A stretch of DNA of 64,000 bases from Deltaproteobacteria bacterium (GTDB lineage Bacteria > Myxococcota > JACRCW01): contig JACRCW010000085.1 of NCBI GenBank assembly GCA_016218805.1, positions 1 to 64,000 of the forward strand. The letters are read 5' to 3'. A model generated the notes under the pieces. The model did not search any database. It was not told where the DNA came from and saw nothing but the letters and a program-made list of their open reading frames with translations. Positions 1 through 64,000 of this stretch are shown here, in pieces. Positions within the stretch are counted from its first letter, which is position 1. The number at the start of each line of letters is the position of its first letter. The position numbers were made by a program, and so were the translations under genes.

Positions 1-996
1 CCTCCGCCAAATTCCACCCGTTTCAGCACTCCACCCTGGACACCCAACAGCTTCAGCCATATGTGCGCGTCCGCGTCCGTTCCGTGGCCTGTGTGATCGT
101 CGACAAACACCACGGTGGCATTGGAACGGATGCTGTCGCCCTCCCTCCGGGACCCACTTTCATGTCAGGAGAGCCGGAAATGGGAGGCCGTGCAGTTGGC
201 GCCCGGCACCACCTTGGTGTCATTCCTGGCGGGCGGACAGGTTGGGGATGTCCATCCGGCCGCCTCCCAACTGGTGTCGCTGTTCAACGGCATGCGTTCG
301 CACGTGGGCTGGGAGGTCATGCCTTCCTGGGTGGGCCTCACGGCGCAGCGGCCACAGGGGCTGCGGGTGGCTGAGCGGTTGATGCCTGCCCGAGACGGGT
401 TGTCACTGCTTGGGTTGAACCTGGTTTCCGTGGTGCAGGAACTCAACAACTCAAAGCAACGGAATCCGTTCCTCGCCTTGGTTGGGGCTGGCTTGGAGTT
501 GGATGTGGAGGGAATCAACGTGAAGGCGGCCGGTGACGGGGTCACCGCGGGGTTGTTCCTGCGTCTTGCGGCGCTGGAGAGAGAAATCCCAAGCGCGGAC
601 CTCTCAACGGGGCAACTTGCCTGGCTGTGTTGGGCGGCTCTGCTGTCCATGCGCGCTGGCCACACACTGGTGACATTGGACCAGCCGGAGGACAACCTGC
701 ACTTTGCGCTCATCCGGACCCTGGTCAATCAACTCTGTGACTTCAGTCGGCACACCCCCGTGGTGGTTGCCACCCATTCCAATGATTTCCTGGACGCGTT
801 GCCGGACCCCGCCTCGCAGCTTCTGCTGTTCCGCCTGGGCGGGGACATGAAGGCACTGGTGACACGGCCTTCAAAGAAGGAGCTTGCTGCGTGGATGGAG
901 CAGGAAGGCCAGAGGGCGGGGTCCCTGCGGCGTGGGGGGGTCTTGGACGCCCTTGCTGTCCCGGCCACGCCCCGGCGAGGCAAGAGCAGAACATGA
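1..996 (+). CDS. AAA_21/ABC-type ATPase, probably 5'-truncated by the window edge
   Basis: Signature-like LSTGQ, Walker B/D-loop LVTLDQPEDNLH and H-loop VVVATHS. No Walker A is visible in the 293-aa ORF (115..996), so the start probably lies upstream. Confidence 0.75.
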
Positions 997-1578
997 AGCT
1001 GGTTACCATCCTTTACGAGGATCAGCTTGTGAAGGGCGGTGCGCCCAAGGGCTACGGGCCCCACGCGCTCATTCGCGCCCTGGCGGAGGACGCATTGGGC
1101 AAGCGCCCCTTTGCACTCAACGCCAACTTGAGGCCGATGCCTCTTCATGGAAACGAACCCGTGATGGAGAGGCTCGGGCAGTTTGTCCAAAACGGTCCAT
1201 CCACATCCGCTGCTGGCAACGCTGGATGATGACCGTGGACTTGTGGACCTGTTCCGGAAACACAAACTGGCCCCGGGGTCATGCCGGAGGACCAAGCGCC
1301 AGGCGCTGTTGAAGTGGAAACTGGCGCCCGCATCAACTTCGCTGGTGTTCATTCGCAGGAACTTGGAGACCGTGGTGCAGGACCTCAAAGTCATCAACCC
1401 GGCACTGGTTGACAATACCGGGTGGGAACGGGCCCTCAACAAGGAACTTGTGCAGAGAGATGAAGTGTTCCAGGCGGCGGCCACTGAAGTGCAGAGGGAC
1501 CTCCGCGGCCGGCTCCTGAAGAAGAACAGCTCACTGAAATACCTGGTAGACCAGGTTCGGAACTTGCTCGGACCGTGA
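993..1578 (+). pseudogene. ATPase-partner protein (TOPRIM/DUF4276-like), split by a frameshift near 1195-1205
   Basis: ATG at 993 overlaps the ATPase stop (ATGA). Frame 1 MKLVTILYEDQ...QNGP stops at 1229. A second frame continues HPLLATLDDDR...NLLGP to 1578. An N-terminal hydrophobic strand + E and a later DxD resemble TOPRIM. Confidence 0.55.
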
Positions 1579-1694
1579 CCTGTCGTTGCTCGCCACCTGC
1601 CCTTTCATGCACGGGCCTTCTTTGCGCGGGCGTGACCCAAACGGTCGGTGGTGGGCTTCTTCTTGGGGTGGAACGCGCCGCCCGCGTGTGCTCG

Positions 1695-2591
1695 TCAGCG
1701 CGGAATCTGCTTCTGGTTGCGCCACTCCATGATGCGGTCGCGCGTCATGCGGCAGTACGCATCATCCCGCTCAATGCCCACCCAATGGCGCCGGTGGATC
1801 TCTGACGCCAGCGCGGTGGTACCGCTGCCCATGAAGCAGTCCAGCACGCGGTCACTTTCGTGCGTGCCGGCCAGGACCAGCCGTTCCAGCAACCGCAGCG
1901 GCTTCTGCGAAGGGTGCTTGCCGTGGCCGCGCTCGCGCGGCGGGGTCAGCGGAATCTCCCAGAAGTTCCGCATCTGCTTGCCGCCGTTCATCTCCTTCAT
2001 GTCGTGGTAGTTGAACGTCCAGTTCTTGGCCTTGTCTTCACGGTTGTTGCACAGCCAGAGGATCTGTTCCGTGCTCTCCGTGAACATGCGGCAGGTGATG
2101 TTGGGCTGTGCATTGGGTTTGGCCCAGATGATGGAGTTCACAATGCGCAGCTTCATCTGCCGGGCAATGGCCCCAATGGTGTAGATGTTGTGGTAGCTGC
2201 CAAAGATGAAGATGTTGCCGTTCTCGCGCGTGACGCGGCACACCTCGGTGAGCCACGCGCGGGTGAACGCCTCGTACTCGTCCTGGGTGAAGCGGTCCCA
2301 GGATTCGTCCAGCGTGACGTGGCTGGAGAACGCCCAGGCCAGGCCCTTGCGGTTGGCCGCCACGTTGTACGGCGGGTCGGTGATGGTGGCGTGGAACAGC
2401 CGGTCCTCCCAGCTGCGCATCATCCCAATCGAATCCCCCTGGTAGACATGGTTCATCGCGGGGATGACCTTGTGCGCCCCCTGGGGGGCGTCCGCCGCGG
2501 GCGCGGGGCGGTCACCGCCCGGGATGAGCGTGCGGTTGGGATCGGCAAACACGGGTGCATCCACGCGCAGCGCGCGAGCATTCGCGGACAT
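1695..2591 (-). CDS. Site-specific DNA amino-methyltransferase, beta class (DpnA/CcrM-like)
   Basis: DPPY catalytic motif precedes GSYHNI, HPSQKP and the SAM-binding motif VLDCFMGSGTT. Confidence 0.92.
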   Translation of the reverse strand: MSANARALRVDAPVFADPNRTLIPGGDRPAPAADAPQGAHKVIPAMNHVYQGDSIGMMRSWEDRLFHATITDPPYNVAANRKGLAWAFSSHVTLDESWDRFTQDEYEAFTRAWLTEVCRVTRENGNIFIFGSYHNIYTIGAIARQMKLRIVNSIIWAKPNAQPNITCRMFTESTEQILWLCNNREDKAKNWTFNYHDMKEMNGGKQMRNFWEIPLTPPRERGHGKHPSQKPLRLLERLVLAGTHESDRVLDCFMGSGTTALASEIHRRHWVGIERDDAYCRMTRDRIMEWRNQKQIPR

Positions 2592-2690
2592 GTCTTCTCC
2601 GTCGGGGTTGCCAGGCTCAGCCGACGGGCCACGCGGGCCCACCGACTGGGGCCACGTTAAAGGCACCCGCAGCGGGACACAAAATTTTGG

Positions 2691-3839
2691 TCACCCGCTG
2701 GAGCCGGGCGGAACCTGCAGGAGGCGGATGGCGGCGGGGCGCGCGCGGCGGCCCCACGGCCCCGGGGCATCCACCTCCACCACGGCCCGCCACGCCCCGG
2801 GCAGCGCGGGCGCGGTGACGGTCGCCTCCAGCCCGTCGGACAGGCTGGTGCGCGCCTGCTCGCGTCCACCGTGCACCAGGCGCAGCACCGCGGGCCCGGC
2901 TTGGCCGCGGATGCGCGCGCGCGCCGTGATGCGGCCCTCCGCGTGCTCCACCGCCACGCCGTCCACCATCCCGGCCAGCGCGTTGACGCACGTGGCGCTG
3001 CCCAGCGCGGCGCGCAACTGGGCCGCCGCCGCGGCGGCGTCTTGGGCCAGCGGCGCCTCCAGGCCCACCACCGCCAGGAACGCCAACACGTTCTGGCGCA
3101 CCGGGAGCAGGCCGTGCAGGTCAGCGCCGCACCACGCGCCCAGCGGCTGCACCTGGGACCACGCCTCCCACAGGACCACCGCCGGCTCCTCAAACGCGCC
3201 CACGTCCCACAGCCCCGCGGAAGGCGCCAGCAGCACCTCCGCGGTGAACACGCCCAACTCCAGGAACGGCGCCGCCACCAGGTCCCCCACGGCGGCCATG
3301 GAGCCGTGGATCTCCAGGCCATCCACGCCGGCCAGGGCCGGGCGCCACGGCCGCCGCCACGCCGTGGGGTGCGAGGCCACGCACGGCCCGCCGCGCCGCC
3401 GGCAGTCCGCCCGGGCGGCCTGGACCACCGGGAAGGGGCCGCGCCCCGGCGTGGCGGAGAGGTCCAGCAGGTGCGCGTTGTCCGTGGACCACTCCGTGCC
3501 GCCCACCAGCAGCACGCCGTCCTGCCAGCGCGCGCGCACGTCCCCCAGCGGCTGCGGCGTGTCATGGTCCGTGACCACCAGGAACCCCAGCCCCGCGGCC
3601 CGCGCCTCCGCCACCGCATCCACCAGGTGCAGGCGCGAATCACTGGAGCCCTCCACGTGCACGTGCACGGCGCCCGCGTAGGTGTTGCGGCCCAGCGGTC
3701 CATCAAACGGGGTCCCGCGCTCCGCCGGCCGGCCGGCGGGTCCGGCAGCCCCGTAACCGCGCGGCCAGGCCACGTAACCCGCCGCCGCCGCGGCAACCGC
3801 CAGCAGCGCCAGCAGACTCTTCACCAGGCGGCGCCGCAC
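2691..3839 (-). CDS. Exported PHP-domain metallohydrolase
   Basis: N-terminal signal/TM helix, HVH, VTDHD, SHP and GADLH metal motifs. Confidence 0.7.
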   Translation of the reverse strand: MRRRLVKSLLALLAVAAAAAGYVAWPRGYGAAGPAGRPAERGTPFDGPLGRNTYAGAVHVHVEGSSDSRLHLVDAVAEARAAGLGFLVVTDHDTPQPLGDVRARWQDGVLLVGGTEWSTDNAHLLDLSATPGRGPFPVVQAARADCRRRGGPCVASHPTAWRRPWRPALAGVDGLEIHGSMAAVGDLVAAPFLELGVFTAEVLLAPSAGLWDVGAFEEPAVVLWEAWSQVQPLGAWCGADLHGLLPVRQNVLAFLAVVGLEAPLAQDAAAAAAQLRAALGSATCVNALAGMVDGVAVEHAEGRITARARIRGQAGPAVLRLVHGGREQARTSLSDGLEATVTAPALPGAWRAVVEVDAPGPWGRRARPAAIRLLQVPPGSSG

Positions 3840-3846
3840 GGGCGCC

Positions 3847-4239
3847 TCAGCCGCGCCCGCGCGTGATGGTGACGCCCACGGCGGCGGGGATGCCGGGCAC
3901 CGCCACGCCCAGCTTGCGCACGGTCACGGTCACCCGGAGGGCGGGGGTCTCCTTGAGGATGCGCCGGGCAATGTGGTCCGCCAGCGTCTCCAGCAGCTTG
4001 AAGGACCGGCGCGTGCCCAGCGTGGTGATGATCTCCGCCAGCGTGGAGTAGTCCGCGGTGTGCTTCACGTCGTCAGTGCGGCACGCCAGGCGGGTGTCCA
4101 GTTCCAGCACCACGTCCGCGCGGCACCGGTGCCCCACCTTGCGCTCGCGGCCGCTGACCCCGTGGCGTCCCAGGAACTCCACGCCCTCCACAAACACCCG
4201 GTCCGGCACGCTCACCGTCTCCATCACTGGCTTTGTCAC
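3847..4239 (-). CDS. folB: Dihydroneopterin aldolase
   Basis: 130 aa with GRHGV..ER, TADYS, FKLLETLA and VTVRK motifs. Confidence 0.9.
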   Translation of the reverse strand: MTKPVMETVSVPDRVFVEGVEFLGRHGVSGRERKVGHRCRADVVLELDTRLACRTDDVKHTADYSTLAEIITTLGTRRSFKLLETLADHIARRILKETPALRVTVTVRKLGVAVPGIPAAVGVTITRGRG

Positions 4240-4242
4240 AGG

Positions 4243-7200
4243 TCACCTGCCGATGAGGCGGCGCATGAATCCGCCTCCCCCGCCTTCGGGGTCCTTGGGC
4301 TGCGCGCGCGCCACCCGCGCCCGCCCCTTTGCCGTGGTGTTGTCCAGCGCGAACAACCGTTCGTAGCGGAAGGTGGCATCACGGACCGGGTGCGCCTCCA
4401 CGCGCAGCACGGCGTCCGCGTCCACCTCCAGCTCCACCAGCCACTCGTCGCCGTGGGCCTTTTCGCGCGGCTTGAACGCCAGCTTCCCCAGGTGGTGCCC
4501 ATCCGCGGAGCGCTCAGAGCTGCTCTCGTGCAGGTCCATCTCCAGCATCCCGGTGACGCGCGCGCCGGGGACCCCCTTCTGCCACCGGGCCGGCAGCGCC
4601 GTGGCCGCCGGGATGAGGACGCGCACCCGCCCGCCGGGCAGGCCAATGCCAATGCCCATCACCAGCGCCGCCGGGCCCGGGTGCGCGGCGGGCCGGGCCG
4701 GGGCCGGTGCGGGCGCCTGGGCCTCCGTGGCCTCGTCCAGGTCCGGCCGCATGCTGATGGCGGTCACCTCGGCGCTGGCGGCGGGCGCGGGCGGCACGGG
4801 CGCCGGCGGCGGCGCATCCGCAAAGACGTCGGGGCGGTCGGAAATCGCCGTCACCTCCGCGCCTGCGTCAAACGCCGCGGGGTCCACGGCGGCGCGCCGT
4901 CCGGTCCCTTCGTCCTGGAACGCGCTGTCCTCGGCGGCCAGCGCCTGCATGCCGTCCTGGAGCGCGGAGACCGCGCGTTCCGCCGTGGCCGGCGGCGGGC
5001 GCAACGCAGTGAGTGATGCGCCATCCCCCTCAGCCAGCGGCACCGCCGGCACCTGCGGCGCCCACACAAACGAGGTGGACCACGCGTCCTCCGGCGGCGC
5101 GGCGGCGGCCGGCGGGGCGGGCGATGGCGCCGGGGGCTCCGCGGCGGCGGGCACCGCGCACAGCTCGGTGGGGCCGTCGTCCGTCTCGCCCGTGAGCAGG
5201 TGCTCCGGCACGGCGGGCATGCCGTGGTCGGTCGTGGGCTCGTCCACGGGAGGCGGCAGGGGTGCGGGTTCGGGTTCCGGAGGTGGCGCGGCCACGACGG
5301 GCAACGCGGCCGGCTCCGGCTCCGGCTCCGGCTCCGGGGGCGGCGGGAGGGAGGGCGTTTCCGCCGCAGCCACCGCCGGCGCGGCGGGTTGGGCGTGCGT
5401 GGCGTCCTCAAGGTGCCCCAGCCCCTCGGCGTCCACCGGTTCCGCAATCTGGACACCCTCCGGCCGCGCGGCGTCCTCCGCCGGTGGCGCGGGTGCCTCC
5501 GGCGCGGGCGGAGGTTGGGACTCGGCCACCGGCGGCGGGGGTTCCGCCTGCGGCGGCGCGGGCGGGGACGGCGCGGGTGCGTCCTCCAACGCGGGAGGCG
5601 GCGCGGGTGGCTCCTCCGCCGCCTGCACGGGCGCGGCCGCCGGCGCTTCCTCCAGGGGTGCGGGCGGCTGCGCGGGTGACGCGAACACCCCGCCGTCATC
5701 CACCGGCTCCGTGATGGCAGCGGGCGGCGCGGCGGGCGGCGGCGCCGGGGAGAACACGTCCTCCGGCGGCGCGGACGCCACGGCTGGCGGTTCCGGCGCG
5801 GGTGCGGGCGGTGGCGGTGGCGGGCTGACCTCCGCGGGGGGCGGCGTGGCCGGCGCAAACACCTCCTCCTCACCCGCTGCGGCCGCGGCCGGCGGCGCGG
5901 ACGCAAACACGTCCTCCTCGGGAACCGCCGCCAAGGGCATCGGCATCGGCGGCGGCGAGGGCGACGAGCCCCCCCACGGATTGTCCGCCCCGGCCTTGGG
6001 GACCTCCGCGGTGGCGCGCCGCAGCGGCGGCGGGCCCAGCGTGGCACGCGGGGGCCCGTCCACCGGCGGCGGGGCCGCGGCGGGCTCCTCAACCATCGGC
6101 ACCGGCAGCTCGCGGCGGGTGCGCGCCCCGGCGGGCCAGAAGACCTGTTCCAGTGCCATGGGCGCGTCCGCGCCCGCCTTGGGGTCGTAACCCATGGTGA
6201 ACTGCCACCCGACAGGCCGGCGCTCTGCCCCGGCGGCCACCACGTGCGCCGTCCATGCGGCGTGCGCGCCGGACAGGAACCGGGACCACGCCTCGGTGGG
6301 CGCCGTCTGTGACGCCGTCAGCAGGGGCACCACGCCGGGCTGGGTCGCGTCATCGCCAAACAGCGCCGGCGGCAACCCCGGCATGGGCATGGGCGGCGGG
6401 GCCTCGGCAGGCGGCGGCTCGCGCGCGGGCGCCGCAGGCCGGCTGGGCACGGCGGGCGGGGGTGGCGCGGCCCGGGCGGGCAGCGGGTGGTCCACGTCCG
6501 TGGCCCCCCAGGCCAGGGGCGGCTCGGGGGGTTGCGCAACCGGGGGCGGCTGGGGCGCGGGCGGCTCCGGGGCAACCTCGGGTGTCACGGTGGGTGCCGG
6601 CGCCGGGGCGGACAGCGCCGCCAGCGCGGGCGCGTCCTCCACCAGATCGGCTTCCGCATCGGACAGCAGGTCGGGCTCGGCCGGGGCGGCGGGCTCCGGA
6701 GCGGGCGGGGGGAGGACCGCGGGGGGAACGGGGGCGGGCGGGGGCACGCGCGCCACAACCGGCGCGGGCGGCGGGGGCGGCGTCCGGGGTGGCTCAACGG
6801 CGGGCGCCGGCGGCGGCGTGCGCCGGGGAGCGGGGTCAGGGGACGGCGCGGCGCGCAGCGGTGGCGGGGGGACCGGGCCGGGACCGGACCGCAACGGCGG
6901 GGGCTTGGGCAGGTCCGGCGTGGCCATGATGTGGCGCCAGTCGCGTTCGGGTGCCGTGCCCAGCGTCCCGGCGGACAGCGCGCGGAACTCCACGCGCCCG
7001 GCGCGCTCGCCCGCGTCCGGCTCCCGAGGCGGGGACAGCGGAGGCGTCACCGTGGCATCCCGCCCGGTCTGCCGCAGCGCATCCACCAGCGCGCCCGCCG
7101 TGCGCTCAGCCAGCGGTGGCGGCGCCAGGATCGCCGGCGCGGTTTCCTCGTCGTCACCCGTCAGGATGGAGCGGAAGGCGTCATCCAGGTCACGGTGGAG

Positions 7201-7644
7201 CGCGTCCACCCCGCCGGCGGCCCGCGCCCCCGTGGCGGACAGCGCGGCCACCGCCTCAGGGAACCGCGCCTTGAACCCCTCCCACGCCACCATCCCCGGC
7301 GGCTGGGCCAGCGCACCCTCGCCGCGCGCCGCCAGAATCGCCTGCAGGCGGCGGCCGCTGATCTCGTCCGTCCCGCTGGCCTGCAATCCCATCCCCGCCG
7401 TCCGCCCGCGAGGCACCAACTCCGGGCCCACTGACCACAGCACCGGGCCCTGCACCACCAGCGCGGGGAAGCCGTCACGCAGGCGCAGCTCCAGGCGCAC
7501 GCGCGTCCCCACCGGGCGCACCTGCCTGGTGCGGAAGAACACCGTCTCGCGCCCCACGCACGGCGCAAACCCCGCCTCAAACTCCTCCATCGACGCGTAC
7601 TTGAGCGTCACAACCAGATCGATGGGCTCTTTTGCGGCGGCCAT
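4243..7644 (-). CDS. TIGR02266/PilZ-like N-domain, very long Pro/Ala-rich linker and C-terminal Hsp70 substrate-binding-like domain (~1133 aa)
   Basis: N-term LKYASMEEF...FFRT...PVGTRVRLEL...GMGL. C-term GIGLPGGRVRVLIP...HLGKLAF...EVDADAVLRVEA parallels the DnaK SBD. Start placed at ATG 7644 because the upstream extension runs through repeat DNA. Confidence 0.7.
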   Translation of the reverse strand: MAAAKEPIDLVVTLKYASMEEFEAGFAPCVGRETVFFRTRQVRPVGTRVRLELRLRDGFPALVVQGPVLWSVGPELVPRGRTAGMGLQASGTDEISGRRLQAILAARGEGALAQPPGMVAWEGFKARFPEAVAALSATGARAAGGVDALHRDLDDAFRSILTGDDEETAPAILAPPPLAERTAGALVDALRQTGRDATVTPPLSPPREPDAGERAGRVEFRALSAGTLGTAPERDWRHIMATPDLPKPPPLRSGPGPVPPPPLRAAPSPDPAPRRTPPPAPAVEPPRTPPPPPAPVVARVPPPAPVPPAVLPPPAPEPAAPAEPDLLSDAEADLVEDAPALAALSAPAPAPTVTPEVAPEPPAPQPPPVAQPPEPPLAWGATDVDHPLPARAAPPPPAVPSRPAAPAREPPPAEAPPPMPMPGLPPALFGDDATQPGVVPLLTASQTAPTEAWSRFLSGAHAAWTAHVVAAGAERRPVGWQFTMGYDPKAGADAPMALEQVFWPAGARTRRELPVPMVEEPAAAPPPVDGPPRATLGPPPLRRATAEVPKAGADNPWGGSSPSPPPMPMPLAAVPEEDVFASAPPAAAAAGEEEVFAPATPPPAEVSPPPPPPAPAPEPPAVASAPPEDVFSPAPPPAAPPAAITEPVDDGGVFASPAQPPAPLEEAPAAAPVQAAEEPPAPPPALEDAPAPSPPAPPQAEPPPPVAESQPPPAPEAPAPPAEDAARPEGVQIAEPVDAEGLGHLEDATHAQPAAPAVAAAETPSLPPPPEPEPEPEPAALPVVAAPPPEPEPAPLPPPVDEPTTDHGMPAVPEHLLTGETDDGPTELCAVPAAAEPPAPSPAPPAAAAPPEDAWSTSFVWAPQVPAVPLAEGDGASLTALRPPPATAERAVSALQDGMQALAAEDSAFQDEGTGRRAAVDPAAFDAGAEVTAISDRPDVFADAPPPAPVPPAPAASAEVTAISMRPDLDEATEAQAPAPAPARPAAHPGPAALVMGIGIGLPGGRVRVLIPAATALPARWQKGVPGARVTGMLEMDLHESSSERSADGHHLGKLAFKPREKAHGDEWLVELEVDADAVLRVEAHPVRDATFRYERLFALDNTTAKGRARVARAQPKDPEGGGGGFMRRLIGR

Positions 7645-7769
7645 GGCTTGTTCAATCCCCCGGAACAGGGAGGCGGGGGAGTCTAGGCCCAAGATGGGGC
7701 CCATTGGCCAGCCCCCGGCGGGCCCGGACCGGGATTGTCCGCCGAGCGCTGGATGGAGGAGCGGTGGGA

Positions 7770-8095
7770 ACCCGCTTTGAAGGGTCCGGGTGCACCATTT
7801 GGGGATCCTGAGACCGTCCTGCCGGGGTCTCAGACCGCCTTGGGGGGGGTGGTTGACACCCCCCTTGAAGGGGTCCAAGTGCGCCATTTTGGATCAGGAC
7901 ACCCCCGCTCCGGGGGTCGCAGACCGCCTTGGGGGGGGTGTCGACACCCCCCTTGAAGGGGTCCAAGTGCGCCATTTTGGATCAGGACACCCCCGCTCCG
8001 GGGGTTGCAGACCGCCCTTGTGGGGGGTATCGACACCCCCTTGAAGGGGTCCAAGTGCGCCATTTTGGATCAGGACACCCCCCTCCGGGGGGTCC
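7770..8095. repeat. 88-bp tandem repeat, about 3.7 copies (first copy degenerate)
   Basis: TTGAAGGG core recurs at 7777, 7865, 7953 and 8041. Each unit contains several inverted repeats. Confidence 0.95.
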
Positions 8096-8118
8096 AACGC
8101 CCGCCAGTAGGGGCTCCG

Positions 8119-9468
8119 TCAGAGGAAACGCAGCTTGCCCCGCCGGGGGCCCGTTTCGCTGCCTGCCGCCTTCCCGGCGGTCCTGCTCATTTTGTGAACA
8201 ACGGCGCGCCCCTTGGCGGTCACCACCCACCCGGCGGTGCCTTTCCTGACCAGCCAACCCGCGTCCCGGGCGGCGTCTGACAGGCGGTACAGCCTTGGGG
8301 GCTTGAGCGGCTTCCCCACTCCGGCCCGTCTGGCCAGCTCTGCCAGCCCGGAGATCTGGAACGGAGAAACGCCCATTTCGTCCGTGGAAAACACGCCAAG
8401 GCACAGCAAGCGGCGGACATCATCAGCCGGCGCATGCGCGGACATGAAGGACCGCAACTTTCCAAGCCCGGCCGGGCCGGACGGCGCCGCCGCAGCGCCC
8501 TCCTCACCGGCGGACGAGGAAAGGGGTTGCTGCGTCAGGCTCGCCGGGATGGGGGCAGGAGGGCGGCGCGTGTAGAAGTGCGCCGCTGCCCACACCAGCG
8601 CGCGTTCACGCTCAGCCTCGGTGAGCGGCTGCAGGGTTGCGTAGATGGTGTGCATGGCGGCCAGTTCTGGCGGCAGCGCCACCGTCCCTTGCGCGCGGAC
8701 CGGCCGGGGCGCGGCCGGCGGCGGAGTGTCCATGGCTGATTCCGGGCGCGGCCTGCGGGTGTTGTCCTTCCAGATCCGCCGCGTGCCATCCCTGGTCACA
8801 ACCAGCAACCCCTTGTCCGCCAACCGACGCAGGAACCCATGGAGTACCCCGTCGGCCAGCGCCACGCGGTGTTCGTTGCGCACTTCCTTGCCAAAAGCCT
8901 GCAACAGCCCCGGCATCCGGCCGTTGGACGCATCCAGGGCGCGCAGTGCGGCACCGTGCACAATCTCAGGCGTGTCTGCCACCTTCCGCGCAAACGCCTT
9001 GGGGTCGGGTTGGGCCGGGCCGGGGGCCTCCGGGGTGACCTGGGAATGCGGGGCCTTTGCTTCAGCTTGCCGCCACACGTGCGTGCGCCCGTCCAGCTTG
9101 TGGCGCAGGTGGCCCGCCTCGGTCAGCAGGTCCAGGAGGCGGCCAAGGGCATGCGGACTTGGTTCCACGCCATGTCTCTTCTTCACCTCCTTGCCAAAGG
9201 CGCTGATCATCTCAGGGCCACGGCCGCCCGTTTCCCGGATGGCGTGCAGCGCCTCTTGCAGGACCAGGGTGGGTTCCTTCTTCACCCGGCTCCTGAACAC
9301 CATTGAGGCCCTCGCCAGGCGAACCTCCGTGTCACTGCGCTTGCGGCCCTTCTCAAAGCGGAATGGCCGGGCGGGCGGCTCTGCGGCCGCCGGAGTCTGG
9401 ACGGGCGCTTGCGCTGCGCCGGGATCGGGGGTGGGTGTGGGTTCCAGCGTTTGCAGTGTCACGCTCAC
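8119..9468 (-). CDS. Hypothetical protein with a duplicated winged-helix-like domain
   Basis: Two internal repeats (AFGKEV..H......L...L..L...G.L....DG....W) and a C-terminal wHTH-like ending (AGWLVRKGTAGWVVTAKG). Confidence 0.6.
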   Translation of the reverse strand: MSVTLQTLEPTPTPDPGAAQAPVQTPAAAEPPARPFRFEKGRKRSDTEVRLARASMVFRSRVKKEPTLVLQEALHAIRETGGRGPEMISAFGKEVKKRHGVEPSPHALGRLLDLLTEAGHLRHKLDGRTHVWRQAEAKAPHSQVTPEAPGPAQPDPKAFARKVADTPEIVHGAALRALDASNGRMPGLLQAFGKEVRNEHRVALADGVLHGFLRRLADKGLLVVTRDGTRRIWKDNTRRPRPESAMDTPPPAAPRPVRAQGTVALPPELAAMHTIYATLQPLTEAERERALVWAAAHFYTRRPPAPIPASLTQQPLSSSAGEEGAAAAPSGPAGLGKLRSFMSAHAPADDVRRLLCLGVFSTDEMGVSPFQISGLAELARRAGVGKPLKPPRLYRLSDAARDAGWLVRKGTAGWVVTAKGRAVVHKMSRTAGKAAGSETGPRRGKLRFL

Positions 9469-9501
9469 GTGTGACCTCGTTTGGTGGGCTGGCCGGCAGG
9501 G

Positions 9502-10281
9502 TCAGCCGACCACGTCCTCTGTTGGCTCGCCGGTATCCGGGTTGACGTCCACGCCGCCGCGGCGCCGCTTGAAGGCCTCGGCAAACGCCTCGCCCTGGCG
9601 GAGCACGCCTTCCAGCAGCCTGGCTCGCGCCTGCGTATCCGCCTGGCTGTCGGAGGGGTGCAGGCCAAGGACGCGCGCCACGGTCTCCCGCAGATGGGAC
9701 AGGCCCTTCTGCTGGGAATCGGTCACGGTGCTGTACTGCAGCGTGGGGCTCTTGGCGGCGGCGGAGAGGATGCCCGTCATACGCGTGGCGAGCTGGTCCA
9801 CCCGGTCCAATGATGCGCCCAAACGCAAGGCCTGGATGCGGGTGGCGTGCTCCGGCTTGCGGACGTCACGCATGACGGCCTGGACCGCGGTGGCCTCATC
9901 CACGTGCGTGCCCTGCGTGAGGCCGGCCAGGCCCGCGGGGAACAGCACCGTCAACAGCGTGCGCGCTTCCTCAACGGGCTGGCCCGGCAGCGCGCCCTCC
10001 ACCACGCCGGTGAGCATGGCATGGATGCCGCCCAACACGCGGTCCAACTCGGTGTCCACCACCACAGCCTCGCCGGGGTTGGCGGTGGGTTGCCGCTTCT
10101 GGCGTATCCAATCCAACTCCACCGTGCGGGTCTGCTCATCATGCGCAATGGCAGCATCCAGGAAGGAAACCAGGACCGTGAGACCCATTGCGGCCGCAAT
10201 CTCCCGCACGGCGCGGAGCGCCACAATGCGGCGGCCGGTGGGGAGCGCATACACGTTGAGAAGGGAGCCCAGAGTGGCCAT
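9502..10281 (-). CDS. Hypothetical alpha-helical protein (~259 aa)
   Basis: GGAGG RBS precedes ATG 10281. Amphipathic helical sequence with normal composition. Confidence 0.65.
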   Translation of the reverse strand: MATLGSLLNVYALPTGRRIVALRAVREIAAAMGLTVLVSFLDAAIAHDEQTRTVELDWIRQKRQPTANPGEAVVVDTELDRVLGGIHAMLTGVVEGALPGQPVEEARTLLTVLFPAGLAGLTQGTHVDEATAVQAVMRDVRKPEHATRIQALRLGASLDRVDQLATRMTGILSAAAKSPTLQYSTVTDSQQKGLSHLRETVARVLGLHPSDSQADTQARARLLEGVLRQGEAFAEAFKRRRGGVDVNPDTGEPTEDVVG

Positions 10282-10640
10282 GGGACAACCTCCGTCGCGG
10301 AGAGGGGTGGAGTGTCCCGCACGGCGCCCCCCGCATTGGCCCGTGAGAAGTGCGCGGGATGCCACACAGACCGGGCGGCGTACAAGGACCCCCGGCGAGG
10401 CGGCGCGCGGCCTGACGCGCCGCGGCGCGGGAGAAAGGGGTCCCGCGCGGAGGTTGGCCCCGGGCGCGAGGCCATCGCTTGTCCCTTTGACGAATCAGCC
10501 ATTGGCGACGTGCGCTGGCGTAGGCGGGAGGATCCTTTTCCAGCCTCTGCAGTGCTCGATCGAGCGCCTCCCTCGTCGCCGTCCTGCCGGGGTCCTTTTT
10601 TGGCTTGCCGGCATCCGGACACCGGTCAAGATCGCGTGAG

Positions 10641-11900
10641 CTAGCGCAGGCCGCCGCCACCACCCCCGTCCAGGTCAGACAGCAACCGGTCCACCGGCAG
10701 TGCGGCGCCGTCCTCCCGCATGGGACGCCCGTCCTGCAGCAATGACACGCCCACCGCGGCCGGCACGGACAGCAGCGCCACGCCACCCACCACCAGCGCG
10801 GTCAGTCCCGCGCCGGCATACGCGGTCCCGGCGCCGGCACCCACGCCCAGCACGGCCACCGCGAGCAGCGCCATGAAGTACGGGTTGAGCGCGCGGGACT
10901 GCAGCGCCGCCCACGGTGCTGCGTACGCGCCCAGCGCAAACAACCCCGCCAGCACAGGCACCGCGTGCACCGCGGACGCGCACAGCACGGGCGCCGCACC
11001 CGCCACCGCCACCAGCCATCGCGGCCCCGCGCGCCGGCTCCACAGGTGCTGCGTCACGCCGTGGGCCAGCAGCGTCGCGGCCAGCGCGGCCGGCGTGGCA
11101 AGCAGCACCAGCGGCGCCGCCACCACCGCGGGCCACAGCAGCACCGTGGCCACGCTCCCTTGCAGCAGCAGCCGGTTGACGGGCCCCTGCCCCCGCCCCG
11201 CCGCCAGCCCCGCCTGCAGGAAGGAGAACAGGTACACCGACCCCGCCCACAGCAGCACGGTGGAAGCCAGCACCGGCGCCGCCAGCAGCGCGGCCACCAC
11301 AACCGCCGCGCCCCCCGCCCCTGCCGCCGCGGGGAGCAACCGGTCCGCCTCCATGGCGGGCGGCGGCGCGGCACCCGGGGGCGCGGACAGCGGCTGAACC
11401 GCCAAGGCGGGGAAACGGGCTGATTCAGGGAACAGGGCCCGAAGCATGCCAGGCAGGTGCGCGTTCAGTTCCGTCCAGCGCGGCGCGGTGACTTCGCGCT
11501 CTTCTGAGGCCACCGCCCGCCCCGTCCGCGCGTCCACCCGCTGCAGCCGCAACTGCCAGCGCGCGCCGCGTACCCACAACGTGGCCAACAGCGCCGTGGG
11601 GATGCCCACCTGGGCCGCCGCCTCCGCCGCGCAGTCTGAGCGGGTGCACGCCATGGCCACCTGCGGGTCAGCCGGAAGCGCCACGTGCTCCTCCGCCACG
11701 CGCCAGCTCCGCACGCCCCGCAGCAACCGCACGTTCACCTCCAGCGGGAAGCGCAGCCCGCCCGCCGCCGTCACCAGCGCCGGCGCGGTGGGCGCCACCG
11801 GCAGCACCAGCACCTCCACCGGCGCCGGCACGTCCCCCGCCAACACCGCCCATCCCAGGACCCATGCCGCCACCAGCATGGCCGCCCGCGGGTGCGACAC
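10641..11900 (-). CDS. Hypothetical membrane protein with N-terminal exported domain
   Basis: Signal peptide, CxxxxC-containing soluble domain and several C-terminal TM helices. Confidence 0.6.
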   Translation of the reverse strand: MSHPRAAMLVAAWVLGWAVLAGDVPAPVEVLVLPVAPTAPALVTAAGGLRFPLEVNVRLLRGVRSWRVAEEHVALPADPQVAMACTRSDCAAEAAAQVGIPTALLATLWVRGARWQLRLQRVDARTGRAVASEEREVTAPRWTELNAHLPGMLRALFPESARFPALAVQPLSAPPGAAPPPAMEADRLLPAAAGAGGAAVVVAALLAAPVLASTVLLWAGSVYLFSFLQAGLAAGRGQGPVNRLLLQGSVATVLLWPAVVAAPLVLLATPAALAATLLAHGVTQHLWSRRAGPRWLVAVAGAAPVLCASAVHAVPVLAGLFALGAYAAPWAALQSRALNPYFMALLAVAVLGVGAGAGTAYAGAGLTALVVGGVALLSVPAAVGVSLLQDGRPMREDGAALPVDRLLSDLDGGGGGGLR

Positions 11901-11984
11901 GCGTGCCAGCGCGCCACCCCGCAGCGTGACGACGAGACCAGCCGCCCCGCGCCGCGGCGGGCGCTCACATTGAGCGGCGCAATC

Positions 11985-12644
11985 TCAGCCGGGCTGGAAC
12001 ACCAGAACATATTGGTGCGGCAACAACGCGTGCTCCGCGGACAGCTTCCAGCCGGCCTGCGCCGCCTCCTGCAACACTTGTTCGCGGGAGAGCTTGCGCT
12101 CCGGCGGTGGGCCCACCGGCAGCGGCCGCTTGTGGAAGTCCACAATGACCAGCGTGCCGCCGCGCTTCACCGCAGCTTTGAGCCGCCCCAGGTAGGCCAC
12201 GCGGTCCGGGAAGTGGTGGTAGGTGTCCACCACCAGCAGCGTATCGCACGCGCCCGCGGGCAGCAGCGGGTCATCCGGGGCTCCCAGCACGGGCGTGACG
12301 TTCTGCACCTTGGCCCGGGTCAACCGTTCCACCAGCGCGGCCAGGATCCCCGGCTCCACGTCCACGGCAAACACGCGGCCCGTGGGTCCCACCGCGCGCG
12401 CCAGCCGCAGCGAAAAGTACCCGGGCCCCGCCCCAACATCGCACGCCACCTGGCCGGGCTTGAGGCCCAGGGCTTTCACCAGCTCATCCGGCTTCTGCCA
12501 GGCATCCCGTGCCGGGTCCTCCAGATGCGCGATGTACGCGCCCAGGTCCGCGGGGTTGCCGTGGGCAGCGTGGTGACCGCCAGGCGGGTGGTCACCGCCG
12601 GCGCGGGGGAGCAGGACGCAGAGGACGCCAAGGAACGTGTGCAT
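11985..12644 (-). CDS. Class I SAM-dependent methyltransferase
   Basis: RDAWQKP, DVGAGPGYF and VDTYHH motifs. Confidence 0.88.
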   Translation of the reverse strand: MHTFLGVLCVLLPRAGGDHPPGGHHAAHGNPADLGAYIAHLEDPARDAWQKPDELVKALGLKPGQVACDVGAGPGYFSLRLARAVGPTGRVFAVDVEPGILAALVERLTRAKVQNVTPVLGAPDDPLLPAGACDTLLVVDTYHHFPDRVAYLGRLKAAVKRGGTLVIVDFHKRPLPVGPPPERKLSREQVLQEAAQAGWKLSAEHALLPHQYVLVFQPG

Positions 12645-12706
12645 GCCGCCACCTTCCTGCTAGGTGGCCGCCGCCCGCAAGCCGCGGGACGGGAGGAGCC
12701 CTCACC

Positions 12707-13282
12707 GTGGGACTGCTGACAACGGCGGACCTCCGCAAGAACGTGAGCCTGGAGCTGGACGGGGAACCCTACGCCGTGGTGGAGGTGGAGAAGCACGCGC
12801 CCACGGCGCGCGGGGGCAAGACGCTCATCCGCGTGAAGCTGCGCAACCTGCGCACGCGCCAGCTGGTGGACCGGACGTTCAAGGCGGGAGAAGCGTTCGC
12901 TGAACCGGACCTGGCCAGCCAACAGGCCGCGTTCTCCTACGCCACACCGGAGGCCCTGGTGTTCCTGGACCAGGAGAGCTTTGAGACGGTGGAGGTCCCG
13001 CGGGAGGTCCTGGGTGACGAAGCGGCCTACGTGACCGAAGGGCTCCTGGTCTCCGTGCGCCGCTTCAATGGCCAGATCATTGCCGTGGAGCTGCCGCAGT
13101 ACGTGGAGCTGGTGGTGGACAGCGTGCTGCCGGGCGCGCGGGGCAACACCGCCGCCGGCAGCGTCACCACCCAGGCCACGCTGCAGGGCGGCGTAACGGC
13201 GCAGGTGCCGTTGTACATCAAGGCGGGTGACCGGGTGCGCGTGGACCCCCGCACCGGTGAGTTCCGCGACCGCGTCGGCTGA
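12707..13282 (+). CDS. efp: Elongation factor P family protein, EfpL/YeiP-type loop
   Basis: GGAGGAG RBS then GTG 12707. EF-P motifs (DGEPY, GNTA, VPLYIKAGDRVRVD...R). Tip loop is PTARGG rather than PGKG. Confidence 0.88.
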   Translation: MGLLTTADLRKNVSLELDGEPYAVVEVEKHAPTARGGKTLIRVKLRNLRTRQLVDRTFKAGEAFAEPDLASQQAAFSYATPEALVFLDQESFETVEVPREVLGDEAAYVTEGLLVSVRRFNGQIIAVELPQYVELVVDSVLPGARGNTAAGSVTTQATLQGGVTAQVPLYIKAGDRVRVDPRTGEFRDRVG

Positions 13283-13695
13283 CCCCCGCCCCCCGCCCAA
13301 CAAATGGGTGGCCAACAGGCATGAGTCAGGTGGGCTTGGAAGGGGCCGCCGGAACCATGCCGCGTGGCGGGCGCGCCCTGTTCCCTGGCAGAAAGTGTCT
13401 CATTAAATGAGACACTCTGGGCGGATTTGGGTGCGCGCCCCCCCTCAATCCGCAAAGCCGTCCACCGGGTGCGCGTGGACCCCCGCACCGGCGAGTTCCG
13501 CGACCGCGCCGGCTGACCCCCGCCCCCCGCCCAACAAATGGGTCGCCAACTGGCATGGGTCAGGTGGGATTGGAAGGGGCCGCCGGAACCATGCCGCGTG
13601 GCGGGCGCGCCCTGTTCCCTGGCAGAAAGTGTCTCATTAAATGAGACACTCTGGGCGGATTTGGGCGCGCGCCTCCCTCAGTCCGCAAAGCCGTC
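13230..13695. repeat. ~234-bp tandem duplication (13230-13462 and 13464-13695)
   Basis: Direct comparison shows two near-identical copies with scattered substitutions. Each includes the efp 3' end and the 3' end of the convergent gene. Confidence 0.95.
13394..13416. promoter_or_regulatory. Perfect AT-rich palindrome AGTGTCTCAT-TAA-ATGAGACACT (second copy 13628-13650)
   Basis: 10-bp perfect arms, identical in both repeat copies. Function unknown. Confidence 0.5.
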
Positions 13696-14364
13696 AGCCG
13701 GGAGCGCGCCGCGCACGCCCACGGCGGGGTCCGCCTCCGGTGAGGTGGACGGCGCCGTCACGTCCGGCCGCAGCAGGTCCGTGAACTGCGCGCCAAAGAT
13801 GAGCCCGGCGCCGGCGCCCACCAGCAGCCCGGCGGCACCGCCGAACAACACCGTCACCAACCCCACCCACCCGGCGGTGACCAGCAGGTTGGCCTGGACC
13901 TGCAGGGCGTTCACCAGCGTGATGAGCCCAATGACCATCCCGGTGCTGCACAGCCCGCAGCCCAGGCTCACGCAGCCCCCGCCAAACCACCGCATCCCGC
14001 GCTGCATGTTGTCGATGAAGCTGTTGCGGAACACGGCCTCGGTGTCCTTGAGGGTGGGCTTGGCGGGCCGGGCCGCCGGGCGCTGGCTGCCGCCACCGGG
14101 CGCGGGGGCCGGCACGGCCGCGCGGACGCGCGCGCAGTCCTCCACCACCTCGTCTATCTGCTGTTCGGGGACCAGCTGGGTGCGGCCGTCCACTTCAATG
14201 AGGATGCCCTTGTCCGTGTCCGCCACCAGCCAGCCCTCCACCGTGGTGGCGTCCTTCTTGAGCACCACGGTCCAGGGGTTGCGGCACCCTTCGTCCGCCG
14301 CGGCGGCGGGCGCGCTGGCCAGGAGCAGGACGGCAATCACCACAGGGGAGTTCATCACGGCCAT
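13678..14364 (-). CDS. Hypothetical exported/membrane protein
   Basis: Signal peptide, small beta domain and Gly/Cys-rich TM helices at the C-terminus. Confidence 0.6.
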   Translation of the reverse strand: MAVMNSPVVIAVLLLASAPAAAADEGCRNPWTVVLKKDATTVEGWLVADTDKGILIEVDGRTQLVPEQQIDEVVEDCARVRAAVPAPAPGGGSQRPAARPAKPTLKDTEAVFRNSFIDNMQRGMRWFGGGCVSLGCGLCSTGMVIGLITLVNALQVQANLLVTAGWVGLVTVLFGGAAGLLVGAGAGLIFGAQFTDLLRPDVTAPSTSPEADPAVGVRGALPADGFAD

Positions 14365-14365
14365 C

Positions 14366-14713
14366 CTACTGCAGCAGCCCGTCCTCGGGACCGGGGCGGC
14401 TGACGTCAATCTCACCAAAGCGCTGCTCATACTTGGCGATGTTGTCCTGCAGCGCCAGCATCAGGCGCTTGGTGTGCTTGGGAGACGAGATCACCCGCGA
14501 CCGCACCGTGGCGCGCGGCTGCTGCGGCTGGACGAACAGGAAGTCCAGGATGAATTCAGTCTCATTGTGGTTGACCATGGCCAGGTTGGCGTACACGCCG
14601 TTGGCGACGGCAGGGTCCAGCTCCACCGCCAGGGCCACCTGGTTGCGGGCGGGTTGCCCGCCGGGTGCAGGCGGCGTGGATGGCGGCCTGGAGTTCTGGT
14701 TCCCGTTGCTCAT
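14366..14713 (-). CDS. DUF3467 family protein
   Basis: GVYANLAMVNH..TEFILDF...SRVISSPKHTKRL...NIAKYE..FG pattern. Confidence 0.85.
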   Translation of the reverse strand: MSNGNQNSRPPSTPPAPGGQPARNQVALAVELDPAVANGVYANLAMVNHNETEFILDFLFVQPQQPRATVRSRVISSPKHTKRLMLALQDNIAKYEQRFGEIDVSRPGPEDGLLQ

Positions 14714-15043
14714 GCGCCCTCCGGCGGTGGGTTGGCGCACCGGTGGGTACGCCCTGCTGCCTCTTTACCCGTTGCCGCCCGCCCCGTCCCCTGCCGGCGC
14801 CACCCGGACCCGAACCGGCAACGGTACATACCCGCTTCAGCAACCGCGCACCCCGGAGAACCCCGCGCCGCCTTCCGGGGCGCAAGGGACCTTTCTGGGG
14901 TGAGTCCGGGCTCAACAGGAGTCTGCCGGCCTCGGCGGCGGCCCCCCTTGTCGTCGCCCGGCGCTTACCGGCCCGCGTGCTCCTTCACCGCCCCGGCGCG
15001 GGAGACGTGCGCGCCGAGCCGGGGTCGCGCTAGGGACGCCCGG

Positions 15044-15865
15044 ATGCCCACGCCGCTGCCGGACCGGAGCGCCGAACCCTTTGACCTGCTCCCGGCGGGC
15101 CGGGCGGAAGCGCCTGCGGCGCTGTGCGTCCACGGCTTCTCCGGCTCCCCCTACGAAGTGCTGCCGCTGGCGCACCACCTGCGCGCGGAGGGCTGGCGCG
15201 CGGTGGGACCGCTGCTCCCGGGGCACGGGCGCACGCCGCTGGAGCTGGCGCGGACCACCGGGACGGACCTGCTGGAGGGCGCACGCGCGGCGCTGTGGCG
15301 CCTGCACGCCCAAGAGGGGCCGGTCACCTGGGTGGGCCTGTCCACCGGCGCGCTGCTGGGGCTCATCCTGGCGGCGGCGCATCCGGAGATGATCCGCGCG
15401 CTGGTGCTGCTGGCACCGGCGCTGGGGCTCTACCCCAAGGCGCGCCTGGGCATGGCGCTGGCGCGGCGCGGGCTGGCGCGGCTGGTGCCGTACGTCCCCA
15501 AGGAGGCTGAAGGCGGCGACTGCGGCGACCCCGACGGGCGGGCGCACAACCCGACCTACCCGGTGATTCCGGTGGCCGCGCTGCCGGCGCTGGGGGAGCT
15601 GCAGCAGGCGGCGGCGGCGGCGCTGAGCGTGGTCCGGGCACCGGCGTTTGTGGGGCACGGGGCGCTGGATGGGACCATTCCGCCGGTGTGTGGGCGGCGG
15701 GTGGCGGAGGGGCTGGCGCGGGCGCCCGCGGTGGAGTCCCGGGTGTACGCGCGCACGCGGCACCTGGTCCTTCTCGACGTGGAACGGGACGCGGTGATGG
15801 CGGATGTGTCGGCGTTCCTCACGCGTGTTGGCGCGGCGGCGCGCTTGACCGGCGCGGGGTCCTAA
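15044..15865 (+). CDS. Alpha/beta hydrolase (carboxylesterase)
   Basis: VHGFSGSP, LPGHG, nucleophile GLSTG, HGALD and C-terminal His. Confidence 0.88.
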   Translation: MPTPLPDRSAEPFDLLPAGRAEAPAALCVHGFSGSPYEVLPLAHHLRAEGWRAVGPLLPGHGRTPLELARTTGTDLLEGARAALWRLHAQEGPVTWVGLSTGALLGLILAAAHPEMIRALVLLAPALGLYPKARLGMALARRGLARLVPYVPKEAEGGDCGDPDGRAHNPTYPVIPVAALPALGELQQAAAAALSVVRAPAFVGHGALDGTIPPVCGRRVAEGLARAPAVESRVYARTRHLVLLDVERDAVMADVSAFLTRVGAAARLTGAGS

Positions 15866-15887
15866 ACTACTCGGCGGCGCCGCAAGG

Positions 15888-15969
15888 GCCTCGGTGGTGG
15901 AACTGGTAGACACACTACTTTGAGGTGGTAGCGCCGCAAGGCATGGGAGTTCGAGTCTCCCCCGAGGCA
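15888..15969 (+). tRNA. tRNA-Leu (GAG), CCA not encoded
   Basis: Acceptor GCCTCGG/CCGAGGC+A, D arm GGAACTGGTAGACAC, anticodon arm CTACT-TTGAGGT-GGTAG, long variable arm and GTTCGAGT T-loop. Confidence 0.96.
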
Positions 15970-15971
15970 AC

Positions 15972-16020
15972 GGCGCAGCACACACCCCACACGCGGGGCT
16001 TGTGCTGCGCCCTTTTTTTT
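15972..16020 (+). terminator. Intrinsic terminator after the tRNA
   Basis: GGCGCAGCACA...TGTGCTGCGCC stem followed by C-T8. Confidence 0.85.
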
Positions 16021-16061
16021 GCCCCTGGGCGGGCGCACACTGGCGCGCCACGGAGGTGCGC

Positions 16062-16427
16062 ATGGGTGCCCGTTTCTACCCGCAGTGGGCCGGCGTGGCG
16101 GCCGGGGCGCGCGCCGCGGGAGACGTGGCGGCGGAGGCGCGCCGGGGCCTGGCCGCGGTGGAGGCGGAGGCCGCGCGCGTGACGCAGGAGCAGCGCACGC
16201 TGGCGCGCTCCGCCAGCGTGAACACCCTGCAGCGGGACGAGCTGCGGGGCCGCGCCCGGGAGCTGGAGGCGCTGGCAGGGGAGCTGCGGGCGCTGGCGGA
16301 GGGTCGCGCGGTGGTGCCGCTGTCCAAGGAGGAGCAGGCGGCGCTGGCTGCGCAGCAGGGCGCGCTGCCGGCGGACACGCGCGAAGTGGACCTGGCAGAC
16401 GTGTTACCGCCGCGCCGGTCAACCTGA
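16062..16427 (+). CDS. Hypothetical coiled-coil protein
   Basis: GGAGG RBS before ATG 16062. Helical E/R/A/L-rich ORF. Confidence 0.55.
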   Translation: MGARFYPQWAGVAAGARAAGDVAAEARRGLAAVEAEAARVTQEQRTLARSASVNTLQRDELRGRARELEALAGELRALAEGRAVVPLSKEEQAALAAQQGALPADTREVDLADVLPPRRST

Positions 16428-16826
16428 CGGGCCGCCGGCGTCCGCCGGGGGTGGGCAGCGCACGCGCGTGTCCACCGGCCGGGGCAGCCAGGCAAAGAAC
16501 CACACGGCCACGCCGGAGAACGTCACCAGCGCGGCGGCCACCAGGCCGGCGCTGAAGGCCAATCCCACCGCCAGCAGGCCCATGCGGCGGGTGACGGGGT
16601 CCTCCGCGCGCTCCCACACGCCCAGCGCACCGACGAGCAGCCCGGTGCCGGACACCAGGCCCAGTCCCGTCCCGGCGGCCATCATCATGGTGCCCAGCTG
16701 CGGCAGGCCGCTGGCGGACGTCCCCGGGCGGGTGGGCGGGGGCGGCGGTCCCTCCACGCACCGCGGTGCCGCGGACGCCGTGGACGCAACGCCGAGCAGC
16801 AACACCAGCATGGGGGCGCGGAGCAT
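16419..16826 (-). CDS. Small exported/membrane hypothetical protein
   Basis: GGAG RBS, signal peptide ending ASA and two TM helices. Confidence 0.55.
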   Translation of the reverse strand: MLRAPMLVLLLGVASTASAAPRCVEGPPPPPTRPGTSASGLPQLGTMMMAAGTGLGLVSGTGLLVGALGVWERAEDPVTRRMGLLAVGLAFSAGLVAAALVTFSGVAVWFFAWLPRPVDTRVRCPPPADAGGPSG

Positions 16827-16830
16827 GGGT

Positions 16831-18000
16831 TCACTCTCCCCGGGAGGCGCGGGCCTGGTCCAGCAGCCAGCGCGCCATGTCGCGGGCGGCCTCCGGGCGG
16901 GTGAGCGCGCGCGCGGCGTCACCGGCGGCGCGGCGCGCGGCGGCGTCAGACAGCAATCCCTGCACGGCCAGCGCGGCGGCCTCCGCGCTGCCCAACGCCA
17001 CGCGCCCTGCGCCGCTGCTCCGCACCAGCTCCACGTTGCCCGCCTCCTGGCCCGGCAGCGCATCCACCAGCACCACGGGCACGCCCAGCGCCCACGCCTC
17101 AAACACCGTCCCCGGGCCCGCCTTGGTGGCCACCACGTCCGAGGCGGCCATGAGCGTGGGCATCTGCTCGCAGAAGCCCCAGACCTTCAGGCGCCCGCCG
17201 GCGTCCCCCAGCGCGCGCAACGCCGCTTCGCCTGACGGGTTGCGCCCCGCCACGGCCAGCACCGCCGGCGCACCCGGGAGGTCCAGGAAGGCGCGGGCCA
17301 GGGCGGGGAGCGCACCCACGCCTTCGCCGCCGCCGGTGAGCAGCACGGCGTGCGCGTCCGCCGGGATGGACAGCGCGGCGCGGGCCTGGTGCCGGGACGG
17401 CGGGTCACGCAGGAAGCGCGGGTGGATGGGCTGGCCGCTGAGGCGCACGGTGTCCGCCGGTGCGCCGCAGGCCACGGCGCGGTCCCGCGCTTCCGGCGTG
17501 GCCACAAAGGTGATGTCCGCGCCCGGTTCAATCCACGAAGGATGGAAGGTCACCGGGTCCGTGATGACAATGCCGAAGGGGATGCGGCGGCCGCGTTCGC
17601 GCTCCCAGGCCAGGCGGGCGGCGTGGCAGGCCTGGCTGATGAGGGGGTGGGTGGAGAGGACGGCATCCGGCAGCGTGCGGTCCAGGTAGCGCAGCGTGCG
17701 GTGGCGGACGGTGGCCAGGGCCACGGTGTTCACGGCGTGCCACAGCGGCGCGCGCCCCCCCGTGGCAAACGCGGCAAACATCCCGCCCCACAGCCACGGC
17801 ACGGTCCGCACAATGGGGCCGTACAGGCCCACCACCGCGCGCCAGAACGGCGCCATCTCCGCGATGATGTCCACCACGCGCACGTCAGCGGAGGGGTCCA
17901 GCAGGCCCACCTCCGCGGCGATGGCCTGCGCGGCCGCGCGGTGTCCGCCGCCGGTGTCACTCATCAGCAGCTGCAGCCGCAGGGGGGAGGTGGCGGTCAC
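16831..18000 (-). CDS. MGDG synthase/UgtP-like glycosyltransferase (GT28)
   Basis: SDTGGGH, STHP, ITD...HPSW, GGGEG, TKAGPGT and PGQEAGN motifs. Confidence 0.9.
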   Translation of the reverse strand: MTATSPLRLQLLMSDTGGGHRAAAQAIAAEVGLLDPSADVRVVDIIAEMAPFWRAVVGLYGPIVRTVPWLWGGMFAAFATGGRAPLWHAVNTVALATVRHRTLRYLDRTLPDAVLSTHPLISQACHAARLAWERERGRRIPFGIVITDPVTFHPSWIEPGADITFVATPEARDRAVACGAPADTVRLSGQPIHPRFLRDPPSRHQARAALSIPADAHAVLLTGGGEGVGALPALARAFLDLPGAPAVLAVAGRNPSGEAALRALGDAGGRLKVWGFCEQMPTLMAASDVVATKAGPGTVFEAWALGVPVVLVDALPGQEAGNVELVRSSGAGRVALGSAEAAALAVQGLLSDAAARRAAGDAARALTRPEAARDMARWLLDQARASRGE

Positions 18001-18171
18001 GGGCGCGCTTCTACCCGGCGCAGGCGGGCACGCACACCCGCCACGCCGTGCAGTCCACCCGATGCATCCTGCAGCGCCGGCCTCCTTGCCCCGGGCGCGT
18101 GGGCGCTGGCACAACAGGTCTTCCCGGCGTGGAACGGCAGTTGCTCGACGCGGGTGACCCCGGAGGTACTC

Positions 18172-20406
18172 GTGGCGCGCGCGTGGGCATGGGTGGTGGT
18201 CCCCTTGAGCGTGCTGGCCGTGGCCGCCGCGGACGGGGGGCCGGTGGCGTCAGAGGCGTTCACGGCGGCGCGCCTGCTGGTGCGCGAAGGCCGCTTTGAG
18301 GCGGCCCGGGACAAGCTGGCCGCAGCGGGGATGCTGGAGCCGCGGGCGGAACCGGCGGCGCACGCGGGACTGGTGGGCGCACTGCAGGCGGCGCTGGGGC
18401 GGCCGGACCTGGCGCGCGTGGCGTTTGAGAAGGTGGCGCAGCGGGCGGGGGCCCCGCCGTGGGCGCGCGCCATGGTGGATCTGCACCGGCTGGAGGCGTG
18501 CGGGAATGACTGCGCGGGGATTGGGGTGGACCTGCTGGTGGTGGAGCGGCTGCCGGTGGCGGCGCAGACGCGGTACCTGCGGGCGCTGCATTCGGCGGGG
18601 CGCGCTGAGACAACCGCGCTGGCCGCGCGCGTGCTGGCGCGCGCGCCGTGGACGGTGAAGGAGCTGCCGCCGTCCGACCGCGCTGACCTGCTGGGTGCGG
18701 TCCACGCCGCGCTGGCAACGCGCAAGGACGGCGGCGAGGGTCAGGCGTTGCAGCGCTGGGCGTGGGAGAACCTGCCCGCCGAACCCGCGGTGTTCCCGGT
18801 GCTGCGTGAGGTGGATGACCTGGCGCTGGCCGGGACGCTGGGGGACGGGCCCGCGGTGCGCCACCTGGAAGCGCTGTTGGAGGGCAACGCCAACGAGCCC
18901 GCCGCGGCGTTTGGGACGCTGCTGTGCCGCGGCGCGGTGGTGGAGAAGAACCGCGCGTGCCCGGCGATCAAGGAGGCCACGCTCGCGTGCCGCGCGGCGT
19001 TTGCCGTGGGGAAGGCGCAGCGGCAGGCGCGGGCGTACCGCGCCGCGGAGGGCACGCTGGCGGTGGTGGCGGCGCGGTGCGCGGAGCAGGCGCCGCGCGC
19101 GCGCTTTCTGCTGGGCAAGGCGGTGGCCGCGCAGTCCGGCGGCGCGGCCCGCGCCATCCGCGGGTTTGAGGAGCTGGCCAAAAAGCACCCGGAGCACCGC
19201 CTGGCGGATGACGCGCTGGTGACCGCGGGCCAGCTGTCCCTGCGCGTGGGCAAGCCGGCACGGCGCTACTGGCAGCAGGTGCTGGACGCGCATCCCGCGG
19301 GTGACCAGGCGCCGGAAGCAGCGTGGTGGCTGGCGTGGGCGGCGCGGCTGCAAGGCAAGGGTGACGACGCGGCGGCACGGCTGGACGCGATGAAGGCGGG
19401 CCTCGCGGAGACCGCGCCGCTGGCGTGGCGGCGGGCACTGTATTGGCGGGCGCGCGTGGAGCCGGACGAGGCGCGGCGGTGGGCGCTGCTGCGGGACGTG
19501 GTGGAGCGGCAGCCGCAGTCCTACGAAGCGGGCCTGGCGCGCGGCGTGCTCACGCGCGCCGGCCGCGAGCTGCCGGTGTTTGACGCGTGGAGGGGCGAGG
19601 TCACGCCCCCGTCGCCGGGCCCGCGCGACGATTTCATTGACGCGGCCGCGTGGCTGGAAGAGGCCGGACTGGACGAGGACGGCGCATGGCTGCTCCGCGA
19701 GTCACCCGCGTGGAGCGCCCCGGCGGGGGCTTCCGTCGACGGGGGAACGGGCCCCGCCGCAGGGCTGTGGCTGCCGTGGCGGCTGCTGGAGCTGGGCGAT
19801 GCGCCGTTCGTGTCGCGCTGGGTGAGACTGCGCCACGCCGCGGAGCTGCGCGCCACCCCGGCGGCGGCCACGCGCGTGCACTGGCGCCTCGCCTACCCGC
19901 AGGCACATACGCCGGCGCTGGAAGACGCTGCCGCGGCGGAGAAGCTCCCCGCCGCGCTGCTGTACGCGCTGGCGCGCGAGGAAAGCGCGTTTGATGCGCG
20001 CGTCACCTCGTGGGCCGGGGCGATTGGGCTCACCCAGCTGATGCCCGCCACCGCGCAGATGGAGGCCCGCGCCCTGGGACTGCCCCCGCCGTCCAACGTG
20101 TCCCTGCTGGACCCCGCCCTCAATGCCCGCCTCGGCGCCGCACACCTCGCCCGCCACCTGCGCGAGTTCAACGGCAGCGTGGCGCTGGCCCTGGCGGCGT
20201 ACAACGCCGGACCGGGCAACGTGCGCGCCTGGCTCAAACGGATGGGACAACTCCCGCTGGACGAGTTTGTGGAGATGATCCCGATTGACGAGACGCGCGG
20301 GTACGTGAAGCGCGTGATGGAGACCTGGGGGATCTACCGCCTGGTGCGCGGTGAAGGGCCCCTGGTGCTGCCCGCCAGCCCGACGGACCGATCCGTGGAA
20401 CCCTGA
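18172..20406 (+). CDS. slt: Soluble lytic murein transglycosylase with TPR-like repeats
   Basis: REESAF, GAIGLTQLMP, AAYNAG and ETRGYV motifs. Start approximate. Confidence 0.88.
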   Translation: MARAWAWVVVPLSVLAVAAADGGPVASEAFTAARLLVREGRFEAARDKLAAAGMLEPRAEPAAHAGLVGALQAALGRPDLARVAFEKVAQRAGAPPWARAMVDLHRLEACGNDCAGIGVDLLVVERLPVAAQTRYLRALHSAGRAETTALAARVLARAPWTVKELPPSDRADLLGAVHAALATRKDGGEGQALQRWAWENLPAEPAVFPVLREVDDLALAGTLGDGPAVRHLEALLEGNANEPAAAFGTLLCRGAVVEKNRACPAIKEATLACRAAFAVGKAQRQARAYRAAEGTLAVVAARCAEQAPRARFLLGKAVAAQSGGAARAIRGFEELAKKHPEHRLADDALVTAGQLSLRVGKPARRYWQQVLDAHPAGDQAPEAAWWLAWAARLQGKGDDAAARLDAMKAGLAETAPLAWRRALYWRARVEPDEARRWALLRDVVERQPQSYEAGLARGVLTRAGRELPVFDAWRGEVTPPSPGPRDDFIDAAAWLEEAGLDEDGAWLLRESPAWSAPAGASVDGGTGPAAGLWLPWRLLELGDAPFVSRWVRLRHAAELRATPAAATRVHWRLAYPQAHTPALEDAAAAEKLPAALLYALAREESAFDARVTSWAGAIGLTQLMPATAQMEARALGLPPPSNVSLLDPALNARLGAAHLARHLREFNGSVALALAAYNAGPGNVRAWLKRMGQLPLDEFVEMIPIDETRGYVKRVMETWGIYRLVRGEGPLVLPASPTDRSVEP

Positions 20407-20480
20407 GCGCCCCGGAGGATGGGCCGGACCGGAAGATGAGTCGGCGGCCGGCGGGGACGCCGGCCCCACAGGTCCTTGTT

Positions 20481-21485
20481 TCATGCCGCGGACGGGGCCA
20501 CGCGATTGCGCAACACCCCCAGCCGCTCCACCTCCAACTCCACCACGTCTCCATCCGCCAGGTACCGGTCCGTCTCCAACCCGCACCCGCCACCCACCGT
20601 CCCCGAGCCCAGGAACTCGCCAGGGTGCAGCGTTTCGTCCTGCGATACGTACGCGATCAGCCGCTCGAACCGGTGGTGCATTGTCGCGCTCGACCCGCGC
20701 GAACGCTCCTCCCCGTTCACCCGCGCCACCATCGACAATGCGTACGGATCGCCCACCTCGTCCGGCGTCACCAGCCACGGACCCATGGCGTTGCCCGTGT
20801 CAAAGTCCTTCCCCTTGGCCGGCCCCAGCCGCCCGCGCATCTCCCGCATCTGGATGTCGCGCGCGGAGAAATCGTTGAAAACCGTGAAGCCCGCCACGTG
20901 CAACCGCGCGTCACCCTCCGTGATGTCCCGCCCCGCACGCCCGATGTACACGCCGAACTCCAACTCGTAGTCCAGCTTGCGGCTGCCCCGCGGCCGCCGC
21001 ACCTCCGCCTCCGGCCCCACGACGGAGAACGGGTTGCTCTTGTAGTAGACCGGGCGCTCGTACCACACGCGCGGCGGGCCAATCAGCGGCCGCCCCACCA
21101 CCCGCTCCACCGCGGCGTCCAACCACGCCAGCGGCGGAAACGCCCAGGACACCACCGTCCGCGTGGCCTGCGTGACGTGCTGCTCAAACGCCATGCAGTC
21201 CCGGATGGACCGCGGGCGCGGCACCGGCGCCAGCAGGCGGACCGTTGCCAGCGGTACCCGCGCCGCCTCCAGGTCCATGCGCGCGCGTTCCACCAGCGCC
21301 CGGGACTCGTCCATGGCGGCGGTGCCACCGTCCAGCAGCGCCAGCATGTCCTGGAAATGCGGGCGCGGTCCGCCGTGCTGCAGCTCGCACGCGCGCTGCA
21401 GGTCCACCACCGTCACGTCATCCACCAGCGCGCCAATGCGGGAGGCGGCGTCACCCGTCCGGGGAACAAAGGTCACCAGCTTCAT
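20481..21485 (-). CDS. Fumarylacetoacetate hydrolase family protein
   Basis: LDYELE, FNDFSARD, KGKDF, MGPW and GSGT motifs. Confidence 0.92.
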   Translation of the reverse strand: MKLVTFVPRTGDAASRIGALVDDVTVVDLQRACELQHGGPRPHFQDMLALLDGGTAAMDESRALVERARMDLEAARVPLATVRLLAPVPRPRSIRDCMAFEQHVTQATRTVVSWAFPPLAWLDAAVERVVGRPLIGPPRVWYERPVYYKSNPFSVVGPEAEVRRPRGSRKLDYELEFGVYIGRAGRDITEGDARLHVAGFTVFNDFSARDIQMREMRGRLGPAKGKDFDTGNAMGPWLVTPDEVGDPYALSMVARVNGEERSRGSSATMHHRFERLIAYVSQDETLHPGEFLGSGTVGGGCGLETDRYLADGDVVELEVERLGVLRNRVAPSAA

Positions 21486-21529
21486 GGGCGGGGCACGCTA
21501 CCACGACGGGCCGTGGTAGAAGCCGGGCC

Positions 21530-21979
21530 ATGACGCAGCACCGGGTCACGGTTCGGTGGGAGCGTGCGGGCGGTGATTTCTCGCCCGCCGCGTTTGACCC
21601 CTCCCACCAATGGCTGACCGACGGGGGCGTGCGCATCGCCGCCAGTTCCGCGCCGGCGCTGCAGGGCATGCGCGCGCGGCTGAATCCGCAGGAGGCGCTG
21701 GTGGCGGCGCTGGCTTCGTCACACATGCTGGCGTTCCTGGCCGTGGCCGCGCAGGAGCGCCTGGTGGTGGACCACTACGAGGACAGCGCCACCGGCGCGC
21801 TGGAGAACGACGCCGACGGGAAACCCTGGCTGGCGCACGCGGTGCTCCGGCCGCGCGTGACCTGGGCCCCCGGCAGCGGCGCCGGGGCCACGCTGCTGTC
21901 CCTGCTGCACCACCGCGCCCACGGCGAGTCCATCATCGCCCGCAGCGTGCGGACCGCCGTCACGGTGGAACCCGCGTGA
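21530..21979 (+). CDS. OsmC family protein lacking cysteines
   Basis: ASSAP...NPQEALVAALASSHML.FL...Y.D.A.G...HHRAH..SIIARSV. Confidence 0.8.
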   Translation: MTQHRVTVRWERAGGDFSPAAFDPSHQWLTDGGVRIAASSAPALQGMRARLNPQEALVAALASSHMLAFLAVAAQERLVVDHYEDSATGALENDADGKPWLAHAVLRPRVTWAPGSGAGATLLSLLHHRAHGESIIARSVRTAVTVEPA

Positions 21980-21986
21980 GCGCGCC

Positions 21987-23912
21987 ATGAGCGCCGGTGC
22001 CGCCCTTGCCTGCCTGCTGGCGGCCGCCCCCGCGCCACTGCCCGCAGACGGTGACCCCGTCCCGCTGGGCCACTTCATGACCTACCTGGAGGACAAAGAG
22101 GCCACGTTCACGGCGGAAGACGTCCAAGCGCGCCGCGCTGCATTCCGGCACTGGGCCGACGACCAGCCGCGGTTTGGCTTCACGCGCTCTGCGTACTGGC
22201 TGCGCGTGACACTGCGCGGTGACACGCGGGACCGGGACACGCTGCTGGAGCTGACCTACCCGCTGCACGACGAGGTGCTGCTGCACGCGTCCACGCCGGA
22301 CGGTCCGGAACGCGTGCAGCGCTCCGGCCTGGCGGTCCCTTTTGCCCAGCGCGAAATCCCCGATCCGCACCTGCTGTTCCCCGTGCACGTGCCCGCCGGT
22401 GTGGACGTGGACCTGCTGATGCGCGTGCGGTCACAGAGTGCGCTGCTGCTGGCCGCCCGGCTGTGGGACCGCGAGGCGTTTGCGCGCTACCAGCACCACA
22501 ACCGCTTCTGGAAGGGCCTGCTGTACGGCGTGCTGCTGGCCGCCGTCCTGTACAGCCTCGCCGTGTGGTGGACCGTGCGGGATCCGTCCCACACCTGGTT
22601 TGTGGGGTTCCTGTCCGCGGTGATGCTGCTAGAGGCGTCCCTGGACGGTACCGCGTACGAATACCTGTGGCCCGGCACGCCGTGGCTGGCCCGGCATTCC
22701 ATCCCGTTCTTTGTAGCGCTTACCGCCCTGGGCGCGCTGGTGTTCACGCGCTCCTTCATGACCACAGCGGTGACCGCGCCGCGGCATGACCGCTGGCTGC
22801 TGGGGGTGATGGCGCTGGACAGCGTGGTGCTGCCGCTGTCACTGGTGATGGACTACCTGTGGGCGGTGCGCTCGTCGGTGGCGCTGGGGGTGCTGTCGCT
22901 GGCCGCTGCCACGCTGACCGCGCTGGAGTGCCGGCGCCGCCACGTGGTGTTTGCCGGCGTGTTCCTGCTGGCGCTGGGCGTGCTGTTTGGTGGCGTGGCC
23001 GCCGCGGTGGTGGGACCGTTCTTCAGCATCCCGTCCTCCCCGCTGACGGAGCACGGCCTGCAGGTGGGCTCCGCGGTGGTGGCGTTGATGTTCACCATGG
23101 GGCTGGGCCAGCGGCTGTCCGCGGCGGAGCGCGCCACGCGTGAAGCGCAGCAGGCGCTCAACCGGCGGCTGGAGGAGCAGGTGGCCGCGCGGACCGTGGA
23201 ACTGGAGCAGAAGAACCGCGAACTGGCCGACCTCAACGTGCGCAAGGACGCGCTGGTGGCGACGGTGAGCCATGACTTCCGCTCGCCGCTGGCCACCATC
23301 CGGCAGAACGTGCAGACCCTGCTGCGTGACCTGGGCATCATGGACGAGGCCGATGCGCGGCAGTTCCTGGAGGCGATTGGCCGCCAGGAAGCGCGGCTGA
23401 CGGCGATGTGCACCAACCTGCTGGACCTGGCGCGCCTGCGCGGCCGCGCGCTGGCGCGGCAGCGCGTGGACCTGGTGCAGGTGGCGCGCAGCATCCTGGA
23501 CACGGTGGAACCGCGCGCCCGTGCGGCGGGCGTCTCCGTGGCGCTGCACACGGCGCAGGACGTTCCGCACGTGCTGGGTGAGGGCGAGCGCCTGGAGCAA
23601 TTGCTGCAGAACCTGGTGGACAACGCGCTGCGCTTCACTCCGCGCGGTGGCCGCGTAGACGTGCACGTGGAGCACGCCGACGGCAAGGCGCTGTTGCGCG
23701 TGGCGGATACCGGCTGCGGTATTCCGCACCAGCACCTGGGCCAGTTGTTTGAACCGTTCTTCCAGGTCCCCAGCCAGTCACACGCGGGTCAGGGCAGCGG
23801 GCTGGGCCTGGCCATTGTGGCCGCGGTGGCACAGGCGCACGGTGGCCGCGTGGACGTGGACAGCGCGGAGGGCCGCGGCACCACCTTCCGCGTGGAGATC
23901 CCCGCAGCCTGA
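21987..23912 (+). CDS. 7TM-DISM sensor histidine kinase
   Basis: FGFTRSAYW (DISMED2), seven TM helices, H-box SHDFRSPL, and N, G1, F and G2 boxes. Confidence 0.9.
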   Translation: MSAGAALACLLAAAPAPLPADGDPVPLGHFMTYLEDKEATFTAEDVQARRAAFRHWADDQPRFGFTRSAYWLRVTLRGDTRDRDTLLELTYPLHDEVLLHASTPDGPERVQRSGLAVPFAQREIPDPHLLFPVHVPAGVDVDLLMRVRSQSALLLAARLWDREAFARYQHHNRFWKGLLYGVLLAAVLYSLAVWWTVRDPSHTWFVGFLSAVMLLEASLDGTAYEYLWPGTPWLARHSIPFFVALTALGALVFTRSFMTTAVTAPRHDRWLLGVMALDSVVLPLSLVMDYLWAVRSSVALGVLSLAAATLTALECRRRHVVFAGVFLLALGVLFGGVAAAVVGPFFSIPSSPLTEHGLQVGSAVVALMFTMGLGQRLSAAERATREAQQALNRRLEEQVAARTVELEQKNRELADLNVRKDALVATVSHDFRSPLATIRQNVQTLLRDLGIMDEADARQFLEAIGRQEARLTAMCTNLLDLARLRGRALARQRVDLVQVARSILDTVEPRARAAGVSVALHTAQDVPHVLGEGERLEQLLQNLVDNALRFTPRGGRVDVHVEHADGKALLRVADTGCGIPHQHLGQLFEPFFQVPSQSHAGQGSGLGLAIVAAVAQAHGGRVDVDSAEGRGTTFRVEIPAA

Positions 23913-23914
23913 CC

Positions 23915-24703
23915 TCAGGACCGCGGTCGCGTCGCCTCAATCGTCGCCGACGCGACGAATTGCTCCGCGCCCGAACCCGGGAACCACTCCGCAATGAACG
24001 CGCGGCTCTCCTCCTTCACGTCGATCCGGATGTCCGTGAACCCCGCGCGGGTGAGCAGCGCGGTGAGTTCATCCACACCGGCGGCGCCGGCGATGCACCC
24101 GGTCAGCGCCGTGGTGTCCTGCGCCAGCGACGGGGGGAGCGGCGACGTGCGCACCACGTCGCTGATGGCCAACCGTCCTCCAGGCTTCAACACGCGGAAC
24201 GCGTCGCGGAACACGGCGGCCTTGTCCGGGCTGAGGTTGATGACGCAGTTGGAGAGGATGACGTCCACGCTCGCGTCCGCCACCGGGAGATGCTCAATCT
24301 CGCCAAGCCGGAACTGCACGTTGGTGGCCCCCAGGGAGGCAGCGTTTGCCCGTGCCTTGGACACCATCTCCGGCGTCATGTCCACGCCAATGACGGACCC
24401 GGTGGACCCCACGCGCTTCGCGGCGAGGAAGCAGTCAAACCCGCCGCCAGCGCCCAGGTCCAGCACGGTCTCGCCTTCGCGCAGCGCAGCGATGGCCTGG
24501 GGGTTGCCGCAGCCCAGTCCCATGTTTGCGCCGTCAGGAACCGCGGCCAGGTCCTCCGGCGAGTAACCAATCGCCAGACTCGCCTGTGGCGCCGGCGCCG
24601 CACAGCATCCGGGTGCGCAACAGGAACCCCCGGCTGACGTTGCCACCTCTGCGTACTGCGCGCGCACCGCAGCGCGCACCTCGTCCTTGTTGGTCCCGTT
24701 CAT
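23915..24703 (-). CDS. arsM: Arsenite S-adenosylmethionine methyltransferase
   Basis: N-terminal CC pairs, GLGCGNP, LDLGAGGGFDC, SNCVINL and GCIAGA. Confidence 0.93.
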   Translation of the reverse strand: MNGTNKDEVRAAVRAQYAEVATSAGGSCCAPGCCAAPAPQASLAIGYSPEDLAAVPDGANMGLGCGNPQAIAALREGETVLDLGAGGGFDCFLAAKRVGSTGSVIGVDMTPEMVSKARANAASLGATNVQFRLGEIEHLPVADASVDVILSNCVINLSPDKAAVFRDAFRVLKPGGRLAISDVVRTSPLPPSLAQDTTALTGCIAGAAGVDELTALLTRAGFTDIRIDVKEESRAFIAEWFPGSGAEQFVASATIEATRPRS

Positions 24704-25119
24704 CAGCGCACCTCCTGTTGGCCAAAGCGTTCAATCAATCCGCGCAGCGTGTCGCGCGCGGTGCGGAATCGCGCGAGCATGTCGTCGCGCGTCAATGATG
24801 GGTCGGTGCTCGCGGGGTCGGGGATGGGCCAGTGCAGCCGCCGCGCCTTCCCCAGGAAGACCGGGCACACCTCCTCTGCGCACAGCGTGATCACCGTGTC
24901 CACGCTGGCCGGGTCAATCTCGTTCACCGACTTGGAACGGTGTGCCGTGAGGTCCACGCCCATCTCGCGCATCACCTCAATGGCCCAGGGGTTCACGCTG
25001 GACGGCGCGCTGCCGGCGCTCTGTACGCGCACGCGGTCACCCCACAACTGGCGCCCCAGTCCCTCCGCCATCTGGCTGCGCGCGGAATTCGCCACGCACA
25101 GGAACAGCACGCTCTTCAT
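24703..25119 (-). CDS. arsC: Thioredoxin-type (LMWP) arsenate reductase
   Basis: [24 protein letters not shown] and HWPIPDP. Confidence 0.93.
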
Positions 25120-26177
25120 GCCGCCTCCGCAAAGAACCGGCGCCGCGCCCACAACGCCACGTGCACCAGGCCAATGAGCGCCGGCACCTCAACGAGCGGT
25201 CCGATCACCGCGGCAAACGCGGCCCCGCTGTGGATGCCGAACGACGACACGGCCACCGCGATGGCGAGTTCAAAGTTGTTGGACGCGGCGGTGAAGGACA
25301 GCGTGGCGGACTGCGGGTAGTCCGCGCCCACGCGGCGGCTCATGAAGAAGGACAGCGCGAACATCAACAGGAAATAGCTGAGCAGCGGCAGCGCAATGCG
25401 GAGCACGTCCAGCGGCAACTGCACGATGGTCCCGCCCTTCAGGGAGAACATCACCACGATGGTGAACAGCAGCGACACCAGCGTGACCGGCGAGATGCGC
25501 GGCACAAAGCGCTGCTCGTACCACTCCACGCCCTTGCGGGAGACCAGCACCCGCCGCGTGAGGAACCCCGAGGCAAAAGGGATGCCCAGGTAGATGGCCA
25601 CGCTCTGGGCGATCTCACCGATGCTGACGTCAACAACCGTCCCCTGCAGCCCGAGCCAGCCCGGCAGCAGCGTGGCGAAGAAGTATGCGTAGACGGAGAA
25701 GAACAGCACCTGGAAGATGGAATTGAACGCAACCAGACCGGCGCAGTACTCCGTGTCGCCCTTGGCCAGGTCATTCCACACGATCACCATGGCGATGCAG
25801 CGCGCGAGGCCAATGAGGATGAGGCCCAGCATGTATTCGGGCTTGTCCCGCAGGAACACGACGGACAGCCCGAACATCAGGAACGGGCCGATGACCCAGT
25901 TCTGCACCAGCGACAGCGCCAGCACGCGCTTGTTGCGGAACACCAGCCCCAGCTCCTCGTACCGGACCTTGGCCAGCGGCGGGTACATCATCAGCACCAG
26001 GCCGATGGCGATGGGGACGGACGTGGTGCCCACGCTCATCCGGTTGAGCGCACTGGTGAACCAGGGCGCGACGTACCCGAGCCCGACACCGAGCCCCATG
26101 GCGAGGAAGATCCACACCGTCAGGTAGCGGTCCAGGAACGACAGCTTCCGGGCCACACCCGGGCCTGCAGTGTTCAT
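25116..26177 (-). CDS. acr3: ACR3-family arsenite efflux transporter
   Basis: [28 protein letters not shown] and GPLVEVP. Confidence 0.95.
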
Positions 26178-27928
26178 GCGGTAGCCCCCTGCGGAACCCT
26201 GGTCATCGCTTCACGCGCATCACCGGCGGACCACGGCAACAGCACCAGGCGCGCGCCGTGGGCCATCAGTTCAGCCAGGTGGGGTGCCTCCTGCCGGCGC
26301 CGTGCAGCCAGCACCGGGTCCGTCACCACCAGCGGCGTCAGGCACTGGTTCACCACCCACGCAAAAGGCCGGATTCCCGCGCGCGAAAGATCGCGTTCCA
26401 GCTGCATGGCTTCATGGATGGGCGTGGCCTCCGGGAGGGTGACCAGAAGAACGCAGGTAAAGGTGGCGTCACGCAGGCGCGGCAGCAAGCGCACCACCGC
26501 GTCAGGCGTGCCGCTGGGACGGCGCAGCACCTCGCGGTGGTAGGCTTCCGCGGCATCCAGCAGCAGCAGCGTGTGACCGGTGGGCGCCGTGTCAATGACC
26601 ACCAGGCGGTCCGTTCCCTGTGCCACCGTCTGGGCAAACGCGCGGAATACCGCGATTTCCTCCGTGCACGGGCTGCGCAGGTCCTCTTCCAGCAGCGCCC
26701 TGCCCTGCGCATCCAGCGCCGCCCCCGCCGTGGCGAGAACCTCCTCCGTGTAACGGCGCGTTTCCACCGCGGGGTCAATGCGCTCCACGCGCAGCGTCGG
26801 CGGGCGTTCGCGCGCCGCATCCGCCACGTGCGCCGCGGGATCCGTGGTGGTCAGCGTGACGTCCAGCCCGCGCCGCGCAAGCTCCGTAGCCAGACGCGCC
26901 GCCAGCGTGGTCTTGCCCACGCCGCCCTTGCCCATGGTCATCACCACGCCGCGCCGTCGCGTCGCCAGTTCCTCCACAATGGACTGCACGGGTTCCGCCT
27001 GCGGGGGTTCCGCGCCGCCGCCCGCTGCCGGCACCGGCGCGACCCACGGCGTGCCGATGGCGCGCAACGCGTCAACACCGACGAGCCCGAAGGGCAGCAG
27101 CGGCACGTCCACGCGCGGAATGCCGCGGAGTCCAGCGGGGATCTCGGCCAGCGCGCGGCGGCCGCGCTCCTCAAGGGACCGGGCGACGGGGTCACTGGCA
27201 TCCTGCGCGTTGAACACGCCATTGACGATCAGGCGCACGCTGCCAATGCCCTGCTCGGAGAGTTCGGCGCGTGTGCGCTCGGCCTCGGACAGCGACGACC
27301 GCTCCGGTCTTGCCACCAGGATGATGGTGGTCTGGGCCGCGTCACGCAGCGTCATGCGTGACGCCGCGTAGGACGCCCGCTGCGCCTGCAGCCCGGTGAG
27401 CGGCCCCAGGCAGGACGTCCCCCCAACATTGGTGTCTATGAAGCTGCTCCACGCGGCGGGCAGTTCCAGCAGGCGCAGCGTGTGACCCGTCGGCGCCGTG
27501 TCAAAGATGACATGGTCGTACGGGGTGGTGGCTCCGCGGTCCCCCAGCAGACGGGAGAACTCGTCAAATGCGGCGATTTCCACCGTGCACGCACCGGAGA
27601 GCTGTTCCTCCATGCTGCCAATTGCCGTGGCGGGCAGGACGCCGCGGTACGGCGCCACAACGCGCTCGCGGTAGTCCTGTGCCGCGCGGACCGGATCGAT
27701 GTTGAGCGCGTGGAGGCATTCAACGCCCGGCACGGGCGCGGGCGTCCCCGTCAACGCCACCCCCAGCACCTCGTCAAGGTTGGACGCGGGATCCGTGCTC
27801 ACCAGCAGCGTGCGCCGCCCCGCGTCCGCCAGGCCAATGGCCGTGGCACACGCGGCGGACGTCTTCCCCACCCCGCCCTTTCCCGTGAAGAACAGGATGC
27901 GCGTGGGGTTGTGAACCAGTGCAACCAC
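26174..27928 (-). CDS. arsA: Arsenical pump-driving ATPase
   Basis: Two GKGGVGKT P-loops, two DTAPTGH motifs and three metalloid-binding Cys (GACT, SCLG, SPCT). Confidence 0.96.
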
Positions 27929-27943
27929 GTTGCCTCCCGCTTT

Positions 27944-28558
27944 TCAGCAGCAGCCGCCCTTGGCGGGGTCCGCGGGTCCGCAGCATGCCGCGCTGGCGCT
28001 CTCCGCCGGCGCCACCGCCAGCGGTGCGGCCTGCCGGCGCAGGTAGCGGTCCGCAAGCTGGAGCATCGCCGCGGCGGGTGCTTCCTTGACGCTCTGCGCC
28101 GTCATGACCGCGCGGAACATGTCGTCGTTGGACACGCCCAGCTTGCGCGCCTTGTCGTAATGGAACTTGAAGCACGGCTCGCAGTTGGACGCGACCGCTG
28201 CGCCGATGGCAACCAACTCCTCAACGGCCTCCGTGTAGAGGCCGGCTGCGGGCGCACCCAACCCGGCCCAGGCCGCCAACTCATCACGGCTGGGGTACAC
28301 GCCGCTGCACTTCACCGTCCCATCCACCTCCACCAGCGGGAGCGCCGCTTCCCCTTTGGCCTCCAGCGCCGCCTTCACCGCCGCGTGGCCGGCAAATGCG
28401 GCCGGCTGCTGCGCCAGGTTGAACCGTTCCACGCCCACACCGCGGCCCTTCAGCCAGTCCAGGTCCGCCGCGAACCGCGCGAGCTGCGGGTCCACGGAGG
28501 GTCCGCAGACCCCGGTTGAACAGCACATGGCAGGATCAAACACGCGCACCGCGGTCAT
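27944..28558 (-). CDS. arsD: Arsenite metallochaperone ArsD fused to a CMD/AhpD-like domain
   Basis: FDPAMCCSTGVCGP...YPSR, followed by ELVAIGAAVASNCEPCFKFH and terminal CC pairs. Confidence 0.9.
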   Translation of the reverse strand: MTAVRVFDPAMCCSTGVCGPSVDPQLARFAADLDWLKGRGVGVERFNLAQQPAAFAGHAAVKAALEAKGEAALPLVEVDGTVKCSGVYPSRDELAAWAGLGAPAAGLYTEAVEELVAIGAAVASNCEPCFKFHYDKARKLGVSNDDMFRAVMTAQSVKEAPAAAMLQLADRYLRRQAAPLAVAPAESASAACCGPADPAKGGCC

Positions 28559-28610
28559 GGATGGGCACCCTTTCCTTCAGCGTTGGTTGACGATGACTGC
28601 TGGAATGCGT

Positions 28611-28955
28611 TCACAGGCCCCCCACCAGCGCCTTGAAGCGACGCAACGTCCGCGGCTCAATGCAGTAGCAAACGCGCGGGCCGTCCACGTCACCGCGCAC
28701 CAGGCCGCTCTCCTTCAGTACCTTGAGGTGCTGGGACACGGTGGACTGGGCCAGAGGCAACTCGTCAACGATGTCGCCACAGATGCACGCGTTCTTCCGC
28801 GCCAGCAGGCGTAGGATCTGCACCCGCACCGGGTGCCCCACCGCCTTGCACAGCGCGGCCAGCTCGTCATCCGCGCCGGAGCCCTCAATGGGCCGCAGGT
28901 CCGCCGCCGCATCCTCGGGTGGACAGGACAACACGGCAACGCGGCGCTTCTTCAT
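28611..28955 (-). CDS. arsR: ArsR/SmtB-family repressor
   Basis: [27 protein letters not shown] and CYC. Confidence 0.92.
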
Positions 28956-29012
28956 CGTTGTTTACCGATACGGTACGCGCGCGGATCCGTCAAGCTCCAA
29001 TCGCGTGGGCGT

Positions 29013-30320
29013 TCACATCAGCTTGAACAGCTGCACATCCTCGTCGCGTCCCTTGACCTTCACCGGTGGCAGCGCCTCACCGGGGTGGTGTGCGCGGACG
29101 TCGCGGTACACCTGCTCGGTGACCAGCAGCGACGAGTTGAACTCCTTGTTGAGCCCTTCCACGCGCGACGCCAGGTTCACCGCGTCACCGATGACCGTGT
29201 ATTCCTTGCGCTCCGCCGACCCGATGGTCCCCACGACGGCCAGCCCGGAATGGATGCCAATGCCCACCCGGGTCGCCGGAATGTCGCCGCGGCTGTTCTG
29301 GGCCGTGAGTTCGGTGAGGATTTCGCGCGCGGCGTTGGCAGCGTTGATGTTGTCCCTGCCCTCGGAGAACGGCGCGCCAAAGATCGCCATGAAACCATCT
29401 CCCAGGAACTTGTTGATGACGCCGGAGTTCCGGTTCACGCACTCCACCATGAAGCCGAACAGGCGGTTGAGGTAGGCCACCACCTCGTCGGGGGACTTCT
29501 TTTCAGAGAAGCGGGTGAAACTGCGGATGTCCAGGAACATGACGGTGACCGCCCGCAACTCGGTGGCTGCGGAGACGTCACTGCGCAGCAGGCGGTCCAC
29601 CACCGCGGGGGAGATGTACTGGCCAAACGTGCTGACAATGCGGGCGCGCTCGTCAAGCAGCGCAATGGTGGCATCAATGCGCTTGCGGAGCTCCACCGCC
29701 ACAATTCCCGCGATAACCCCGCTGGCCAACAGCACCACCGCCTTACCCATGCTGAAGGGCAGCCAATAGTCGGCGGCCGCGTCCACATTCCGCCCCGCCA
29801 GGAAATGCAGCGAGAGCCCCGCGTATTCCGCGGCCGCCAGCGCCGCGGTGAACAGCGACAACGGGAAACTCAGCCGCAGGGTGGAGAGGATGATGAGCAC
29901 GCCGTAGAAGAGCAGCGCGGGGGAATTCAGCGCCAGCGCCGGATCATACGTCTGCGCAAAGATGGCCAGCACCACCGACACGCAGCTGACCTCAAACAGG
30001 GTGTTGCCGTAGCGCGGCGGGTCCGGAAGCATGACGCCCCGCCGCTGCACCACGTCCAACAGCTTGAGGATGACCAGCTCATACGCCAGGACCAGCAAGC
30101 AGAAGCCGGCCAGCAGCGTGGTGGGCGGGAACACCCAGCCCTCCCCGTGCGGGCGGAACCCCAGGGCGATGGCGCCGCTGAACGCGACACTCACCAGGAA
30201 CAGCACCGCGTAGATGCCCAGCATCACCAGCACCCGGGTCCGCTCGCTGCGGATGATCTCCGGGTTCATGTCCCGTTCCAGGGGTGGCGCGTCCTCAACG
30301 CGCCGGATGAAGCGGTTCAT
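29013..30320 (-). CDS. Membrane-bound class III adenylate/guanylate cyclase
   Basis: About six TM helices, FLDIRSFT, KFLGDG and YTVIGDAVNLASR. AGGAG RBS favours a start near 30320. Confidence 0.92.
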   Translation of the reverse strand: MNRFIRRVEDAPPLERDMNPEIIRSERTRVLVMLGIYAVLFLVSVAFSGAIALGFRPHGEGWVFPPTTLLAGFCLLVLAYELVILKLLDVVQRRGVMLPDPPRYGNTLFEVSCVSVVLAIFAQTYDPALALNSPALLFYGVLIILSTLRLSFPLSLFTAALAAAEYAGLSLHFLAGRNVDAAADYWLPFSMGKAVVLLASGVIAGIVAVELRKRIDATIALLDERARIVSTFGQYISPAVVDRLLRSDVSAATELRAVTVMFLDIRSFTRFSEKKSPDEVVAYLNRLFGFMVECVNRNSGVINKFLGDGFMAIFGAPFSEGRDNINAANAAREILTELTAQNSRGDIPATRVGIGIHSGLAVVGTIGSAERKEYTVIGDAVNLASRVEGLNKEFNSSLLVTEQVYRDVRAHHPGEALPPVKVKGRDEDVQLFKLM

Positions 30321-30472
30321 CGTCGTCATCCTCCTGTCGGGCCACCCTGATTCCACCGGGAAAAGCGGTGGCGGCACGCCGCAGGTCGTTCGCGGCACGC
30401 AACGCAGGGTGCGCGTCCTTGGGGGCGCGGACAACCTCGTGACCCCACCGGGCACGGGGTCGCCGCATCGCG

Positions 30473-30919
30473 TCACGGGGTCGTGACGGTCACGACGATG
30501 GGATCACCGGCCCGGGTCACGCCGCCCCGGACCACGCGGGCGAACAGGCCCTCGCGCGGCATGATGCAATCACCGGTGGCTTTCCGGATGGGGCAACCCG
30601 CGTTGTGGCACTCCTTGCCCACCTGCGTGATCTCCAGCAGCACCTGTTCACCCAGTTGCAACTGGTCACCGGGCTTCAACTCCGCGGTCCCCAACCCGCG
30701 CGTGATGACGTTCTCCGCGAATGCGCCGTGACTCAGCGCGGGCAGGAGCGCCTTCACGCGGTCGATCGATTCGCCGGCCAGCAATGAGACCTGACGGTGC
30801 CAGGCGCCGGCGTGGGCATCATTCTCCACGCCCCATTGGGCGCCGAGGGTCACCTCAGCCTGTTCCTTCTTGACCACGCCCGTCCTCCAGCTGGTGCAGA
30901 CGGCTTCCACGTGCGCCAT
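30473..30919 (-). CDS. MOSC domain protein
   Basis: DAHAG.WHRQVSLL, GAFAEN, TQVGKECH and CIMPREG. Confidence 0.9.
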   Translation of the reverse strand: MAHVEAVCTSWRTGVVKKEQAEVTLGAQWGVENDAHAGAWHRQVSLLAGESIDRVKALLPALSHGAFAENVITRGLGTAELKPGDQLQLGEQVLLEITQVGKECHNAGCPIRKATGDCIMPREGLFARVVRGGVTRAGDPIVVTVTTP

Positions 30920-30931
30920 GGTGGTCCGCCC

Positions 30932-31573
30932 TCAGGATGCGGCGTTGGCCAAGGGGACGCCCATGCTGCCCGCATCCAGCTCAACCACTTCACCGAGCGC
31001 GACGGCCACGCCACGCATGAACGGCGTGTGCGCGGCCCGCGCCAGGTCCGCCGAGAACAACGGAACCCACGAGGCAACGTGTGCCGCGAAGAACTCCCGT
31101 TCCGTCTCCACGCTCTCACCCTGCCCGCTGAGGCGCCGGTCCACCAGCGTGGCCACAAACCCCAACTCCCGCGCCACGTGGTCCGGCGGGCACTGCGTCA
31201 TGTCGTCGTAACCCAGGCCGGACGCCACGTACGCGGCCAGGACATCCCGGGCCGGCCCCTGCATCACCAGCCGGTCGGGCGAGCGGTACACGCTCTCCCA
31301 TGGAGGCGCGGCCAGCTTGCCGGGCCCCTGGAACAACCGCTGGTGGTCACGCTGCACGTCCTCGGCGCCGGGAGCATCCAAGGCCGTGCGCATGGCGTGC
31401 AGTCCGTGCAGGGGCCGGCCCAGGTGCCTCTCCACCGCGTCGGCCAGCGTGGCCAGCACCTGCTCGCGCCGCAGGGCCTCCAGCGTGTCTGCGTCTGGCG
31501 CTTCGGACAGCAGGGCGCCCAGCAGGAGATACAGGTCACGCCGGATCGGATCGGGAAGGCCCACGGAACCCAT
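30932..31573 (-). CDS. TorD/DmsD-family maturation chaperone
   Basis: RLFQGP, APPWESVY and PPDHVARELGF. Confidence 0.9.
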   Translation of the reverse strand: MGSVGLPDPIRRDLYLLLGALLSEAPDADTLEALRREQVLATLADAVERHLGRPLHGLHAMRTALDAPGAEDVQRDHQRLFQGPGKLAAPPWESVYRSPDRLVMQGPARDVLAAYVASGLGYDDMTQCPPDHVARELGFVATLVDRRLSGQGESVETEREFFAAHVASWVPLFSADLARAAHTPFMRGVAVALGEVVELDAGSMGVPLANAAS

Positions 31574-31582
31574 GAATGCTCC

Positions 31583-32197
31583 TCACAAGCCGCGCTGCGG
31601 CGTGAACTTGACGACGGGGCGCGTCCGGGACGGATCCCCGATGTCCTGCAGGCCCGCGGGTGCGGTGGGCCCGTTGGTGTGGCACGCGGCCGCGTCATAT
31701 GAATCCGCCGCGTTGAACGTCAGCGCGTAGGAACTGCAAGTCAGCACGCACGCCGGCATCTTCTGGCTGTCCTGCAGGTTGTTGTTGGTCAGGCGGTGGT
31801 GGCAGCCGTTGCACTTGTCCATCAGGCCGCTGTCTGGGTCGTACTGCGGCGCGCCGTATGGGCACGCGGACGCGCAACGGCGGCAGCCAACGCAGTGCTG
31901 CTGCTGCGGAATGACCAGGCCCGTGGTGGCGTCCTTGTAGATCGCCGTGCCGCTGCTGTTGTTGATGTTGGCATGGTCCGACTGCGGACACGCCTGGATG
32001 CATGCGGGGTTCTCACAGTGCATGCACGCCAGGGTGACAAAGCGGCGGTACGGCTTGCCGTTGTTGACACCATCCTGAATCACAACGCGCCGCCGGCGCA
32101 CGCCGGTGGGCAGTTTCCACTCCTGCTTGCATGCGCCCTCACACGCGCGGCAGCCAATGCAGTTGTCCAGGTTGATGCGCCATCCGAACTGAGCCAT
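31583..32197 (-). CDS. Four-cluster Fe-S subunit (DmsB/PsrB/ArrB type)
   Basis: CIGCRACEGAC, CMHCENPAC..AC, CVGCRRCASACP and KCNGC...PACVLTC. Confidence 0.93.
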   Translation of the reverse strand: MAQFGWRINLDNCIGCRACEGACKQEWKLPTGVRRRRVVIQDGVNNGKPYRRFVTLACMHCENPACIQACPQSDHANINNSSGTAIYKDATTGLVIPQQQHCVGCRRCASACPYGAPQYDPDSGLMDKCNGCHHRLTNNNLQDSQKMPACVLTCSSYALTFNAADSYDAAACHTNGPTAPAGLQDIGDPSRTRPVVKFTPQRGL

Positions 32198-32232
32198 GAC
32201 GTGTCCTCCCGTCGTAAAGGGACCAGAAAGCT

Positions 32233-35200
32233 TCAGGCTTCAAACTTGTAGATACGGCAGGGGACTTCCTTGTGAACGGCCTGGCCGGAGTGGATTTCCG
32301 CCTTGCCCGGAAGGATCCACCCGTCGTGCGCACCCTTGCCCACGGCCAGCTTTCCCAGCGCCCAGTGCCCAAAGCCGCGGTGGAAACCCACCGTGGCAAT
32401 GCCCGGGGTCAGCGGGTCGGCGGAACTCGCCAGCTCGTTGTGGATGCCCTCCGTGCGGTGGATGCGGACGCGGATGCGGCTGACCGGCGTCTCCACCCAC
32501 GCCTGGTCGTTCTCCGCGAGTCCCAGCTTGTCCGCCAGGCGGGGGTGCACGTACAGCTTGCTCTCCGACTTCATCTCCATCAGGTACGCGTTGTTGAACG
32601 TCCGCGTGTGCGTGTGCTCCACCTCCTTCCACGAAGTGAAGAACAGCGGGTGCGTGGCCGTGGGTCCGTCTTCAACGGGCAGGTAGTACGGCAGCGGGTG
32701 GTAGCGGAGATCCCCGCTGACCGAGGCACCCGCCGGGTACTTGGTGGCGCCCGCCTTGAAATAGTCGTCAAACGTCTTGGACCAGAACTGCGCAAACAGC
32801 GTCTCCGTGCCGAAGCCGGTGAAGAAGTTTGTCCCGTCCGCGGGCGGGGAAACGTCGGTAGCGCCCGGCGGAGCAATACCGAGGTTCACGCTGGTGCCCT
32901 TGCCGCGGACCACGTAGCGCTGGTCACCGCCGTAGGTGACCGCCACCACGTCCATGACGGCGCCGCGGAAGCCGGTGCCGGCGCCGAGGCTTGCGTCCAG
33001 CGTGATGGCGGCGTTGGCCGCCGGCGTGGCTGACGCGACGGTGCCGATGAGCACGCCACCCGCGCCGGCCGTCGTACCGGTGCGGACCTCGTTGGTGGTC
33101 CCGTTCACGTACACGTGCATCCACGCCGAGCTGTATTTGTTGAGCGCTGAATAGGTGGTCGCGTACTTGTGATAGAAGGTGCCACCGCGTGACGCGCCCG
33201 TCTCAATCCACACGCCCTTCTGCTTCAGCGTGGGCCAGTCAACGTTGTTGGTGTAGCCGGCGCGGGCCGTGTCCCATTCCTTCTTGTTGAGGTTCTCGTC
33301 CACGTCACGGAAGTTGGCCGCGTCAAAACCCGTGAAGCCCATGTGACGGCCAAGGTCCAGGAAGAACTGTGCCTCGCTGCGCCCGCCAATCCATGACGGC
33401 ACAACCGGCTGCCGCAGGCCCGTGGTGAAGAAGGTGACCCAGCTGGCGTTGAAGTCAAACCGCTCCAGGTAGCTGGACCCCGGAATCAGGATGTCCGCGT
33501 ATTGCGCGGTTTCGCTGAGGTGCGTGTCAACGCAGACAATGAAGTCCATGGCCTCCAGCGCCTGGATGTTGCGCTGGGTGTTGGGCGTGGACATCAGCAG
33601 GTTCTGGAAGACAATGACGGCCGCCTTCATCGGGTAGGGGAACCCCAGGTGGTCGCGCTGTTCCAGCATGCGTTCGCGCATCTCCACGTAGATGCCGGAG
33701 CCATGCGAAAACGCGTACTTCTTGTGGAACTTGGTTCCCGCCGGGACGGTCGTGCCCGCCGTCCACGTTGTGCCGGTGGTGTCCACCAGCGTGCGGTTGG
33801 ACACCGCGGGTTCCGGCAGCGTGATGTCGTCCCGGCCGTCGGGCCGCCACCCGTCGTACTTGATGGTCCCGTTGGCGTTCTTCCAGGACGCGTGCGCGGA
33901 CAAGCGCGCGGGGCCGGAGCGGTTGGGCCGCAGCAGCGTGCCCGGGCGGTCCACGCCGCCCAACAGGAGGTTCAGACAGTTGATGGCGCGCCCGCCCTGG
34001 GTCGCGTTGGTGTGGTGGCCGCCGCCGGACCAGGTGTCAATGCAGATGCGCTTGCCGGCCGCAAACGCATCGCCCAACTCGCGTGCAAGCGCCGTGATGC
34101 GCGCCGCGGCCACACCGGTCTGTGCCTCGCCCCACGCGGCGTTCTTGGGCTGCGCGTCATACGTGCCGTCACCGTCCAGGTACTTCTTGTACTCGGTGAA
34201 GCCCACCGCCCACTGGTCCATCCAGGCCTTGTCAATCTTGGTGCCGGTGCCGGCGTCGTAGTCCACCAGTTCCTTGGCAATGGCCAGCGCGAGCGCGCCG
34301 TCCGTACCGGGCCGCAGCGGCACCCAGTCATCCGCGCGTGACGCCGTGGTGTTGAAGACCGGGTCCACATAGATGAACTTGAAGTTCCGGTCCCGGCGGC
34401 CGCGGGAGAAGATGGCCGCCAGGTGGATCCACTTCAGCGCGGACAGGAAGTTCCACCCCCACACAAACAGGACGTCGCAGTTCTCCATGTCCGCGAGCGG
34501 CCGCTCGTCGCCAATCGTCGCCTTGTAGTGCGCCTTGCGTGACGTGTCGCAGAGGTTGGCGTGGTTGGAATAGTTGGGCGACCCAAACGCGTCACAGAAG
34601 TCCTGTTGCGGGTGCGTGAAGGAGTGGTCCTCGCCAAACCAGACCACGGAGCGCGCCCCGTACTGCTGCTTGAGCGTGGTGAGGCGCCGCGAGGTCTCTT
34701 CAATGGCCTGGTCCCAGCTGATGGGAACAAACTGCCCCGAACCGCGCGGACCCACGCGCTTCATCGGCGTCTTCACGCGGTCCGGGTCATACAGCGACTT
34801 CATCCCGGAGTTGCCCTTGCAGCACAGGCGGCCCACGTCCGTGGCGGCCACCGCGGAGAACGTTCCCGTGGGCGCAGCGTCGCGGCCGGAGGCAGCAAAC
34901 CCGCCGGCCAGGCGCGTCTTGGGCGCGTCCACATTGGCCACGTTGTTCGGGTTCACGGCGTCCGTGAGCGCGTTGGGGTTGGCGGTCGTGGGCTCAATCT
35001 TCTCCACAATGCCGCCGCGCACGTACGCCCAGATACCGCACTGGCCACCGCACATGTTGCAGCATGACGGGATCCACCTGCCGCCAAGGTAGTCGTTGAG
35101 CCGTGCCGTCTCCGCGGCGGACAGGCTGCGGAAGGGGACGGGGAAGATGGTGGTCAGCGCCAACCCACCCACACCCGCGCCCGTCCACTTGAGGAAGCTC

Positions 35201-35268
35201 CGGCGGGAAAGGTCGCCCTGCCCGGCCGTCATGGTGGTGGTCTCGAGATCCTTGCGCGTGTTGCTCAT
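32233..35268 (-). CDS. Tat-exported Mo/W-bisPGD oxidoreductase catalytic subunit, Psr/Phs/Arr-like branch
   Basis: SRRSFLK Tat motif, CNMCGGQC...CCKG FS0 site, YDPDRVKTPMKRVG, PGTDGALAL, SETAQYAD and a probable Mo-ligand Cys in SNHANLCD. Confidence 0.9.
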   Translation of the reverse strand: MSNTRKDLETTTMTAGQGDLSRRSFLKWTGAGVGGLALTTIFPVPFRSLSAAETARLNDYLGGRWIPSCCNMCGGQCGIWAYVRGGIVEKIEPTTANPNALTDAVNPNNVANVDAPKTRLAGGFAASGRDAAPTGTFSAVAATDVGRLCCKGNSGMKSLYDPDRVKTPMKRVGPRGSGQFVPISWDQAIEETSRRLTTLKQQYGARSVVWFGEDHSFTHPQQDFCDAFGSPNYSNHANLCDTSRKAHYKATIGDERPLADMENCDVLFVWGWNFLSALKWIHLAAIFSRGRRDRNFKFIYVDPVFNTTASRADDWVPLRPGTDGALALAIAKELVDYDAGTGTKIDKAWMDQWAVGFTEYKKYLDGDGTYDAQPKNAAWGEAQTGVAAARITALARELGDAFAAGKRICIDTWSGGGHHTNATQGGRAINCLNLLLGGVDRPGTLLRPNRSGPARLSAHASWKNANGTIKYDGWRPDGRDDITLPEPAVSNRTLVDTTGTTWTAGTTVPAGTKFHKKYAFSHGSGIYVEMRERMLEQRDHLGFPYPMKAAVIVFQNLLMSTPNTQRNIQALEAMDFIVCVDTHLSETAQYADILIPGSSYLERFDFNASWVTFFTTGLRQPVVPSWIGGRSEAQFFLDLGRHMGFTGFDAANFRDVDENLNKKEWDTARAGYTNNVDWPTLKQKGVWIETGASRGGTFYHKYATTYSALNKYSSAWMHVYVNGTTNEVRTGTTAGAGGVLIGTVASATPAANAAITLDASLGAGTGFRGAVMDVVAVTYGGDQRYVVRGKGTSVNLGIAPPGATDVSPPADGTNFFTGFGTETLFAQFWSKTFDDYFKAGATKYPAGASVSGDLRYHPLPYYLPVEDGPTATHPLFFTSWKEVEHTHTRTFNNAYLMEMKSESKLYVHPRLADKLGLAENDQAWVETPVSRIRVRIHRTEGIHNELASSADPLTPGIATVGFHRGFGHWALGKLAVGKGAHDGWILPGKAEIHSGQAVHKEVPCRIYKFEA

Positions 35269-35289
35269 GGCTTCAGCTCCTCAAGGTCA

Positions 35290-36565
<1,276 letters not shown>

Positions 36566-36645
36566 TAACGCGGTGTTGTTACTTTTCCGAAACACCCGCG
36601 CGCGCGCCCCGGCATCCCTGAGCGTTTTTCCGTCGGGAACCGCTC

Positions 36646-37710
36646 TTGCAGGGCGCCGCCACCGTGTCCGCCGCTGGCTGCTCCCCGCCGCTCCCCCGCC
36701 TCGCCGTTGTGCCGGATGCGTGCGCGCCGGGATTGCCGCTCACTGACAGTGTGGGCCGTTCCGTCCGCTACCTGCGCCTGGGCGTGACGGACCGCTGTGA
36801 CATGGCGTGCGTCTACTGCATGCCGGAGGGCTACCGTGGAACTCCGCGGCGCGAGCAACTCTCGGTTGACGAGGTGGTGCGCATCGTCCGGGTGTTCTAC
36901 GCCGTGGGCGTGCGCACCGTGCGCCTGACAGGAGGAGAGCCGTTGGTGCGGCGGGACGTGGTCCATCTCGTCAGCGCCATCGCCACAGCGGTTCCCGGCC
37001 TGGACCTGGCGCTCACCACCAATGGCGCCCTGCTGGCGCGGTTGGCGCGCCCGCTGCGGGACGCCGGCCTGCAGCGCCTCAACATCAGCGTGGACAGCGT
37101 GCACGCGGACTGTTTCCACCAGCTCACGCGCACGGGTGACTGGGCCGCCGTCCGCGCAGGGATTGATGCGGCGCGGGATGCCGGTTTCACGGAGATCAAG
37201 ACCAACACCGTGGTGCTTCGTGACCACAACCTGGACCAGGTCCCGGAGATTGCCCGCTGGGCCCATGACCGTGGGCTCACGCCGCGCTTCATTGAGTTGA
37301 TGCCGCTGGGCGAAGGCGCTTCCCTGATGAACCAGCACGTCCCCTGGACGGAGATCCGCGCGCGGCTGGGCGCGCTGCTGCAGGACGGGCCCACCGAGTC
37401 CCCGCGGCAGCGCGGACCGGCGTTCTACCTTCCCGTGCGTGCCGGCCAGGGGCGCGTCGGGTTCATCACCGCGGTCAGCAACCACTTCTGCAACACCTGC
37501 GATCGCGTGCGCGTCTCCGCACGCGGCGAGTTGCGCGCGTGCCTGGCCAACCCGCATGGCGTCTCGCTCCGCGACGCTGTCCGGCAGGGCGCCACCGACG
37601 CGCAGTTGCTGCACCTGCTGCGCGGCGTCCTGGCCGGCAAGGACCGTCACGCATTCACCACGGGCCCCCGGGCCGCAGCCGCGGTGGTGATGACCGGCAT
37701 CGGCGGATGA
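36646..37710 (+). CDS. moaA: GTP 3',8-cyclase
   Basis: VTDRCDMACVYCM, RLTGGEP, HFCNTCDRVR...C and C-terminal IGG. Start approximate. Confidence 0.95.
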   Translation: MQGAATVSAAGCSPPLPRLAVVPDACAPGLPLTDSVGRSVRYLRLGVTDRCDMACVYCMPEGYRGTPRREQLSVDEVVRIVRVFYAVGVRTVRLTGGEPLVRRDVVHLVSAIATAVPGLDLALTTNGALLARLARPLRDAGLQRLNISVDSVHADCFHQLTRTGDWAAVRAGIDAARDAGFTEIKTNTVVLRDHNLDQVPEIARWAHDRGLTPRFIELMPLGEGASLMNQHVPWTEIRARLGALLQDGPTESPRQRGPAFYLPVRAGQGRVGFITAVSNHFCNTCDRVRVSARGELRACLANPHGVSLRDAVRQGATDAQLLHLLRGVLAGKDRHAFTTGPRAAAAVVMTGIGG

Positions 37711-38672
37711 GGGCGGCGCGGGGGTCGTTGTCGCGCGTGGGCCGCCACGCTACTGCGCGGACCATGCACCGCGCCTCGGTCATGCCGGCTGGAATGCTGC
37801 TGTTGGCGGCGTGCTGGTCACCGCCGTATCGCGAGGTGCCCGTTGCGTCCCCCTCGGCGCGCAACAGTGGAACGGATGCATCAACGGCCGCCGGCGGTGT
37901 GCTGCGTTTTTCCGTGGCGGCGCGCCAGTCCCCGCAGTCCACTTTTGCGTCCTATTCCCCGTTGGTTGAGCGCGTGGCCGAGCTGGTGGGTGCCCGCGCT
38001 GACCTGGTGCAGCGGCGCACCTACCGCGAAGTGAATGAACTGCTGGCGCGCGGAGAGCTGGACGCCGCCATGATCTGCACGGGTGCCTGGTTGGACCTGC
38101 AGCGCCGGTGGCCCGGAAGGGCGGAGCCCCTCGTCGTCGCCGTGATGCGCGGGAGGATCACCTACAACTCGTTCCTCATCGTTCCCACGGACAGCCCCGT
38201 CCGGTCGCTGGGGGACCTGCAGGGGAAACAGTTCGCGTACACGGATGAACTGTCCCTGACCGGTCACGCCTGGCCCACGCACGCGCTGCACGCGCTCGGG
38301 CGCGATCCCGCGCGCACTTTCTCGTCGGTGTATTTCACGCAATCCCATGATCGGTCCATCCGCGCGGTGGCGCAGGGGCTGTTTGACGGCGCCGCGGTGG
38401 ACAGCCTGGTGTACCGCGCGCTCGTGGCCGCGGAGCCAAACCTGGCACGTGCCACGCGCGTGGTGGAGACCTCGCCGCCGTTTGGGATGCCGCCGGTTGT
38501 GGTGTCCACGCGCCTCCCGCCGGAGGCAAGGGCCCGCCTGCGCGAAGCATTTCTGGGCCTGCACGAGCATCCCGACGCGATCCCGACGCTCGCCGAACTG
38601 GGCATTGAACAGTACGTGGTCCCGCCGCCGGACCTGTACAACACCGCCGCCGCCGTGCTGGCCGACCGGTGA
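37707..38672 (+). CDS. PhnD-like periplasmic oxyanion-binding lipoprotein (AioX/ArxX-like)
   Basis: Lipobox LAAC, QRRTYREVN, AMICTG, SHDRSI.AVA.G..DGAAVDS and PPVVV. Translationally coupled to moaA and to the kinase. Confidence 0.82.
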   Translation: MRAARGSLSRVGRHATARTMHRASVMPAGMLLLAACWSPPYREVPVASPSARNSGTDASTAAGGVLRFSVAARQSPQSTFASYSPLVERVAELVGARADLVQRRTYREVNELLARGELDAAMICTGAWLDLQRRWPGRAEPLVVAVMRGRITYNSFLIVPTDSPVRSLGDLQGKQFAYTDELSLTGHAWPTHALHALGRDPARTFSSVYFTQSHDRSIRAVAQGLFDGAAVDSLVYRALVAAEPNLARATRVVETSPPFGMPPVVVSTRLPPEARARLREAFLGLHEHPDAIPTLAELGIEQYVVPPPDLYNTAAAVLADR

Positions 38673-40096
38673 TGTTGCGCTCACCGCCGCGGTTCCGCCT
38701 GTGGATGCAGCTTGCTGCGTTTGCGGCCGTGGGCGTGACGCTGCTGCACGGCATGCACCTGGTGGTGGCTGACGCGGTGACCCGGGACGCACTGCTGCAG
38801 GCACAGCAGGCACGCGCCCGGGGCATGGCCCGGCTGGTGGCCCGCCAGGCGGCTGACGCGGTCCTCACCCATGACTGGGCCTCGCTGCAGGACGCGGTGG
38901 TGGGCGCCGCCTCCGCCGGCGAAGTGACGTACTGCTTTGCGGTCCACGACGGGAAGGTGCTGGCCAGCTCCATTCCCGGCGAGCGGGTGGCCGCGCTGGA
39001 GGCGGCCCGGCCCGCCGGGACCGCGCTTGGGGAAACGCTGATTCTGGTGGAGGGTGCCACGCGGTTCCTGGACGTGGCCGAGCCCATTCTCGACGGCCGG
39101 CGCGGCGTGGTGCGGATCGGCGTGGACCTGGAGGTGCTCGCGCGCACTTCGGCGGACCTGGCCGGGCGCCTGGGGATGGTTGCTGTGCTGATGGCGCTGG
39201 TGGGCGTGCTGGCGGCGCTGCTGGTGGGCCGGCGGGTGGCCCGCCCCGTGGGGGAGTTGCTGGACGCCGCCGACGCGTTTGACGCCGCCCTGCCACCGCG
39301 GCTGCTCCCGCACCGCGGGAGCGACGAGATCACCGAGCTGACGGCGCGCTTCAACGAGATGATGGTGCGCCTCACGGATGCGCACCGCGAACAGGCCGCG
39401 GCCCGCGCGCGCGCAGCGGAGACCGAACGGATGGTTGCGCTCGGGTCGCTGGTGACCGGCGTGGCGCACGAGGTCAACAACCCGCTGGCGGGCCTGAAGA
39501 TGTGCCACCACCGCCTGGCGCGCGCGGACCTGCCCCCCGCGCAGCACGCGGAATACCTGGACCTCATGCGCGAGGCGCTGGACCGCATTGAGAGCGTGGT
39601 GCAGGGCCTGCTGGAATTCGGGCGGCCACGCGCGCCGCGCCTGCAGAAGACCGCCGTGGCGGACGTCATTCACCAATGCGCGCGGCTGGTGACCCCGCTG
39701 TTTCATGACCGCGGCATCCGCCTGCGGCTGATTGTGGATGGACTGCCTGACGACGCCACGGTCCGGGCGGACGGACGGCAGTTGGGTCAAGGGCTGCTCA
39801 ACCTGGCGCTCAACGCCGCCTACGTGACCACCGCCGGCGGCGAGGTCCGCATCCGCGCACGGGTGGAGGACACGCGCTTTGGCATTGCCGTGGAGGATGA
39901 CGGGCCCGGTGTCCCCGTTGAACTGCGCGACCGCATCATGGACCCGTTCTTCTCCACCAAGCCGGAGGGCCAGGGCTCAGGGCTGGGCCTGCCGGTGACG
40001 CGCGCCATCGCCGTCGCGCATGACGGGGAACTGGCACTGTCCTATCCCGCGCACGGCGGCACGGTGGCCGTGCTGTGGTTGCCCCGACGTCCCTGA
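38669..40096 (+). CDS. HAMP sensor histidine kinase (NtrB type)
   Basis: Two TM helices, HAMP, AHEVNNPL, DDGPG, PFFSTK and GSGLGL. Confidence 0.92.
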   Translation: MMLRSPPRFRLWMQLAAFAAVGVTLLHGMHLVVADAVTRDALLQAQQARARGMARLVARQAADAVLTHDWASLQDAVVGAASAGEVTYCFAVHDGKVLASSIPGERVAALEAARPAGTALGETLILVEGATRFLDVAEPILDGRRGVVRIGVDLEVLARTSADLAGRLGMVAVLMALVGVLAALLVGRRVARPVGELLDAADAFDAALPPRLLPHRGSDEITELTARFNEMMVRLTDAHREQAAARARAAETERMVALGSLVTGVAHEVNNPLAGLKMCHHRLARADLPPAQHAEYLDLMREALDRIESVVQGLLEFGRPRAPRLQKTAVADVIHQCARLVTPLFHDRGIRLRLIVDGLPDDATVRADGRQLGQGLLNLALNAAYVTTAGGEVRIRARVEDTRFGIAVEDDGPGVPVELRDRIMDPFFSTKPEGQGSGLGLPVTRAIAVAHDGELALSYPAHGGTVAVLWLPRRP

Positions 40097-40111
40097 TGCG
40101 GGACGCGGCGC

Positions 40112-41485
40112 TCAGCGGTCCGGCGGGCCCTTGAGACGCTGCCACAGGCTCTTGCGTGAAATACCCAGCGCCTGCGCCGCGCGCCCCTTGTGCCCCTCCA
40201 CCTTGGTGAGCACCCGCTGGATGTACTCCTTCTCAAACCGCTCCACCGCCTGCCCCAGCGGCTCCACCTGCCCGGTTTCCGTCGGCACGGCCAGCTCGTG
40301 CGCGGGTCCCTGCACCACCATGGCCCGCGGAAGATGTTCCACGCGGATGCCCCCGCCGCGGGCCAGCGCCACCGCTCGTTCCAGCGCATGGATCAATTCG
40401 CGGACATTCCCCGGGTAGTCGTACGTCACCAGCGCGGCAACGGCGCCCGGGTCCAGTTCAGGCACGGCGCGGCCCAGCCTCCGCGCAATGCTCTCCAGAA
40501 TCTCGGCCACCAGCGCGGGGATGTCCGCGCGCCGCTCCCGCACCGGCGGCATGCGGATATCCACAACGTTGAGGCGGTAGAAGAGATCCTGGCGGAACGT
40601 GCCGGCCTCCACCGCCTCCTGCAGATTGCGGTTGGTGGCCGCCAGGATGCGGACGTCCACGGTGCGGGACGTGGAACTGCCCACGGGCTCGAACGTGCCC
40701 GATTCCAGCGCACGCAGCAGCTTGGCCTGCTGTGACACGGGCAGCTCGCCCACCTCGTCCAGAAACAGGATGCCACCGTCCGCCACGCCAAAGCGGCCTT
40801 CGCGCCGCCGTTCCGCACCGGTGAATGCCCCCTTTTCATGGCCAAACAGCTCGCTCTCCAACAGGTTCTCCGGAATCGCGGCACAGTTGACGGCGACAAA
40901 CGGCTTCTCCGCCCGGTGACTCGCCTGGTGGATCATGTGCGCGCATACCTCTTTGCCGGTGCCCGTCTCGCCGGTGATCAGCACGCTCACGTCGGACACG
41001 GCCGCCGCGTCAATGCGGTCCAGCAACAACCGCGTGGCCGGGGAGTCGCCGCGGATGGCGCCGGTGGCGGCGCCCGGACCGCGGGCGGCCTGCTCCATCT
41101 GGGCGCTCAGTTCGCGCTCACGGCGGACGCGCCCCAGGCGCAGGAGCAATTCCTCCATTTCAAACGGCTTGACAACGTAGTCGCGCGCGCCGGCGCGCAT
41201 CACCTCCACCGCGTCCTTGTAGTCCGCGTACGCGGTCATCAGGACCACCGCCAGTCCGGGGTCCGCTTCACGCAGCCGCCGCATCAGCGCAATGCCATCC
41301 AGCCCGGGCAGACGCACGTCACACAGGACGATATCGAACGACTCGCGCTGCGCCGCGGCCCAACCGGCGTTGCCGTCCGCGCAGGCGTCCACCTGGTAGC
41401 CCGCGTCCACCAGCGCATCACGCAGGGTGACGCGGACCACGCGGTCATCCTCCACCAGGAGCAACCGCGTAGGCGCCGACGTCAC
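40112..41485 (-). CDS. Sigma-54-dependent response regulator (NtrC family)
   Basis: REC domain (VEDD, CDVRLP), GETGTGKE, GAFTGA and Fis HTH. GTG start overlaps the upstream stop. Confidence 0.93.
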   Translation of the reverse strand: MTSAPTRLLLVEDDRVVRVTLRDALVDAGYQVDACADGNAGWAAAQRESFDIVLCDVRLPGLDGIALMRRLREADPGLAVVLMTAYADYKDAVEVMRAGARDYVVKPFEMEELLLRLGRVRRERELSAQMEQAARGPGAATGAIRGDSPATRLLLDRIDAAAVSDVSVLITGETGTGKEVCAHMIHQASHRAEKPFVAVNCAAIPENLLESELFGHEKGAFTGAERRREGRFGVADGGILFLDEVGELPVSQQAKLLRALESGTFEPVGSSTSRTVDVRILAATNRNLQEAVEAGTFRQDLFYRLNVVDIRMPPVRERRADIPALVAEILESIARRLGRAVPELDPGAVAALVTYDYPGNVRELIHALERAVALARGGGIRVEHLPRAMVVQGPAHELAVPTETGQVEPLGQAVERFEKEYIQRVLTKVEGHKGRAAQALGISRKSLWQRLKGPPDR

Positions 41486-42324
41486 GGCCGCGCCTCCCCG
41501 CCCTCCTTCTTGCGGGCGATGTACGCCAGGATCTCCGCGGCGGTTTCCTCCACCGCCTTGCCGCTGACGTTGAGCACCGGCCATTGCGGGTGCGCGGCAA
41601 AGAACTCCTCCACCCACTTGAGTTCGCGCACCACGTTCTCCTTGAGACCGTACGCGCTGTCCGCGGGCATCCCCAGGTGGCGCAGGCGTTCCTGGCGGAT
41701 GCGCGTGAGCGTGCCCGGGTCAATGGTGAGCGCAATGACCTTCCCCTGGTCCACCTCAAACAATTCGCGCGGCGCAGGGACGTCCGGGACCAGCGGGACG
41801 TTGGCCACCTTGTAGCCCTTATGCGCCAGGTAGGTGGACAGCGGCGTCTTGCTGGTGCGGGACACGCCCACCAGCACCAGGTCCGCCTTGGAGAGGTTGC
41901 GCGGCTCCTGCCCGTCGTCGTTCTTGACCGCGAATTCCACCGCTTCAATACGGCGGAAATACTCCTCGTTCAGCACCATGGTGATGCCGGCCTTCATGAC
42001 CGGCGGGTGCCCAAAGAACGTGGACAGGCGCACCATCATGGCGCCAATGACGTCAATGGAAATGACGCCCATGGAGTCCGCGTAGTCCTGCATGGTGCTG
42101 CGCAGTTCCAGGTCCGCCAGCGTGTAGGAGATGAACGCTTTCTCGTCGCGCGCCCGCTCCACAATGTTCCGCACCTCCGCGGCGGTGCGCACGCGGTGGA
42201 AACCGCGGAGCCTGGGTTTGGCCTCCGGGAATTGCAGCAGCGCCGCTGAGGTGACCTTCTCCACCGTGTCACCGGTGGCGTCGGAAACCAGGAAGATCTG
42301 CGGTGGGTCCTGCGTCGTCGTCAT
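41482..42324 (-). CDS. ppsR: PEP synthase/PPDK regulatory kinase-pyrophosphorylase (DUF299)
   Basis: VSDATGDT, YFRRIEAVEFAVKNDDG and GVSRTSKTP. Confidence 0.92.
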   Translation of the reverse strand: MTTTQDPPQIFLVSDATGDTVEKVTSAALLQFPEAKPRLRGFHRVRTAAEVRNIVERARDEKAFISYTLADLELRSTMQDYADSMGVISIDVIGAMMVRLSTFFGHPPVMKAGITMVLNEEYFRRIEAVEFAVKNDDGQEPRNLSKADLVLVGVSRTSKTPLSTYLAHKGYKVANVPLVPDVPAPRELFEVDQGKVIALTIDPGTLTRIRQERLRHLGMPADSAYGLKENVVRELKWVEEFFAAHPQWPVLNVSGKAVEETAAEILAYIARKKEGGEARP

Positions 42325-42851
42325 GGGGTGCCTCCGTCGGGCGGCTCCATTGGAGCCTGCCCACCATCCCCGTCAAGCACTCCGCCGCGCACCCGCTGCC
42401 GCGCCCAGGCCACGCGCCCGTCCCGGTCCGTCAGCTGGGCGGAGAGCCAGGCCAGCCGGTCCACCAAGACATCCGCCGCAAACGGCCCTGCACGCACCCC
42501 CGCCGCCACGCACCCGGCGCCCACCGACGTGAAGACCGGGTACAGCGCGGGCGCGGACACGGCGCGCATGCCGGCCGGGTCCGCCAGCGTGAACACCACG
42601 GCCGCTTCCAGCAGCTCAACCTGGTGCGCGCGCAGCGCAAGCGTCAGCACCACGCCGCCGTCCCCGTCACCCTCCACACCCACCACCGTGCCGTCTTGCA
42701 GCGGCGTGAACCCGGCCTCCGGGGTGCCCAGTTCCAGGGACGGCGGACCGGTGAAGTCCCCGCAGCCGCCGTCACGGGCCGGGAGCGCCCGGGACGGCGG
42801 CGCGGTGCAGGCCCCGCACAGGGCAAGCAGGAGGAGCGGGCGCAGATTCAC
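42321..42851 (-). CDS. Hypothetical lipoprotein
   Basis: Signal ending CGAC. Overlaps the ppsR start. Confidence 0.55.
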   Translation of the reverse strand: MNLRPLLLLALCGACTAPPSRALPARDGGCGDFTGPPSLELGTPEAGFTPLQDGTVVGVEGDGDGGVVLTLALRAHQVELLEAAVVFTLADPAGMRAVSAPALYPVFTSVGAGCVAAGVRAGPFAADVLVDRLAWLSAQLTDRDGRVAWARQRVRGGVLDGDGGQAPMEPPDGGTP

Positions 42852-42861
42852 CGCGGCTGCA

Positions 42862-44952
42862 TCAGGGTGCCGCCGGGTCCAGCGCAGGGGCGTCCGCCGG
42901 GGCGGGTGCGGCAGGCGCGGTCACGGCGGGCTTGTTGCGTGCTTCCCACGCGCGGAACACGCCCGTGGACATCCACGGGACGTACGTGATGACCAGCACG
43001 GACAGCGACATGATCACCAGGAACGGGAACGCCGCGCGGTACATCTGTGGCAGCGGCTTGCCAAACCGCGTGGACGACAAGAAGAGGTTGAGGCCCACCG
43101 GCGGGAACAGGAAGCCCAGCTCCAGGTTGGCCAGGAAGATGATGCCCAGGTGCAGCGGGTCAATCCCGTACGCGCGTCCCAGCGGTGCCAGCAGCGGCGC
43201 AAGAATGACAATGGCGCTGAAGATCTCCAGCACGCTGCCCAGCACCAGCAGCAGCGCGTTGAGGATGAGCAGGAACACAAACTGGGAGCTGATGTGCTGC
43301 TGCACCCACTGGATGACAATTTCCGGGATGCCTTCGTCCACCATGTAGCTGGTGAGCCCCATGGCCATGCCCAGCACCATGAGCACGCTGCCCACCAGCG
43401 TGCCGCCCTCCACCAGCGCGCGCGGCAGCCCCTGCCGCAGCGTCAGCGTGCGGCAGATGAACACCTCCATGATGACCGAGTAGATGAACGCCAGCGCCGC
43501 AGCCTCCACCATGGTGGCCCACCCCGACGCGAAACTCACCAGCACAATGAGCGGCGCACCCAGGTCCCACTTGGCGCCCGCCACCGCCGCGCCGACTTCC
43601 TTGAACGAGAACGGATGCCGGCTGGTCCCGGTGCGCACGCCGACGAACACCGCCCACGCGGCAACCATCAGGATCATCACCACGCCGGGGAGCAGCCCCG
43701 CAATGAACAGGTTTTCCACGGGCTGCTGGCTCACCACCGCGTACAGGATCACCGGCACGGACGGAAAGAACAGCAATCCCAGCGAGCCCGACGCCGTCAC
43801 CAGGCCCAGTGAGAAGTTTTCCGGGTATTTCTCCTGACGCAGGATGGGGTAGACCAGCCCGCCCAGCGCGAGAATGGTCACGCCGGAACCACCGGTCAGC
43901 GTGGTGAAGATGGCGCACACGGCAATGACCATCAGCGCCATTCCACCCGGCAGGAAACCCACCAGCGAGCGGAACAGGCGCACCAGGCGTGCGGACGAAC
44001 CACCGGTGGCCAACACAAAACCCGCGGCGGTGAGAATGGGAATGGCCGGCAACGTGGGTGAGGCCACGAGGCGATAGGTCTCCGTGGGGACGGATGCGAT
44101 GGGCGTGTCCGCGGCAAAGAACCACACCATGGCCAAGCCGCTCATCGCCGCGTAGACGGGCGTGCCCAGCAGCAGCGCGACGAGGATGGCCAGCGACAGC
44201 GGCCACTGCAGCGTGCCCGCGCGGGACTGGAACGCGTTCACCGTGCGGATGACCCAGGACGGCTCCGCGGCGTCCGGGTCACCCATGATGAGCCGGCCCA
44301 GGAAACAGCCCACCACCAACGCGAGCGCCACGCCGCGCAGGCTCCACCGTGACGACGACGCCACAGCCTGGCGCAGCGCGATGATGGCCAGGGTCACCGG
44401 CATCACTGCAACGCTGACCCACTCCGTGATGCCGCCGCCCAGCTGCGAACCGCTCCCGCGCAGCGCGTCCACCAGGCCCGCCGCGGCCACGGCCAGCATG
44501 GCGGACACCAACGCCGCCACCGTCCCGGCAAAGAAGTGCGCGCCGCTGCGCACGGGCCCGCGCGGCAGCAACTCAGCCAGCGACAGGCCCAGGTGCTTGC
44601 CTTCGCGCGTGGCCAGCAACGCGCCCAGGAAACCCGCCCACATGGTCAGGTGCTGCACGTACTCCTGCGCACCGCTGATGCCGCCCACGCCCAGCTTCCG
44701 GCCCAGGATCTCCGTCACCGCCATCAGCGCCATCACCGCAAACACCGCGATCACGGCGCCGTTCTCAAACAGGCGCCACACGCGCAGCGCGGGGTGCGCT
44801 TTCTTCGCCTCGGCCACGGGTGTGTCGCTGGTGGCGGCGGTCCCCTCCTTGCCCGGCGCAGCGGGCAGCAGGTGGCCTTCCCCTTCGGCGGGCGCGGTCG
44901 GCGCCCCGGTCCCGGGCTCGTCGGGCGGCTTGGGCTCGCCGGTCTCGCTCAT
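42862..44952 (-). CDS. TRAP transporter fused DctQ-DctM permease
   Basis: GALLATREGKHL (DctQ), then AIP, TGGSG and PPVGLNLF (DctM). Confidence 0.9.
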   Translation of the reverse strand: MSETGEPKPPDEPGTGAPTAPAEGEGHLLPAAPGKEGTAATSDTPVAEAKKAHPALRVWRLFENGAVIAVFAVMALMAVTEILGRKLGVGGISGAQEYVQHLTMWAGFLGALLATREGKHLGLSLAELLPRGPVRSGAHFFAGTVAALVSAMLAVAAAGLVDALRGSGSQLGGGITEWVSVAVMPVTLAIIALRQAVASSSRWSLRGVALALVVGCFLGRLIMGDPDAAEPSWVIRTVNAFQSRAGTLQWPLSLAILVALLLGTPVYAAMSGLAMVWFFAADTPIASVPTETYRLVASPTLPAIPILTAAGFVLATGGSSARLVRLFRSLVGFLPGGMALMVIAVCAIFTTLTGGSGVTILALGGLVYPILRQEKYPENFSLGLVTASGSLGLLFFPSVPVILYAVVSQQPVENLFIAGLLPGVVMILMVAAWAVFVGVRTGTSRHPFSFKEVGAAVAGAKWDLGAPLIVLVSFASGWATMVEAAALAFIYSVIMEVFICRTLTLRQGLPRALVEGGTLVGSVLMVLGMAMGLTSYMVDEGIPEIVIQWVQQHISSQFVFLLILNALLLVLGSVLEIFSAIVILAPLLAPLGRAYGIDPLHLGIIFLANLELGFLFPPVGLNLFLSSTRFGKPLPQMYRAAFPFLVIMSLSVLVITYVPWMSTGVFRAWEARNKPAVTAPAAPAPADAPALDPAAP

Positions 44953-44979
44953 GACGTCATCCTTGGCCCCCGCGGGCCG

Positions 44980-46087
44980 GCGCCGTCAATGCCCCGCGCG
45001 GTTCTCCGTGAAGTGCTGCGGCCCGTGGCGCGGGCCGACTCCGACCTCACTGCCAACGCGTACGCTCAGCCGCGCGGGGGTGGCGTCCAGCAGATGCCAA
45101 TGCCCCCGTCATCCGCACTGCGCACACCGCCGTCTGCATCGATGATCGTGCACCCGGCGTCACCGCACGGGTTTCACTGCAAGACGAACGGCAGGGATCT
45201 CCCTCGCGTTTTGCTGGCGGGCAAGCTGCCGCCATGCCGGCTGCAAATCGCCACGACCCACGACGTGCCGGCGCCACCCCTCATGGTCCACCGGGGGCGC
45301 AATTGGATTCTCGCGCGGACCACGCACCCATCGAGTTCGGGCTCGGCAGGAGCCTCGCCCTCCCAGCTATTGTTGTCGATGGGACCCCACGGGAGGAACC
45401 TCGACGGAGCCTCGCCCTGCGCTGTCGTCGTCGCTGGATCCCCTCGGGAGGGCGAGCCTCCTGGCGAGCCCGCGGCAGCGCGTGTGTCGTGCGGGGATCC
45501 AGCTCTCATCCGGTGGAAGTCGCGATCCCCGTCAACGTTTCGCGTGAGCCGCCCCGCGTCGGTGTCAACTTGGGAGAACCCAGGGGCGAAGCAGGTGTTC
45601 CAACGCATGGCCTCGATCATTGAACTCCGGGGCCGGACCGTCAACGTGCCTGCATGGTGCGGCCCCACGCACACGTCGACTCGGCGGCGCGAGGCGGATT
45701 CGATCCTGAGCAACCGGGTGAGCAAGAAGTTGTGGCGCGGAGCAACGGAGGCCCGCTCCACGACGCATGGCGGGCTTGCCGCAGGCAATCCCATCTACGC
45801 CGGCCCCCCTTGGGGGCGGTTCTCGACGACGGAGCGCAGCGACGTCGGCGAGAGGACCAAGCCCATTGGCGGGCCCCCCACCCCCGGCGACTGACGTCGC
45901 CCGCCGGCCGGCCGCCCCCCAAAAGGGGGCGGGTACGCATGCACGCAGAGCGTGCATGCAGTTCAGACGTCGCATTCGTGGAACAGATACCGGCTCAGAC
46001 TTGGATCCGCCTCGCGGCGGCGGCTTGCCGCGCACCGGCCTGGCCCGCGCCGTCAATGCCCCGCGCGGTTCTCCGCGAAGTGCTGCG
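44980..46087. mobile_element. ~1.07-kb insert bounded by 41-bp direct repeats, with REP-like inverted pair and possible decayed HUH-transposase sequence
   Basis: 44980-45020 matches 46047-46087 with one mismatch. 25-bp elements at 45340-45364 and 45446-45470 are inverted copies (23/25). Confidence 0.6.
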
Positions 46088-47519
46088 CGCGGTAGGTGGA
46101 CAGCCGCGCACCGGGATCGTTCCAACATGCCTCGGGTGAGCCCTGCTTGCGGCACAACTGCGCCAGGAAGTCACCCGCCGCCGGCATGTCTTCCCACACT
46201 TCCGGGAGGAACGTGGAGCGCCGCTCACCCAGTTCAATGATGAGTCCGGGCCGCGTGCGCTGCAGCAGCGCGGGCACAGTCTCCCCCGGCGGCAGTACCA
46301 GCGGGCGCGGTTCCTCCAACACGGAGATGGAGAGGTCCACGCCGCCAAGCTCGTCCTTGCCGACGGGAGGGAACCGGCGGTCGTTCACGGCCGCGTTGAT
46401 GGCGTTCCGCGCGACGACGTCCACCAGCGGTCCCGCCGCGACGAGGCTGCCGATGCAGCCGCGCAGCTGCCCCCGCTGCTTCAACGTGACAAACGCCCCG
46501 CGCGGCCGGCCCAGCCGCGGGTACCGTGCGGCCAGCGCTCCCGGCACGACGAGGTCCGTCCCCGCCCGCACCTTCTCCTCCACCGCGCGCCGCGCCACCG
46601 TGAGCAGCGCGGCCTGCTCGTCACTGCCCAGTTCAAACACGTCCTCGTACGCCACCGCGCCGTAGCCCACCACGCGCGTCCGGTCCCCGCTCACGTCACC
46701 GGAGTTGGCGTACGTGATGAGCCGCGGGGTCAGCTCCAACAGCGCCGCCAACTCCGTCATCACCAGCAGTACGTGCGTACCATCCGTGTCGCAGTGCGCC
46801 ACGTCGTCTGCGTTCATGCGGACCAGCGCGTCCAGGCACGCGCGGTCACGCGCCACCGCGTCGTCGTAGGGATGGTAGTGGGACAGATCCACGGAGAAGA
46901 CGAACAGCGTCCCGGGGGTTGCCAGCGTTCGCAGCGCCGCCGCCAGAACGGCGGTGTCACGCCGCGCCAGGCGACCGACAATCAACGGAATCAACTCAAA
47001 TGGCCTTCCGTTGTGCACCTGCAGGAGCGGCAGGGCCACTTCCACCATGTGCATGGTGTGTGCGGCCGGCACATCCACAAACGGGCCCTTTCCAACAAGC
47101 GCCGCCGCCGACGGTGACACGCGCACCTCACCGCCGGGCCAGGCGTAGTGTGTGGCGGTATCCACAGAAACCCCGGCAAAGTCCGCCGCACCGTTGTGAT
47201 TGGCGGCAATGACCACCACGCGCTCAAACCCCGGCTCCACCTGCCGCAATGCGGCCGCCGCCACCCTGCCCGAGTAGACGTACCCGGCATGCGGCACCAG
47301 GACCACGCGGGCGGGCGCGCCGATCACGCGCGACGACGACGCCAGGAAGTCCGCGGCGGCAGCGCGCAGGCGGTCCGGCTCCGCGGGGTAGAACGTCCCG
47401 GCCACCGTTGGCGCGCGCACCACGCGCCGCGCCGGCGCCGCGGCCGCATCCGGGCTGACCGGCCCCGCGCGCGTGCACGCCAGCACCACAACCGCCGCGC
47501 CCCACGCGGACGCCTTCAC
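46053..47519 (-). CDS. amrB: AmmeMemoRadiSam protein B (Memo) fused to protein A (AMMECR1)
   Basis: VAGTFYP, PHAGYVYSG, DLSHY, YANSGD, VVGY, then GAFVTL...LRGCIG...DRRFPP and TFLPEVW. Confidence 0.92.
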   Translation of the reverse strand: MKASAWGAAVVVLACTRAGPVSPDAAAAPARRVVRAPTVAGTFYPAEPDRLRAAAADFLASSSRVIGAPARVVLVPHAGYVYSGRVAAAALRQVEPGFERVVVIAANHNGAADFAGVSVDTATHYAWPGGEVRVSPSAAALVGKGPFVDVPAAHTMHMVEVALPLLQVHNGRPFELIPLIVGRLARRDTAVLAAALRTLATPGTLFVFSVDLSHYHPYDDAVARDRACLDALVRMNADDVAHCDTDGTHVLLVMTELAALLELTPRLITYANSGDVSGDRTRVVGYGAVAYEDVFELGSDEQAALLTVARRAVEEKVRAGTDLVVPGALAARYPRLGRPRGAFVTLKQRGQLRGCIGSLVAAGPLVDVVARNAINAAVNDRRFPPVGKDELGGVDLSISVLEEPRPLVLPPGETVPALLQRTRPGLIIELGERRSTFLPEVWEDMPAAGDFLAQLCRKQGSPEACWNDPGARLSTYRAQHFAENRAGH

Positions 47520-48673
47520 GAAAACACCCCGGGGACCACTTCGCCGCACGGGCAGCGCCCGTCCACCAGCGCGGACGACGTCACTTCAAAGCCGCGCCGT
47601 TCAATCAGCAGGCGCCCGTCCCGCGGGCAGCGCGTGTGGTTGGCATCATGCCCCGGCACGTTACCCAGGTAGACAAACAGGAGTCCCGCATCCAACGCCG
47701 CCGCCCGCGCGCGCTCCATGGCGGCCACCGGCGTGGGCGGAAGGTGCTCCAACCGGTGCGCGGGGCGGAAGCGGAGGATGTGCACGGGCGTCCCCGGCCC
47801 CAGGTGCGCCGCCACCCAGCGGCCAAAGCGGCCAATCTCCGCAATGTCATCTGACAGCGTGGGCACCATGAGGAAGCTCACCTCCACCCAGACGCCTTCC
47901 TCCCGCAGCACCTCCAGCGTGCGCAGCACGGGCGCCAGGCGCGCGCCGGAGACGTCACGGTAGAAGGACTCGCGGAAGGCCTTCACGTCCAGCGTCACCG
48001 CGTCAATGACGCGGCACAGTTCGCGCAGCGGCTGTTCGTTCACGTAGCCCGCCGTCACCAGCACACTGCGGATGCCACGGTCCCGCGCCAGCGACGCCGT
48101 GTCCCGCACGTACTCCCAGGTCACCAGCGGTTCCGTGTACGTGAACGCCAGCGCGTTGACGTCCCGCCCGGCGCACAGCGCCACCAGGTCCTCCGGAAAC
48201 AGCGTGTGCTGCACCACGTCAGACGGCCGGGATTGCGAGATTTCCCAATTCTGGCAATTGAGGCACCGCAGGTTGCAGCCGCCCGTCGCCACGGAGAGGA
48301 TGGGTGTCCGGGGGAGCCAGTGATACAGCGGTTTCTTTTCAATGGGATCCAGCGCCACACTGCACAGGTTCCCGTAGCCCAGCGTGTGCAGCGCACCGTC
48401 TTTCACCGCGCGCACGCGGCAGTACCCGCGGTCATCCTCCCCCAGCACGCACAGGTGCGGACACAGCGTGCACTGCACCAGCCCACCGCGCGCCACCGCG
48501 TGCGCCGCCGGGCGTGCGTACGCATCCAGCGGCGCCGCCGCGTCCTGGCGGAAACCCATCTCCAGCGGCCGGTTCCCGTCACCCAGTACAAACTGGTCCA
48601 CCGCCCGCTTGCCCAGCGCGGCCGCGCCACACCCGGCGACAACCTGCTTGATGAAGCGCCTTCTTGACCCCAC
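47516..48673 (-). CDS. amrS: AmmeMemoRadiSam radical SAM enzyme
   Basis: CTLCPHLC, DPIEKKPLYH, GCNLRCLNCQNWEISQ and VYLGNV. Confidence 0.93.
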   Translation of the reverse strand: MGSRRRFIKQVVAGCGAAALGKRAVDQFVLGDGNRPLEMGFRQDAAAPLDAYARPAAHAVARGGLVQCTLCPHLCVLGEDDRGYCRVRAVKDGALHTLGYGNLCSVALDPIEKKPLYHWLPRTPILSVATGGCNLRCLNCQNWEISQSRPSDVVQHTLFPEDLVALCAGRDVNALAFTYTEPLVTWEYVRDTASLARDRGIRSVLVTAGYVNEQPLRELCRVIDAVTLDVKAFRESFYRDVSGARLAPVLRTLEVLREEGVWVEVSFLMVPTLSDDIAEIGRFGRWVAAHLGPGTPVHILRFRPAHRLEHLPPTPVAAMERARAAALDAGLLFVYLGNVPGHDANHTRCPRDGRLLIERRGFEVTSSALVDGRCPCGEVVPGVFS

Positions 48674-48680
48674 GCGCCGC

Positions 48681-49727
48681 TCAGCCAACGCCCGCCAGGT
48701 TGGGGAACAGGGTTTCGCGGTAATACATCGCGTGCAGCTTGCCCACGCCGCGGCGCACGGCGTCGTCCGCGTGCGTGACGCTGGCCGCGGTATCCATCGC
48801 CGTGTCAGCCGCATGCATGGCGCCCTCCATGAACCGGCCAAACAGCGCCATGGGCGTGCGCGCCACCAGGTCCGCGCCGAGCGACAACATGGCGCGGCCC
48901 AGCCGCATGGGCGGAACAAATCCCGCGATGTGCTCAGCGAACTGCGTGGGCTCGCGCGTCAGGTAGAAGCCCTCCATGGTGGCGCTGCCGTCGTCATGCC
49001 GCGTGCAACGGAAGCGCACCGCGCCGTCCGTGGTGCCGGGAAAGGGGCCGCTCTTGCGGTCCGGGTTCAGGAAGTGCGCCGTGAACTCCACCTGGTCCGG
49101 GCGCTCGCGCACCGACGAGCGCTCCACCACCAGGTCCATGCCACCCGGCGGCACCAACCCGTCCAGCGGCTTGAGCACGCGCACGTCACCAATGCGCGCC
49201 ACGAACTTCTCCACCGACAGGTCCGCGAACGGATCAAACCGCGCGCCGGGCGCCGTGCGCGCCCAACCGTCCGCGCGCTTGACCGCCAGCACCTCCGTGG
49301 TGGGTCCGTTGCCACCGCCGCGTGCCGCCCCCGCAAAGAACCCGTGCAGGAAACGCGCAAGCACATCCGGGGCCGCATTGGGAATTCTTACCGCCTGGTC
49401 CACCACCCACGCGCGCCCGCCGTGGGCATCCTGCGCCACGAACGCGCGGCTGCCCGGGTCCACCTCCACCGGATCCGTCATCGGGCGCAGGTCCTCCGCC
49501 CGGTTGCCGGGGACCAGGAACATGGGGGCGCGCTCCGCGGCCTCTACCAGCCGCGCCAAATCCCGCGCTTCGGAGATGGTGGCCGGTGCCACCGTGGGGG
49601 CGTGGACGCCGTCCCAGGTGGCCGCGCGGGGTCCGGCCCGGCGCGGCGCGTTGGCCTGCGGGGCCGGGTCTTCCGGGGCAACCACGACGGGACGGGCAGG
49701 TGCGGCAGGACCGGTGATCCTTGGCAT
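48681..49727 (-). CDS. Hypothetical protein (possibly START/SRPBCC-like)
   Basis: Long ORF with normal composition ending 7 nt before amrS. Start approximate and fold guess weak. Confidence 0.55.
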   Translation of the reverse strand: MPRITGPAAPARPVVVAPEDPAPQANAPRRAGPRAATWDGVHAPTVAPATISEARDLARLVEAAERAPMFLVPGNRAEDLRPMTDPVEVDPGSRAFVAQDAHGGRAWVVDQAVRIPNAAPDVLARFLHGFFAGAARGGGNGPTTEVLAVKRADGWARTAPGARFDPFADLSVEKFVARIGDVRVLKPLDGLVPPGGMDLVVERSSVRERPDQVEFTAHFLNPDRKSGPFPGTTDGAVRFRCTRHDDGSATMEGFYLTREPTQFAEHIAGFVPPMRLGRAMLSLGADLVARTPMALFGRFMEGAMHAADTAMDTAASVTHADDAVRRGVGKLHAMYYRETLFPNLAGVG

Positions 49728-49771
49728 GGCGCGGACCCTACGCCCGCGTGCATGCAGGTTCCAGCCGCCCG

Positions 49772-51412
49772 TCACGAGCAGCGTTCGCCCCGCCCGTTGA
49801 TCATGCCGTAGCTCTTGAGCTTGCGGTACAGCGTGGCCGATCCGATACGGAGCTGCGCAGCGGTGCGCGTCTGATTGCCTCCATTGGCCCGCAACGCCGC
49901 GATGACGTGCTCCTTCTCGACCTCCTCGAGCGCCCGGACGGGTCCCCCGGGCTCCGATGCATGCGGCACGACCTGGCGGACCTCCTCGGGGAGGTCCATC
50001 AGTTCCACGCGGGATCCCGTGGCCAGCGCCACGGCCCGTTCCATGGCGTTCTCCAGTTCGCGCACGTTTCCGGGCCATTCATACCGCAGCAGCTGGTCCG
50101 CGGCGGCGGGCGCCAGCCCGGTGATGTGGCGCCGCGCGCGGTGCACCGCGTCCGCCAGCAGCGCGCGCGCCAACGGGAGGACGTCCTCCCGGCGCTCGCG
50201 CAGGGGCGGCACATGCAGCTCCACCACATTGAGGCGGTAATACAGGTCCTGCCGAAACGTGCCCTCCGCCACGGCGTGTGCCAGGTCCCGGTTGGTGGAC
50301 GCCAGCACCCGCACGTCCATGTGCCGGCTCTGGTTCTCGCCCACGCGGCGGACCTCGCGTTCCTGCAGGGCACGCAGCAGCTTCACCTGCATGGACAGGG
50401 AGATTTCGCCAATTTCGTCCAGCAGCAGCGTGCCGCCTCCGGCCGCCTCAAACAGCCCGGCCCGGTCATGCGTGGCGCCGGTGAATGCGCCGCGGACATG
50501 ACCGAACAACTCGCTTTCCAGCAGCGCATCCGGAATGGCCCCGCAATTCACGGCAATGAATGTCCGGCCCGCACGGATGGACCCGTCGTGCACCAAGCGC
50601 GCAATGCGCTCTTTTCCTGAGCCGCTCTCGCCGGTGATGAGGACGGTGGAATCCACGCGGGCAACCCGGCCGGCCAGTTCCACCACCCGCTGCATGGCCC
50701 GGCTGCGGGACACGGTGCCCGGCGAAGCCGCCACGGTGGGCGCCACCCGCCCCCGCGCGTGCAGTTTCTGGTCTGCCGTCTGGATCGTCTCCATGACGTG
50801 GTGCAGCGTCCCATTCAGGCTCGCTTTGAGACGGGCGGGATCCAACACGCGGAGGTCGTCTGCGTGTTCGTCACCCCACGCCGCGCGCGTGCGCCCCACC
50901 AGGCGGCAGGCGGGATCCCCGCGGCCCGCGCAACGGTCTTCCAGGACCAGCACGTCGTCACCCAACGTCCGGCTCAGGTATCCGCTGGCCAGACCGCACA
51001 GGGTCCAGCACACCGGCGCGTCCGCGCGGCCAAAGTGCAACTGGTGCTGTTCCGCCTCGTAGGACTCCATGAGCGTGACGCCGTCGCGCGCCAGCGGCCC
51101 CTCACTCCCCGCGTCAACGCGGAACAGCCCCTGCAGCGCCTGAAAGCGCGTGCACGCGCGCAGCCGCTCGTCGTCACTGTCCCACTTGAACGCGGAACCC
51201 AGCACGTCCGCCATGCGCCAGCCGTGCGCAAACCCAAACTGGGTGAGCGCCGTCCGGGCCGCCAACACACCCACGGCGTCCACCAGGAACTTCCGCAGGA
51301 TCCCCATTGCCACCGCATCCATGAGGAGCGCGCGTTGGCCCGCAAAACGGAGTGGCCCGCCCTCCGGATCCCACGCCAACAGTTCCCCATGGTCCAGGTC
51401 TTCTGCACGCAT
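49772..51412 (-). CDS. XylR/DmpR-type sigma-54 activator (XylR_N + V4R)
   Basis: [28 protein letters not shown]...[15 protein letters not shown] and TLYRKL. Confidence 0.92.
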
Positions 51413-51788
51413 CGCTTTCCCCCTCCTTCGAAACGATGCGGGAGATATGCCACGTTGATGTGGGTTTCCATCCCTCACCACCGCGCAAACCAGGCAAGTG
51501 CGCGTGAGGCAAAGGGTTCTTTTCCCGGCGCGGAAAATGCTCAGAGGCTGCGCAGATCACCAAGGGGCACGCCGCCGTTTGGCGCCGTGCCGGGGGGGGA
51601 CTCAAAACCACCGCAAACCGCTGGGTCGGTGTCCGCCGCTTGGGCGCAGGGTGTGCATCGGTTGGGATGAAGCGGGTTGCGGTGCGGATCAAACCGGCGG
51701 AAATCACGCTTTTGGAGGGGACCGCCGAGTGAATGTGCTGGTTTCCACCGTATGCGCGGAGCCGACCGCGCGCGGCGAGGGGGGGACC

Positions 51789-52007
51789 ATGGGACGCTCC
51801 AACCAATTCGCAGCGTTGTTCGTGTTTGTGTCGTTGACCACGGCGTGCGCGTGGACCACGGGTCCCGCGTCCGGCGCGCCCGCGCAGGTGACCCCGGGCA
51901 GACCGGTTCCGCCCGGGTCGGCAGGCAGCGCGTGCTCGCCGCGGCGCCTGGGCACCACGGACCCGCACGCCATGGCGCTGTGCCAGGTGCTGCGTCACCG
52001 GTACTGA
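51789..52007 (+). CDS. Possible small exported peptide (72 aa)
   Basis: GAGG RBS, hydrophobic N-terminus and two further Cys. Unverified. Confidence 0.35.
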   Translation: MGRSNQFAALFVFVSLTTACAWTTGPASGAPAQVTPGRPVPPGSAGSACSPRRLGTTDPHAMALCQVLRHRY

Positions 52008-52124
52008 GCGCAGTTCCGCGTCTTCACTGACGACAAACATCCGTTGTTGCGGGTGCACCCCGGGGGGCGCACCACGGCCGGGTCTCGTCCTGAGAACGGC
52101 CCGCAAACGTGAACGGGGGGATTC

Positions 52125-55100
52125 ATGCGATACGATCTGAACAAGCCGGGTTGTGGTCGTGCTGCATCAACCGCGGCGTTCCTTGTGGCAGTGCTTGCCG
52201 GGTCCAACGCCGCCGCGGAAATCAAGGTGACGGTGATGGACGAAACGGGAGCGCTGGTTACCAACGGCTTCCGTTGGTTGCTGGAAGAGGACAACAGCTA
52301 CGGCGCGCGGCCGGGGGTGCTGTCACCCAGTGCTCCGCTGGGAGCGGAGCCCGGTGACCCGAGCTTCACGCTGGGCGTCAACATCCACCGCAGTCACGCG
52401 CCCACCGTCTGTGCGGGTGATACCGCGCCCGCCAACGGCGTGGTCACGTTTCCTCCCACGCCCGCCGTGCTGGCGGGACCGGGAGCGGCGGTGGCCACCA
52501 TAGATACCGACAATTGCCCGGGTTATGACCCGGCCCGGAAATACATGGTTTCCGTCCTGCCCTGGCACACTTCCCCCACGGGCACGCCGACGACGGCGCA
52601 GACCGGGTACACCCAGAGCGGGCGCAACGTGGCGGCCGGACAGACCGCGGTCACCATTGTGGTGCACACCTTTGCGGTCCCCACGGCGCAAATCACCGTT
52701 ATTGTCTTTGCGGATACGCAGCCCATCAACTCCGCCTATGACCAGCCAGCGGAGCTGGGACTGCCCGGATTTGACCTCATTCTGAGTGACCCCATTGACA
52801 AGGTCATGCAGGACGCGTTTGCCAACCCGGTGGGGACCACCTACCAGTTCCGCTACACCACGCCGGACGGCCGCCCCGCGGATGCCACCGGCGCGGCAGT
52901 GCCCCAGGGAGGCCCCATCCAGTTTGTCCTGGATGAAGAGGGCGCCCCGGTGGTGGCGTGGCTGGGTGACGGCTCCCTGCGGACCTGCCCGGGCACCACC
53001 AAGCCGGTCGGGTCCTACACGGGCTATGAACGCGCCAATTGCATTGACCCCTATACGCTGCAGCCGCTGGCGGCCGGCCAGGCGGTCATCCGCTATCTCG
53101 TCGGCGGCAAGTACACCATTGAGGCGCAGCCGCCGCCGTCGGACCCGGACTGGATCCTCACAAGCACGCTGGAGGGCACGCGCGGCGTTGACACGTGGCC
53201 GCGTGCGTCCGAGCCCCGCTACATGATCACGATGGGCAACCTGAACTGGTTGACTTGGTTTGGCTTTGTGAAGCCGGTGAACAACCTGGCCAGCGTGCCC
53301 AATCCCAGCAACGCTGCGCTGAGCTCCATTTCAGGTCAATTGGTCTATGCGCACGACATGCACCCGCCTCTGTCCCCGGGCCTGACGCCCGGGCTGCCGG
53401 TGCCCTACGGCTACGTGGGCATCAACAATCTCAACGGTAACGACGAGCAGGTCTACACCGCCGCCACCGACCCGGCCACGGGCGCGTTCAGCGTGGACGG
53501 GGTGGTGCCGGGCACCTACCAGTTGGTCTTTTGGGACAAGCAGCTCAACGCAATCATTGATTTCCGGACCCTGGTGGTGGCGCCGGGGCAGAACATCGCC
53601 CTGGGGCCGGTTTCCGTGTACGGCTGGTTTGGCCGCTACATTGGCTCCGTGTTCATGGACAACAACCGCAACGGCTTCCGGGACCCATCTGATCCGGGGA
53701 TTCCCAGCGTTCCGGTCAACCTGCACTTCACGGATGGTTCCGTGTACGGCAACGGCTTCACGGATGCGGACGGGAACTTCAGCTTCCCGCAGGTGTTCCC
53801 GTTCTGGCGCTTCCTGGTGGCGGACGTGGATTTCAACCGCTTTCGCCCCACGGGGCTGACGGCGTGGGTGGACAACGGCGGGCCGTTGCCGCTCAACGCG
53901 CTGGGCGCGCAGGGCATCAACCCGCAGCACCAGCCGGACGGCCGCAGCTTCCGGACACAGCGCGGCAAGGTGGTCACGCAGGCCATGATGGCCATGCAGG
54001 ACATGACCAACCGCATTGACTGGGGAAAGACGCGCTGGAACCCCGGCGAAAACGGCGGCATTCACGGCATCATCAACTACGCCCTCACGCGCACGGAAGA
54101 GGACCCGTCCACCAGCGCGCTGGATCCCTGGGAGCCCGGCATTCCGCGGGTGACCGTGGTGCTGCACCGCGCGGTGCGGGACTGCGCGCGGGCCGGCGCC
54201 TCCGTGGAGAATGACTGCTGGGTGACGGATGACGTCCCGCCGTTCCCGCTGCTCACCACGTCCGACTCCTGGGACGACCAGACGCCGACGGGCTGCGTGG
54301 GTGCGGACGGCGACGCGAGCCAGGGACCGGTGCTGTGGGCGCTGCCGGAGATCGTCAACGGGTTTGCCATCCCGCGTTGCGCGGAGACGTTCCGCATGTG
54401 GAACCAGGTCCGCCCGGGCGTCATGGATGGCAGCTATTGGTTCCAGACCCTGCCGGACGGCAGCAGCCTGCCCGTCGGGAATTACATTGTCCAGGTGGTG
54501 CCACCGCCCGGATACGAGGTGATTCAGTGGGGTGACCGGGACATTGACATTGGTGATCCCAAAATCCCCTTCCAGACGCAGACCCCGCCGTGCGTGGGCG
54601 CCGCGTATGACATCCCGCCGTACCTGCGGATGTTCCCGGACCAGATCAATGAGACGGACCTGCCCGGGGCGTGGGATGCAAACGGAAACTGGACCTATCC
54701 GCGCGCGGCCGCGTGCGACATGAAGCTGATTGGCCTCAACCCGGGCGCCAACCCGCAGGTGGATTTCAACCTGTTCACGTGGGTGCCCAAGGCTGGCCGC
54801 ATCTGGGGCACGGTGTGGAATGACCTGCTGTTGGAGTTTGACCCGCGCAGCCCCAATGCCAGCGGGAACTTTGGCGTGCCGTGGATCCCCGTCGCGGTGA
54901 AGGACTGGTCCGGCACGGAGGTGGCGCGCTTCTACACGGACCAATGGGGCCATTTTGATGGCCTGGTGCCCACCAACTACGACATTGTTCCCCCCATGCC
55001 GCTGGGCCTGGCGCTGGCCATGTACACCATCGCCCCCAATGACCCTGGCCCCATCCGCGACCCTGACCCGACCTCGCCGACATACGGCAAGCTCATCACG

Positions 55101-57395
55101 GACCCGTGGTTCAATCCGGAATACAGCCAGGCGGTGGGGGTGGTGCGCGAAGCCAACTGGATGTTCTACTCCGGCCGCACCACGTTCATTGACACCATTG
55201 TGATGCCGGTGGCCGCCTTTGTGAGCAACCGGATGCCCATCAACTGTGACTACGCGGACAATACGCCGGAAATCCGTGAGGTCAGTGCGGCGGTCATCCC
55301 GCAGACACCAGGCGGCTACTCCATCACCATCACGGCCGTGGGCGATGTGACGGGGCCCAACCCCGCCTTTACGCCGGACAATCCCGCGGAACCGCCGGTC
55401 ATCACCTACCGCCATGATTTTGGCCCCGGTGGCACGGTGAGCGTGGGCGGCACGGTGCTCCCGCCCGCCAACGTGAGCTGGGATGTCAGCGGCATGGCCA
55501 TCACGGCGCTCATTCCCAACGGCGTGTCCGGGCAGCTGGTGGTCACGCGCGGTGACAACGGGCGTTCCTCCACGGTGGGCGTGACCCTGCACGCGGACAA
55601 TCCCTCCGTTCCCGTCATTCCGGTTGTTCCGCCGCCGGGTGGCTGCCAGGGGCTCGCCTGCAGCGTCATCCAACCGGCCATTGATGCGGCACCCAACGGC
55701 GCCATTCTGCTGCTGGGGCCCGGCCGTTACCAGGAGAACGTCAACCTCTGGAAGCCTCTCACGCTGCAGGGCCTGGGTCCCGCCATCACCGTCATTGACG
55801 GGCTGGCGGCGTGGGAGAACCAGGAACTCAAAGCCGCGCAATTCGCGCAGGCGGTGGGAATGGCGGCGTCGGGGACCATCGGACTGGTGCCCAACCAGGC
55901 GTCGGACTTCACCATGCAGCAGGGCTCCGGAATCCTGGTGGCCGGCTGTGACCCCGCGGCCTGCCCGGACGGCAATGATTTCTCGCTGTTCTCCGCGCGG
56001 ATTGACGGCGTGATGGTCACTGGCGTGCCGGACTCCGGCGGCATCCTGGTCAATGGCTACGCGCCCAACCTGGCCATCACCAACAATGACATCTTTCTCA
56101 ACCAGGGGAGCATTGGCGGTGGCATCCGCGTGGGCGAGCCCGCGCTGGTGGGCCCAGCCAACCCGACGGGCAGCAGCTTCAACCCCAACCTGCTCATTGA
56201 CCACAACCGCATCAGCATGAACGGCTCCGTGTTCAGCGGCGGCGGCGGCGTGGCCATCTACGGCGGCGCGGACAATTACGTTGTTTCCAACAACATGATC
56301 TGCGGCAACTTCTCCGCGCAGTACGGCGGCGGCATCAGCCACTTTGGCCTGAGCCACAACGGCGTCATCTCCGGCAATGTGCTCGTTTCCAACGAGTCCT
56401 TTGACGAGGGCGGCGCCATCCACCTGGGCGGCGATCTTGCGCCCGGTGCGTCTGCCATCTCACTGGGGGCGGGTTCCGTGCTGGTGAGCCGCAACCTCAT
56501 CCAGGGCAACAAGGCCGGGGATGATGGCGGCGGCATCCGCACGCGCATGTTCAACGGGCTGGACGTGGCCATGAATCCCGGCAATCCCGGCGCGTGGTTC
56601 GGACTGGATGTCATGGACAACATGGTGGTGAACAACTCCAGCGCGGACCTGGGTGGCGGCATGGCGTTGGATGACACCGTGAAGGTCACGGCCATCGGGA
56701 ACACGTTTGTGCACAATGACAGCACCGCCACCAGCTCGGACTCGTTTGGCGGCCCGTGCACGGAGGACACGCCCATGGGCCAGGTCTGTCCTCCCGGCGA
56801 AATTGCCGGCGGCCTGGTCACCTCCATTCCCGCGGTGGGCGGCATCTCCACTGCGGCGCACAGCGCACCCCTGGCGGCGGCGCTGGCCGCGCCGGGCGGT
56901 CACTGCGCCACGGTCTCAGACGCCCTGTGCGCGCCGTATTCCAACCCGCTGCTGGTGAATGACATCATCTGGCAGAACCGCTCCTTCTATTGGGACGCGG
57001 CCGCCAACAACAACCTGGGCGCGCTGTTGCCGTCGCCGGGCCGCACGTTCTGGGACCTGGCGGTGTACGGCACGGCCACGCCGCAGCAGATGAATCCCAT
57101 CTATTCGCTGCTCACGGACGGCGTCGGTGCGGCGCCGGATTCCACCAACGTGATCGGCCAGGACCCGCAGCTGACCAGCCCGTACCTGAACGTTTACGTT
57201 GCCACCTCCAAGGGCTCCACGCTGGGGAACTTTGTGGTGGCCACCTTTGGTCCCAATGGCGTGGTGGGTGACCATCACCTGCTGGCGGGATCACCGGCCA
57301 TTGGTGCGGGCAGCGGCATTCCGCCCGCCACCATGACGGACTTTGACGGACAGGACCGGGTGGCTCCAGTGGACATTGGAGCGGACCAGCACTGA
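52125..57395 (+). CDS. Very large secreted protein: SdrD-B/Cna-B-like modules, IPT/TIG-like domain and right-handed beta-helix
   Basis: Signal peptide, GSVFMDNNRNG..D..D.GI, TDADGNF, IQPAIDAA...GPGRYQEN, repeated GGG[IV] and terminal DFDGQDR...DIGAD. Confidence 0.8.
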   Translation: MRYDLNKPGCGRAASTAAFLVAVLAGSNAAAEIKVTVMDETGALVTNGFRWLLEEDNSYGARPGVLSPSAPLGAEPGDPSFTLGVNIHRSHAPTVCAGDTAPANGVVTFPPTPAVLAGPGAAVATIDTDNCPGYDPARKYMVSVLPWHTSPTGTPTTAQTGYTQSGRNVAAGQTAVTIVVHTFAVPTAQITVIVFADTQPINSAYDQPAELGLPGFDLILSDPIDKVMQDAFANPVGTTYQFRYTTPDGRPADATGAAVPQGGPIQFVLDEEGAPVVAWLGDGSLRTCPGTTKPVGSYTGYERANCIDPYTLQPLAAGQAVIRYLVGGKYTIEAQPPPSDPDWILTSTLEGTRGVDTWPRASEPRYMITMGNLNWLTWFGFVKPVNNLASVPNPSNAALSSISGQLVYAHDMHPPLSPGLTPGLPVPYGYVGINNLNGNDEQVYTAATDPATGAFSVDGVVPGTYQLVFWDKQLNAIIDFRTLVVAPGQNIALGPVSVYGWFGRYIGSVFMDNNRNGFRDPSDPGIPSVPVNLHFTDGSVYGNGFTDADGNFSFPQVFPFWRFLVADVDFNRFRPTGLTAWVDNGGPLPLNALGAQGINPQHQPDGRSFRTQRGKVVTQAMMAMQDMTNRIDWGKTRWNPGENGGIHGIINYALTRTEEDPSTSALDPWEPGIPRVTVVLHRAVRDCARAGASVENDCWVTDDVPPFPLLTTSDSWDDQTPTGCVGADGDASQGPVLWALPEIVNGFAIPRCAETFRMWNQVRPGVMDGSYWFQTLPDGSSLPVGNYIVQVVPPPGYEVIQWGDRDIDIGDPKIPFQTQTPPCVGAAYDIPPYLRMFPDQINETDLPGAWDANGNWTYPRAAACDMKLIGLNPGANPQVDFNLFTWVPKAGRIWGTVWNDLLLEFDPRSPNASGNFGVPWIPVAVKDWSGTEVARFYTDQWGHFDGLVPTNYDIVPPMPLGLALAMYTIAPNDPGPIRDPDPTSPTYGKLITDPWFNPEYSQAVGVVREANWMFYSGRTTFIDTIVMPVAAFVSNRMPINCDYADNTPEIREVSAAVIPQTPGGYSITITAVGDVTGPNPAFTPDNPAEPPVITYRHDFGPGGTVSVGGTVLPPANVSWDVSGMAITALIPNGVSGQLVVTRGDNGRSSTVGVTLHADNPSVPVIPVVPPPGGCQGLACSVIQPAIDAAPNGAILLLGPGRYQENVNLWKPLTLQGLGPAITVIDGLAAWENQELKAAQFAQAVGMAASGTIGLVPNQASDFTMQQGSGILVAGCDPAACPDGNDFSLFSARIDGVMVTGVPDSGGILVNGYAPNLAITNNDIFLNQGSIGGGIRVGEPALVGPANPTGSSFNPNLLIDHNRISMNGSVFSGGGGVAIYGGADNYVVSNNMICGNFSAQYGGGISHFGLSHNGVISGNVLVSNESFDEGGAIHLGGDLAPGASAISLGAGSVLVSRNLIQGNKAGDDGGGIRTRMFNGLDVAMNPGNPGAWFGLDVMDNMVVNNSSADLGGGMALDDTVKVTAIGNTFVHNDSTATSSDSFGGPCTEDTPMGQVCPPGEIAGGLVTSIPAVGGISTAAHSAPLAAALAAPGGHCATVSDALCAPYSNPLLVNDIIWQNRSFYWDAAANNNLGALLPSPGRTFWDLAVYGTATPQQMNPIYSLLTDGVGAAPDSTNVIGQDPQLTSPYLNVYVATSKGSTLGNFVVATFGPNGVVGDHHLLAGSPAIGAGSGIPPATMTDFDGQDRVAPVDIGADQH

Positions 57396-57453
57396 GGAGC
57401 GCCGTGACGCCCGCCGGCTGCGGCCGGCGTGGCGCACGGTGCAAGGAGCGAAC

Positions 57454-58914
57454 ATGCAGACCTCCATTCGATGGACCATGCGGTTGGCACCGGTGGTGGC
57501 GGCGTTGCTGACGCCTCCGGTGGCGCGTGCAGCCGTCTTCATCCAGTGCCCCGCGCCGCTGCTCACCCAAAACGCCACGGGCGGATCATGTGGCGCGGGG
57601 CCCTGCTACCTGGACCCCAAGAACCCCGCTGCATCCTCTGACCCGGGATGCGTGGACCCTGAGGTGGTGGACCCGGTCACGGGAAAGCCCACCTTCTTTG
57701 ACACGTGCAAGGTCCGCCTGGACCCGGTGACGGGGCAGCCCTCCGGCGAAACCACGGACCCCACCATTGTGTGCCGCTCCATCACCTGCGGCGACGGACA
57801 CGTGAACATGGCGGACGGTTCCGACATGTACGTGTTTGGATTCCGGGACGTGACCAATGCGCCGGAATCACTGCTGGCGGGCGCGGGCTTCTTCCTGGGG
57901 GAGGATGGCTCGCTCACCGGCGGGGCGGAATTTGCCGCGCCCACGTTGGTGGCCCGTGTGGGGCAGCGCCTGTACCTGACGCTGACCAACGTGGGGTTCC
58001 GTGAGCGGCCGGACCTGGGTGACCCGCACACGGTGCATTTCCATGGCTTCCCCAACGCGGCGCCCGTGTTTGACGGCGAGCCCATGTCGTCCTTTGGACT
58101 CAACATGGGCGCCAGCCTCACGTACTTCTACGACAACCAGTACGCGGGCACGTACATGTGGCACTGCCACGTGGAAGCGGCGGAGCACATGCAGATGGGA
58201 ATGCTGGGAAACCTCTACATCCTCCCCGCGCAGGACGGCCAGGCGGTGACCCACGGAGGACAGACGTACACGCGCTTTGCGTACGATGACTGCCCCACGC
58301 TGGGGACGCTCCCGCTGGGCACCCCGGACCCCATGTGCGGGACCACCGGATACGACGTCATGTACTTCCTGCAGCAGGCGTCCTTTGACCCGGTATTCCA
58401 CTACAACGACCAGACCTACCAGAAGCTGGACTTTGCCAACATGCGGGACACCTACGCCATGCTCAACGGCCGCGGGTACCCGGACACGGTCAACCCCGGC
58501 GTGATGGTCAATTCCGCGGGTGCGCCCTCCCAGCCATTGCCGGCCATTCCGTTCACGGTGGACGCCCAGGGCGTGCGCGCGCCACTGGCCATTGCCCAGG
58601 GACAGCGGTTGCTGCTGCACCTGTCCAGCCTGGCCACGGAGTCCTTCTTCACGGTGACGGTGCTGGGCATCCCCATGCGCATTGTTGGTCAAGGGGCGCA
58701 ATTGCTCCGCGGCCCCACGGGGATCAACACGTCCTATGTCACCGGCTCGGTCACGCTGTCTGGCGGCGAAGCGGTGGACGTCATCCTGGACACCACGGGC
58801 GTTCCGCCGGGCACGTATTTCCTTTACACGACCAATCTCAACCACCTGAGCAACGACGCGGAGGATTTCGGTGGAATGATGACCGAAATCGTCGTGGCGA
58901 GCGCAGCACAGTGA
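57454..58914 (+). CDS. Two-domain multicopper-oxidase-like subunit A (T1 site + HxH in domain 1)
   Basis: HTVHFHG and WHCHVEAAEHMQMGM in domain 1. No such motifs in domain 2. Confidence 0.88.
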   Translation: MQTSIRWTMRLAPVVAALLTPPVARAAVFIQCPAPLLTQNATGGSCGAGPCYLDPKNPAASSDPGCVDPEVVDPVTGKPTFFDTCKVRLDPVTGQPSGETTDPTIVCRSITCGDGHVNMADGSDMYVFGFRDVTNAPESLLAGAGFFLGEDGSLTGGAEFAAPTLVARVGQRLYLTLTNVGFRERPDLGDPHTVHFHGFPNAAPVFDGEPMSSFGLNMGASLTYFYDNQYAGTYMWHCHVEAAEHMQMGMLGNLYILPAQDGQAVTHGGQTYTRFAYDDCPTLGTLPLGTPDPMCGTTGYDVMYFLQQASFDPVFHYNDQTYQKLDFANMRDTYAMLNGRGYPDTVNPGVMVNSAGAPSQPLPAIPFTVDAQGVRAPLAIAQGQRLLLHLSSLATESFFTVTVLGIPMRIVGQGAQLLRGPTGINTSYVTGSVTLSGGEAVDVILDTTGVPPGTYFLYTTNLNHLSNDAEDFGGMMTEIVVASAAQ

Positions 58915-58926
58915 GGGGAGGGCGTC

Positions 58927-60285
58927 ATGATTCAGACCACGCAGCAGGGACGCCGGTTGTTCATCCTACTTTTGGGGGCATTGCTGGTGCTGCCCGCGGC
59001 GCCGGGGAGGGCCACGGTGCTGGGCGCCACCGGCCGCACGTTCACGCTGACCGCGCGGGCGGACACCATCAGCACGGGTGACGGCGACAGCATGTGGATG
59101 TGGGGCCTGGGGCTGGGCGGCGGGCGCATGCAGTACCCGGGTCCCACGTTGATTGTCACGGAGGGTGATTCCATCACGGTCATCCTGCGCAACCAGTTGC
59201 CGGTTCCGGTGTCACTGGTATTTCCCGGTCATTCGGTGACTGCCAGCGGGGGGACCCAGGGCATGCTCACACGCGAGGTCCCGGCGGCCCGCCCGGGCGT
59301 CCCGGGCCAGGCGGTGGTGTACCGGTTCACGGCCACGCATCCGGGAACGTTCAGCTACCACAGCGGCACGCTCCCGGACCTGGAGGTGGAGATGGGCCTG
59401 GTGGGGGCGCTGATTGTGCGGCCACGCGGTTCTCCCAACCAGGCATACAATGACCCCGCCTCCGCGTTTGACCGTGAATTCCTCTACTTGGTGACGGAAG
59501 CCGACCCGGTGCTGCACCAGCAGCTGGCGTTCAGCTGCTTGTCCGCCGCGGGTTGTGACCTGGCTTCCGTGGACCTCACGCGCCGCCATCCCACGGACTG
59601 GTTTGTGAACGGGCGGACGTTCCCCGACACGATGATGGACCCATTTGTGGCCTATCTCCCCACGCAGCCGTACAACTGCGCGCCCATGTTCCACCCCGGC
59701 GACCGCGTGTTGATACGCTGGGTGGCGGGTGGCGCGGATTTGCACCCATTCCACACGCACGGGCAGAACCACCTGGTCATTGCGCGGGATGGGCGCCTGT
59801 TGCGGACCCCCGGCAGCGCGGCGCCGGACCTGGCCGTGTCCGACTACACAACGACCAACGTGCCGGGCGAGACGGTGGACGCGTTGTGGGGACCGTGGAC
59901 GGGCGAGCGGCTGGGCTGGGACGTCTACGGCACCCAGGACATCAACCCGCACACCTGCAACGCGGCGCCCGGGAGCAACTTTGACCCCGTCAGCCGCGAG
60001 TACTGTCCGGACCATGACAAACCGCTGCCGGTGACGCTGCCCAGCCAGAGCGACGTGACCTACGGCGTGGTGGGCGTGGGGATGTGGGGCGGCACGCCGT
60101 ACCTGGGGGTCTCCGGGGACGTACCGCCCATCAATCCTGCATCCAGCACGCAGATGAACGTCGTGGGGGGGATCTCGTTCATGTGGCACTCGCACGCTGA
60201 ACGCGAGCTGACCACCAACAACATCTTCATCGGCGGCATGGCGACCATGGCGCTGATCGTGCCGGTGGGAACCGCCATCCCGTGA
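58927..60285 (+). CDS. Two-domain multicopper-oxidase-like subunit B (HxH pair in domain 2 only)
   Basis: Domain 1 degenerate (SLVFPG, YHSG). Domain 2 has HPFHTHG and WHSH. Confidence 0.86.
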   Translation: MIQTTQQGRRLFILLLGALLVLPAAPGRATVLGATGRTFTLTARADTISTGDGDSMWMWGLGLGGGRMQYPGPTLIVTEGDSITVILRNQLPVPVSLVFPGHSVTASGGTQGMLTREVPAARPGVPGQAVVYRFTATHPGTFSYHSGTLPDLEVEMGLVGALIVRPRGSPNQAYNDPASAFDREFLYLVTEADPVLHQQLAFSCLSAAGCDLASVDLTRRHPTDWFVNGRTFPDTMMDPFVAYLPTQPYNCAPMFHPGDRVLIRWVAGGADLHPFHTHGQNHLVIARDGRLLRTPGSAAPDLAVSDYTTTNVPGETVDALWGPWTGERLGWDVYGTQDINPHTCNAAPGSNFDPVSREYCPDHDKPLPVTLPSQSDVTYGVVGVGMWGGTPYLGVSGDVPPINPASSTQMNVVGGISFMWHSHAERELTTNNIFIGGMATMALIVPVGTAIP

Positions 60286-60297
60286 AGGGGGGAAGCC

Positions 60298-61833
60298 ATG
60301 TCACTCAATCACCGATTGTCGCGCTTTCATTCACGCACTTGGGTTGGTTGCCTCACCTGCCTGGGCCTGGTGGCCTGCGGCAACCCGGAGTCCCGGGCGC
60401 CTGCTGCGGCGGGCACCCCGGAACGCGGGCCGGCGGCGGCGGCGGCTCCATCGCTGGACGCACCGGTGCTGCCCACCGTGGAGGTCTACCTGCGCGCCGA
60501 GGCGTTCGACCTCCCGGCCATGGCGTTCAACAATCCCGCGCCCATCCGCATGTGGGGTTTTGCGGAATGCAAGGAGGCGTTCACGTCCTGCGGGCAGCCC
60601 ACGGTGCCGGGCCCCGCGCTGGGCGTGGAGGAGGGCGGCACCCTGACCATCCACGTCATCAACGGCCTTGCCGGGCCGTACGTGGAGCCGGTCTCCGTGG
60701 TCATCCCCGGCCAGGCGGCCACCATGAATCCAGTCTGGTTTGATCCCGTTACCGGGTCGGTGACGGCCACGGGCGCCCGTCCGGCGGGGGACTACACGTC
60801 GCGGGTCCGCTCGTTCACGGCGGAGACGCCGCCGGATGGCGCCACGGTGACGTCCTACTCGTGGACCGGATTGCGGGCCGGCACCTACCTCTACCAGTCC
60901 GGGAGCCACCCCGCCGTGCAGATGCAGATGGGCCTGTTCGGCGCGTTGCTGGTGTATCCGGTCAACAGCGCGCTGGCGTACCCGGATCCATCCACGGCTT
61001 TTGATGCTGAGGTTACGCTGCTCTTCAGCGAAATCGACCCCGTCCTCCACGACGCCATTGCCGCCGGGCTGTACGGTTCGCAGCCTCCCTCGCCACCGCC
61101 CGCTGGGTGGCTCACCAGCACCATTGAGTACCGCCCGCAGTACTTCTTCATCAACGGGCAGTCCTTCCGTCCGGCCATGCCCGTGCTGCCTGCGGGCGTG
61201 CGTGGCGGGCGCCTGTTGATCCGCTTCTTGAATGCGGGCCTTTCCAACCGGGTGCCTGCGGTGCAGGGTCCGTACATGTCCGTGATTGCGGAGGATGGGC
61301 ACCCGTACATGGTGACGTCCTCCACCGGCTCGGTGTTGCCGGCGCCGCGCGAGCAGTACTCCGTGCTGCTCCCCGCGGGAAAGACCGTGGACGCCATCCT
61401 GGTGCCGGCGGCCGCGGGCGATATCCCCGTTTACGACCGGCGCTTTGGTCTCTCCAACGCGGGGACGTCTCCGGGCGGGATGCTGGTTTACCTGGCGGTT
61501 GCCGGTACGGCTCCCTCCCAGCAGCCGCTGCGCCTGTCCACCACGCGCCTGGTCTTCAACACGGCCGGACTGCGGGCGGTGACGGTGCGGAATACCGGCA
61601 TTTCCGCGCGCGTGATCACGGGGGCGGAAATTGTGGGCGGGGGGGCCAACCCGGCACCGGATGCGTTCTCCGTGTCCAACACGGCTCCGGTCACCCTGGC
61701 AGGGGGTTCATCCGCCACCTTCCTGGTGTCCTTCAACCCCACCACCACCAACCCCACGGCGCTGCTGAACTTCAGCACCAATGACCCCCTCACCCCATTG
61801 CTGACGGTCCGGTTGGTCGGCATCCGCCGTTGA
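60298..61833 (+). CDS. Multicopper-oxidase-like lipoprotein subunit C (no canonical Cu ligands) with C-terminal Ig-like domain
   Basis: Lipobox LVAC, PGP.L.V.EG, SVVIPGQ, GTYLYQSG...MGLFGAL, FING and RFLNAG. Confidence 0.8.
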   Translation: MSLNHRLSRFHSRTWVGCLTCLGLVACGNPESRAPAAAGTPERGPAAAAAPSLDAPVLPTVEVYLRAEAFDLPAMAFNNPAPIRMWGFAECKEAFTSCGQPTVPGPALGVEEGGTLTIHVINGLAGPYVEPVSVVIPGQAATMNPVWFDPVTGSVTATGARPAGDYTSRVRSFTAETPPDGATVTSYSWTGLRAGTYLYQSGSHPAVQMQMGLFGALLVYPVNSALAYPDPSTAFDAEVTLLFSEIDPVLHDAIAAGLYGSQPPSPPPAGWLTSTIEYRPQYFFINGQSFRPAMPVLPAGVRGGRLLIRFLNAGLSNRVPAVQGPYMSVIAEDGHPYMVTSSTGSVLPAPREQYSVLLPAGKTVDAILVPAAAGDIPVYDRRFGLSNAGTSPGGMLVYLAVAGTAPSQQPLRLSTTRLVFNTAGLRAVTVRNTGISARVITGAEIVGGGANPAPDAFSVSNTAPVTLAGGSSATFLVSFNPTTTNPTALLNFSTNDPLTPLLTVRLVGIRR

Positions 61834-61852
61834 CGGCGCCGGGAGGTGCACC

Positions 61853-62314
61853 ATGAGCGCGGGACGCAACAGCAGCGTGTGGTGGGTGGCCTGGTGCGCG
61901 GCCGGCGTGCTGCTCGGCCAGCAGGTTGCAGCGGCGGAACGTGCGGTCCGGGCCCCGGAGGCCCGAGCCACTCGCGCCGTCAGCGAAACCTGGGGAATTG
62001 AACCGGTGGCGGTCCGCACCTCCGGCGGAGGGCGCATGGTGGATTTTCGCTACCGCGTGGTGGACGCGCAGAAAGCCCGTCAGTTGTTTGACCGCAAGCT
62101 GAAACCGGTCCTGCGGGACCACCGGAGCCGCGCGCAGCTGGCCATGCCGGAGGACACCAAGCTTGGCGGCCTGCGTTCCAGCCCGCGCGCACAGCCGGAG
62201 AACGGCAAGGTCTATTACGTGCTGTTCGCCAACCCCAACAAGACCATTGCCCGGGGCGCCAAGGTTGACGTCGTCATGGGTGACTGCGTGCTGGCCAACC
62301 TGGTGGTGCAATAG
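61853..62314 (+). CDS. Exported hypothetical protein
   Basis: GGAGG RBS, signal peptide, and position within the operon. Confidence 0.7.
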   Translation: MSAGRNSSVWWVAWCAAGVLLGQQVAAAERAVRAPEARATRAVSETWGIEPVAVRTSGGGRMVDFRYRVVDAQKARQLFDRKLKPVLRDHRSRAQLAMPEDTKLGGLRSSPRAQPENGKVYYVLFANPNKTIARGAKVDVVMGDCVLANLVVQ

Positions 62315-62324
62315 CGGGGAAATC

Positions 62325-63641
62325 ATGCACCACCTCCGCCGCGGTCCAGGTCTGGCCGCCCTCGCCCTTCTTGGCTGCGGGATGCCGGACCCCGCCCGGG
62401 AAGCCGCGGAAATGCGGGTGGTCATCCGGATGGCGGACCAGGCCGTGCCACCGGGACCGGAGCCCGGTCACGCGGCGGCCGCCCTCAGGAGCCAGGCGGA
62501 GGTCACGCAGGCTGGATTGCGGGCCTTCCTGCGTGCGCACGGCGGCCGGCGGCTGACGCCCCTGCCCATCATCAACGGTGTGTCCGCGTTCATTCCGCAC
62601 GGCCTGCTGCCCGCAGTGTCCCGGTTTCCGGGTGTTGACCGGGTGGTGGCGGACCCCGGCTGGCGGTTCCCCGCCGCCACCCCGGCGGGGACGGGATCGC
62701 CGGGATGGAATCTGCAGTCGGTGCACGCGGACGCGCTGTGGGCGCGCGGCTTCCGCGGCCAGGGCGTGGTGGCGGCCAACATGGATACCGGCGTGGACGT
62801 GCGCCACGTGGACGTGGCGGACCGCTGGCGCGGCGGTGACAACAGCTGGTTTGACCCGTTCACGGACAGCGTTGAGCCGTATGACCCCATTGGTCACGGC
62901 ACACAGACCCTGGGCATCATGCTGGGCGGCAGCGGTTTCGGGGTCGCGCCGGGCGCGCAATGGATTGCGGCAAGGATCTATGATGATTCCGGGCATTCTT
63001 CATTGACGGTGGTTCACCAGGCGTTCTTCTGGCTGCTGGACCCGGACGGCGATCCCGCGACGCCGGACGCTCCGCGGGTGGTCAACGCTTCGTGGGCCAT
63101 TGGTGATTCCGTAGGTTGCGACCTGGAGTTCATGCCGGACGTCCAGCGGCTCACCTCCGCGGGGATCCTGGTGGTGTTTCCCGCGGGCAATGCGGGGCCA
63201 CGGGAAGGCTCGGGGGGGAGCCCGGCTGACAATCCCGGCTCTTTCGCCGTCGCGGCCGTGGATCGCGACGGACGCGTGGCGTCGTTCAGCAGTCGCGGCC
63301 CGTCGGCCTGCCATGACGGCGTCTTTCCGCATGTAGCCGCTCCGGGCATGGACATTGTCACGCTGGATGTCTCGCTTCCCGGGATTCCGCAGTACGCGGT
63401 GGTTGCCGGGAGTTCATTTGCGGCGCCGCATGTGGCGGGCGCCGCCGCGCTGTTGCTGTCCGCGTTTCCCTCCCTTTCTCCCGCCCAGCTCCGCTGGGCC
63501 CTGACTGCGGGCGCGCGGGATGGGGACGCCCCCGGGCCTGACGCGCGTGTCGGGCACGGGATTCTTGACGTTGCCGCTTCCCACGTTGCGCTGCAGCGCG
63601 CTGTGGCTCGCGGCTACTTGCTGCACCCACCCACCGACTGA
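62325..63641 (+). CDS. S8 subtilisin-family serine protease (lipoprotein)
   Basis: Lipobox LLGC, MDTG, GHGT, AGN and GSSFAAPHVAG. Confidence 0.92.
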   Translation: MHHLRRGPGLAALALLGCGMPDPAREAAEMRVVIRMADQAVPPGPEPGHAAAALRSQAEVTQAGLRAFLRAHGGRRLTPLPIINGVSAFIPHGLLPAVSRFPGVDRVVADPGWRFPAATPAGTGSPGWNLQSVHADALWARGFRGQGVVAANMDTGVDVRHVDVADRWRGGDNSWFDPFTDSVEPYDPIGHGTQTLGIMLGGSGFGVAPGAQWIAARIYDDSGHSSLTVVHQAFFWLLDPDGDPATPDAPRVVNASWAIGDSVGCDLEFMPDVQRLTSAGILVVFPAGNAGPREGSGGSPADNPGSFAVAAVDRDGRVASFSSRGPSACHDGVFPHVAAPGMDIVTLDVSLPGIPQYAVVAGSSFAAPHVAGAAALLLSAFPSLSPAQLRWALTAGARDGDAPGPDARVGHGILDVAASHVALQRAVARGYLLHPPTD

Positions 63642-63652
63642 CCGGAGGCACC

Positions 63653-64000
63653 ATGCACCCCGTCCGCTTCTCCACGTTTGCCGTTGTGCTTGCCCTGCTT
63701 GCGTTGCCGGCGTCCGCAGCGGAGGGTGCCCCGCCGTCGGAGCACTGCCCGCACCACGCGGCACCTGCGGCCGCCACGCCCTACGCCCGCTCCCTTCACA
63801 GCTACAGGCCGCCGGACGTGACCCTGGTGGACCAGGACGGCCGCCGCGTGCCGCTTTCGGCCGCGCTGCGCACGGACGTTCCGGTGGCGGTGAACTTCAT
63901 CTTCACCACGTGCACCACGGTGTGCCCGGTGATGAGCGCCACGTTCGCCGGCGTGCGGCGCCGGCTGGGCGCGGACGGCGAACGGCTGCAAATGGTCTCT
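63653..64000 (+). CDS. SCO family copper chaperone (3'-truncated)
   Basis: GGAGG RBS, signal peptide, LVDQDGR and NFIFTTCTTVCP (CxxxC). Read directly from the + strand. Confidence 0.88.
   Translation, partial: MHPVRFSTFAVVLALLALPASAAEGAPPSEHCPHHAAPAAATPYARSLHSYRPPDVTLVDQDGRRVPLSAALRTDVPVAVNFIFTTCTTVCPVMSATFAGVRRRLGADGERLQMVS

Follow-up and report, generated by a model that had tools for sequence, protein, structure and literature searches.

Which oxyanion is turned over by the molybdoenzyme encoded at 32233..35268 on the minus strand of the window (64,000 nucleotides of contig JACRCW010000085.1 from a Deltaproteobacteria bacterium), and does the enzyme belong to a named clade? An initial annotation had described an atypical Psr/Arr-branch catalytic subunit with unfamiliar active-site motifs and large inserts. 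Our best reading of the locus is a periplasmic arsenic oxyanion oxidoreductase.

Motifs and clade of the catalytic subunit

The open reading frame started with ATG and encoded 1011 aa (subunit A), the length given in the initial annotation. Molybdopterin, Fe4S4, and dinucleotide-binding domains were found, which places A in the Mo-bisPGD (DMSO reductase/MopB) superfamily, and Cys70, Cys73, Cys77, and Cys149 were identified as the FS0 [4Fe-4S] ligands. The twin-arginine signal (TAT_signal) scored 21.9 bits, just below the cut-off of 22.7.

When A was aligned with ArrA (6CZ7) and, using MAFFT, with RGRY- and GRGW-bearing proteins, WFGEDHSF (residues 210-217) took the position of ArrA RGRY, and SNHANLCDTSRK (234-245) aligned with HSSVCAEAHK, as had been noticed earlier. 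The (R/K)GRY motif by which ArrA is defined (PMC6549141) is replaced by GEDH (212-215), with Asp at Arg165, and ArrA Tyr210 by an Arg that is invariant in the family (Arg256 of A). The XGRGWG motif of ArxA was absent from A in the alignment with two plasmid ArxA references. ArrA His189, Cys193, and Lys198 (numbered as in PMC10654088 and in a passage of PMC13685797) corresponded to His236, Cys240, and Lys245. Cys240, which also aligned with the PsrA Cys, is the predicted Mo-bisPGD ligand; Cys was invariant at this alignment position (112/112), placing the family in the Cys-ligated Psr/Arr/Ttr branch. The second motif, HANLCDTSRK in A (236-245), recurred as HxxxCDxxR[KR], with its His..CD, in 238 of the 240 listed homologues and carried RK in 236; Ser190 (ArrA numbering) was kept in 196. 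The unfamiliar motifs were thus real and correctly placed, but they are signatures of a large family and not peculiar to one gene.

In a phylogeny that covered ArrA, ArxA (two plasmid references), and Psr/Phs, the family formed its own clade (100/100) outside ArrA, ArxA, and the 98/99 Psr/Phs clade, with 24-28% identity to ArrA, ArxA, and PsrA/PhsA. An AU test rejected the grouping of the family with ArrA alone (p 0.004), and either Arr/Arx (p 0.085) or Psr/Phs (support 18) could be the sister. A scored 131 bits with the ArrA profile NF041714 (cut-off 1600; a motif-true ArrA scored 1139), 281 with the PhsA profile (cut-off 694), and 81 with the TtrA profile (cut-off 1750), which places it outside TtrA/SrdA. 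The profile scores, the lost motifs, and the separate clade support the earlier view that the protein is neither a canonical ArrA/ArxA nor an obvious PsrA. Identity with NaoA was rejected: the NapA model gave only 75 bits and no Rieske gene was present among the operon ORFs, whereas NaoA is described in a passage of PMC11521347 as clustering with NapA and having a Rieske partner, NaoC.

Members of the family carry about 20 different phylum-level names. On its profile, full-length members scored ~1100-1270 bits and non-members below 440; the 1302 matches of the homologue search do not represent the family size, because ArrA and Psr proteins can pass that threshold. The motifs belong to a widespread unnamed family, one member of which appears in one paper as an unknown oxidoreductase. 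This member, ASW-6_02220 (a Methanoperedenaceae CISM protein), was recognized by eye from WFGEDHSL and HSNLCDVARK and shares the family motifs, but it has about 790 aa and no inserts. An independent tree left it unassigned and not close to any characterised enzyme, and neither a function nor an arsenic link is proposed for it in that data set (PMC7327174, Data Set S1B). In the ESM Atlas, only unnamed molybdopterin clusters matched. In the phylum to which a Nitrospirota MAG belongs, 13 of 251 genomes contained the family and at least 7 a motif-checked ArrA, the latter being a lower bound from 30 fetched loci. No member was found on plasmids, where the best matches were PhsA at 26%, or in 40 nearest-kin genomes, in which three matches were 33-35% identical proteins of other clades. 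A search of 301 own-phylum and 401 other genomes for the ArrA family gave nothing over the cut-off, and this result is uninformative because the control likewise matched nowhere.

The large inserts are mostly lineage-specific and probably not the main point. The spacer between the third and fourth FS0 Cys was 71 aa (Cys77 to Cys149) instead of the roughly 60 aa first reported; it was 41-69 aa in 116 full-length members outside P0001-P0004 and 27 aa in PhsA, ArrA, and ArxA. The Thr/Gly/Ala-rich stretch HVYV...DGTNFF was indeed present (99 aa; 45% Thr+Gly+Ala versus 30% across A), but only about 57-60 aa of it were extra relative to most members, and this extra part recurred in P0002-P0007, which are the six closest homologues. 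Another insert of ~35 aa, overlooked in the initial annotation, was observed at about 480-515. A has three lineage-specific inserts, and P0001 had the greatest length among the 240 listed homologues, whose median was 822 aa. Inserts were rejected as a family-defining trait; most members lack them.

Operon, electron partner, and sensor

The operon runs in the order triheme cytochrome, A, B, and TorD, with the X-S-R sensor genes opposite and a full ars operon adjoining. Subunit B (31583..32197, minus) is DmsB/NrfC-like, and its 16 invariant Cys suggest four [4Fe-4S] clusters; no twin-arginine signal was seen in B. A TorD/DmsD-type chaperone (30932..31573, minus) was assigned by profile and domain matches, and a MOSC-domain protein (30473..30919, minus) may act in Mo cofactor handling. 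The triheme cytochrome c (35290..36402, minus) has a lipobox-like Cys (by eye), a collagen-like stalk, and a C-terminal domain with three CXXCH. It also has spare conserved His residues, as in bis-His c7 proteins, which are low-potential. MoaA (36646..37710, plus; 332 bits, cut-off 284) is divergent from the operon. The ars operon (23915..28955, minus) comprises arsR, arsD, arsA, acr3, arsC, and arsM by ORF and profile matches, arsD being fused to a CMD/AhpD domain.

NrfD was missing from all 54 loci with the A-B order. In 42 of these the upstream sequence was long enough to judge, and 40 of them had a cytochrome with at least three hemes just upstream; NrfD was carried by 65 of the 82 B-first loci. 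The triheme lipoprotein cytochrome is presumed to be the electron partner in place of the NrfD anchor.

An X or ars gene was found near 50 of 160 family loci (23/80 from GTDB, 27/80 from metagenomes), versus 1 of 21 Psr-like control loci, which are related to each other, and 3 of 7 ArrA loci. The other 110 family loci, many of them short contigs, showed neither gene, and within Nitrospirota the contrast was smaller (3/11 versus 1/20). The X sensor occurred in both family architectures and in several phyla, and in none of the 21 controls. The initial annotation had proposed an uncharacterised As, Sb, Se, or S oxyanion oxidoreductase clade. The uncharacterised clade stands; of the four elements, the arsenic-linked neighbourhood favours As or Sb over Se or S as the substrate.

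The periplasmic sensor X (37539..38672, plus) was assigned to the AioX/ArrX family by its pocket residues and by a tree. It is followed by the histidine kinase S (38669..40096, plus; profile and domain matches) and the sigma-54 response regulator R (40112..41617, minus; true start probably near 41480), which is convergent with S, likewise in L001 and L004. The AioX pocket (Tyr88, Cys106, Tyr131, Ser161, Ser163, His192, Asp210) reads YCYSTHD in X versus YCYSSHD; six of the seven residues, including Cys, are kept, and the Thr at Ser163 is also present in skB26 ArxX. X grouped (100/100) with the X proteins of three RGRY-ArrA loci, apart from AioX/ArxX, and its loop is also on the ArrX side. ArrX binds arsenate and AioX/ArxX arsenite (PMC5908839). 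Of the 34 family-linked X proteins, 30 lacked the TPxFL loop of arsenite sensors. A loop of the AioX/ArxX type was seen in four X proteins next to family genes, so that loop type may follow host taxonomy. According to PMC5908839, these regulators have an evolutionary history separate from that of their enzymes, and specificity is not determined by the pocket residues alone.

Two candidate GTT-N10-AAC boxes (36534..36549 and 36578..36593; span 36534..36593, no strand), 44 bp apart, matched the AioR consensus (PMC5335332), and paired boxes were present at the equivalent position in L001, L002, and L004. The close relative L266 lacked the pair, and of 31 X-bearing loci only 3 had it at this spacing. 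Since pairs 40-48 bp apart occurred 3 times genome-wide versus 1.6 expected, the pair counts only by its position and recurrence. A candidate sigma-54 -24/-12 site (36452..36466, minus) has one mismatch and is not significant alone, with 12 such matches in the window versus 23 expected by chance; no strict match was found in L001, L002, or L004.

Proposed arsenate reduction and its alternatives

The clade, motifs, operon, sensor pocket residues, and boxes can be read directly from the DNA. From these, we consider that A may be an exported Mo enzyme of its own clade acting as a menaquinol-fed periplasmic arsenate reductase under an arsenic-sensing X-S-R system, with a probability of roughly 45%. 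A and B would be exported together by Tat, and the lipid-anchored, collagen-stalked cytochrome would stand in for the NrfD anchor of the family's other half. Electrons would pass from menaquinol through the membrane-tethered triheme cytochrome to B, FS0, and Mo. The oxyanion may be held by His236, Lys245, Arg244, and Arg256, and protons may be transferred via Glu213, Asp214, His215, and Asp241, replacing ArrA Arg165-Tyr166. Arsenate would be reduced to arsenite at A, outside the cytoplasm, and the arsenite cleared by the adjoining ars operon. For regulation, X would bind the oxyanion, S would phosphorylate R, and R on the paired boxes would open the sigma-54 promoter.

ArrAB (Shewanella ANA-3, PDB 6CZ7; arrXSR) shares the Tat-exported A, four-cluster B, TorD, the His189/Cys193/Lys198 residues, an ArrX-type sensor with a sigma-54 regulator, and anchor-less A-B operons. 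It differs in that the family has GEDH for RGRY and the invariant Arg for Tyr210, shows 26-28% identity, forms a separate clade, and has a longer FS0 spacer and its own triheme cytochrome at the locus. The host genome contained menB, a periplasmic nitrate reductase, and an NiFe hydrogenase; this genome, which is 92% complete, yielded no futalosine or cytochrome bd genes. Arr is tied to menaquinone hosts in a passage of PMC13685797. The kept His/Cys/Lys, the ArrX-side sensor, the X/ars linkage, the boxes, the cytochrome, and the menaquinone host argue for arsenate. Against it are the loss of RGRY, which is tied to arsenate binding and direction, the AU result for family plus ArrA, the 110 loci with neither X nor ars, the small Nitrospirota contrast, the AioX/ArxX-type loops of four X proteins, and the rarity of the box pair. 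The host's heme-copper oxidases also count against it, as do the members in Tepidiforma MAGs, which have strictly aerobic cultured relatives.

Operation as an Arx-like arsenite oxidase, in which the cytochrome would take up the electrons and hand them on to nitrate reductase or the cbb3 oxidase, is unlikely. Neutral As(OH)3 would be a good fit for a putative acidic pocket (Glu213, Asp214, Asp241), and the host has two heme-copper oxidases, one of them cbb3. No AioA was found, because the only other Pfam molybdopterin matches in the host were NapA and a NuoG-like protein. The four AioX/ArxX-like X proteins point the same way, and Arr and Arx are described as reversible in vitro in a passage of PMC13685797. 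The ArxAB loci of S. denitrificans skB26 and the C. azotoformans ORIO plasmid likewise have a divergent XSR, moaA and ars nearby, and the pocket His/Cys. However, the window locus lacks GRGW, B2, and NrfD, shows 24-25% identity, and has a sensor of the other loop type, on the ArrX side, in a menaquinone host. Its bis-His-type cytochrome would probably be too low in potential.

A role in antimony turnover, whether as part of the AnrA antimonate reductase clade or as a separate Sb(V)/Sb(III) enzyme parallel to it, appears quite unlikely. AnrA is an XSR-regulated Psr/Arr-branch enzyme, and the anr gene order is anrXSRBAD, which the X-S-R-B-A order in L043 and L041 resembles; the rebuilt pocket could also fit octahedral Sb(OH)6-. 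The synteny does not point to AnrA, however, because an unrelated clade (L132) shares the exact X-S-R-B-A-D order. The names Geobacter and Desulfuribacillus were absent from the 80 GTDB records and 240 listed proteins, both partial lists, and from the homologue searches with the family profile or the other X-linked clade; no AnrA motif or sequence was found in the literature and supplements searched. According to a passage of PMC11521347, Sb(III) too is dealt with by the ars efflux genes, whereas no binding of antimonite was seen for AioX, ArxX, and ArrX (PMC5908839).

A Psr/Phs/Srr-like reductase of sulfur or selenium oxyanions that arsenic islands have captured only on occasion is improbable. 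PsrA/PhsA (PDB 2VPW; Salmonella PhsA) gave the best library and PDB matches and share the Cys ligand, and the B-first half of the family has a PsrC-like NrfD; most loci show no arsenic gene. Nevertheless, the scores fell far below the PhsA cut-off, the identity was about 26%, Psr/Phs lack the EDH motif and the ArrA-type Lys198 context, and the grouping with Psr/Phs was unsupported. The dedicated X, absent from the Psr-like controls, also argues against this role. Turnover of thioarsenate or of the methylated species MMA(V) and DMA(V) in place of arsenate would fit the ArrA-type His/Cys/Lys beside a rebuilt RGRY side and the arsM next door, but arsM was near only 4 of 160 family loci, and this proposal is very improbable.

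Implications for arsenic surveys

On the arsenate reading, the proteins would form an independent respiratory arsenic reductase family whose active site is charge-rewired (EDH / HSNLCDxxRK / invariant Arg) and which gene transfer has carried into about 20 phyla, chiefly of uncultured groundwater bacteria but also of some archaea. The family would have two wiring modes (NrfD anchor or dedicated triheme cytochrome), be mis-annotated as polysulfide reductase, and be missed by arrA/arxA markers, although in one phylum sample it was no rarer than ArrA; we hold this view tentatively, at somewhat less than even odds. Microbial arsenate reduction mobilises aquifer arsenic, and arrA is nearly the only marker used to survey it; current marker searches would miss the family because its active site is unlike that of known arsenate reductases. 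If As or Sb is turned over, much of the capacity escapes arrA surveys, and JGI contains many thiosulfate/polysulfide reductase entries that would be misassigned. The family might also account for a guild of genomes that have arxC and genes like aioX and arxB but neither arxA nor arrA (PMC9582695). The RGRY to GEDH swap would provide a direct test of how the substrate and the direction of the reaction are set in this branch of enzymes.

The clade and its distribution

The gene of catalytic subunit A (35268 to 32233, minus strand) encodes a protein of 1011 aa, in which molybdopterin, Fe4S4, and dinucleotide-binding domains were detected with Pfam; the twin-arginine signal scored slightly below the Pfam cut-off. 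NCBIfam scores were all far short of the cut-offs (PhsA, 281/694; ArrA, 131/1600; TtrA, 81/1750). The initial annotation took the protein to be neither a canonical ArrA/ArxA nor an obvious PsrA, and the phylogeny bore this out: the family formed a single clade with 100/100 support in an IQ-TREE tree (LG+G4, 36 rows, 684 columns) of 16 chosen family members, four RGRY-defined ArrA, two plasmid ArxA, Salmonella PhsA, three Psr-like proteins, seven unassigned proteins, and three outgroups, with TtrA, SrrA, and AnrA absent. Family members shared 24–28% identity with the other tree proteins. In AU tests with 21 rows, a grouping of the family with ArrA alone was rejected (p 0.004) and one with Arr/Arx was not (p 0.085). 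By sequence, the family appears to be a new clade inside the Cys-ligated Psr/Arr branch, outside the ArrA, ArxA, and PsrA/PhsA compared.

Subunit A belongs to a family and is not an isolated oddity. Of 7995 candidates scored in a single-sequence search, 799 matched at E ≤ 1e-30; family profile scores were approximately 1100–1270 bits for full-length members and below 440 for non-members. Among 80 of the 94 GTDB family loci, about 20 phylum-level names were found and 79 record titles were MAGs. The distribution is patchy: the gene was present in 5/401 genomes of its own phylum (window genome counted), in none of the 40 nearest-kin genomes searched, in 6/81 genomes of the taxonomic family of a Tepidiforma MAG, and in 13/251 of the phylum of a Nitrospirota MAG. 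Most of the window was present in three DNA runs from one groundwater study, and the window may derive from one of these runs.

No description of the family was found in the open literature searched, subscription papers being thinly covered. One published member, ASW-6_02220, bears both family motifs (Data Set S1B of PMC7327174); that paper puts ASW-3 and ASW-6 proteins in clades without a close characterised relative.

Motifs, inserts, and predicted pocket

Two unfamiliar motifs had been described in place of those of ArrA, and the alignments placed both accordingly: WFGEDHSF at 210–217, opposite RGRY, and the second at 234–245, opposite HSSVCAEAHK. In the 240 listed homologues (the best 120 of the single-sequence search and 120 more from a profile search), the first motif was EDHSF in 182, EDHCF in 32, EDASF and EDHSL in 6 each, EEPSF in 2, and ENHSF in 1, with 11 lacking a match; HxxxCDxxR[KR] was present in 238. 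Trp210, Glu213, His236, Cys240, Asp241, Arg244, and Arg256 were 100% conserved in the 112-row family alignment.

The spacer between the third and fourth Cys of FS0, annotated as about 60 residues, measured 71 aa, whereas it is 27 aa in PhsA, ArrA, and ArxA. The Thr/Gly/Ala-rich C-terminal insert stood as described in composition and length (99 aa, 45% T/G/A), but just 57–60 aa or so were extra relative to most relatives, and these were common to the six closest homologues only. A third insert of about 35 aa was observed near 480–515.

With ArrA numbering from PMC10654088 and PMC13685797, His189, Cys193, and Lys198 aligned with His236, Cys240, and Lys245 of subunit A. Ser190 corresponded to Ala in the window protein and to Ser in 196/240 listed homologues. 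RGRY (163–166) was replaced by GEDH, His197 by Arg244, and Tyr210 by Arg256. Because the aligned His, Cys, and Lys are kept and RGRY, His197, and Tyr210 are replaced, the family pocket would retain half of the arsenate contacts of ArrA, the remainder being rebuilt with acidic and basic residues.

Operon and predicted electron wiring

The operon order on the minus strand is triheme cytochrome, A, B, TorD, and MOSC, and the 16 Cys of subunit B were invariant. Over 160 family loci, 54 had an A-B layout, 82 were B-first, and 24 were unassignable. NrfD was found in 0/54 A-B loci and in 65/82 B-first loci, and 40 of the 42 A-B loci having sufficient upstream DNA showed, directly upstream, a cytochrome carrying three CXXCH or more. 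As A-B loci have this cytochrome without NrfD and most B-first loci have NrfD, the cytochrome likely replaces the quinol-oxidising anchor in A-B loci, a predicted role. In Myxococcota-type loci it has a stalk resembling collagen and a lipobox-like Cys; two distal His were invariant in 8/8, and the third occupied either of two positions.

Genome G281 has two paralogues of the family (contigs C19 and C69; L268 and L269). One is accompanied by NrfD and arsC; the other lacks NrfD and lies near arsM. Outer-membrane porin-like genes recur near family loci (e.g. L029, L043, L070), as Porin_O_P (10 loci) and two clusters without a Pfam match (20 and 5 loci). TauE permeases lie near the enzyme gene in 7 family loci.

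Regulation, arsenic genes, and possible substrate

moaA, X, and S are divergent from the operon, and the sigma-54 regulator R is convergent, as in loci L001 and L004. Two boxes matching the AioR consensus GTT-N10-AAC (PMC5335332) lie in the intergenic region at a spacing of 44 bp. L001, L002, and L004 have an equivalent pair (43–44 bp) upstream of their operons, but L266 and 28 further X-bearing loci lack it. PMC5908839 lists seven pocket positions of AioX, at which window X reads YCYSTHD. The TPxFL loop was absent in 30/34 and present in 4/34 family-linked X proteins, a pattern that may be confounded by taxonomy. In L043 (1–1900), X seems to carry another periplasmic binding domain as a fusion. 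PMC9582695 reports a guild of 404 genomes having aio/arx regulatory and auxiliary genes, and one column of its Table 1 has aioX_like at 100%, arxB1_like and arxC near 40%, and no arxA/arrA, a combination that the family might account for.

The MOSC gene is followed, 1.5 kb further downstream, by a complete ars operon, arsR-D-A-acr3-C-M. Its ArsD (27944–28558) carries a fused C-terminal CMD/AhpD domain, and free-standing CMD genes lie close to several family loci (6/80). A membrane adenylate/guanylate cyclase-like gene (29013–30476; label read by eye, one weak NCBIfam match) separates the two operons. X or an ars gene was near the family gene in 23/80 GTDB and 27/80 metagenome loci, and in 20/57 and 14/25 of those of at least 12 kb; the ArsP label of one query in this count is inferred. 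Control values were 1/21 for Psr-like loci (a single weak ArsC match) and 3/7 for ArrA loci; the controls are mutually related. Within Nitrospirota the contrast was small (3/11 family vs 1/20 control loci).

Antimonate reductase genes are ordered anrXSRBAD. Another X-S-R-linked molybdoenzyme clade outside ArrA/ArxA (L130, Azoarcus sp. KH32C plasmid; L132, G892:C45, ordered X-S-R-B-A-D) has a GR-type motif and NHTSxCE and adjoins ars genes; its search gave 1937 matches at E ≤ 1e-100, possibly with other clades mixed in. It is a candidate for AnrA or Methanoperedens-type ArxA-like proteins.

We tentatively propose that the family enzyme functions like Arr, as an arsenate reductase (probability roughly 0.45). 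Window X clustered with X of ArrA loci, apart from AioX/ArxX (100/100), and an arsenite oxidase is an unlikely reading. An antimony enzyme is somewhat less probable again. The rebuilt pocket would fit an oxyanion substrate without fixing the particular oxyanion. A sulfur or selenium enzyme is doubtful to a slightly greater degree; a family+Psr grouping was without support (value 18; 21 rows). A thio- or methyl-arsenic enzyme is the least probable of these. In the literature covered, no account was found of the family, its pocket, or its cytochrome wiring; the type of chemistry is already known.

In the window genome (92% complete), menB, NapA, a NiFe hydrogenase, and pyruvate:ferredoxin oxidoreductase were found, along with two heme-copper oxidases, one of them cbb3, and a single NrfD complex. 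At least three CXXCH were counted in each of 38 ORFs (maximum 33), and contigs C16, C40, C48, C90, and C110 hold several other multiheme proteins that have lipoprotein-like starts and Gly-X-Y repeats. This gene set suggests that the host would be a facultative menaquinone-based respirer; it permits both reaction directions and mildly favours reduction.

Follow-up and report, generated by a model that had tools for sequence, protein, structure and literature searches.

A widespread gene cluster for a putative surface-held copper oxidase divides one set of active-site ligands between two subunits

Three multicopper oxidase (MCO)-like genes lie side by side in an operon of a deltaproteobacterial genome (GTDB Myxococcota), which raises the question of whether they encode several oxidases or one and what the secreted proteins encoded around them contribute. 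The analyzed window comprised 64,000 nucleotides (positions 1 to 64,000 of contig JACRCW010000085.1), and the operon occupies its end: seven closely packed genes on the plus strand (Table 1), separated by 58, 12, 12, 19, 10, and 11 nt, are followed just past the window by an eighth gene that starts 4 nt after the SCO gene. A sequence-only reading of the window had described at least seven codirectional, closely spaced genes continuing past its end, and this layout was confirmed (gaps of 10 to 58 nt). Purine-rich stretches are located just 5′ of the gene starts. The upstream 72-amino-acid (aa) open reading frame and the next gene downstream of the operon showed no conservation across the compared loci. 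All products had been said to carry signal peptides; assessed by eye, without a predictor, these look like Sec-type signals. Export via the Tat pathway was rejected, as for no gene did more than 3 of 70 family members show the RRxF/L pattern.

Table 1. Features of the operon, with positions in the window unless stated otherwise
Feature	Position	Strand	Basis
Giant secreted protein, 1756 aa	52125..57395	+	Pfam SdrD_B, AlphaFold2 models, fold matches
MCO1, two-domain cupredoxin, 486 aa	57454..58914	+	Pfam Cu-oxidase, ligand alignment
MCO1 copper-ligand block	58027..58203	+	Each residue 100% in 85 sequences; aligned to 3G5W/2ZWN domain 1
MCO2, two-domain cupredoxin, 452 aa	58927..60285	+	Pfam Cu-oxidase, ligand alignment
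MCO3, copper-free paralog with Ig-like tail, 511 aa	60298..61833	+	Pfam Cu-oxidase, hhalign
Small exported protein, 153 aa	61853..62314	+	Without Pfam or PDB family
S8 subtilase, cluster-specific clade, accessory	62325..63641	+	Pfam Peptidase_S8 (PF00082)
SCO1/SenC copper chaperone, 206 aa	63653..64273 (window ends at 64000)	+	Pfam SCO1-SenC
Monoheme cytochrome c with His-rich C-terminal domain, 524 aa	64278-65852 of the contig (past window)		MofC-like

MCO1, MCO2, and MCO3 were found to be paralogs with two cupredoxin domains each. Domain 1 of MCO1 contains a type-1 site (H192, C238, H245, and M250) and one half of a trinuclear cluster (H195, H197, H237, and H239), all invariant, and its domain 2 has zero copper ligands. 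The other trinuclear half (H276, H278, H421, and H423; 97 to 100% conserved in 79 sequences) was located in domain 2 of MCO2, whose motifs match those of 3G5W domain 2; H273 of this subunit is vestigial, and the type-1 cysteine is absent. In MCO3, which aligned to MCO1 and MCO2 in hhalign at 99.8% and 100%, respectively, every ligand position is replaced. The partition was identical across 70 to 85 sequences per subunit, with ligands conserved at 97 to 100%. In a PDB search, the MCO1 profile matched best to the type-C enzymes 3G5W (E value of 1e-19) and 2ZWN. Type-C two-domain MCOs are homotrimers with three sites. Like MCO1, these enzymes (3G5W, 2ZWN, and 3GDC) combine type-1 copper with HxH/HCH motifs in domain 1, and their HxxHxH/HxH motifs in domain 2 and C-terminal GGM strand were also matched in the cluster. 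In contrast to them, the host divides its eight histidines between two gene products, with none left in the third chain, and large partners appear to be attached. The alignments show that the trio belongs to the type-C lineage and would jointly provide a single type-1 copper and a single trinuclear cluster. The sequence-only reading was right about three MCO-like chains, but these do not represent three oxidases; it had overlooked the ligand split, the copper-free MCO3, and the MofC-like cytochrome. A D-P-x-x-H histidine is kept in all three subunits, and MCO3 of the host has a lipobox-like LVAC27. Classification as copper nitrite reductase (NirK) was rejected: TIGR02376 scored 20.9 and 43 bits against a cutoff of 296, and the full eight-histidine set is present.

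Since there is one type-1 site and the cluster histidines are contributed four each by MCO1 and MCO2 and none by MCO3, a mixed ring with a single active site is expected. Judged by the geometry of type-C trimers, this would very likely be a six-domain ring whose O2-reducing cluster arises solely at the junction of MCO1 domain 1 and MCO2 domain 2, with MCO3 as a structural pseudosubunit. Assuming a 1:1:1 ring, the host enzyme would resemble MnxG-type six-domain MCOs in that six domains share a single type-1 and a single trinuclear site. However, MnxG-type enzymes are single polypeptides whose type-1 copper lies in domain 2 and whose trinuclear cluster lies between domains 2 and 3 (PMC3600357), whereas the host employs three chains and an odd domain (domain 1) for type-1 copper; therefore, the host trio seems to have arrived at one site independently of MnxG. 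We found no account of trinuclear ligands divided between MCO1 and MCO2 in the literature searched.

How constant is the company of the trio? We collected 80 genome loci seeded by MCO1, 48 of which offered at least 6 kb upstream and at least 8 kb downstream. The giant, MCO2, and MCO3 genes lay beside MCO1 in all 48, and the gene for the 153-aa protein was present in 46. The reverse search yielded 71 giant-seeded metagenome loci; all three MCOs were recovered in 24 of the 25 with 4.5 kb on both sides, and one locus (L138) had no MCO nearby. Among 251 genomes of the host phylum, the giant occurred in 17; MCO1 was detected in 15 of these and in none besides. The two remaining cases represented a divergent MCO1 or a locus interrupted by the end of a contig, with MCO2 and MCO3 located on a different one. 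Natural fusions connected the giant to MCO1 in 11 and MCO3 to the giant in 2 of the 80 loci, and two plasmid records provided further fusions. As fusion to MCO1 or MCO3 occurs in 13 of 80 loci, the giant is probably a subunit of the complex. The proposals of a dedicated operon for an exported copper oxidase and of the giant as its partner, indeed an obligatory one, were thus supported by the conserved gene set, the reverse search, and the fusions. Co-occurrence and fusion indicate linkage, not contact, and related loci are not independent.

The cluster had at least 562 matches in genomes of many phyla. Gallionellaceae loci were numerous among the matches listed, which also included hosts without known metal oxidation (Burkholderiaceae, Planctomycetota, Desulfatibacillum, and Thermodesulfovibrio). 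Cupriavidus metallidurans CH34, a harmless laboratory strain, carries a version that includes a PPIase and has a type II secretion cluster directly upstream; by position, Rmet_4700 to Rmet_4702 would belong to this cluster, and no CH34 locus tags turned up in those supplementary files of PMC2864759 that were searched, file 13 not being among them. In the literature searched, the family was represented by Slit_1812 to Slit_1818 of Sideroxydans lithotrophicus ES-1 (He et al. 2017, PMC5566968, text on Fig. 4C; Keffer et al. 2025, PMC12016527). By eye, published ES-1 peptides (PMC12016527) match the window proteins: Slit_1818 corresponds to MCO1, Slit_1817 to MCO2, Slit_1816 (2873 aa) to MCO3 fused to the giant, Slit_1815 to the small protein, and Slit_1812 to the cytochrome, while Slit_1813 is the SCO protein according to its label in the paper. 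The host, in which MCO3 and the giant are separate genes and the giant comes first, thus displays a second layout of the family; it has the S8 gene and lacks a Slit_1814-type (LolA-like) gene in the operon. The passages on the cluster in both papers treat both MCOs as carriers of typical motifs and do not remark on the split. As far as these passages show, the family is published but uncharacterized, with no name, structure, or activity; the possibility raised beforehand that the cluster matches a characterized system was therefore only half borne out.

The giant consists of a compact body of Cna-B/SdrD-B-type beta-sandwiches (aa 31 to 1050), a probable IPT domain, and a right-handed parallel beta-helix predicted by AlphaFold2 (about aa 1160 to 1680), and it ends in a choice-of-anchor Q-like tail (NF041518, 28 bits against a cutoff of 25). 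AlphaFold2 models of the giant reached a pLDDT of 85.8 with a pTM of 0.87 and a pLDDT of 92.1 with a pTM of 0.94. In the fold search, the body matched single Cna-B/transthyretin-like domains (best Z score, 11.2), with residues beyond about 640 barely covered; residues 640 to 1040 matched only SdrD-B-type Atlas clusters. The SdrD-B and beta-helix parts of the earlier domain assignment were supported, while its TIG domain obtained only weak fold matches, to CGTase. The description of the giant as Cys rich was rejected, as it has 21 cysteines in 1756 aa (1.2%); only C724, C752, C823, and C864 are conserved (87 to 97% of 62 sequences). The top fold match of the beta-helix was an alginate epimerase/lyase (8ja4; Z score, 26.8; root mean square deviation, 2.6; 319 aligned residues). 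Residues Y1385, H1406, D1480, D1517, D1532, R1619, and D1644 are conserved at 92 to 100%.

On balance, we favor the view that the eight genes would specify one exported, surface-held copper oxidase complex together with its assembly kit, acting on a mineral- or polymer-bound substrate. The co-occurrence and fusions suggest that the giant and the 153-aa protein are likely part of the same particle, with the sandwich body and beta-helix holding the oxidase on a solid or polymeric surface. Following what is known of the families, the chains would cross the membrane via Sec and fold in the periplasm, and the complex would be exported by type II secretion or held by a lipid anchor. The most likely reaction, though at slightly less than even odds, would be the removal of single electrons from Fe(II) or Mn(II) on a mineral or matrix surface, with O2 as the acceptor. 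The orthologs in ES-1 are made as proteins and rise together (log2 changes of 3.5 to 7.7) in late magnetite compared to late Fe(II)-citrate cultures, and this induction was seen in late but not early magnetite cultures (Table 1 of PMC12016527); growth phase, starvation, or biofilm state could be its cause. On our interpretation of the columns in the same source, the giant, MCO2, and small-protein orthologs have similar iBAQ values, and that of the MCO1 ortholog is about tenfold below theirs. Against the metal reading, hosts not known as metal oxidizers carry the cluster, and the host genome (92% complete) had no MtrB/PioB match. A role in surface conditioning, metal handling, or attachment is more likely than respiration, because the cell would gain no energy from electrons passed to O2 at its surface.

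The same complex might instead act on an organic substrate, oxidizing or cross-linking phenolics, humics, or matrix polymers in the beta-helix groove like a laccase and thereby hardening biofilms or attacking polymers. Type-C enzymes act as laccases in vitro, the nearest folds of the C-terminal part are polysaccharide-binding beta-helices such as 8ja4, many of the hosts in the matches listed are heterotrophs, and a divergent XylR/V4R-type regulator flanks the host operon. However, the beta-helix also resembles nonenzymes such as NosD (Z score, 22.4) and adhesins; an AlgE/AlgG-like Tyr-Asp-His pattern was not found in it; and ES-1, an autotroph, expresses the cluster when grown on magnetite (PMC12016527). 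XylR-type control was also discarded as a family trait, as the XylR N-domain had no match at any other compared locus; the neighboring regulators vary, with NarL types in 20 loci. We thus regard an organic substrate as rather improbable. Sigma-54 motifs scoring at least 9 of 10 occurred upstream in 6 of 50 loci, compared to 3 of 250 shuffles; a sigma-54 promoter at the host locus was rejected since no motif in the window scored 8 or higher, and a sigma-70 scan returned 0 sites.

Among the accessory genes, the 153-aa protein is a core cluster member. As previously noted, it belongs to no family in Pfam, NCBIfam, or PDB; its Atlas clusters are unnamed, and 20 of 63 homologs show a lipobox pattern. 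The protease has a conserved D154, H191, and S364 region in line with its S8 assignment, but its lipobox is local to the host (1 of 38 homologs by pattern), so that the lipoprotein label does not extend to the family. In Geobacter, the subtilase OzpA is reportedly encoded beside the exported redox protein OmcZ. By analogy, S8 had been proposed to mature a subunit, and an obligatory cleavage of this kind could explain why the clade (E value of 1e-60 or lower) occurred in 11 of 17 cluster genomes, each time adjoining the small-protein gene, and in 0 of 234 other genomes of the phylum, and why its distances track those of the other cluster genes (Spearman coefficients of 0.51 to 0.79). Nevertheless, 14 of 48 loci lack S8, as does the layout in which MCO3 is fused to the giant; the gene is likewise absent in CH34, in Paraburkholderia, and among the genes listed for ES-1, and about nine gains or losses fall on the MCO1 tree (quick IQ-TREE search). 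It is not enriched in loci with giant-MCO1 fusions (3 of 7 compared to 34 of 48 overall) and is unrelated to MCO3 tail length, by which a function as polyprotein cutter was rejected. Maturation in the manner of OzpA is therefore not a universal step, and an obligatory maturase appears unlikely. The S8 clade is confined to the cluster but, in contrast to OzpA, dispensable, and the comparisons pointed to neither a substrate nor a cleavage site; the enzyme would rather serve as an optional trimming or quality control protease.

The SCO protein retains its CxxxC motif and His169 in 26 of 26 sequences and, in agreement with the initial proposal, is likely the copper loader by family knowledge, perhaps assisted by the cytochrome. 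The latter has heme residues C67, C70, H71, and M131 and owes its MofC-like label to the description in section 13 of PMC5566968. According to that section, the extracellular Geobacter OmpB and Leptothrix MofA oxidases are flanked by a MofC-like cytochrome-plus-binding-domain protein and SCO, as in the host cluster, and the PPIase of the CH34 version is a further similarity; OmpB and MofA are, however, single large MCO genes, whereas the host has three genes for 452 to 511 aa. An outward-facing O2 scavenger, in which the cytochrome feeds the type-1 copper and the ring makes water to protect microaerophiles or anaerobes, with the giant only as anchor, would fit the many such hosts in the matches listed and the conserved heme protein (axial Met131 in 25 of 25). 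We consider it quite unlikely, as the cytochrome gene was found in just 22 of 48 loci (a count limited by the flanks), obligate aerobes carry the cluster too, and a conserved 1700-aa partner would be hard to justify. An energy-conserving iron oxidase whose type-1 copper takes electrons from solid Fe(II) and diverts them to the cytochrome and respiratory chain, which the ES-1 proteomics, the role in solid Fe(II) oxidation suggested by its authors (PMC12016527), and the many Gallionellaceae among the matches listed would favor, is very improbable given that the complete trinuclear ligand set makes O2 the on-board sink, most hosts are not lithotrophs, and no porin gene recurs in the neighborhood clusters.

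Returning to the surface-held oxidase complex, we tentatively envisage a heterotrimeric, one-site type-C ring, an independently evolved three-gene counterpart of MnxG, seated on a rigid platform of 180 kDa with a beta-helix that recognizes mineral or matrix surfaces. With the D-P-x-x-H histidines as extra metal sites and the His-rich cytochrome as a redox-linked copper carrier, it may allow bacteria of many phyla to oxidize Fe(II) or Mn(II) in the solid phase. Such clusters are frequent, with at least 562 matches in genomes and 17 carriers among the 251 genomes of the host phylum, and have proteomic ties to mineral iron oxidation. Annotation treats the trio as two or three independent enzymes although its ligands suffice for only one shared site, and expression of single genes would therefore fail and mislead. 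The trio would represent a living case of a homotrimeric two-domain oxidase turning into a six-domain enzyme with one site, as has been proposed for the origin of ceruloplasmin and MnxG, and this reading offers a direct test of microbial action on solid Fe(II) or Mn(II).

The operon comprises seven forward-strand genes that start at position 52125 and, as the sequence-only reading had it, run past the window end, with intergenic gaps of only 10 to 58 nt; an eighth gene, encoding a MofC-like cytochrome, ends it outside the window on the same contig (C42, whose positions 1 to 64000 make up the window). The host genome is 92% complete and high in GC. The signal peptides proposed earlier were borne out by Sec-like N-termini, judged by eye, and a twin-arginine pattern is almost absent from the family (0 to 3 per gene; 20 to 76 members). 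The lipobox sits on different subunits depending on the host: it is found on MCO3 and the S8 subtilase in this genome, and 20 of 63 small-protein homologues carry it by pattern match. The giant protein, previously described as having many cysteines, contains 21 (1.2%) and is not Cys-rich. The N-domain of the upstream XylR_N-type activator had no match in any other cluster locus, no sigma-54 motif was found ahead of the giant gene in the window, and the 72-codon open reading frame (ORF) had no counterpart in other loci. The Memo-AMMECR1 and radical SAM pair forms what we take to be an AmmeMemoRadiSam-type cluster.

Operon genes and further features of the host contig and related loci
Feature	Order or placement	Contig or locus	Position	Strand	Pfam family or content
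Giant protein, 1756 aa	first gene	C42	52125-57395	+	SdrD_B
MCO1	genes 2-4	C42		+	Cu-oxidase
MCO2	genes 2-4	C42		+	Cu-oxidase
MCO3	genes 2-4	C42		+	Cu-oxidase
Small protein, 153 aa	before sixth gene	C42		+	Pfam search without any match
S8 subtilase	sixth gene, after 153-aa protein	C42		+	Peptidase_S8
SCO copper chaperone	seventh gene	C42		+	SCO1-SenC
MofC-like cytochrome	eighth gene	C42	64278-65852	+	cytochrome c
Divergent sigma-54 activator	700 nt upstream of operon	C42	49772-51409	-	XylR_N and V4R domains, aromatic-sensing type
72-codon ORF	directly before giant gene	C42	51789-52007	+	purine-rich leader, signal-like N-terminus
Fused Memo-AMMECR1 gene	adjoins radical SAM gene	C42	46053-48919	-	
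Full-length giant gene	no MCO within 8-10 kb	L138 (metagenome locus)	9758-15100		
Second gsp cluster and genes downstream	gsp directly upstream of oxidase cluster, the other genes downstream	L013 (CH34)	7341-17336 and 29371-34316		

The three MCO chains are mutually paralogous (hhalign, 99.8 to 100%), and among solved structures the closest are two-domain oxidases of type C (3G5W, E 1e-19; 2ZWN). In type-C trimers, the copper cluster lies where domain 1 of a chain meets domain 2 of its neighbor. Domain 1 of MCO1 carries a full type-1 site (H192, C238, H245, and M250) and four cluster histidines (H195, H197, H237, and H239), each conserved at 100% in 85 sequences, while the remaining four cluster histidines are found in domain 2 of MCO2 (H276, H278, H421, and H423; 97 to 100% of 79 sequences). 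The family alignment showed no type-1 Cys in MCO2, whose domain 1 retains one His in roughly half of the family members; copper ligands were absent from domain 2 of MCO1 and both domains of MCO3 (family alignment and hhalign). Because the type-C cluster spans domains 1 and 2 of adjacent chains, MCO1 domain 1 facing MCO2 domain 2 gives the only complete site. The chains thus probably form a heterotrimeric ring with one active site, in which MCO3 would fit as the third, copper-free side; the predicted complex would work like a one-site six-domain oxidase. By the features tested, it falls outside the MnxG and OmpB/MofA families, the comparison with mnx and Geobacter ompB-type clusters suggested earlier, and outside the homotrimeric type-C family. 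NirK identity was likewise rejected by the features tested. All three paralogues share a D-P-x-x-H motif where domain 2 begins, and its His (MCO1 H316, 100%; MCO2 H197, 95%; MCO3 H251, 93%), present even in copper-free MCO3, may serve as an additional site for metal or assembly. Two loci (L166 and L168) belong to a divergent MCO1 sub-lineage that carries HCHVEDTEHVHMGM; both are split into frameshifted pieces by assembly error or decay.

Scanning named genomes with the MCO1 alignment gave at least 562 matches; the best 80 were used, and these lean to close relatives since the best-scoring matches were kept. Flanks were sufficient at 48 of these 80 loci, 32 being left out for short flanks. The giant, MCO2, and MCO3 accompanied MCO1 in 48/48. 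The small protein was present in 46 of these loci and S8 in 34; for SCO and for the cytochrome the count was at least 22 (10-kb flank). Searching in reverse, with the giant as query, yielded 71 metagenome loci, of which 25 offered enough flank on either side. All three MCOs were present in 24 of these; the sole exception, L138, had none. The giant was found in 17 of 251 genomes drawn from the host phylum and MCO1 in 15 of those 17 and no others, the two gaps being explained by a divergent MCO1 copy and a contig break; the small protein occurred in all 17, with two weak extra matches. The giant is fused ahead of MCO1 in 11 and behind MCO3 in 2 of the best 80 loci, and the latter order also occurs in Cupriavidus metallidurans CH34 and Paraburkholderia records; a selection of 18 loci was examined for these layouts. 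For the giant, the neighborhood conservation on which the earlier reading depended holds: it is a core partner of the oxidase, and it likely shares one particle with the oxidase and the small protein. Four loci (L038, L050, L115, and L125) carry a second giant gene in tandem upstream of the cluster, one genome (G138) has both layouts, and in one record (P0219) a single 3053-aa chain joins the giant and MCO1 to an S8 domain of another kind (29% identity).

AlphaFold2 modeled giant residues 31 to 1050 as one compact body (pLDDT 85.8, pTM 0.87) that fold matches show to be built of Cna-B/SdrD-B-type sandwiches, and residues 1040 to 1756 as a small beta-sandwich packed on the right-handed beta-helix anticipated earlier (92.1, 0.94). 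The helix resembles alginate epimerases/lyases (Z 26.8), NosD (22.4), phage tailspikes, and adhesins, a fold likeness that shows no function; an AlgE/AlgG-like epimerase motif was not found in the giant. Conserved polar residues are Y1385, H1406, D1480, D1517, R1619, and D1644.

The proposal that S8 is an OzpA-like maturase was weakened. Matches at E <= 1e-60 occurred in 11 of the 251 host-phylum genomes, only in giant carriers and each beside the small-protein gene, and thus the clade is dedicated to the cluster. However, S8 is missing in 14 of the 48 adequately flanked loci, and the OzpA analogy is unproven. About nine gains or losses are needed on the MCO1 tree. S8 was absent from the fused MCO3-giant layout and not enriched with fused polyproteins. 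The role that fits S8 best is an optional one, in trimming or quality control.

The subunits would cross by Sec, SCO would load copper in the periplasm, perhaps with the His-rich cytochrome, and export by type II secretion or lipid tethering would follow. The cytochrome keeps H165, H218, H258, and H465 at 88 to 96% (25 sequences); together with Met182 and two cysteines, all outside the heme domain, these four His are a possible copper site. Genes for LolA-like proteins and a PPIase are found alongside the fused MCO3-giant layout, as is a type II secretion cluster. In CH34, the downstream genes are two of LolA-like type and those for the cytochrome, SCO, a PPIase, and a lytic transglycosylase; gsp genes also flank several other loci, and the transglycosylase flanks 7. 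A secretin and heme-copper oxidases are encoded in the host genome (92% complete), which gave no match to MtrB/PioB. Open frames with 14 to 33 CxxCH motifs, either multiheme cytochromes or Cys-rich repeats, were seen on G000 contigs C54, C89, C36, and C165.

According to Keffer et al. (2025, PMC12016527), Slit_1812-1818 of Sideroxydans lithotrophicus ES-1 is raised on magnetite, the MCO3-giant fusion Slit_1816 changing most, and like clusters occur in Paraburkholderia, Ralstonia, and Anaeromyxobacter. The peptide lists given there match, by eye, MCO1, MCO2, MCO3, the giant, the small protein, and the cytochrome, indicating the same family in a different layout. Between late fresh magnetite and late Fe(II)-citrate, log2 changes were 7.7 (giant fusion), 5.5 (MCO2), 5.5 (small protein), 4.2 (cytochrome), and 3.5 (MCO1); in columns taken as iBAQ, the giant fusion, MCO2, and the small protein were about equal and MCO1 about tenfold lower. 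We tentatively favor Fe(II)/Mn(II) as the substrate, oxidized at a surface. A simple iron reading is opposed by early magnetite cultures, in which the cluster proteins were low despite MtoA already being made, so these data do not separate an effect of substrate from one of growth phase or growth on a surface. An organic or matrix polymer as the substrate is unlikely, O2 scavenging is quite improbable, and Fe(II)/Mn(II) oxidation that conserves energy is very unlikely; what probability remains falls to other substrates, such as halides.

The literature searched, with most subscription papers outside it, held no description of a split or heterotrimeric MCO. The earlier reading had allowed for a match to an already characterised system; the family is in print (He et al. 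2017; Keffer et al. 2025) but has never been characterized, and the operon, which is real and conserved, is a new layout of it.

Follow-up and report, generated by a model that had tools for sequence, protein, structure and literature searches.

What kind of enzyme could three neighbouring cupredoxin genes encode if the copper ligands that one active site requires are not all found in any one of them? This question is raised by a 64,000-nucleotide stretch (the window) of contig JACRCW010000085.1 from a Deltaproteobacteria bacterium (GCA_016218805.1), in which open reading frames and Pfam matches identify three adjacent genes, A, B and C, as related two-domain cupredoxins. By their sequence motifs, the ligands of a single O2-reducing copper cluster are partitioned over two of the three proteins, A and B. 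Because the cluster ligands are divided in this way, the enzyme is most likely functional only when the different chains assemble. Our preferred reading, to which we give a probability of about 0.7, is that A, B and C together form a single heteromeric multicopper oxidase (MCO), which arose from a type C two-domain ancestor by gene triplication and complementary ligand loss. The features of the locus are collected in Table 1.

Table 1. Genes and copper-ligand motifs of the A/B/C locus (window positions unless stated otherwise).
Feature	Position	Strand	Description
Sigma-54 activator	49772..51481	-	XylR_N sensor domain (Pfam match); divergently transcribed
BIG	52125..57395	+	1756 aa, secreted; Pfam and NCBIfam matches
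A	57454..58914	+	486 aa; two-domain cupredoxin with the only T1 site, in domain 1
A motif HTVHFHG	58027..58047	+	Residues 192-198; H192, H195 and H197 each in 81/81 sequences
A motif HCHVEAAEHMQMGM	58162..58203	+	Residues 237-250; Cys-His path from T1 to cluster
B	58927..60285	+	452 aa; two-domain cupredoxin; domain 2 supplies four cluster His, T1 Cys absent
B motif HPFHTHG	59743..59763	+	Residues 273-279; H273, H276 and H278 each in 79/80 sequences
B motif HSH	60187..60195	+	Residues 421-423; H421, S422 and H423 each in 72/80 sequences
C	60298..61833	+	511 aa; ligand-free two-domain cupredoxin, paralog of B; C-terminal beta-sandwich
SM	61853..62314	+	153 aa; N-terminal helix and small beta-sandwich
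S8 subtilase	62325..63641	+	Peptidase_S8, E 3.8e-43; lipobox-like N-terminus LLGC
SCO1/SenC	63653..64000	+	Copper chaperone; gene extends past the window to contig position 64273
MofC-like protein	64104-65852, beyond the window		Cytochrome c domain (CxxCH) and long C-terminal domain

Subunit A carries a complete T1 site (H192, C238, H245 and M250) and four cluster histidines (H195, H197, H237 and H239), all in domain 1. Its only two HxH motifs lie within the two strings listed in Table 1, and domain 2 has none. All eight of these ligand residues are invariant in the alignment of 81 sequences, as are Glu241 and Glu244. The protein matches Pfam Cu-oxidase_3, Cu-oxidase_2 and Cu-oxidase, and the solved structures that it matches best are two oxidases of the two-domain type C, 3gdc and 3g5w (E 1.2e-9 and 3.9e-8); ceruloplasmin gives a weak sequence match to domain 1 (E 0.0049). 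The canonical domain-2 ligand set is absent from all 94 full-length A-type cluster representatives, which carry after the T1 motif no HxH (76 representatives), one (16) or two of non-canonical spacing (2).

Subunit B provides the complementary set. Its four cluster histidines, H276, H278, H421 and H423, are all in domain 2, and its two HxH motifs are those of HPFHTHG and of the string WHSH at residues 420-423, where Ser422 occupies the position of the T1 Cys. Domain 1 is degenerate, with FPGH/FPGQ and YHSG. The exceptions at H421 and H423 among the 80 sequences are mostly gaps from truncated contigs, with another residue in one or two rows. The retention of H273, the vestigial T1 histidine, is not explained by a split cluster. 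B matches Pfam Cu-oxidase_3 and Cu-oxidase_2, and is a clear paralog of C (31% identity over 304 residues, E 9e-24); A is a more distant paralog of both (E 9e-4 to B, 3e-6 to C). C has no HxH in its entire length, and in the alignments no conserved HxH is found in A domain 2, B domain 1 or C. The original prediction had placed the full T1 site and both HxH motifs of A in domain 1 only, and both HxH motifs of B in domain 2 only with no Cys, had described C as free of copper-ligand motifs, and had concluded that no chain is active alone; the residues bear out the three descriptions, and the complementary ligands and the 94 A-type representatives agree with the conclusion. Computation thus supports the view that a single chain cannot build the trinuclear cluster, and that A domain 1 and B domain 2 together would build one.

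The partition is far more than chance. It is kept in every complete ortholog examined, at 80 loci from many phyla and also throughout a divergent clade (8 of 8 loci) in which A is 38-42% identical; the split arrangement is widespread. B directly follows A in 80/80 loci (the truncated locus L023 included) and in 10 further loci, that is, wherever the contig allows; the original prediction had named the common occurrence of A homologs without B as evidence against it, and no such homolog was found among the testable loci. C is present in all 74 loci with room for it. BIG, encoded upstream of A in 69/80 loci, is joined to A as an in-frame fusion in 13/80 and is fused to C in 2/80 and in all 8 divergent loci. 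Twenty-three of the 94 full-length A-type representatives exceed 900 aa, and in the hit table the A-like part is C-terminal in the long proteins. Among the 15 longer relatives of B, none joins A to B, B to C or all three in one protein; such a fusion would have lent the assembly direct support.

We modelled the complex of A (residues 105-486) with B (residues 29-452) in three runs, with three controls. The complex gave an ipSAE of 0.91 (0.90, 0.91 and 0.91 in the individual runs) against 0.06 for the best control, a score that may be inflated by the solved homotrimeric two-domain oxidases. In calibration, 116 of 157 solved complexes and 2 of 215 mismatched pairs reached the 0.91 mark, counts that hold only roughly because unpaired alignments were used. 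The runs share at least 96% of contacts, with partner pLDDT of at least 89. H197 of A and the loops beside H237-H239 meet H276, H278 and H423 of B, and four of the eight cluster histidines are among the contacts listed. Domain 2 of B makes the contacts with A, including several loops of A domain 2, and domain 1 of B makes none. The model sets the ligand loops of A domain 1 and B domain 2 face to face, at the interface where the original prediction expected the two histidine sets to converge.

These results suggest how the assembly might work. B domain 2 would pack on A domain 1, the eight histidines forming one T2/T3 trinuclear cluster at the interface. Electrons would enter through the T1 site of A and travel by way of the H237-C238-H239 triad, and the cluster would use them to reduce O2 to water. 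C would complete a ring of six domains, arranged A, C, B, in which two interfaces hold no copper; its place as third ring member is suggested by synteny, by its paralogy with B and by the natural fusions of BIG to A or C. BIG, attached to this core, would act as a surface- or substrate-binding module. Since no twin-arginine motif is conserved in the subunits, all would presumably leave the cytoplasm unfolded via Sec and be loaded with copper outside it, SCO1 helping, and the S8 protease would mature one component of the complex. As electron donor, Fe(II), Mn(II) or the surface of a reduced mineral may tentatively be guessed, and the MofC-like cytochrome c encoded alongside might serve as a relay. 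The cluster is also present in Thermodesulfovibrio, Desulfatibacillum, Syntrophobacterales and Geobacteraceae, which are usually seen as strict anaerobes, and an O2-reducing role fits poorly with its occurrence in such lineages.

The conserved unit is larger than the three genes first noted: BIG, the small protein SM, the S8 protease, SCO1 and the cytochrome c belong to it too. BIG carries beta-sandwiches of the SdrD_B or carboxypeptidase-regulatory-like kind, a region of parallel beta-helix at about residues 1180-1540 and, as its tail, a choice-of-anchor Q domain; across 63 sequences, 356 positions are conserved at 85% or more and no CxxCH occurs. It is likely to be a fourth subunit or a substrate- or surface-binding module. 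SM, present in 66/80 loci, has no Pfam or NCBIfam match and no conserved His, Cys or Met; its model (pLDDT 86) has no PDB match at E <= 0.001, its Atlas neighbours are hypothetical proteins throughout, and we regard it as a putative accessory or assembly factor. The S8 subtilase, probably a maturation protease, is found in 45/80 loci and is absent from the 8 divergent loci. SCO1 is found in 31/80 loci and in 6/8 divergent ones, and lies adjacent to the cytochrome gene where both are found. The sigma-54 activator is possibly a regulator of the cluster, the link being weak: no sigma-54 promoter was found between it and BIG at up to two mismatches.

These neighbours bear on the substrate. A/B/C might be a real oxidase that does not oxidise metals, serving instead as an extracytoplasmic O2 scavenger fed by the MofC-like cytochrome c, or acting on organic or nitrogen substrates. 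A monoheme cytochrome c gene does adjoin SCO1 in 30/80 loci and is found in all 8 divergent ones, but no cytochrome was found in the available stretches of the other 50. The occurrence of the cluster in anaerobes and microaerophiles favours such a role, as does the oxidation of hydroxylamine by a related two-domain oxidase, described in the accessible part of one report (PMC11761707). The XylR_N sensor type of the regulator adjacent in the window is typical of aromatic sensing, but a similar regulator occurs in only 9/80 loci. The adhesin-like and beta-helix modules of BIG and the choice-of-anchor domains point instead to the cell surface, and the sole expression data, as far as the accessible text describes them, tie growth on solid Fe(II) to a cluster whose described architecture is the same. 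On balance we consider a non-metal substrate possible but rather unlikely.

The part played by C is a second point of doubt. A and B might share one cluster within an A:B heterodimer or another stoichiometry (A:B:B or A2B2), with C a copper-free scaffold linking this core to BIG or the cell surface and not a third ring member. C is the least conserved subunit (positions conserved at 85% or more number 73 in C, 160 in A and 137 in B), it is part of a giant BIG protein in the divergent clade, and elsewhere it has long, variable C-terminal extensions, its ORFs ranging from 329 to 1097 aa among loci; the contacts predicted between B domain 2 and loops of A domain 2 also make a compact A:B unit conceivable. 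However, C as modelled by AlphaFold2 (mean pLDDT 83.8) still has the whole two-domain oxidase fold, with best fold matches 2zwn and 3g5w (TM by target 0.70-0.73); in Pfam its sequence matches only Cu-oxidase_3 (E 1.2e-5). C is moreover the closest paralog of B and is found in every testable locus, solved two-domain oxidases are trimers according to the accessible part of a published account (PMC13151041), and an A:B pair would leave A domain 2 and B domain 1 without ring neighbours. We therefore judge a core without C to be improbable. The original prediction had also given C a lipobox and an Ig-like tail and had tethered the complex to the membrane. The lipobox (LVAC, Cys27) marks C of this window as a lipoprotein, but among 72 C orthologs only 5 have a lipobox-like string, and the tether is a lineage-specific feature, not a property of the family. 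The tail is a beta-sandwich spanning residues 417-508 in the model, but its match to the choice-of-anchor D model (33.4 bits) falls below the cut-off of 45. Finally, although A, B and C each have their own gene and signal peptide, it is very improbable that they act separately, A as a blue-copper carrier with leftover histidines, B as an unrelated copper-binding protein and C as an adhesin-like protein with no shared cluster, since leftover ligands would not stay invariant (81/81 and 79/80) across many phyla and a clade at 38-42% identity, the A+B model scores far above its controls, and strict adjacency and the BIG fusions argue for one assembly.

The heteromeric oxidase of A, B and C can be compared with several known systems. 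In Sideroxydans lithotrophicus ES-1, the accessible parts of two reports (He et al. 2017, PMC5566968; Keffer et al. 2025, PMC12016527) describe Slit_1812-1818 as a tandem of three cupredoxin genes; oxidase motifs are present in two of them and absent from the third, which is much larger and has adhesin- and polysaccharide-lyase-like domains, and small hypothetical proteins, SCO1/SenC and a cytochrome follow. All three cupredoxin proteins were detected there and were raised on magnetite (PMC12016527). This description matches the order A, B, C-BIG fusion, SM, SCO1, cytochrome of the 8 divergent loci, an agreement in architecture that suggests homology; in the window, BIG is a separate gene and an S8 protease is added. 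In their accessible text, these papers regard the genes as coding for three distinct cupredoxins or oxidases, all uncharacterised, with no mention of complementary motifs or of a required heteromer. We found no paper in the literature proposing a split trinuclear cluster of the A/B kind. The original prediction's view of the system as not characterised therefore holds for the mechanism, but not for the gene cluster, which had already been noticed in Sideroxydans (PMC5566968, PMC12016527).

Multi-subunit copper oxidases are known in the iodide oxidase IoxA/IoxC (PMC9415286), in Mnx (MnxE3F3G) and in fungal laccases with small subunits (PMC10443355), as far as the accessible parts of these sources describe them. 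The iox cluster also contains SCO1-family genes. In these systems one subunit carries all four copper-binding regions, as IoxA does (PMC9415286), and its partners, unlike B, give no cluster ligands. The OmpB and MofA clusters of Geobacter and Leptothrix have accessory genes in common with the A/B/C cluster, namely SCO1 and a MofC-like cytochrome c that has a binding-protein-like domain, and their products are likewise predicted to lie on the cell surface; OmpB and MofA are, however, single large oxidases in the portion of the report available (PMC5566968).

The closest solved relatives of A are the type C two-domain MCOs, among them the Nitrosomonas europaea blue copper oxidase (3G5W), the Arthrobacter oxidase (3GDC) and a metagenome laccase (2ZWN), all with two cupredoxin domains. 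Their trinuclear site lies between two chains (accessible part of PMC11761707), formed by domain 1 of one and domain 2 of its neighbour, as proposed for A and B. A shares with 3gdc a T1 site in domain 1 and the motifs HxxHxH and HCH-x5-H-x4-M with identical spacing. In the homotrimeric type C enzymes each chain has the full set of twelve ligands, for a total of three T1 sites and three clusters. Here the ligands for one T1 site and one cluster are distributed over two gene products, and the third paralog is ligand-free. Ceruloplasmin has six cupredoxin domains and only one trinuclear cluster, the remaining interfaces being copper-free. The same ratio of one cluster to six domains, found also in MnxG of the Bacillus Mnx complex, would hold for the proposed A/B/C ring, but the six-domain MCOs are single polypeptides, and ceruloplasmin has three T1 sites against one in A/B/C. 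No fused six-domain relative of the family was seen among the 15 longer relatives of B, and the resemblance is convergent or analogous. The intermediate between two-domain and six-domain MCOs that the original prediction proposed is better understood as an independently evolved bacterial counterpart of that stage than as an ancestor.

The genes for A, B and C, three neighbouring two-domain cupredoxin proteins, lie in a row that opens with the gene for a large protein (BIG) and continues after C with genes for a small protein (SM), an S8 subtilase, the copper chaperone SCO1/SenC and a 'MofC-like' protein, a type set out in the part of PMC5566968 accessible to us. PF07732 is matched above the Pfam gathering score by all three proteins, PF07731 by A and B, and PF00394 by A alone; A and B are currently labelled as ordinary 'multicopper oxidase domain-containing protein'. 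The genome of the window holds one copy of the cluster. Searches for a sigma-54 promoter upstream of BIG (51482-52124) gave no match with up to two mismatches, and the whole window holds fewer such matches (55) than shuffled sequence (mean 111). Among the sequencing runs listed as containing the stretch there were no RNA runs and four DNA runs, from one groundwater study; the DNA of the window may itself derive from one of these four. A small ORF just upstream of BIG begins MGRSNQFAALFVFVSLTTAC and resembles a lipoprotein signal. It is tabulated with the gene row and with other features of the window, including a block of arsenic genes and the genes beside it.

Positions of the gene row, the linker histidines and other features (window coordinates unless marked)
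Feature	Description	Position	Strand	Basis
Gene row	tightly spaced	52.1-64 kb	+	window ORFs, Pfam/NCBIfam matches
BIG	1756 aa; SdrD_B and carboxypeptidase-regulatory-like beta-sandwiches, parallel beta-helix stretch, choice-of-anchor Q tail	52125-57395	+	
A	two-domain cupredoxin	57454-58914	+	
B	two-domain cupredoxin	58927-60285	+	
C	two-domain cupredoxin	60298-61833	+	
SM	153 aa, without family match	61853-62314	+	
S8	subtilase	62325-63641	+	
SCO1	SCO1/SenC	63653-64273 (end past the window, same contig)	+	
MofC-like	582 aa; N-terminal cytochrome c domain (CxxCH), long C-terminal domain; directly after SCO1	contig 64104-65852		
DPxxH His of A	H316	58399-58401		
DPxxH His of B	H197	59515-59517		
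DPxxH His of C	H251	61048-61050		
Small ORF	just upstream of BIG	51788-52007	+	
Arsenic block	ArsR-type regulator, ArsD, ArsA, SBF/Acr3-type carrier, ArsC-like low-molecular-weight phosphatase, methyltransferase	within 23915-36402	-	
Neighbours of the arsenic block	1011-aa molybdopterin oxidoreductase, 4Fe-4S subunit, NarJ-like chaperone (Arr/Arx-like), on the same strand and within the same stretch			
Collagen-cytochrome protein	collagen triple-helix repeats and cytochrome c7 domain in one protein, adjoining the arsenic block	35290-36402	-	
Window start	AAA_21 (AbiEii-like) ATPase and N6/N4 DNA methylase	115-2666		

The copper ligands are divided between two of the three chains. A has only two HxH motifs, HTVHFHG (residues 192-198) and HCHVEAAEHMQMGM (237-250), and B likewise only two, HPFHTHG (273-279) and WHSH (420-423), with the Cys of the mononuclear T1 site replaced by Ser422; C has no HxH motif and no copper ligands. 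No single chain thus carries all four HxH motifs, and the full set exists only across A and B. The motif strings quoted for A and B in the original prediction match the window sequence exactly, and its description of C as free of HxH ligands agrees with the window translation. The T1 ligands (H192, C238, H245 and M250) are found in A only, each in 81 of 81 sequences, and all eight ligand residues of A are retained in the same 81. Of 80 B sequences, 79 have H273, H276 and H278, and 72 have H421, S422 and H423; most of the remaining rows are gaps left by contig ends, and one or two show another residue at H421 or H423. Ortholog alignments revealed no further conserved HxH in domain 2 of A, in domain 1 of B or in C. 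B also retains H273, a vestigial T1 His, and a conserved B-specific pair, D362-H363.

The paralogy of B and C is clear (E 9e-24), and A is a more distant, collinear relative of both. The interdomain linker motif DPxxH is kept in all three (in 81 of 81 sequences of A, 76 of 80 of B and 71 of 73 of C), which marks their common origin. Among solved structures A is closest to 3gdc and 3g5w, type C two-domain oxidases with identical motif spacing. An AlphaFold2 model of C (pLDDT 83.8) gave the two-domain oxidases 2zwn and 3g5w as its top fold matches (TM by target 0.70-0.73) and has an extra C-terminal beta-sandwich.

The original prediction placed the trinuclear (T2/T3) cluster between domain 1 of A and domain 2 of B, and modelling of the complex points to the same interface. 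Residues 105-486 of A and 29-452 of B, each with its own 74-row alignment, scored 0.91 (0.90, 0.91 and 0.91 in the individual runs) against 0.06 for the best of three controls; the mark applied is attained by 116 of 157 solved complexes and by 2 of 215 mismatched pairs. Contact agreement between runs was at least 96% and partner pLDDT at least 89. On the A side the modelled interface comprises domain-1 residues 191-247, including H197 and the residues flanking H237-C238-H239, together with domain-2 loops that include the conserved GGGE loop (434-439). The B side is formed by domain 2 and the linker only, with H276, H278 and H423 as well as an insertion peculiar to B (about 367-391), and domain 1 of B makes no contact with A. 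Two neighbour arrangements are possible, and the model adopted the one predicted to unite both sets of His. This placement of A against B is based on contacts, not coordinates, and four of the eight cluster His appear in the printed contact list. Part of the high score may reflect likeness to known structures, since homotrimeric two-domain oxidases have already been solved. The best explanation of A/B/C is that a type C two-domain oxidase has become heteromeric, with a single T1 site and a single trinuclear cluster, the latter at the A/B interface.

Type C oxidases are homotrimers that hold three T1 sites and three clusters. A resembles them in its pair of cupredoxin domains and in the location of its T1 site in domain 1, and the fold of C is similar. 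To judge from its sequence, a hypothetical A homotrimer would lack half of the ligands of each cluster, and relatives of A share this deficiency. A protein library clustered at 50% identity gave 181 matches to A at E <= 1e-30, of which the best 150 were sorted. Among these 150, 94 had the two domain-1 motifs followed by 200 or more residues; 76 of the 94 carried no HxH after the T1 motif, 16 carried one, and two carried two, at non-canonical spacing. With none canonical, the half of the cluster that domain 2 should supply is missing throughout the A family. A further 26 of the 150 lacked at least one motif and were mostly short fragments.

A copper nitrite reductase is unlikely: the TIGR02376 model has a cut-off of 296.3 bits, whereas A scores 20.9 bits and B 43 bits, and the T2 site of NirK consists of three His, so the eight conserved His here fit a trinuclear cluster instead. 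Iodide oxidase was rejected as a close analogue because all four of its copper regions are on IoxA. The 'heterotrimer' of PMC11761707, according to the part of that paper accessible to us, is one protein with or without a proteolysed extra domain and does not consist of separate gene products.

B accompanies A throughout the loci compared. With one genome scanned per species, a relative of A turned up in 423 stretches, and the best 80 of these were analysed. They come from Nitrospirota, Gallionellaceae and other Burkholderiales, Methylococcales, Geobacteraceae, Desulfobacterota, Myxococcota, Planctomycetota, Acidobacteriota and Hydrogenedentes, and the gene order BIG, A, B, C, SM recurs across them. 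In all 80 loci B comes next after A (counting locus L023, where the contig end leaves a 116-aa stub of B); homologs of A commonly occurring without B, a finding that was to speak against the original prediction, were not seen among these loci. C is present in all 74 loci with room for it, 72 identified by script and two (L039 and L062) by direct comparison, the count leaving out six loci whose contigs end within or just past B. BIG (at least 300 bits) was found in 69 of the 80 loci, SM in 66, the S8 subtilase in 45, SCO1 in 31 and the cytochrome in 30; the SCO1-cytochrome pair occurs in 30 of 80 and is sometimes upstream and divergent. Of the 11 loci lacking a strong BIG match, in six the contig begins less than 1.2 kb before A, and in one BIG is fragmented. 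No recognisable BIG lies in the upstream sequence covered for the remaining L039, L054, L071 and L074, although A and B, and C where the contig allows, are present; in these, BIG may be elsewhere in the genome or dispensable. Within the window's own phylum the cluster is patchy, a strong full-length match being found in only one (G021) of 40 relatives.

A second, independent and deeper sample covered 151 genomes from the family of one Gallionellaceae locus. A was detected (E <= 1e-30) in 12 of the 151: three carry the main type and nine a divergent one. B directly follows A in two further main-type loci, and one locus ends inside A. Eight of the nine divergent loci were fetched, and all eight encode A, B, a fusion of C and BIG of 2476-2880 aa, SM and the cytochrome; SCO1 is present in six of the eight and the S8 protease in none. 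In all eight the ligands of A are HTVHFH and HCHITPPEHLQMGM and those of B are HPFH[FE]H and HSH, and the C part lacks paired motifs. The ligand partition thus holds across both the main-type alignments and the divergent clade, as the original prediction had anticipated for a genome survey. Divergent-clade B (L102-L109) differs from the main type in having, at all eight loci, a further H[IM]H motif that precedes HPFH[FE]H by 19 residues. From this sequence evidence the A/B/C feature is real, under strong selection and widespread.

C and BIG would be copper-free partners of the A/B core. C is proposed as a member of the assembly on four grounds: it occurs wherever a locus could be tested for it, it keeps an intact two-domain oxidase fold, it is a paralog of B, and natural fusions exist. 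In 13 of 80 loci BIG is joined in frame to the N-terminus of A, and in 2 of 80, as well as in the eight divergent loci, it is joined to the C-terminus of C; A, C and BIG are thereby linked as parts of a single assembly. The A, B and C core is encoded by three separate genes, not as a single polypeptide, in all 88 loci examined. No A-B, B-C or A-B-C fusion was found among 15 longer relatives of B, a weak indication; these are B or C joined to unrelated extra domains. Four actinobacterial proteins (P0130-P0132 and P0134, about 900-990 aa, some named Micromonospora) combine a B/C-like N-terminal part (33% identity) with a PF19077 domain, and such proteins may be stand-alone relatives of the copper-free subunit. 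The only match of BIG to solved structures was the SdrD B-domain (E 0.0011). BIG is not a cytochrome, as it contains no CxxCH.

The membrane tether of the original prediction holds for the window and not for the family: the lipobox of C is present here and in just 5 of 72 C orthologs, which makes the tether lineage-specific. CueO-type oxidases use Tat export. An oxidase exported in that way was rejected here, as a twin-arginine signal peptide is not conserved; twin-arginine-like strings occur in 10 of the 79 orthologs of B and 3 of the 72 of C, and there is none in the window's A. Export of unfolded subunits by Sec would be consistent with the SCO1 chaperone in the cluster. The model of SM consists of a helix and a small beta-sandwich; no PDB entry resembled it at E <= 0.001 when folds were compared, and the Atlas neighbours were all clusters of hypothetical proteins. 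SM is not a copper chaperone, since its orthologs have no conserved metal ligands (His, Cys or Met).

A similar cluster has been described in Sideroxydans lithotrophicus ES-1. The accessible text of He et al. 2017 (PMC5566968) reports 'three tandem MCO-coding genes' accompanied by a mofC-like gene and one for a copper chaperone, and that of Keffer et al. 2025 (PMC12016527, and its preprint) reports that all three proteins were detected and were raised on magnetite, two having oxidase motifs and the third being much larger and without them. So described, the cluster has the architecture of the divergent clade (A, B and C-BIG), a likeness of description, not of sequence. The accessible parts of PMC5566968 and PMC12016527 make no mention of complementary ligands or of a heteromer, and that of the preprint 10.64898/2026.01.22.701106 held nothing relevant. 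No description of a trinuclear cluster split between gene products was found in the literature searched, part of which was judged by title or abstract. The host genomes include those of iron-oxidisers, Nitrospirota, Geobacteraceae and Myxococcota, from groundwater and sediments. As the family is common and the cluster of like description in the accessible part of PMC12016527 is induced on magnetite, the family may bear on the bacterial oxidation of mineral-bound metals.

In its fullest form, to which we give a probability of roughly one in four, our reading is that A/B/C with BIG is an obligate heterotrimeric two-domain oxidase, the first natural enzyme with a trinuclear cluster made from two gene products. 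Such an enzyme would serve as a living analogue of the postulated triplicated-but-unfused stage between trimeric two-domain and single-chain six-domain oxidases, and a cell-surface oxidase of solid or complexed Fe(II) or Mn(II) in groundwater and sediment bacteria of many phyla. If so, it would represent a new assembly principle, in which the O2-reducing cluster forms solely between two different subunits, and the route from trimeric two-domain to six-domain oxidases, by duplication and loss of redundant sites, would be possible without gene fusion. It would also provide a natural six-domain frame with exactly one T1 site and one cluster, handy for spectroscopy. Expressed singly, A or B would probably be inactive, a result open to misreading as absence of function.

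Multicopper oxidases are textbook enzymes and, to our knowledge and from the literature searches, every known architecture has all cluster ligands on one type of polypeptide. Each chain of a type C two-domain oxidase contributes cluster His from both of its domains, whereas domain 2 of A and domain 1 of B have no HxH, and six-domain oxidases of the ceruloplasmin or MnxG type are one polypeptide, whereas A, B and C are three separate genes. A/B/C therefore stands outside the canonical classes, its ligands not all lying in one chain as in two-domain oxidases and its domains not forming one polypeptide as in six-domain oxidases.
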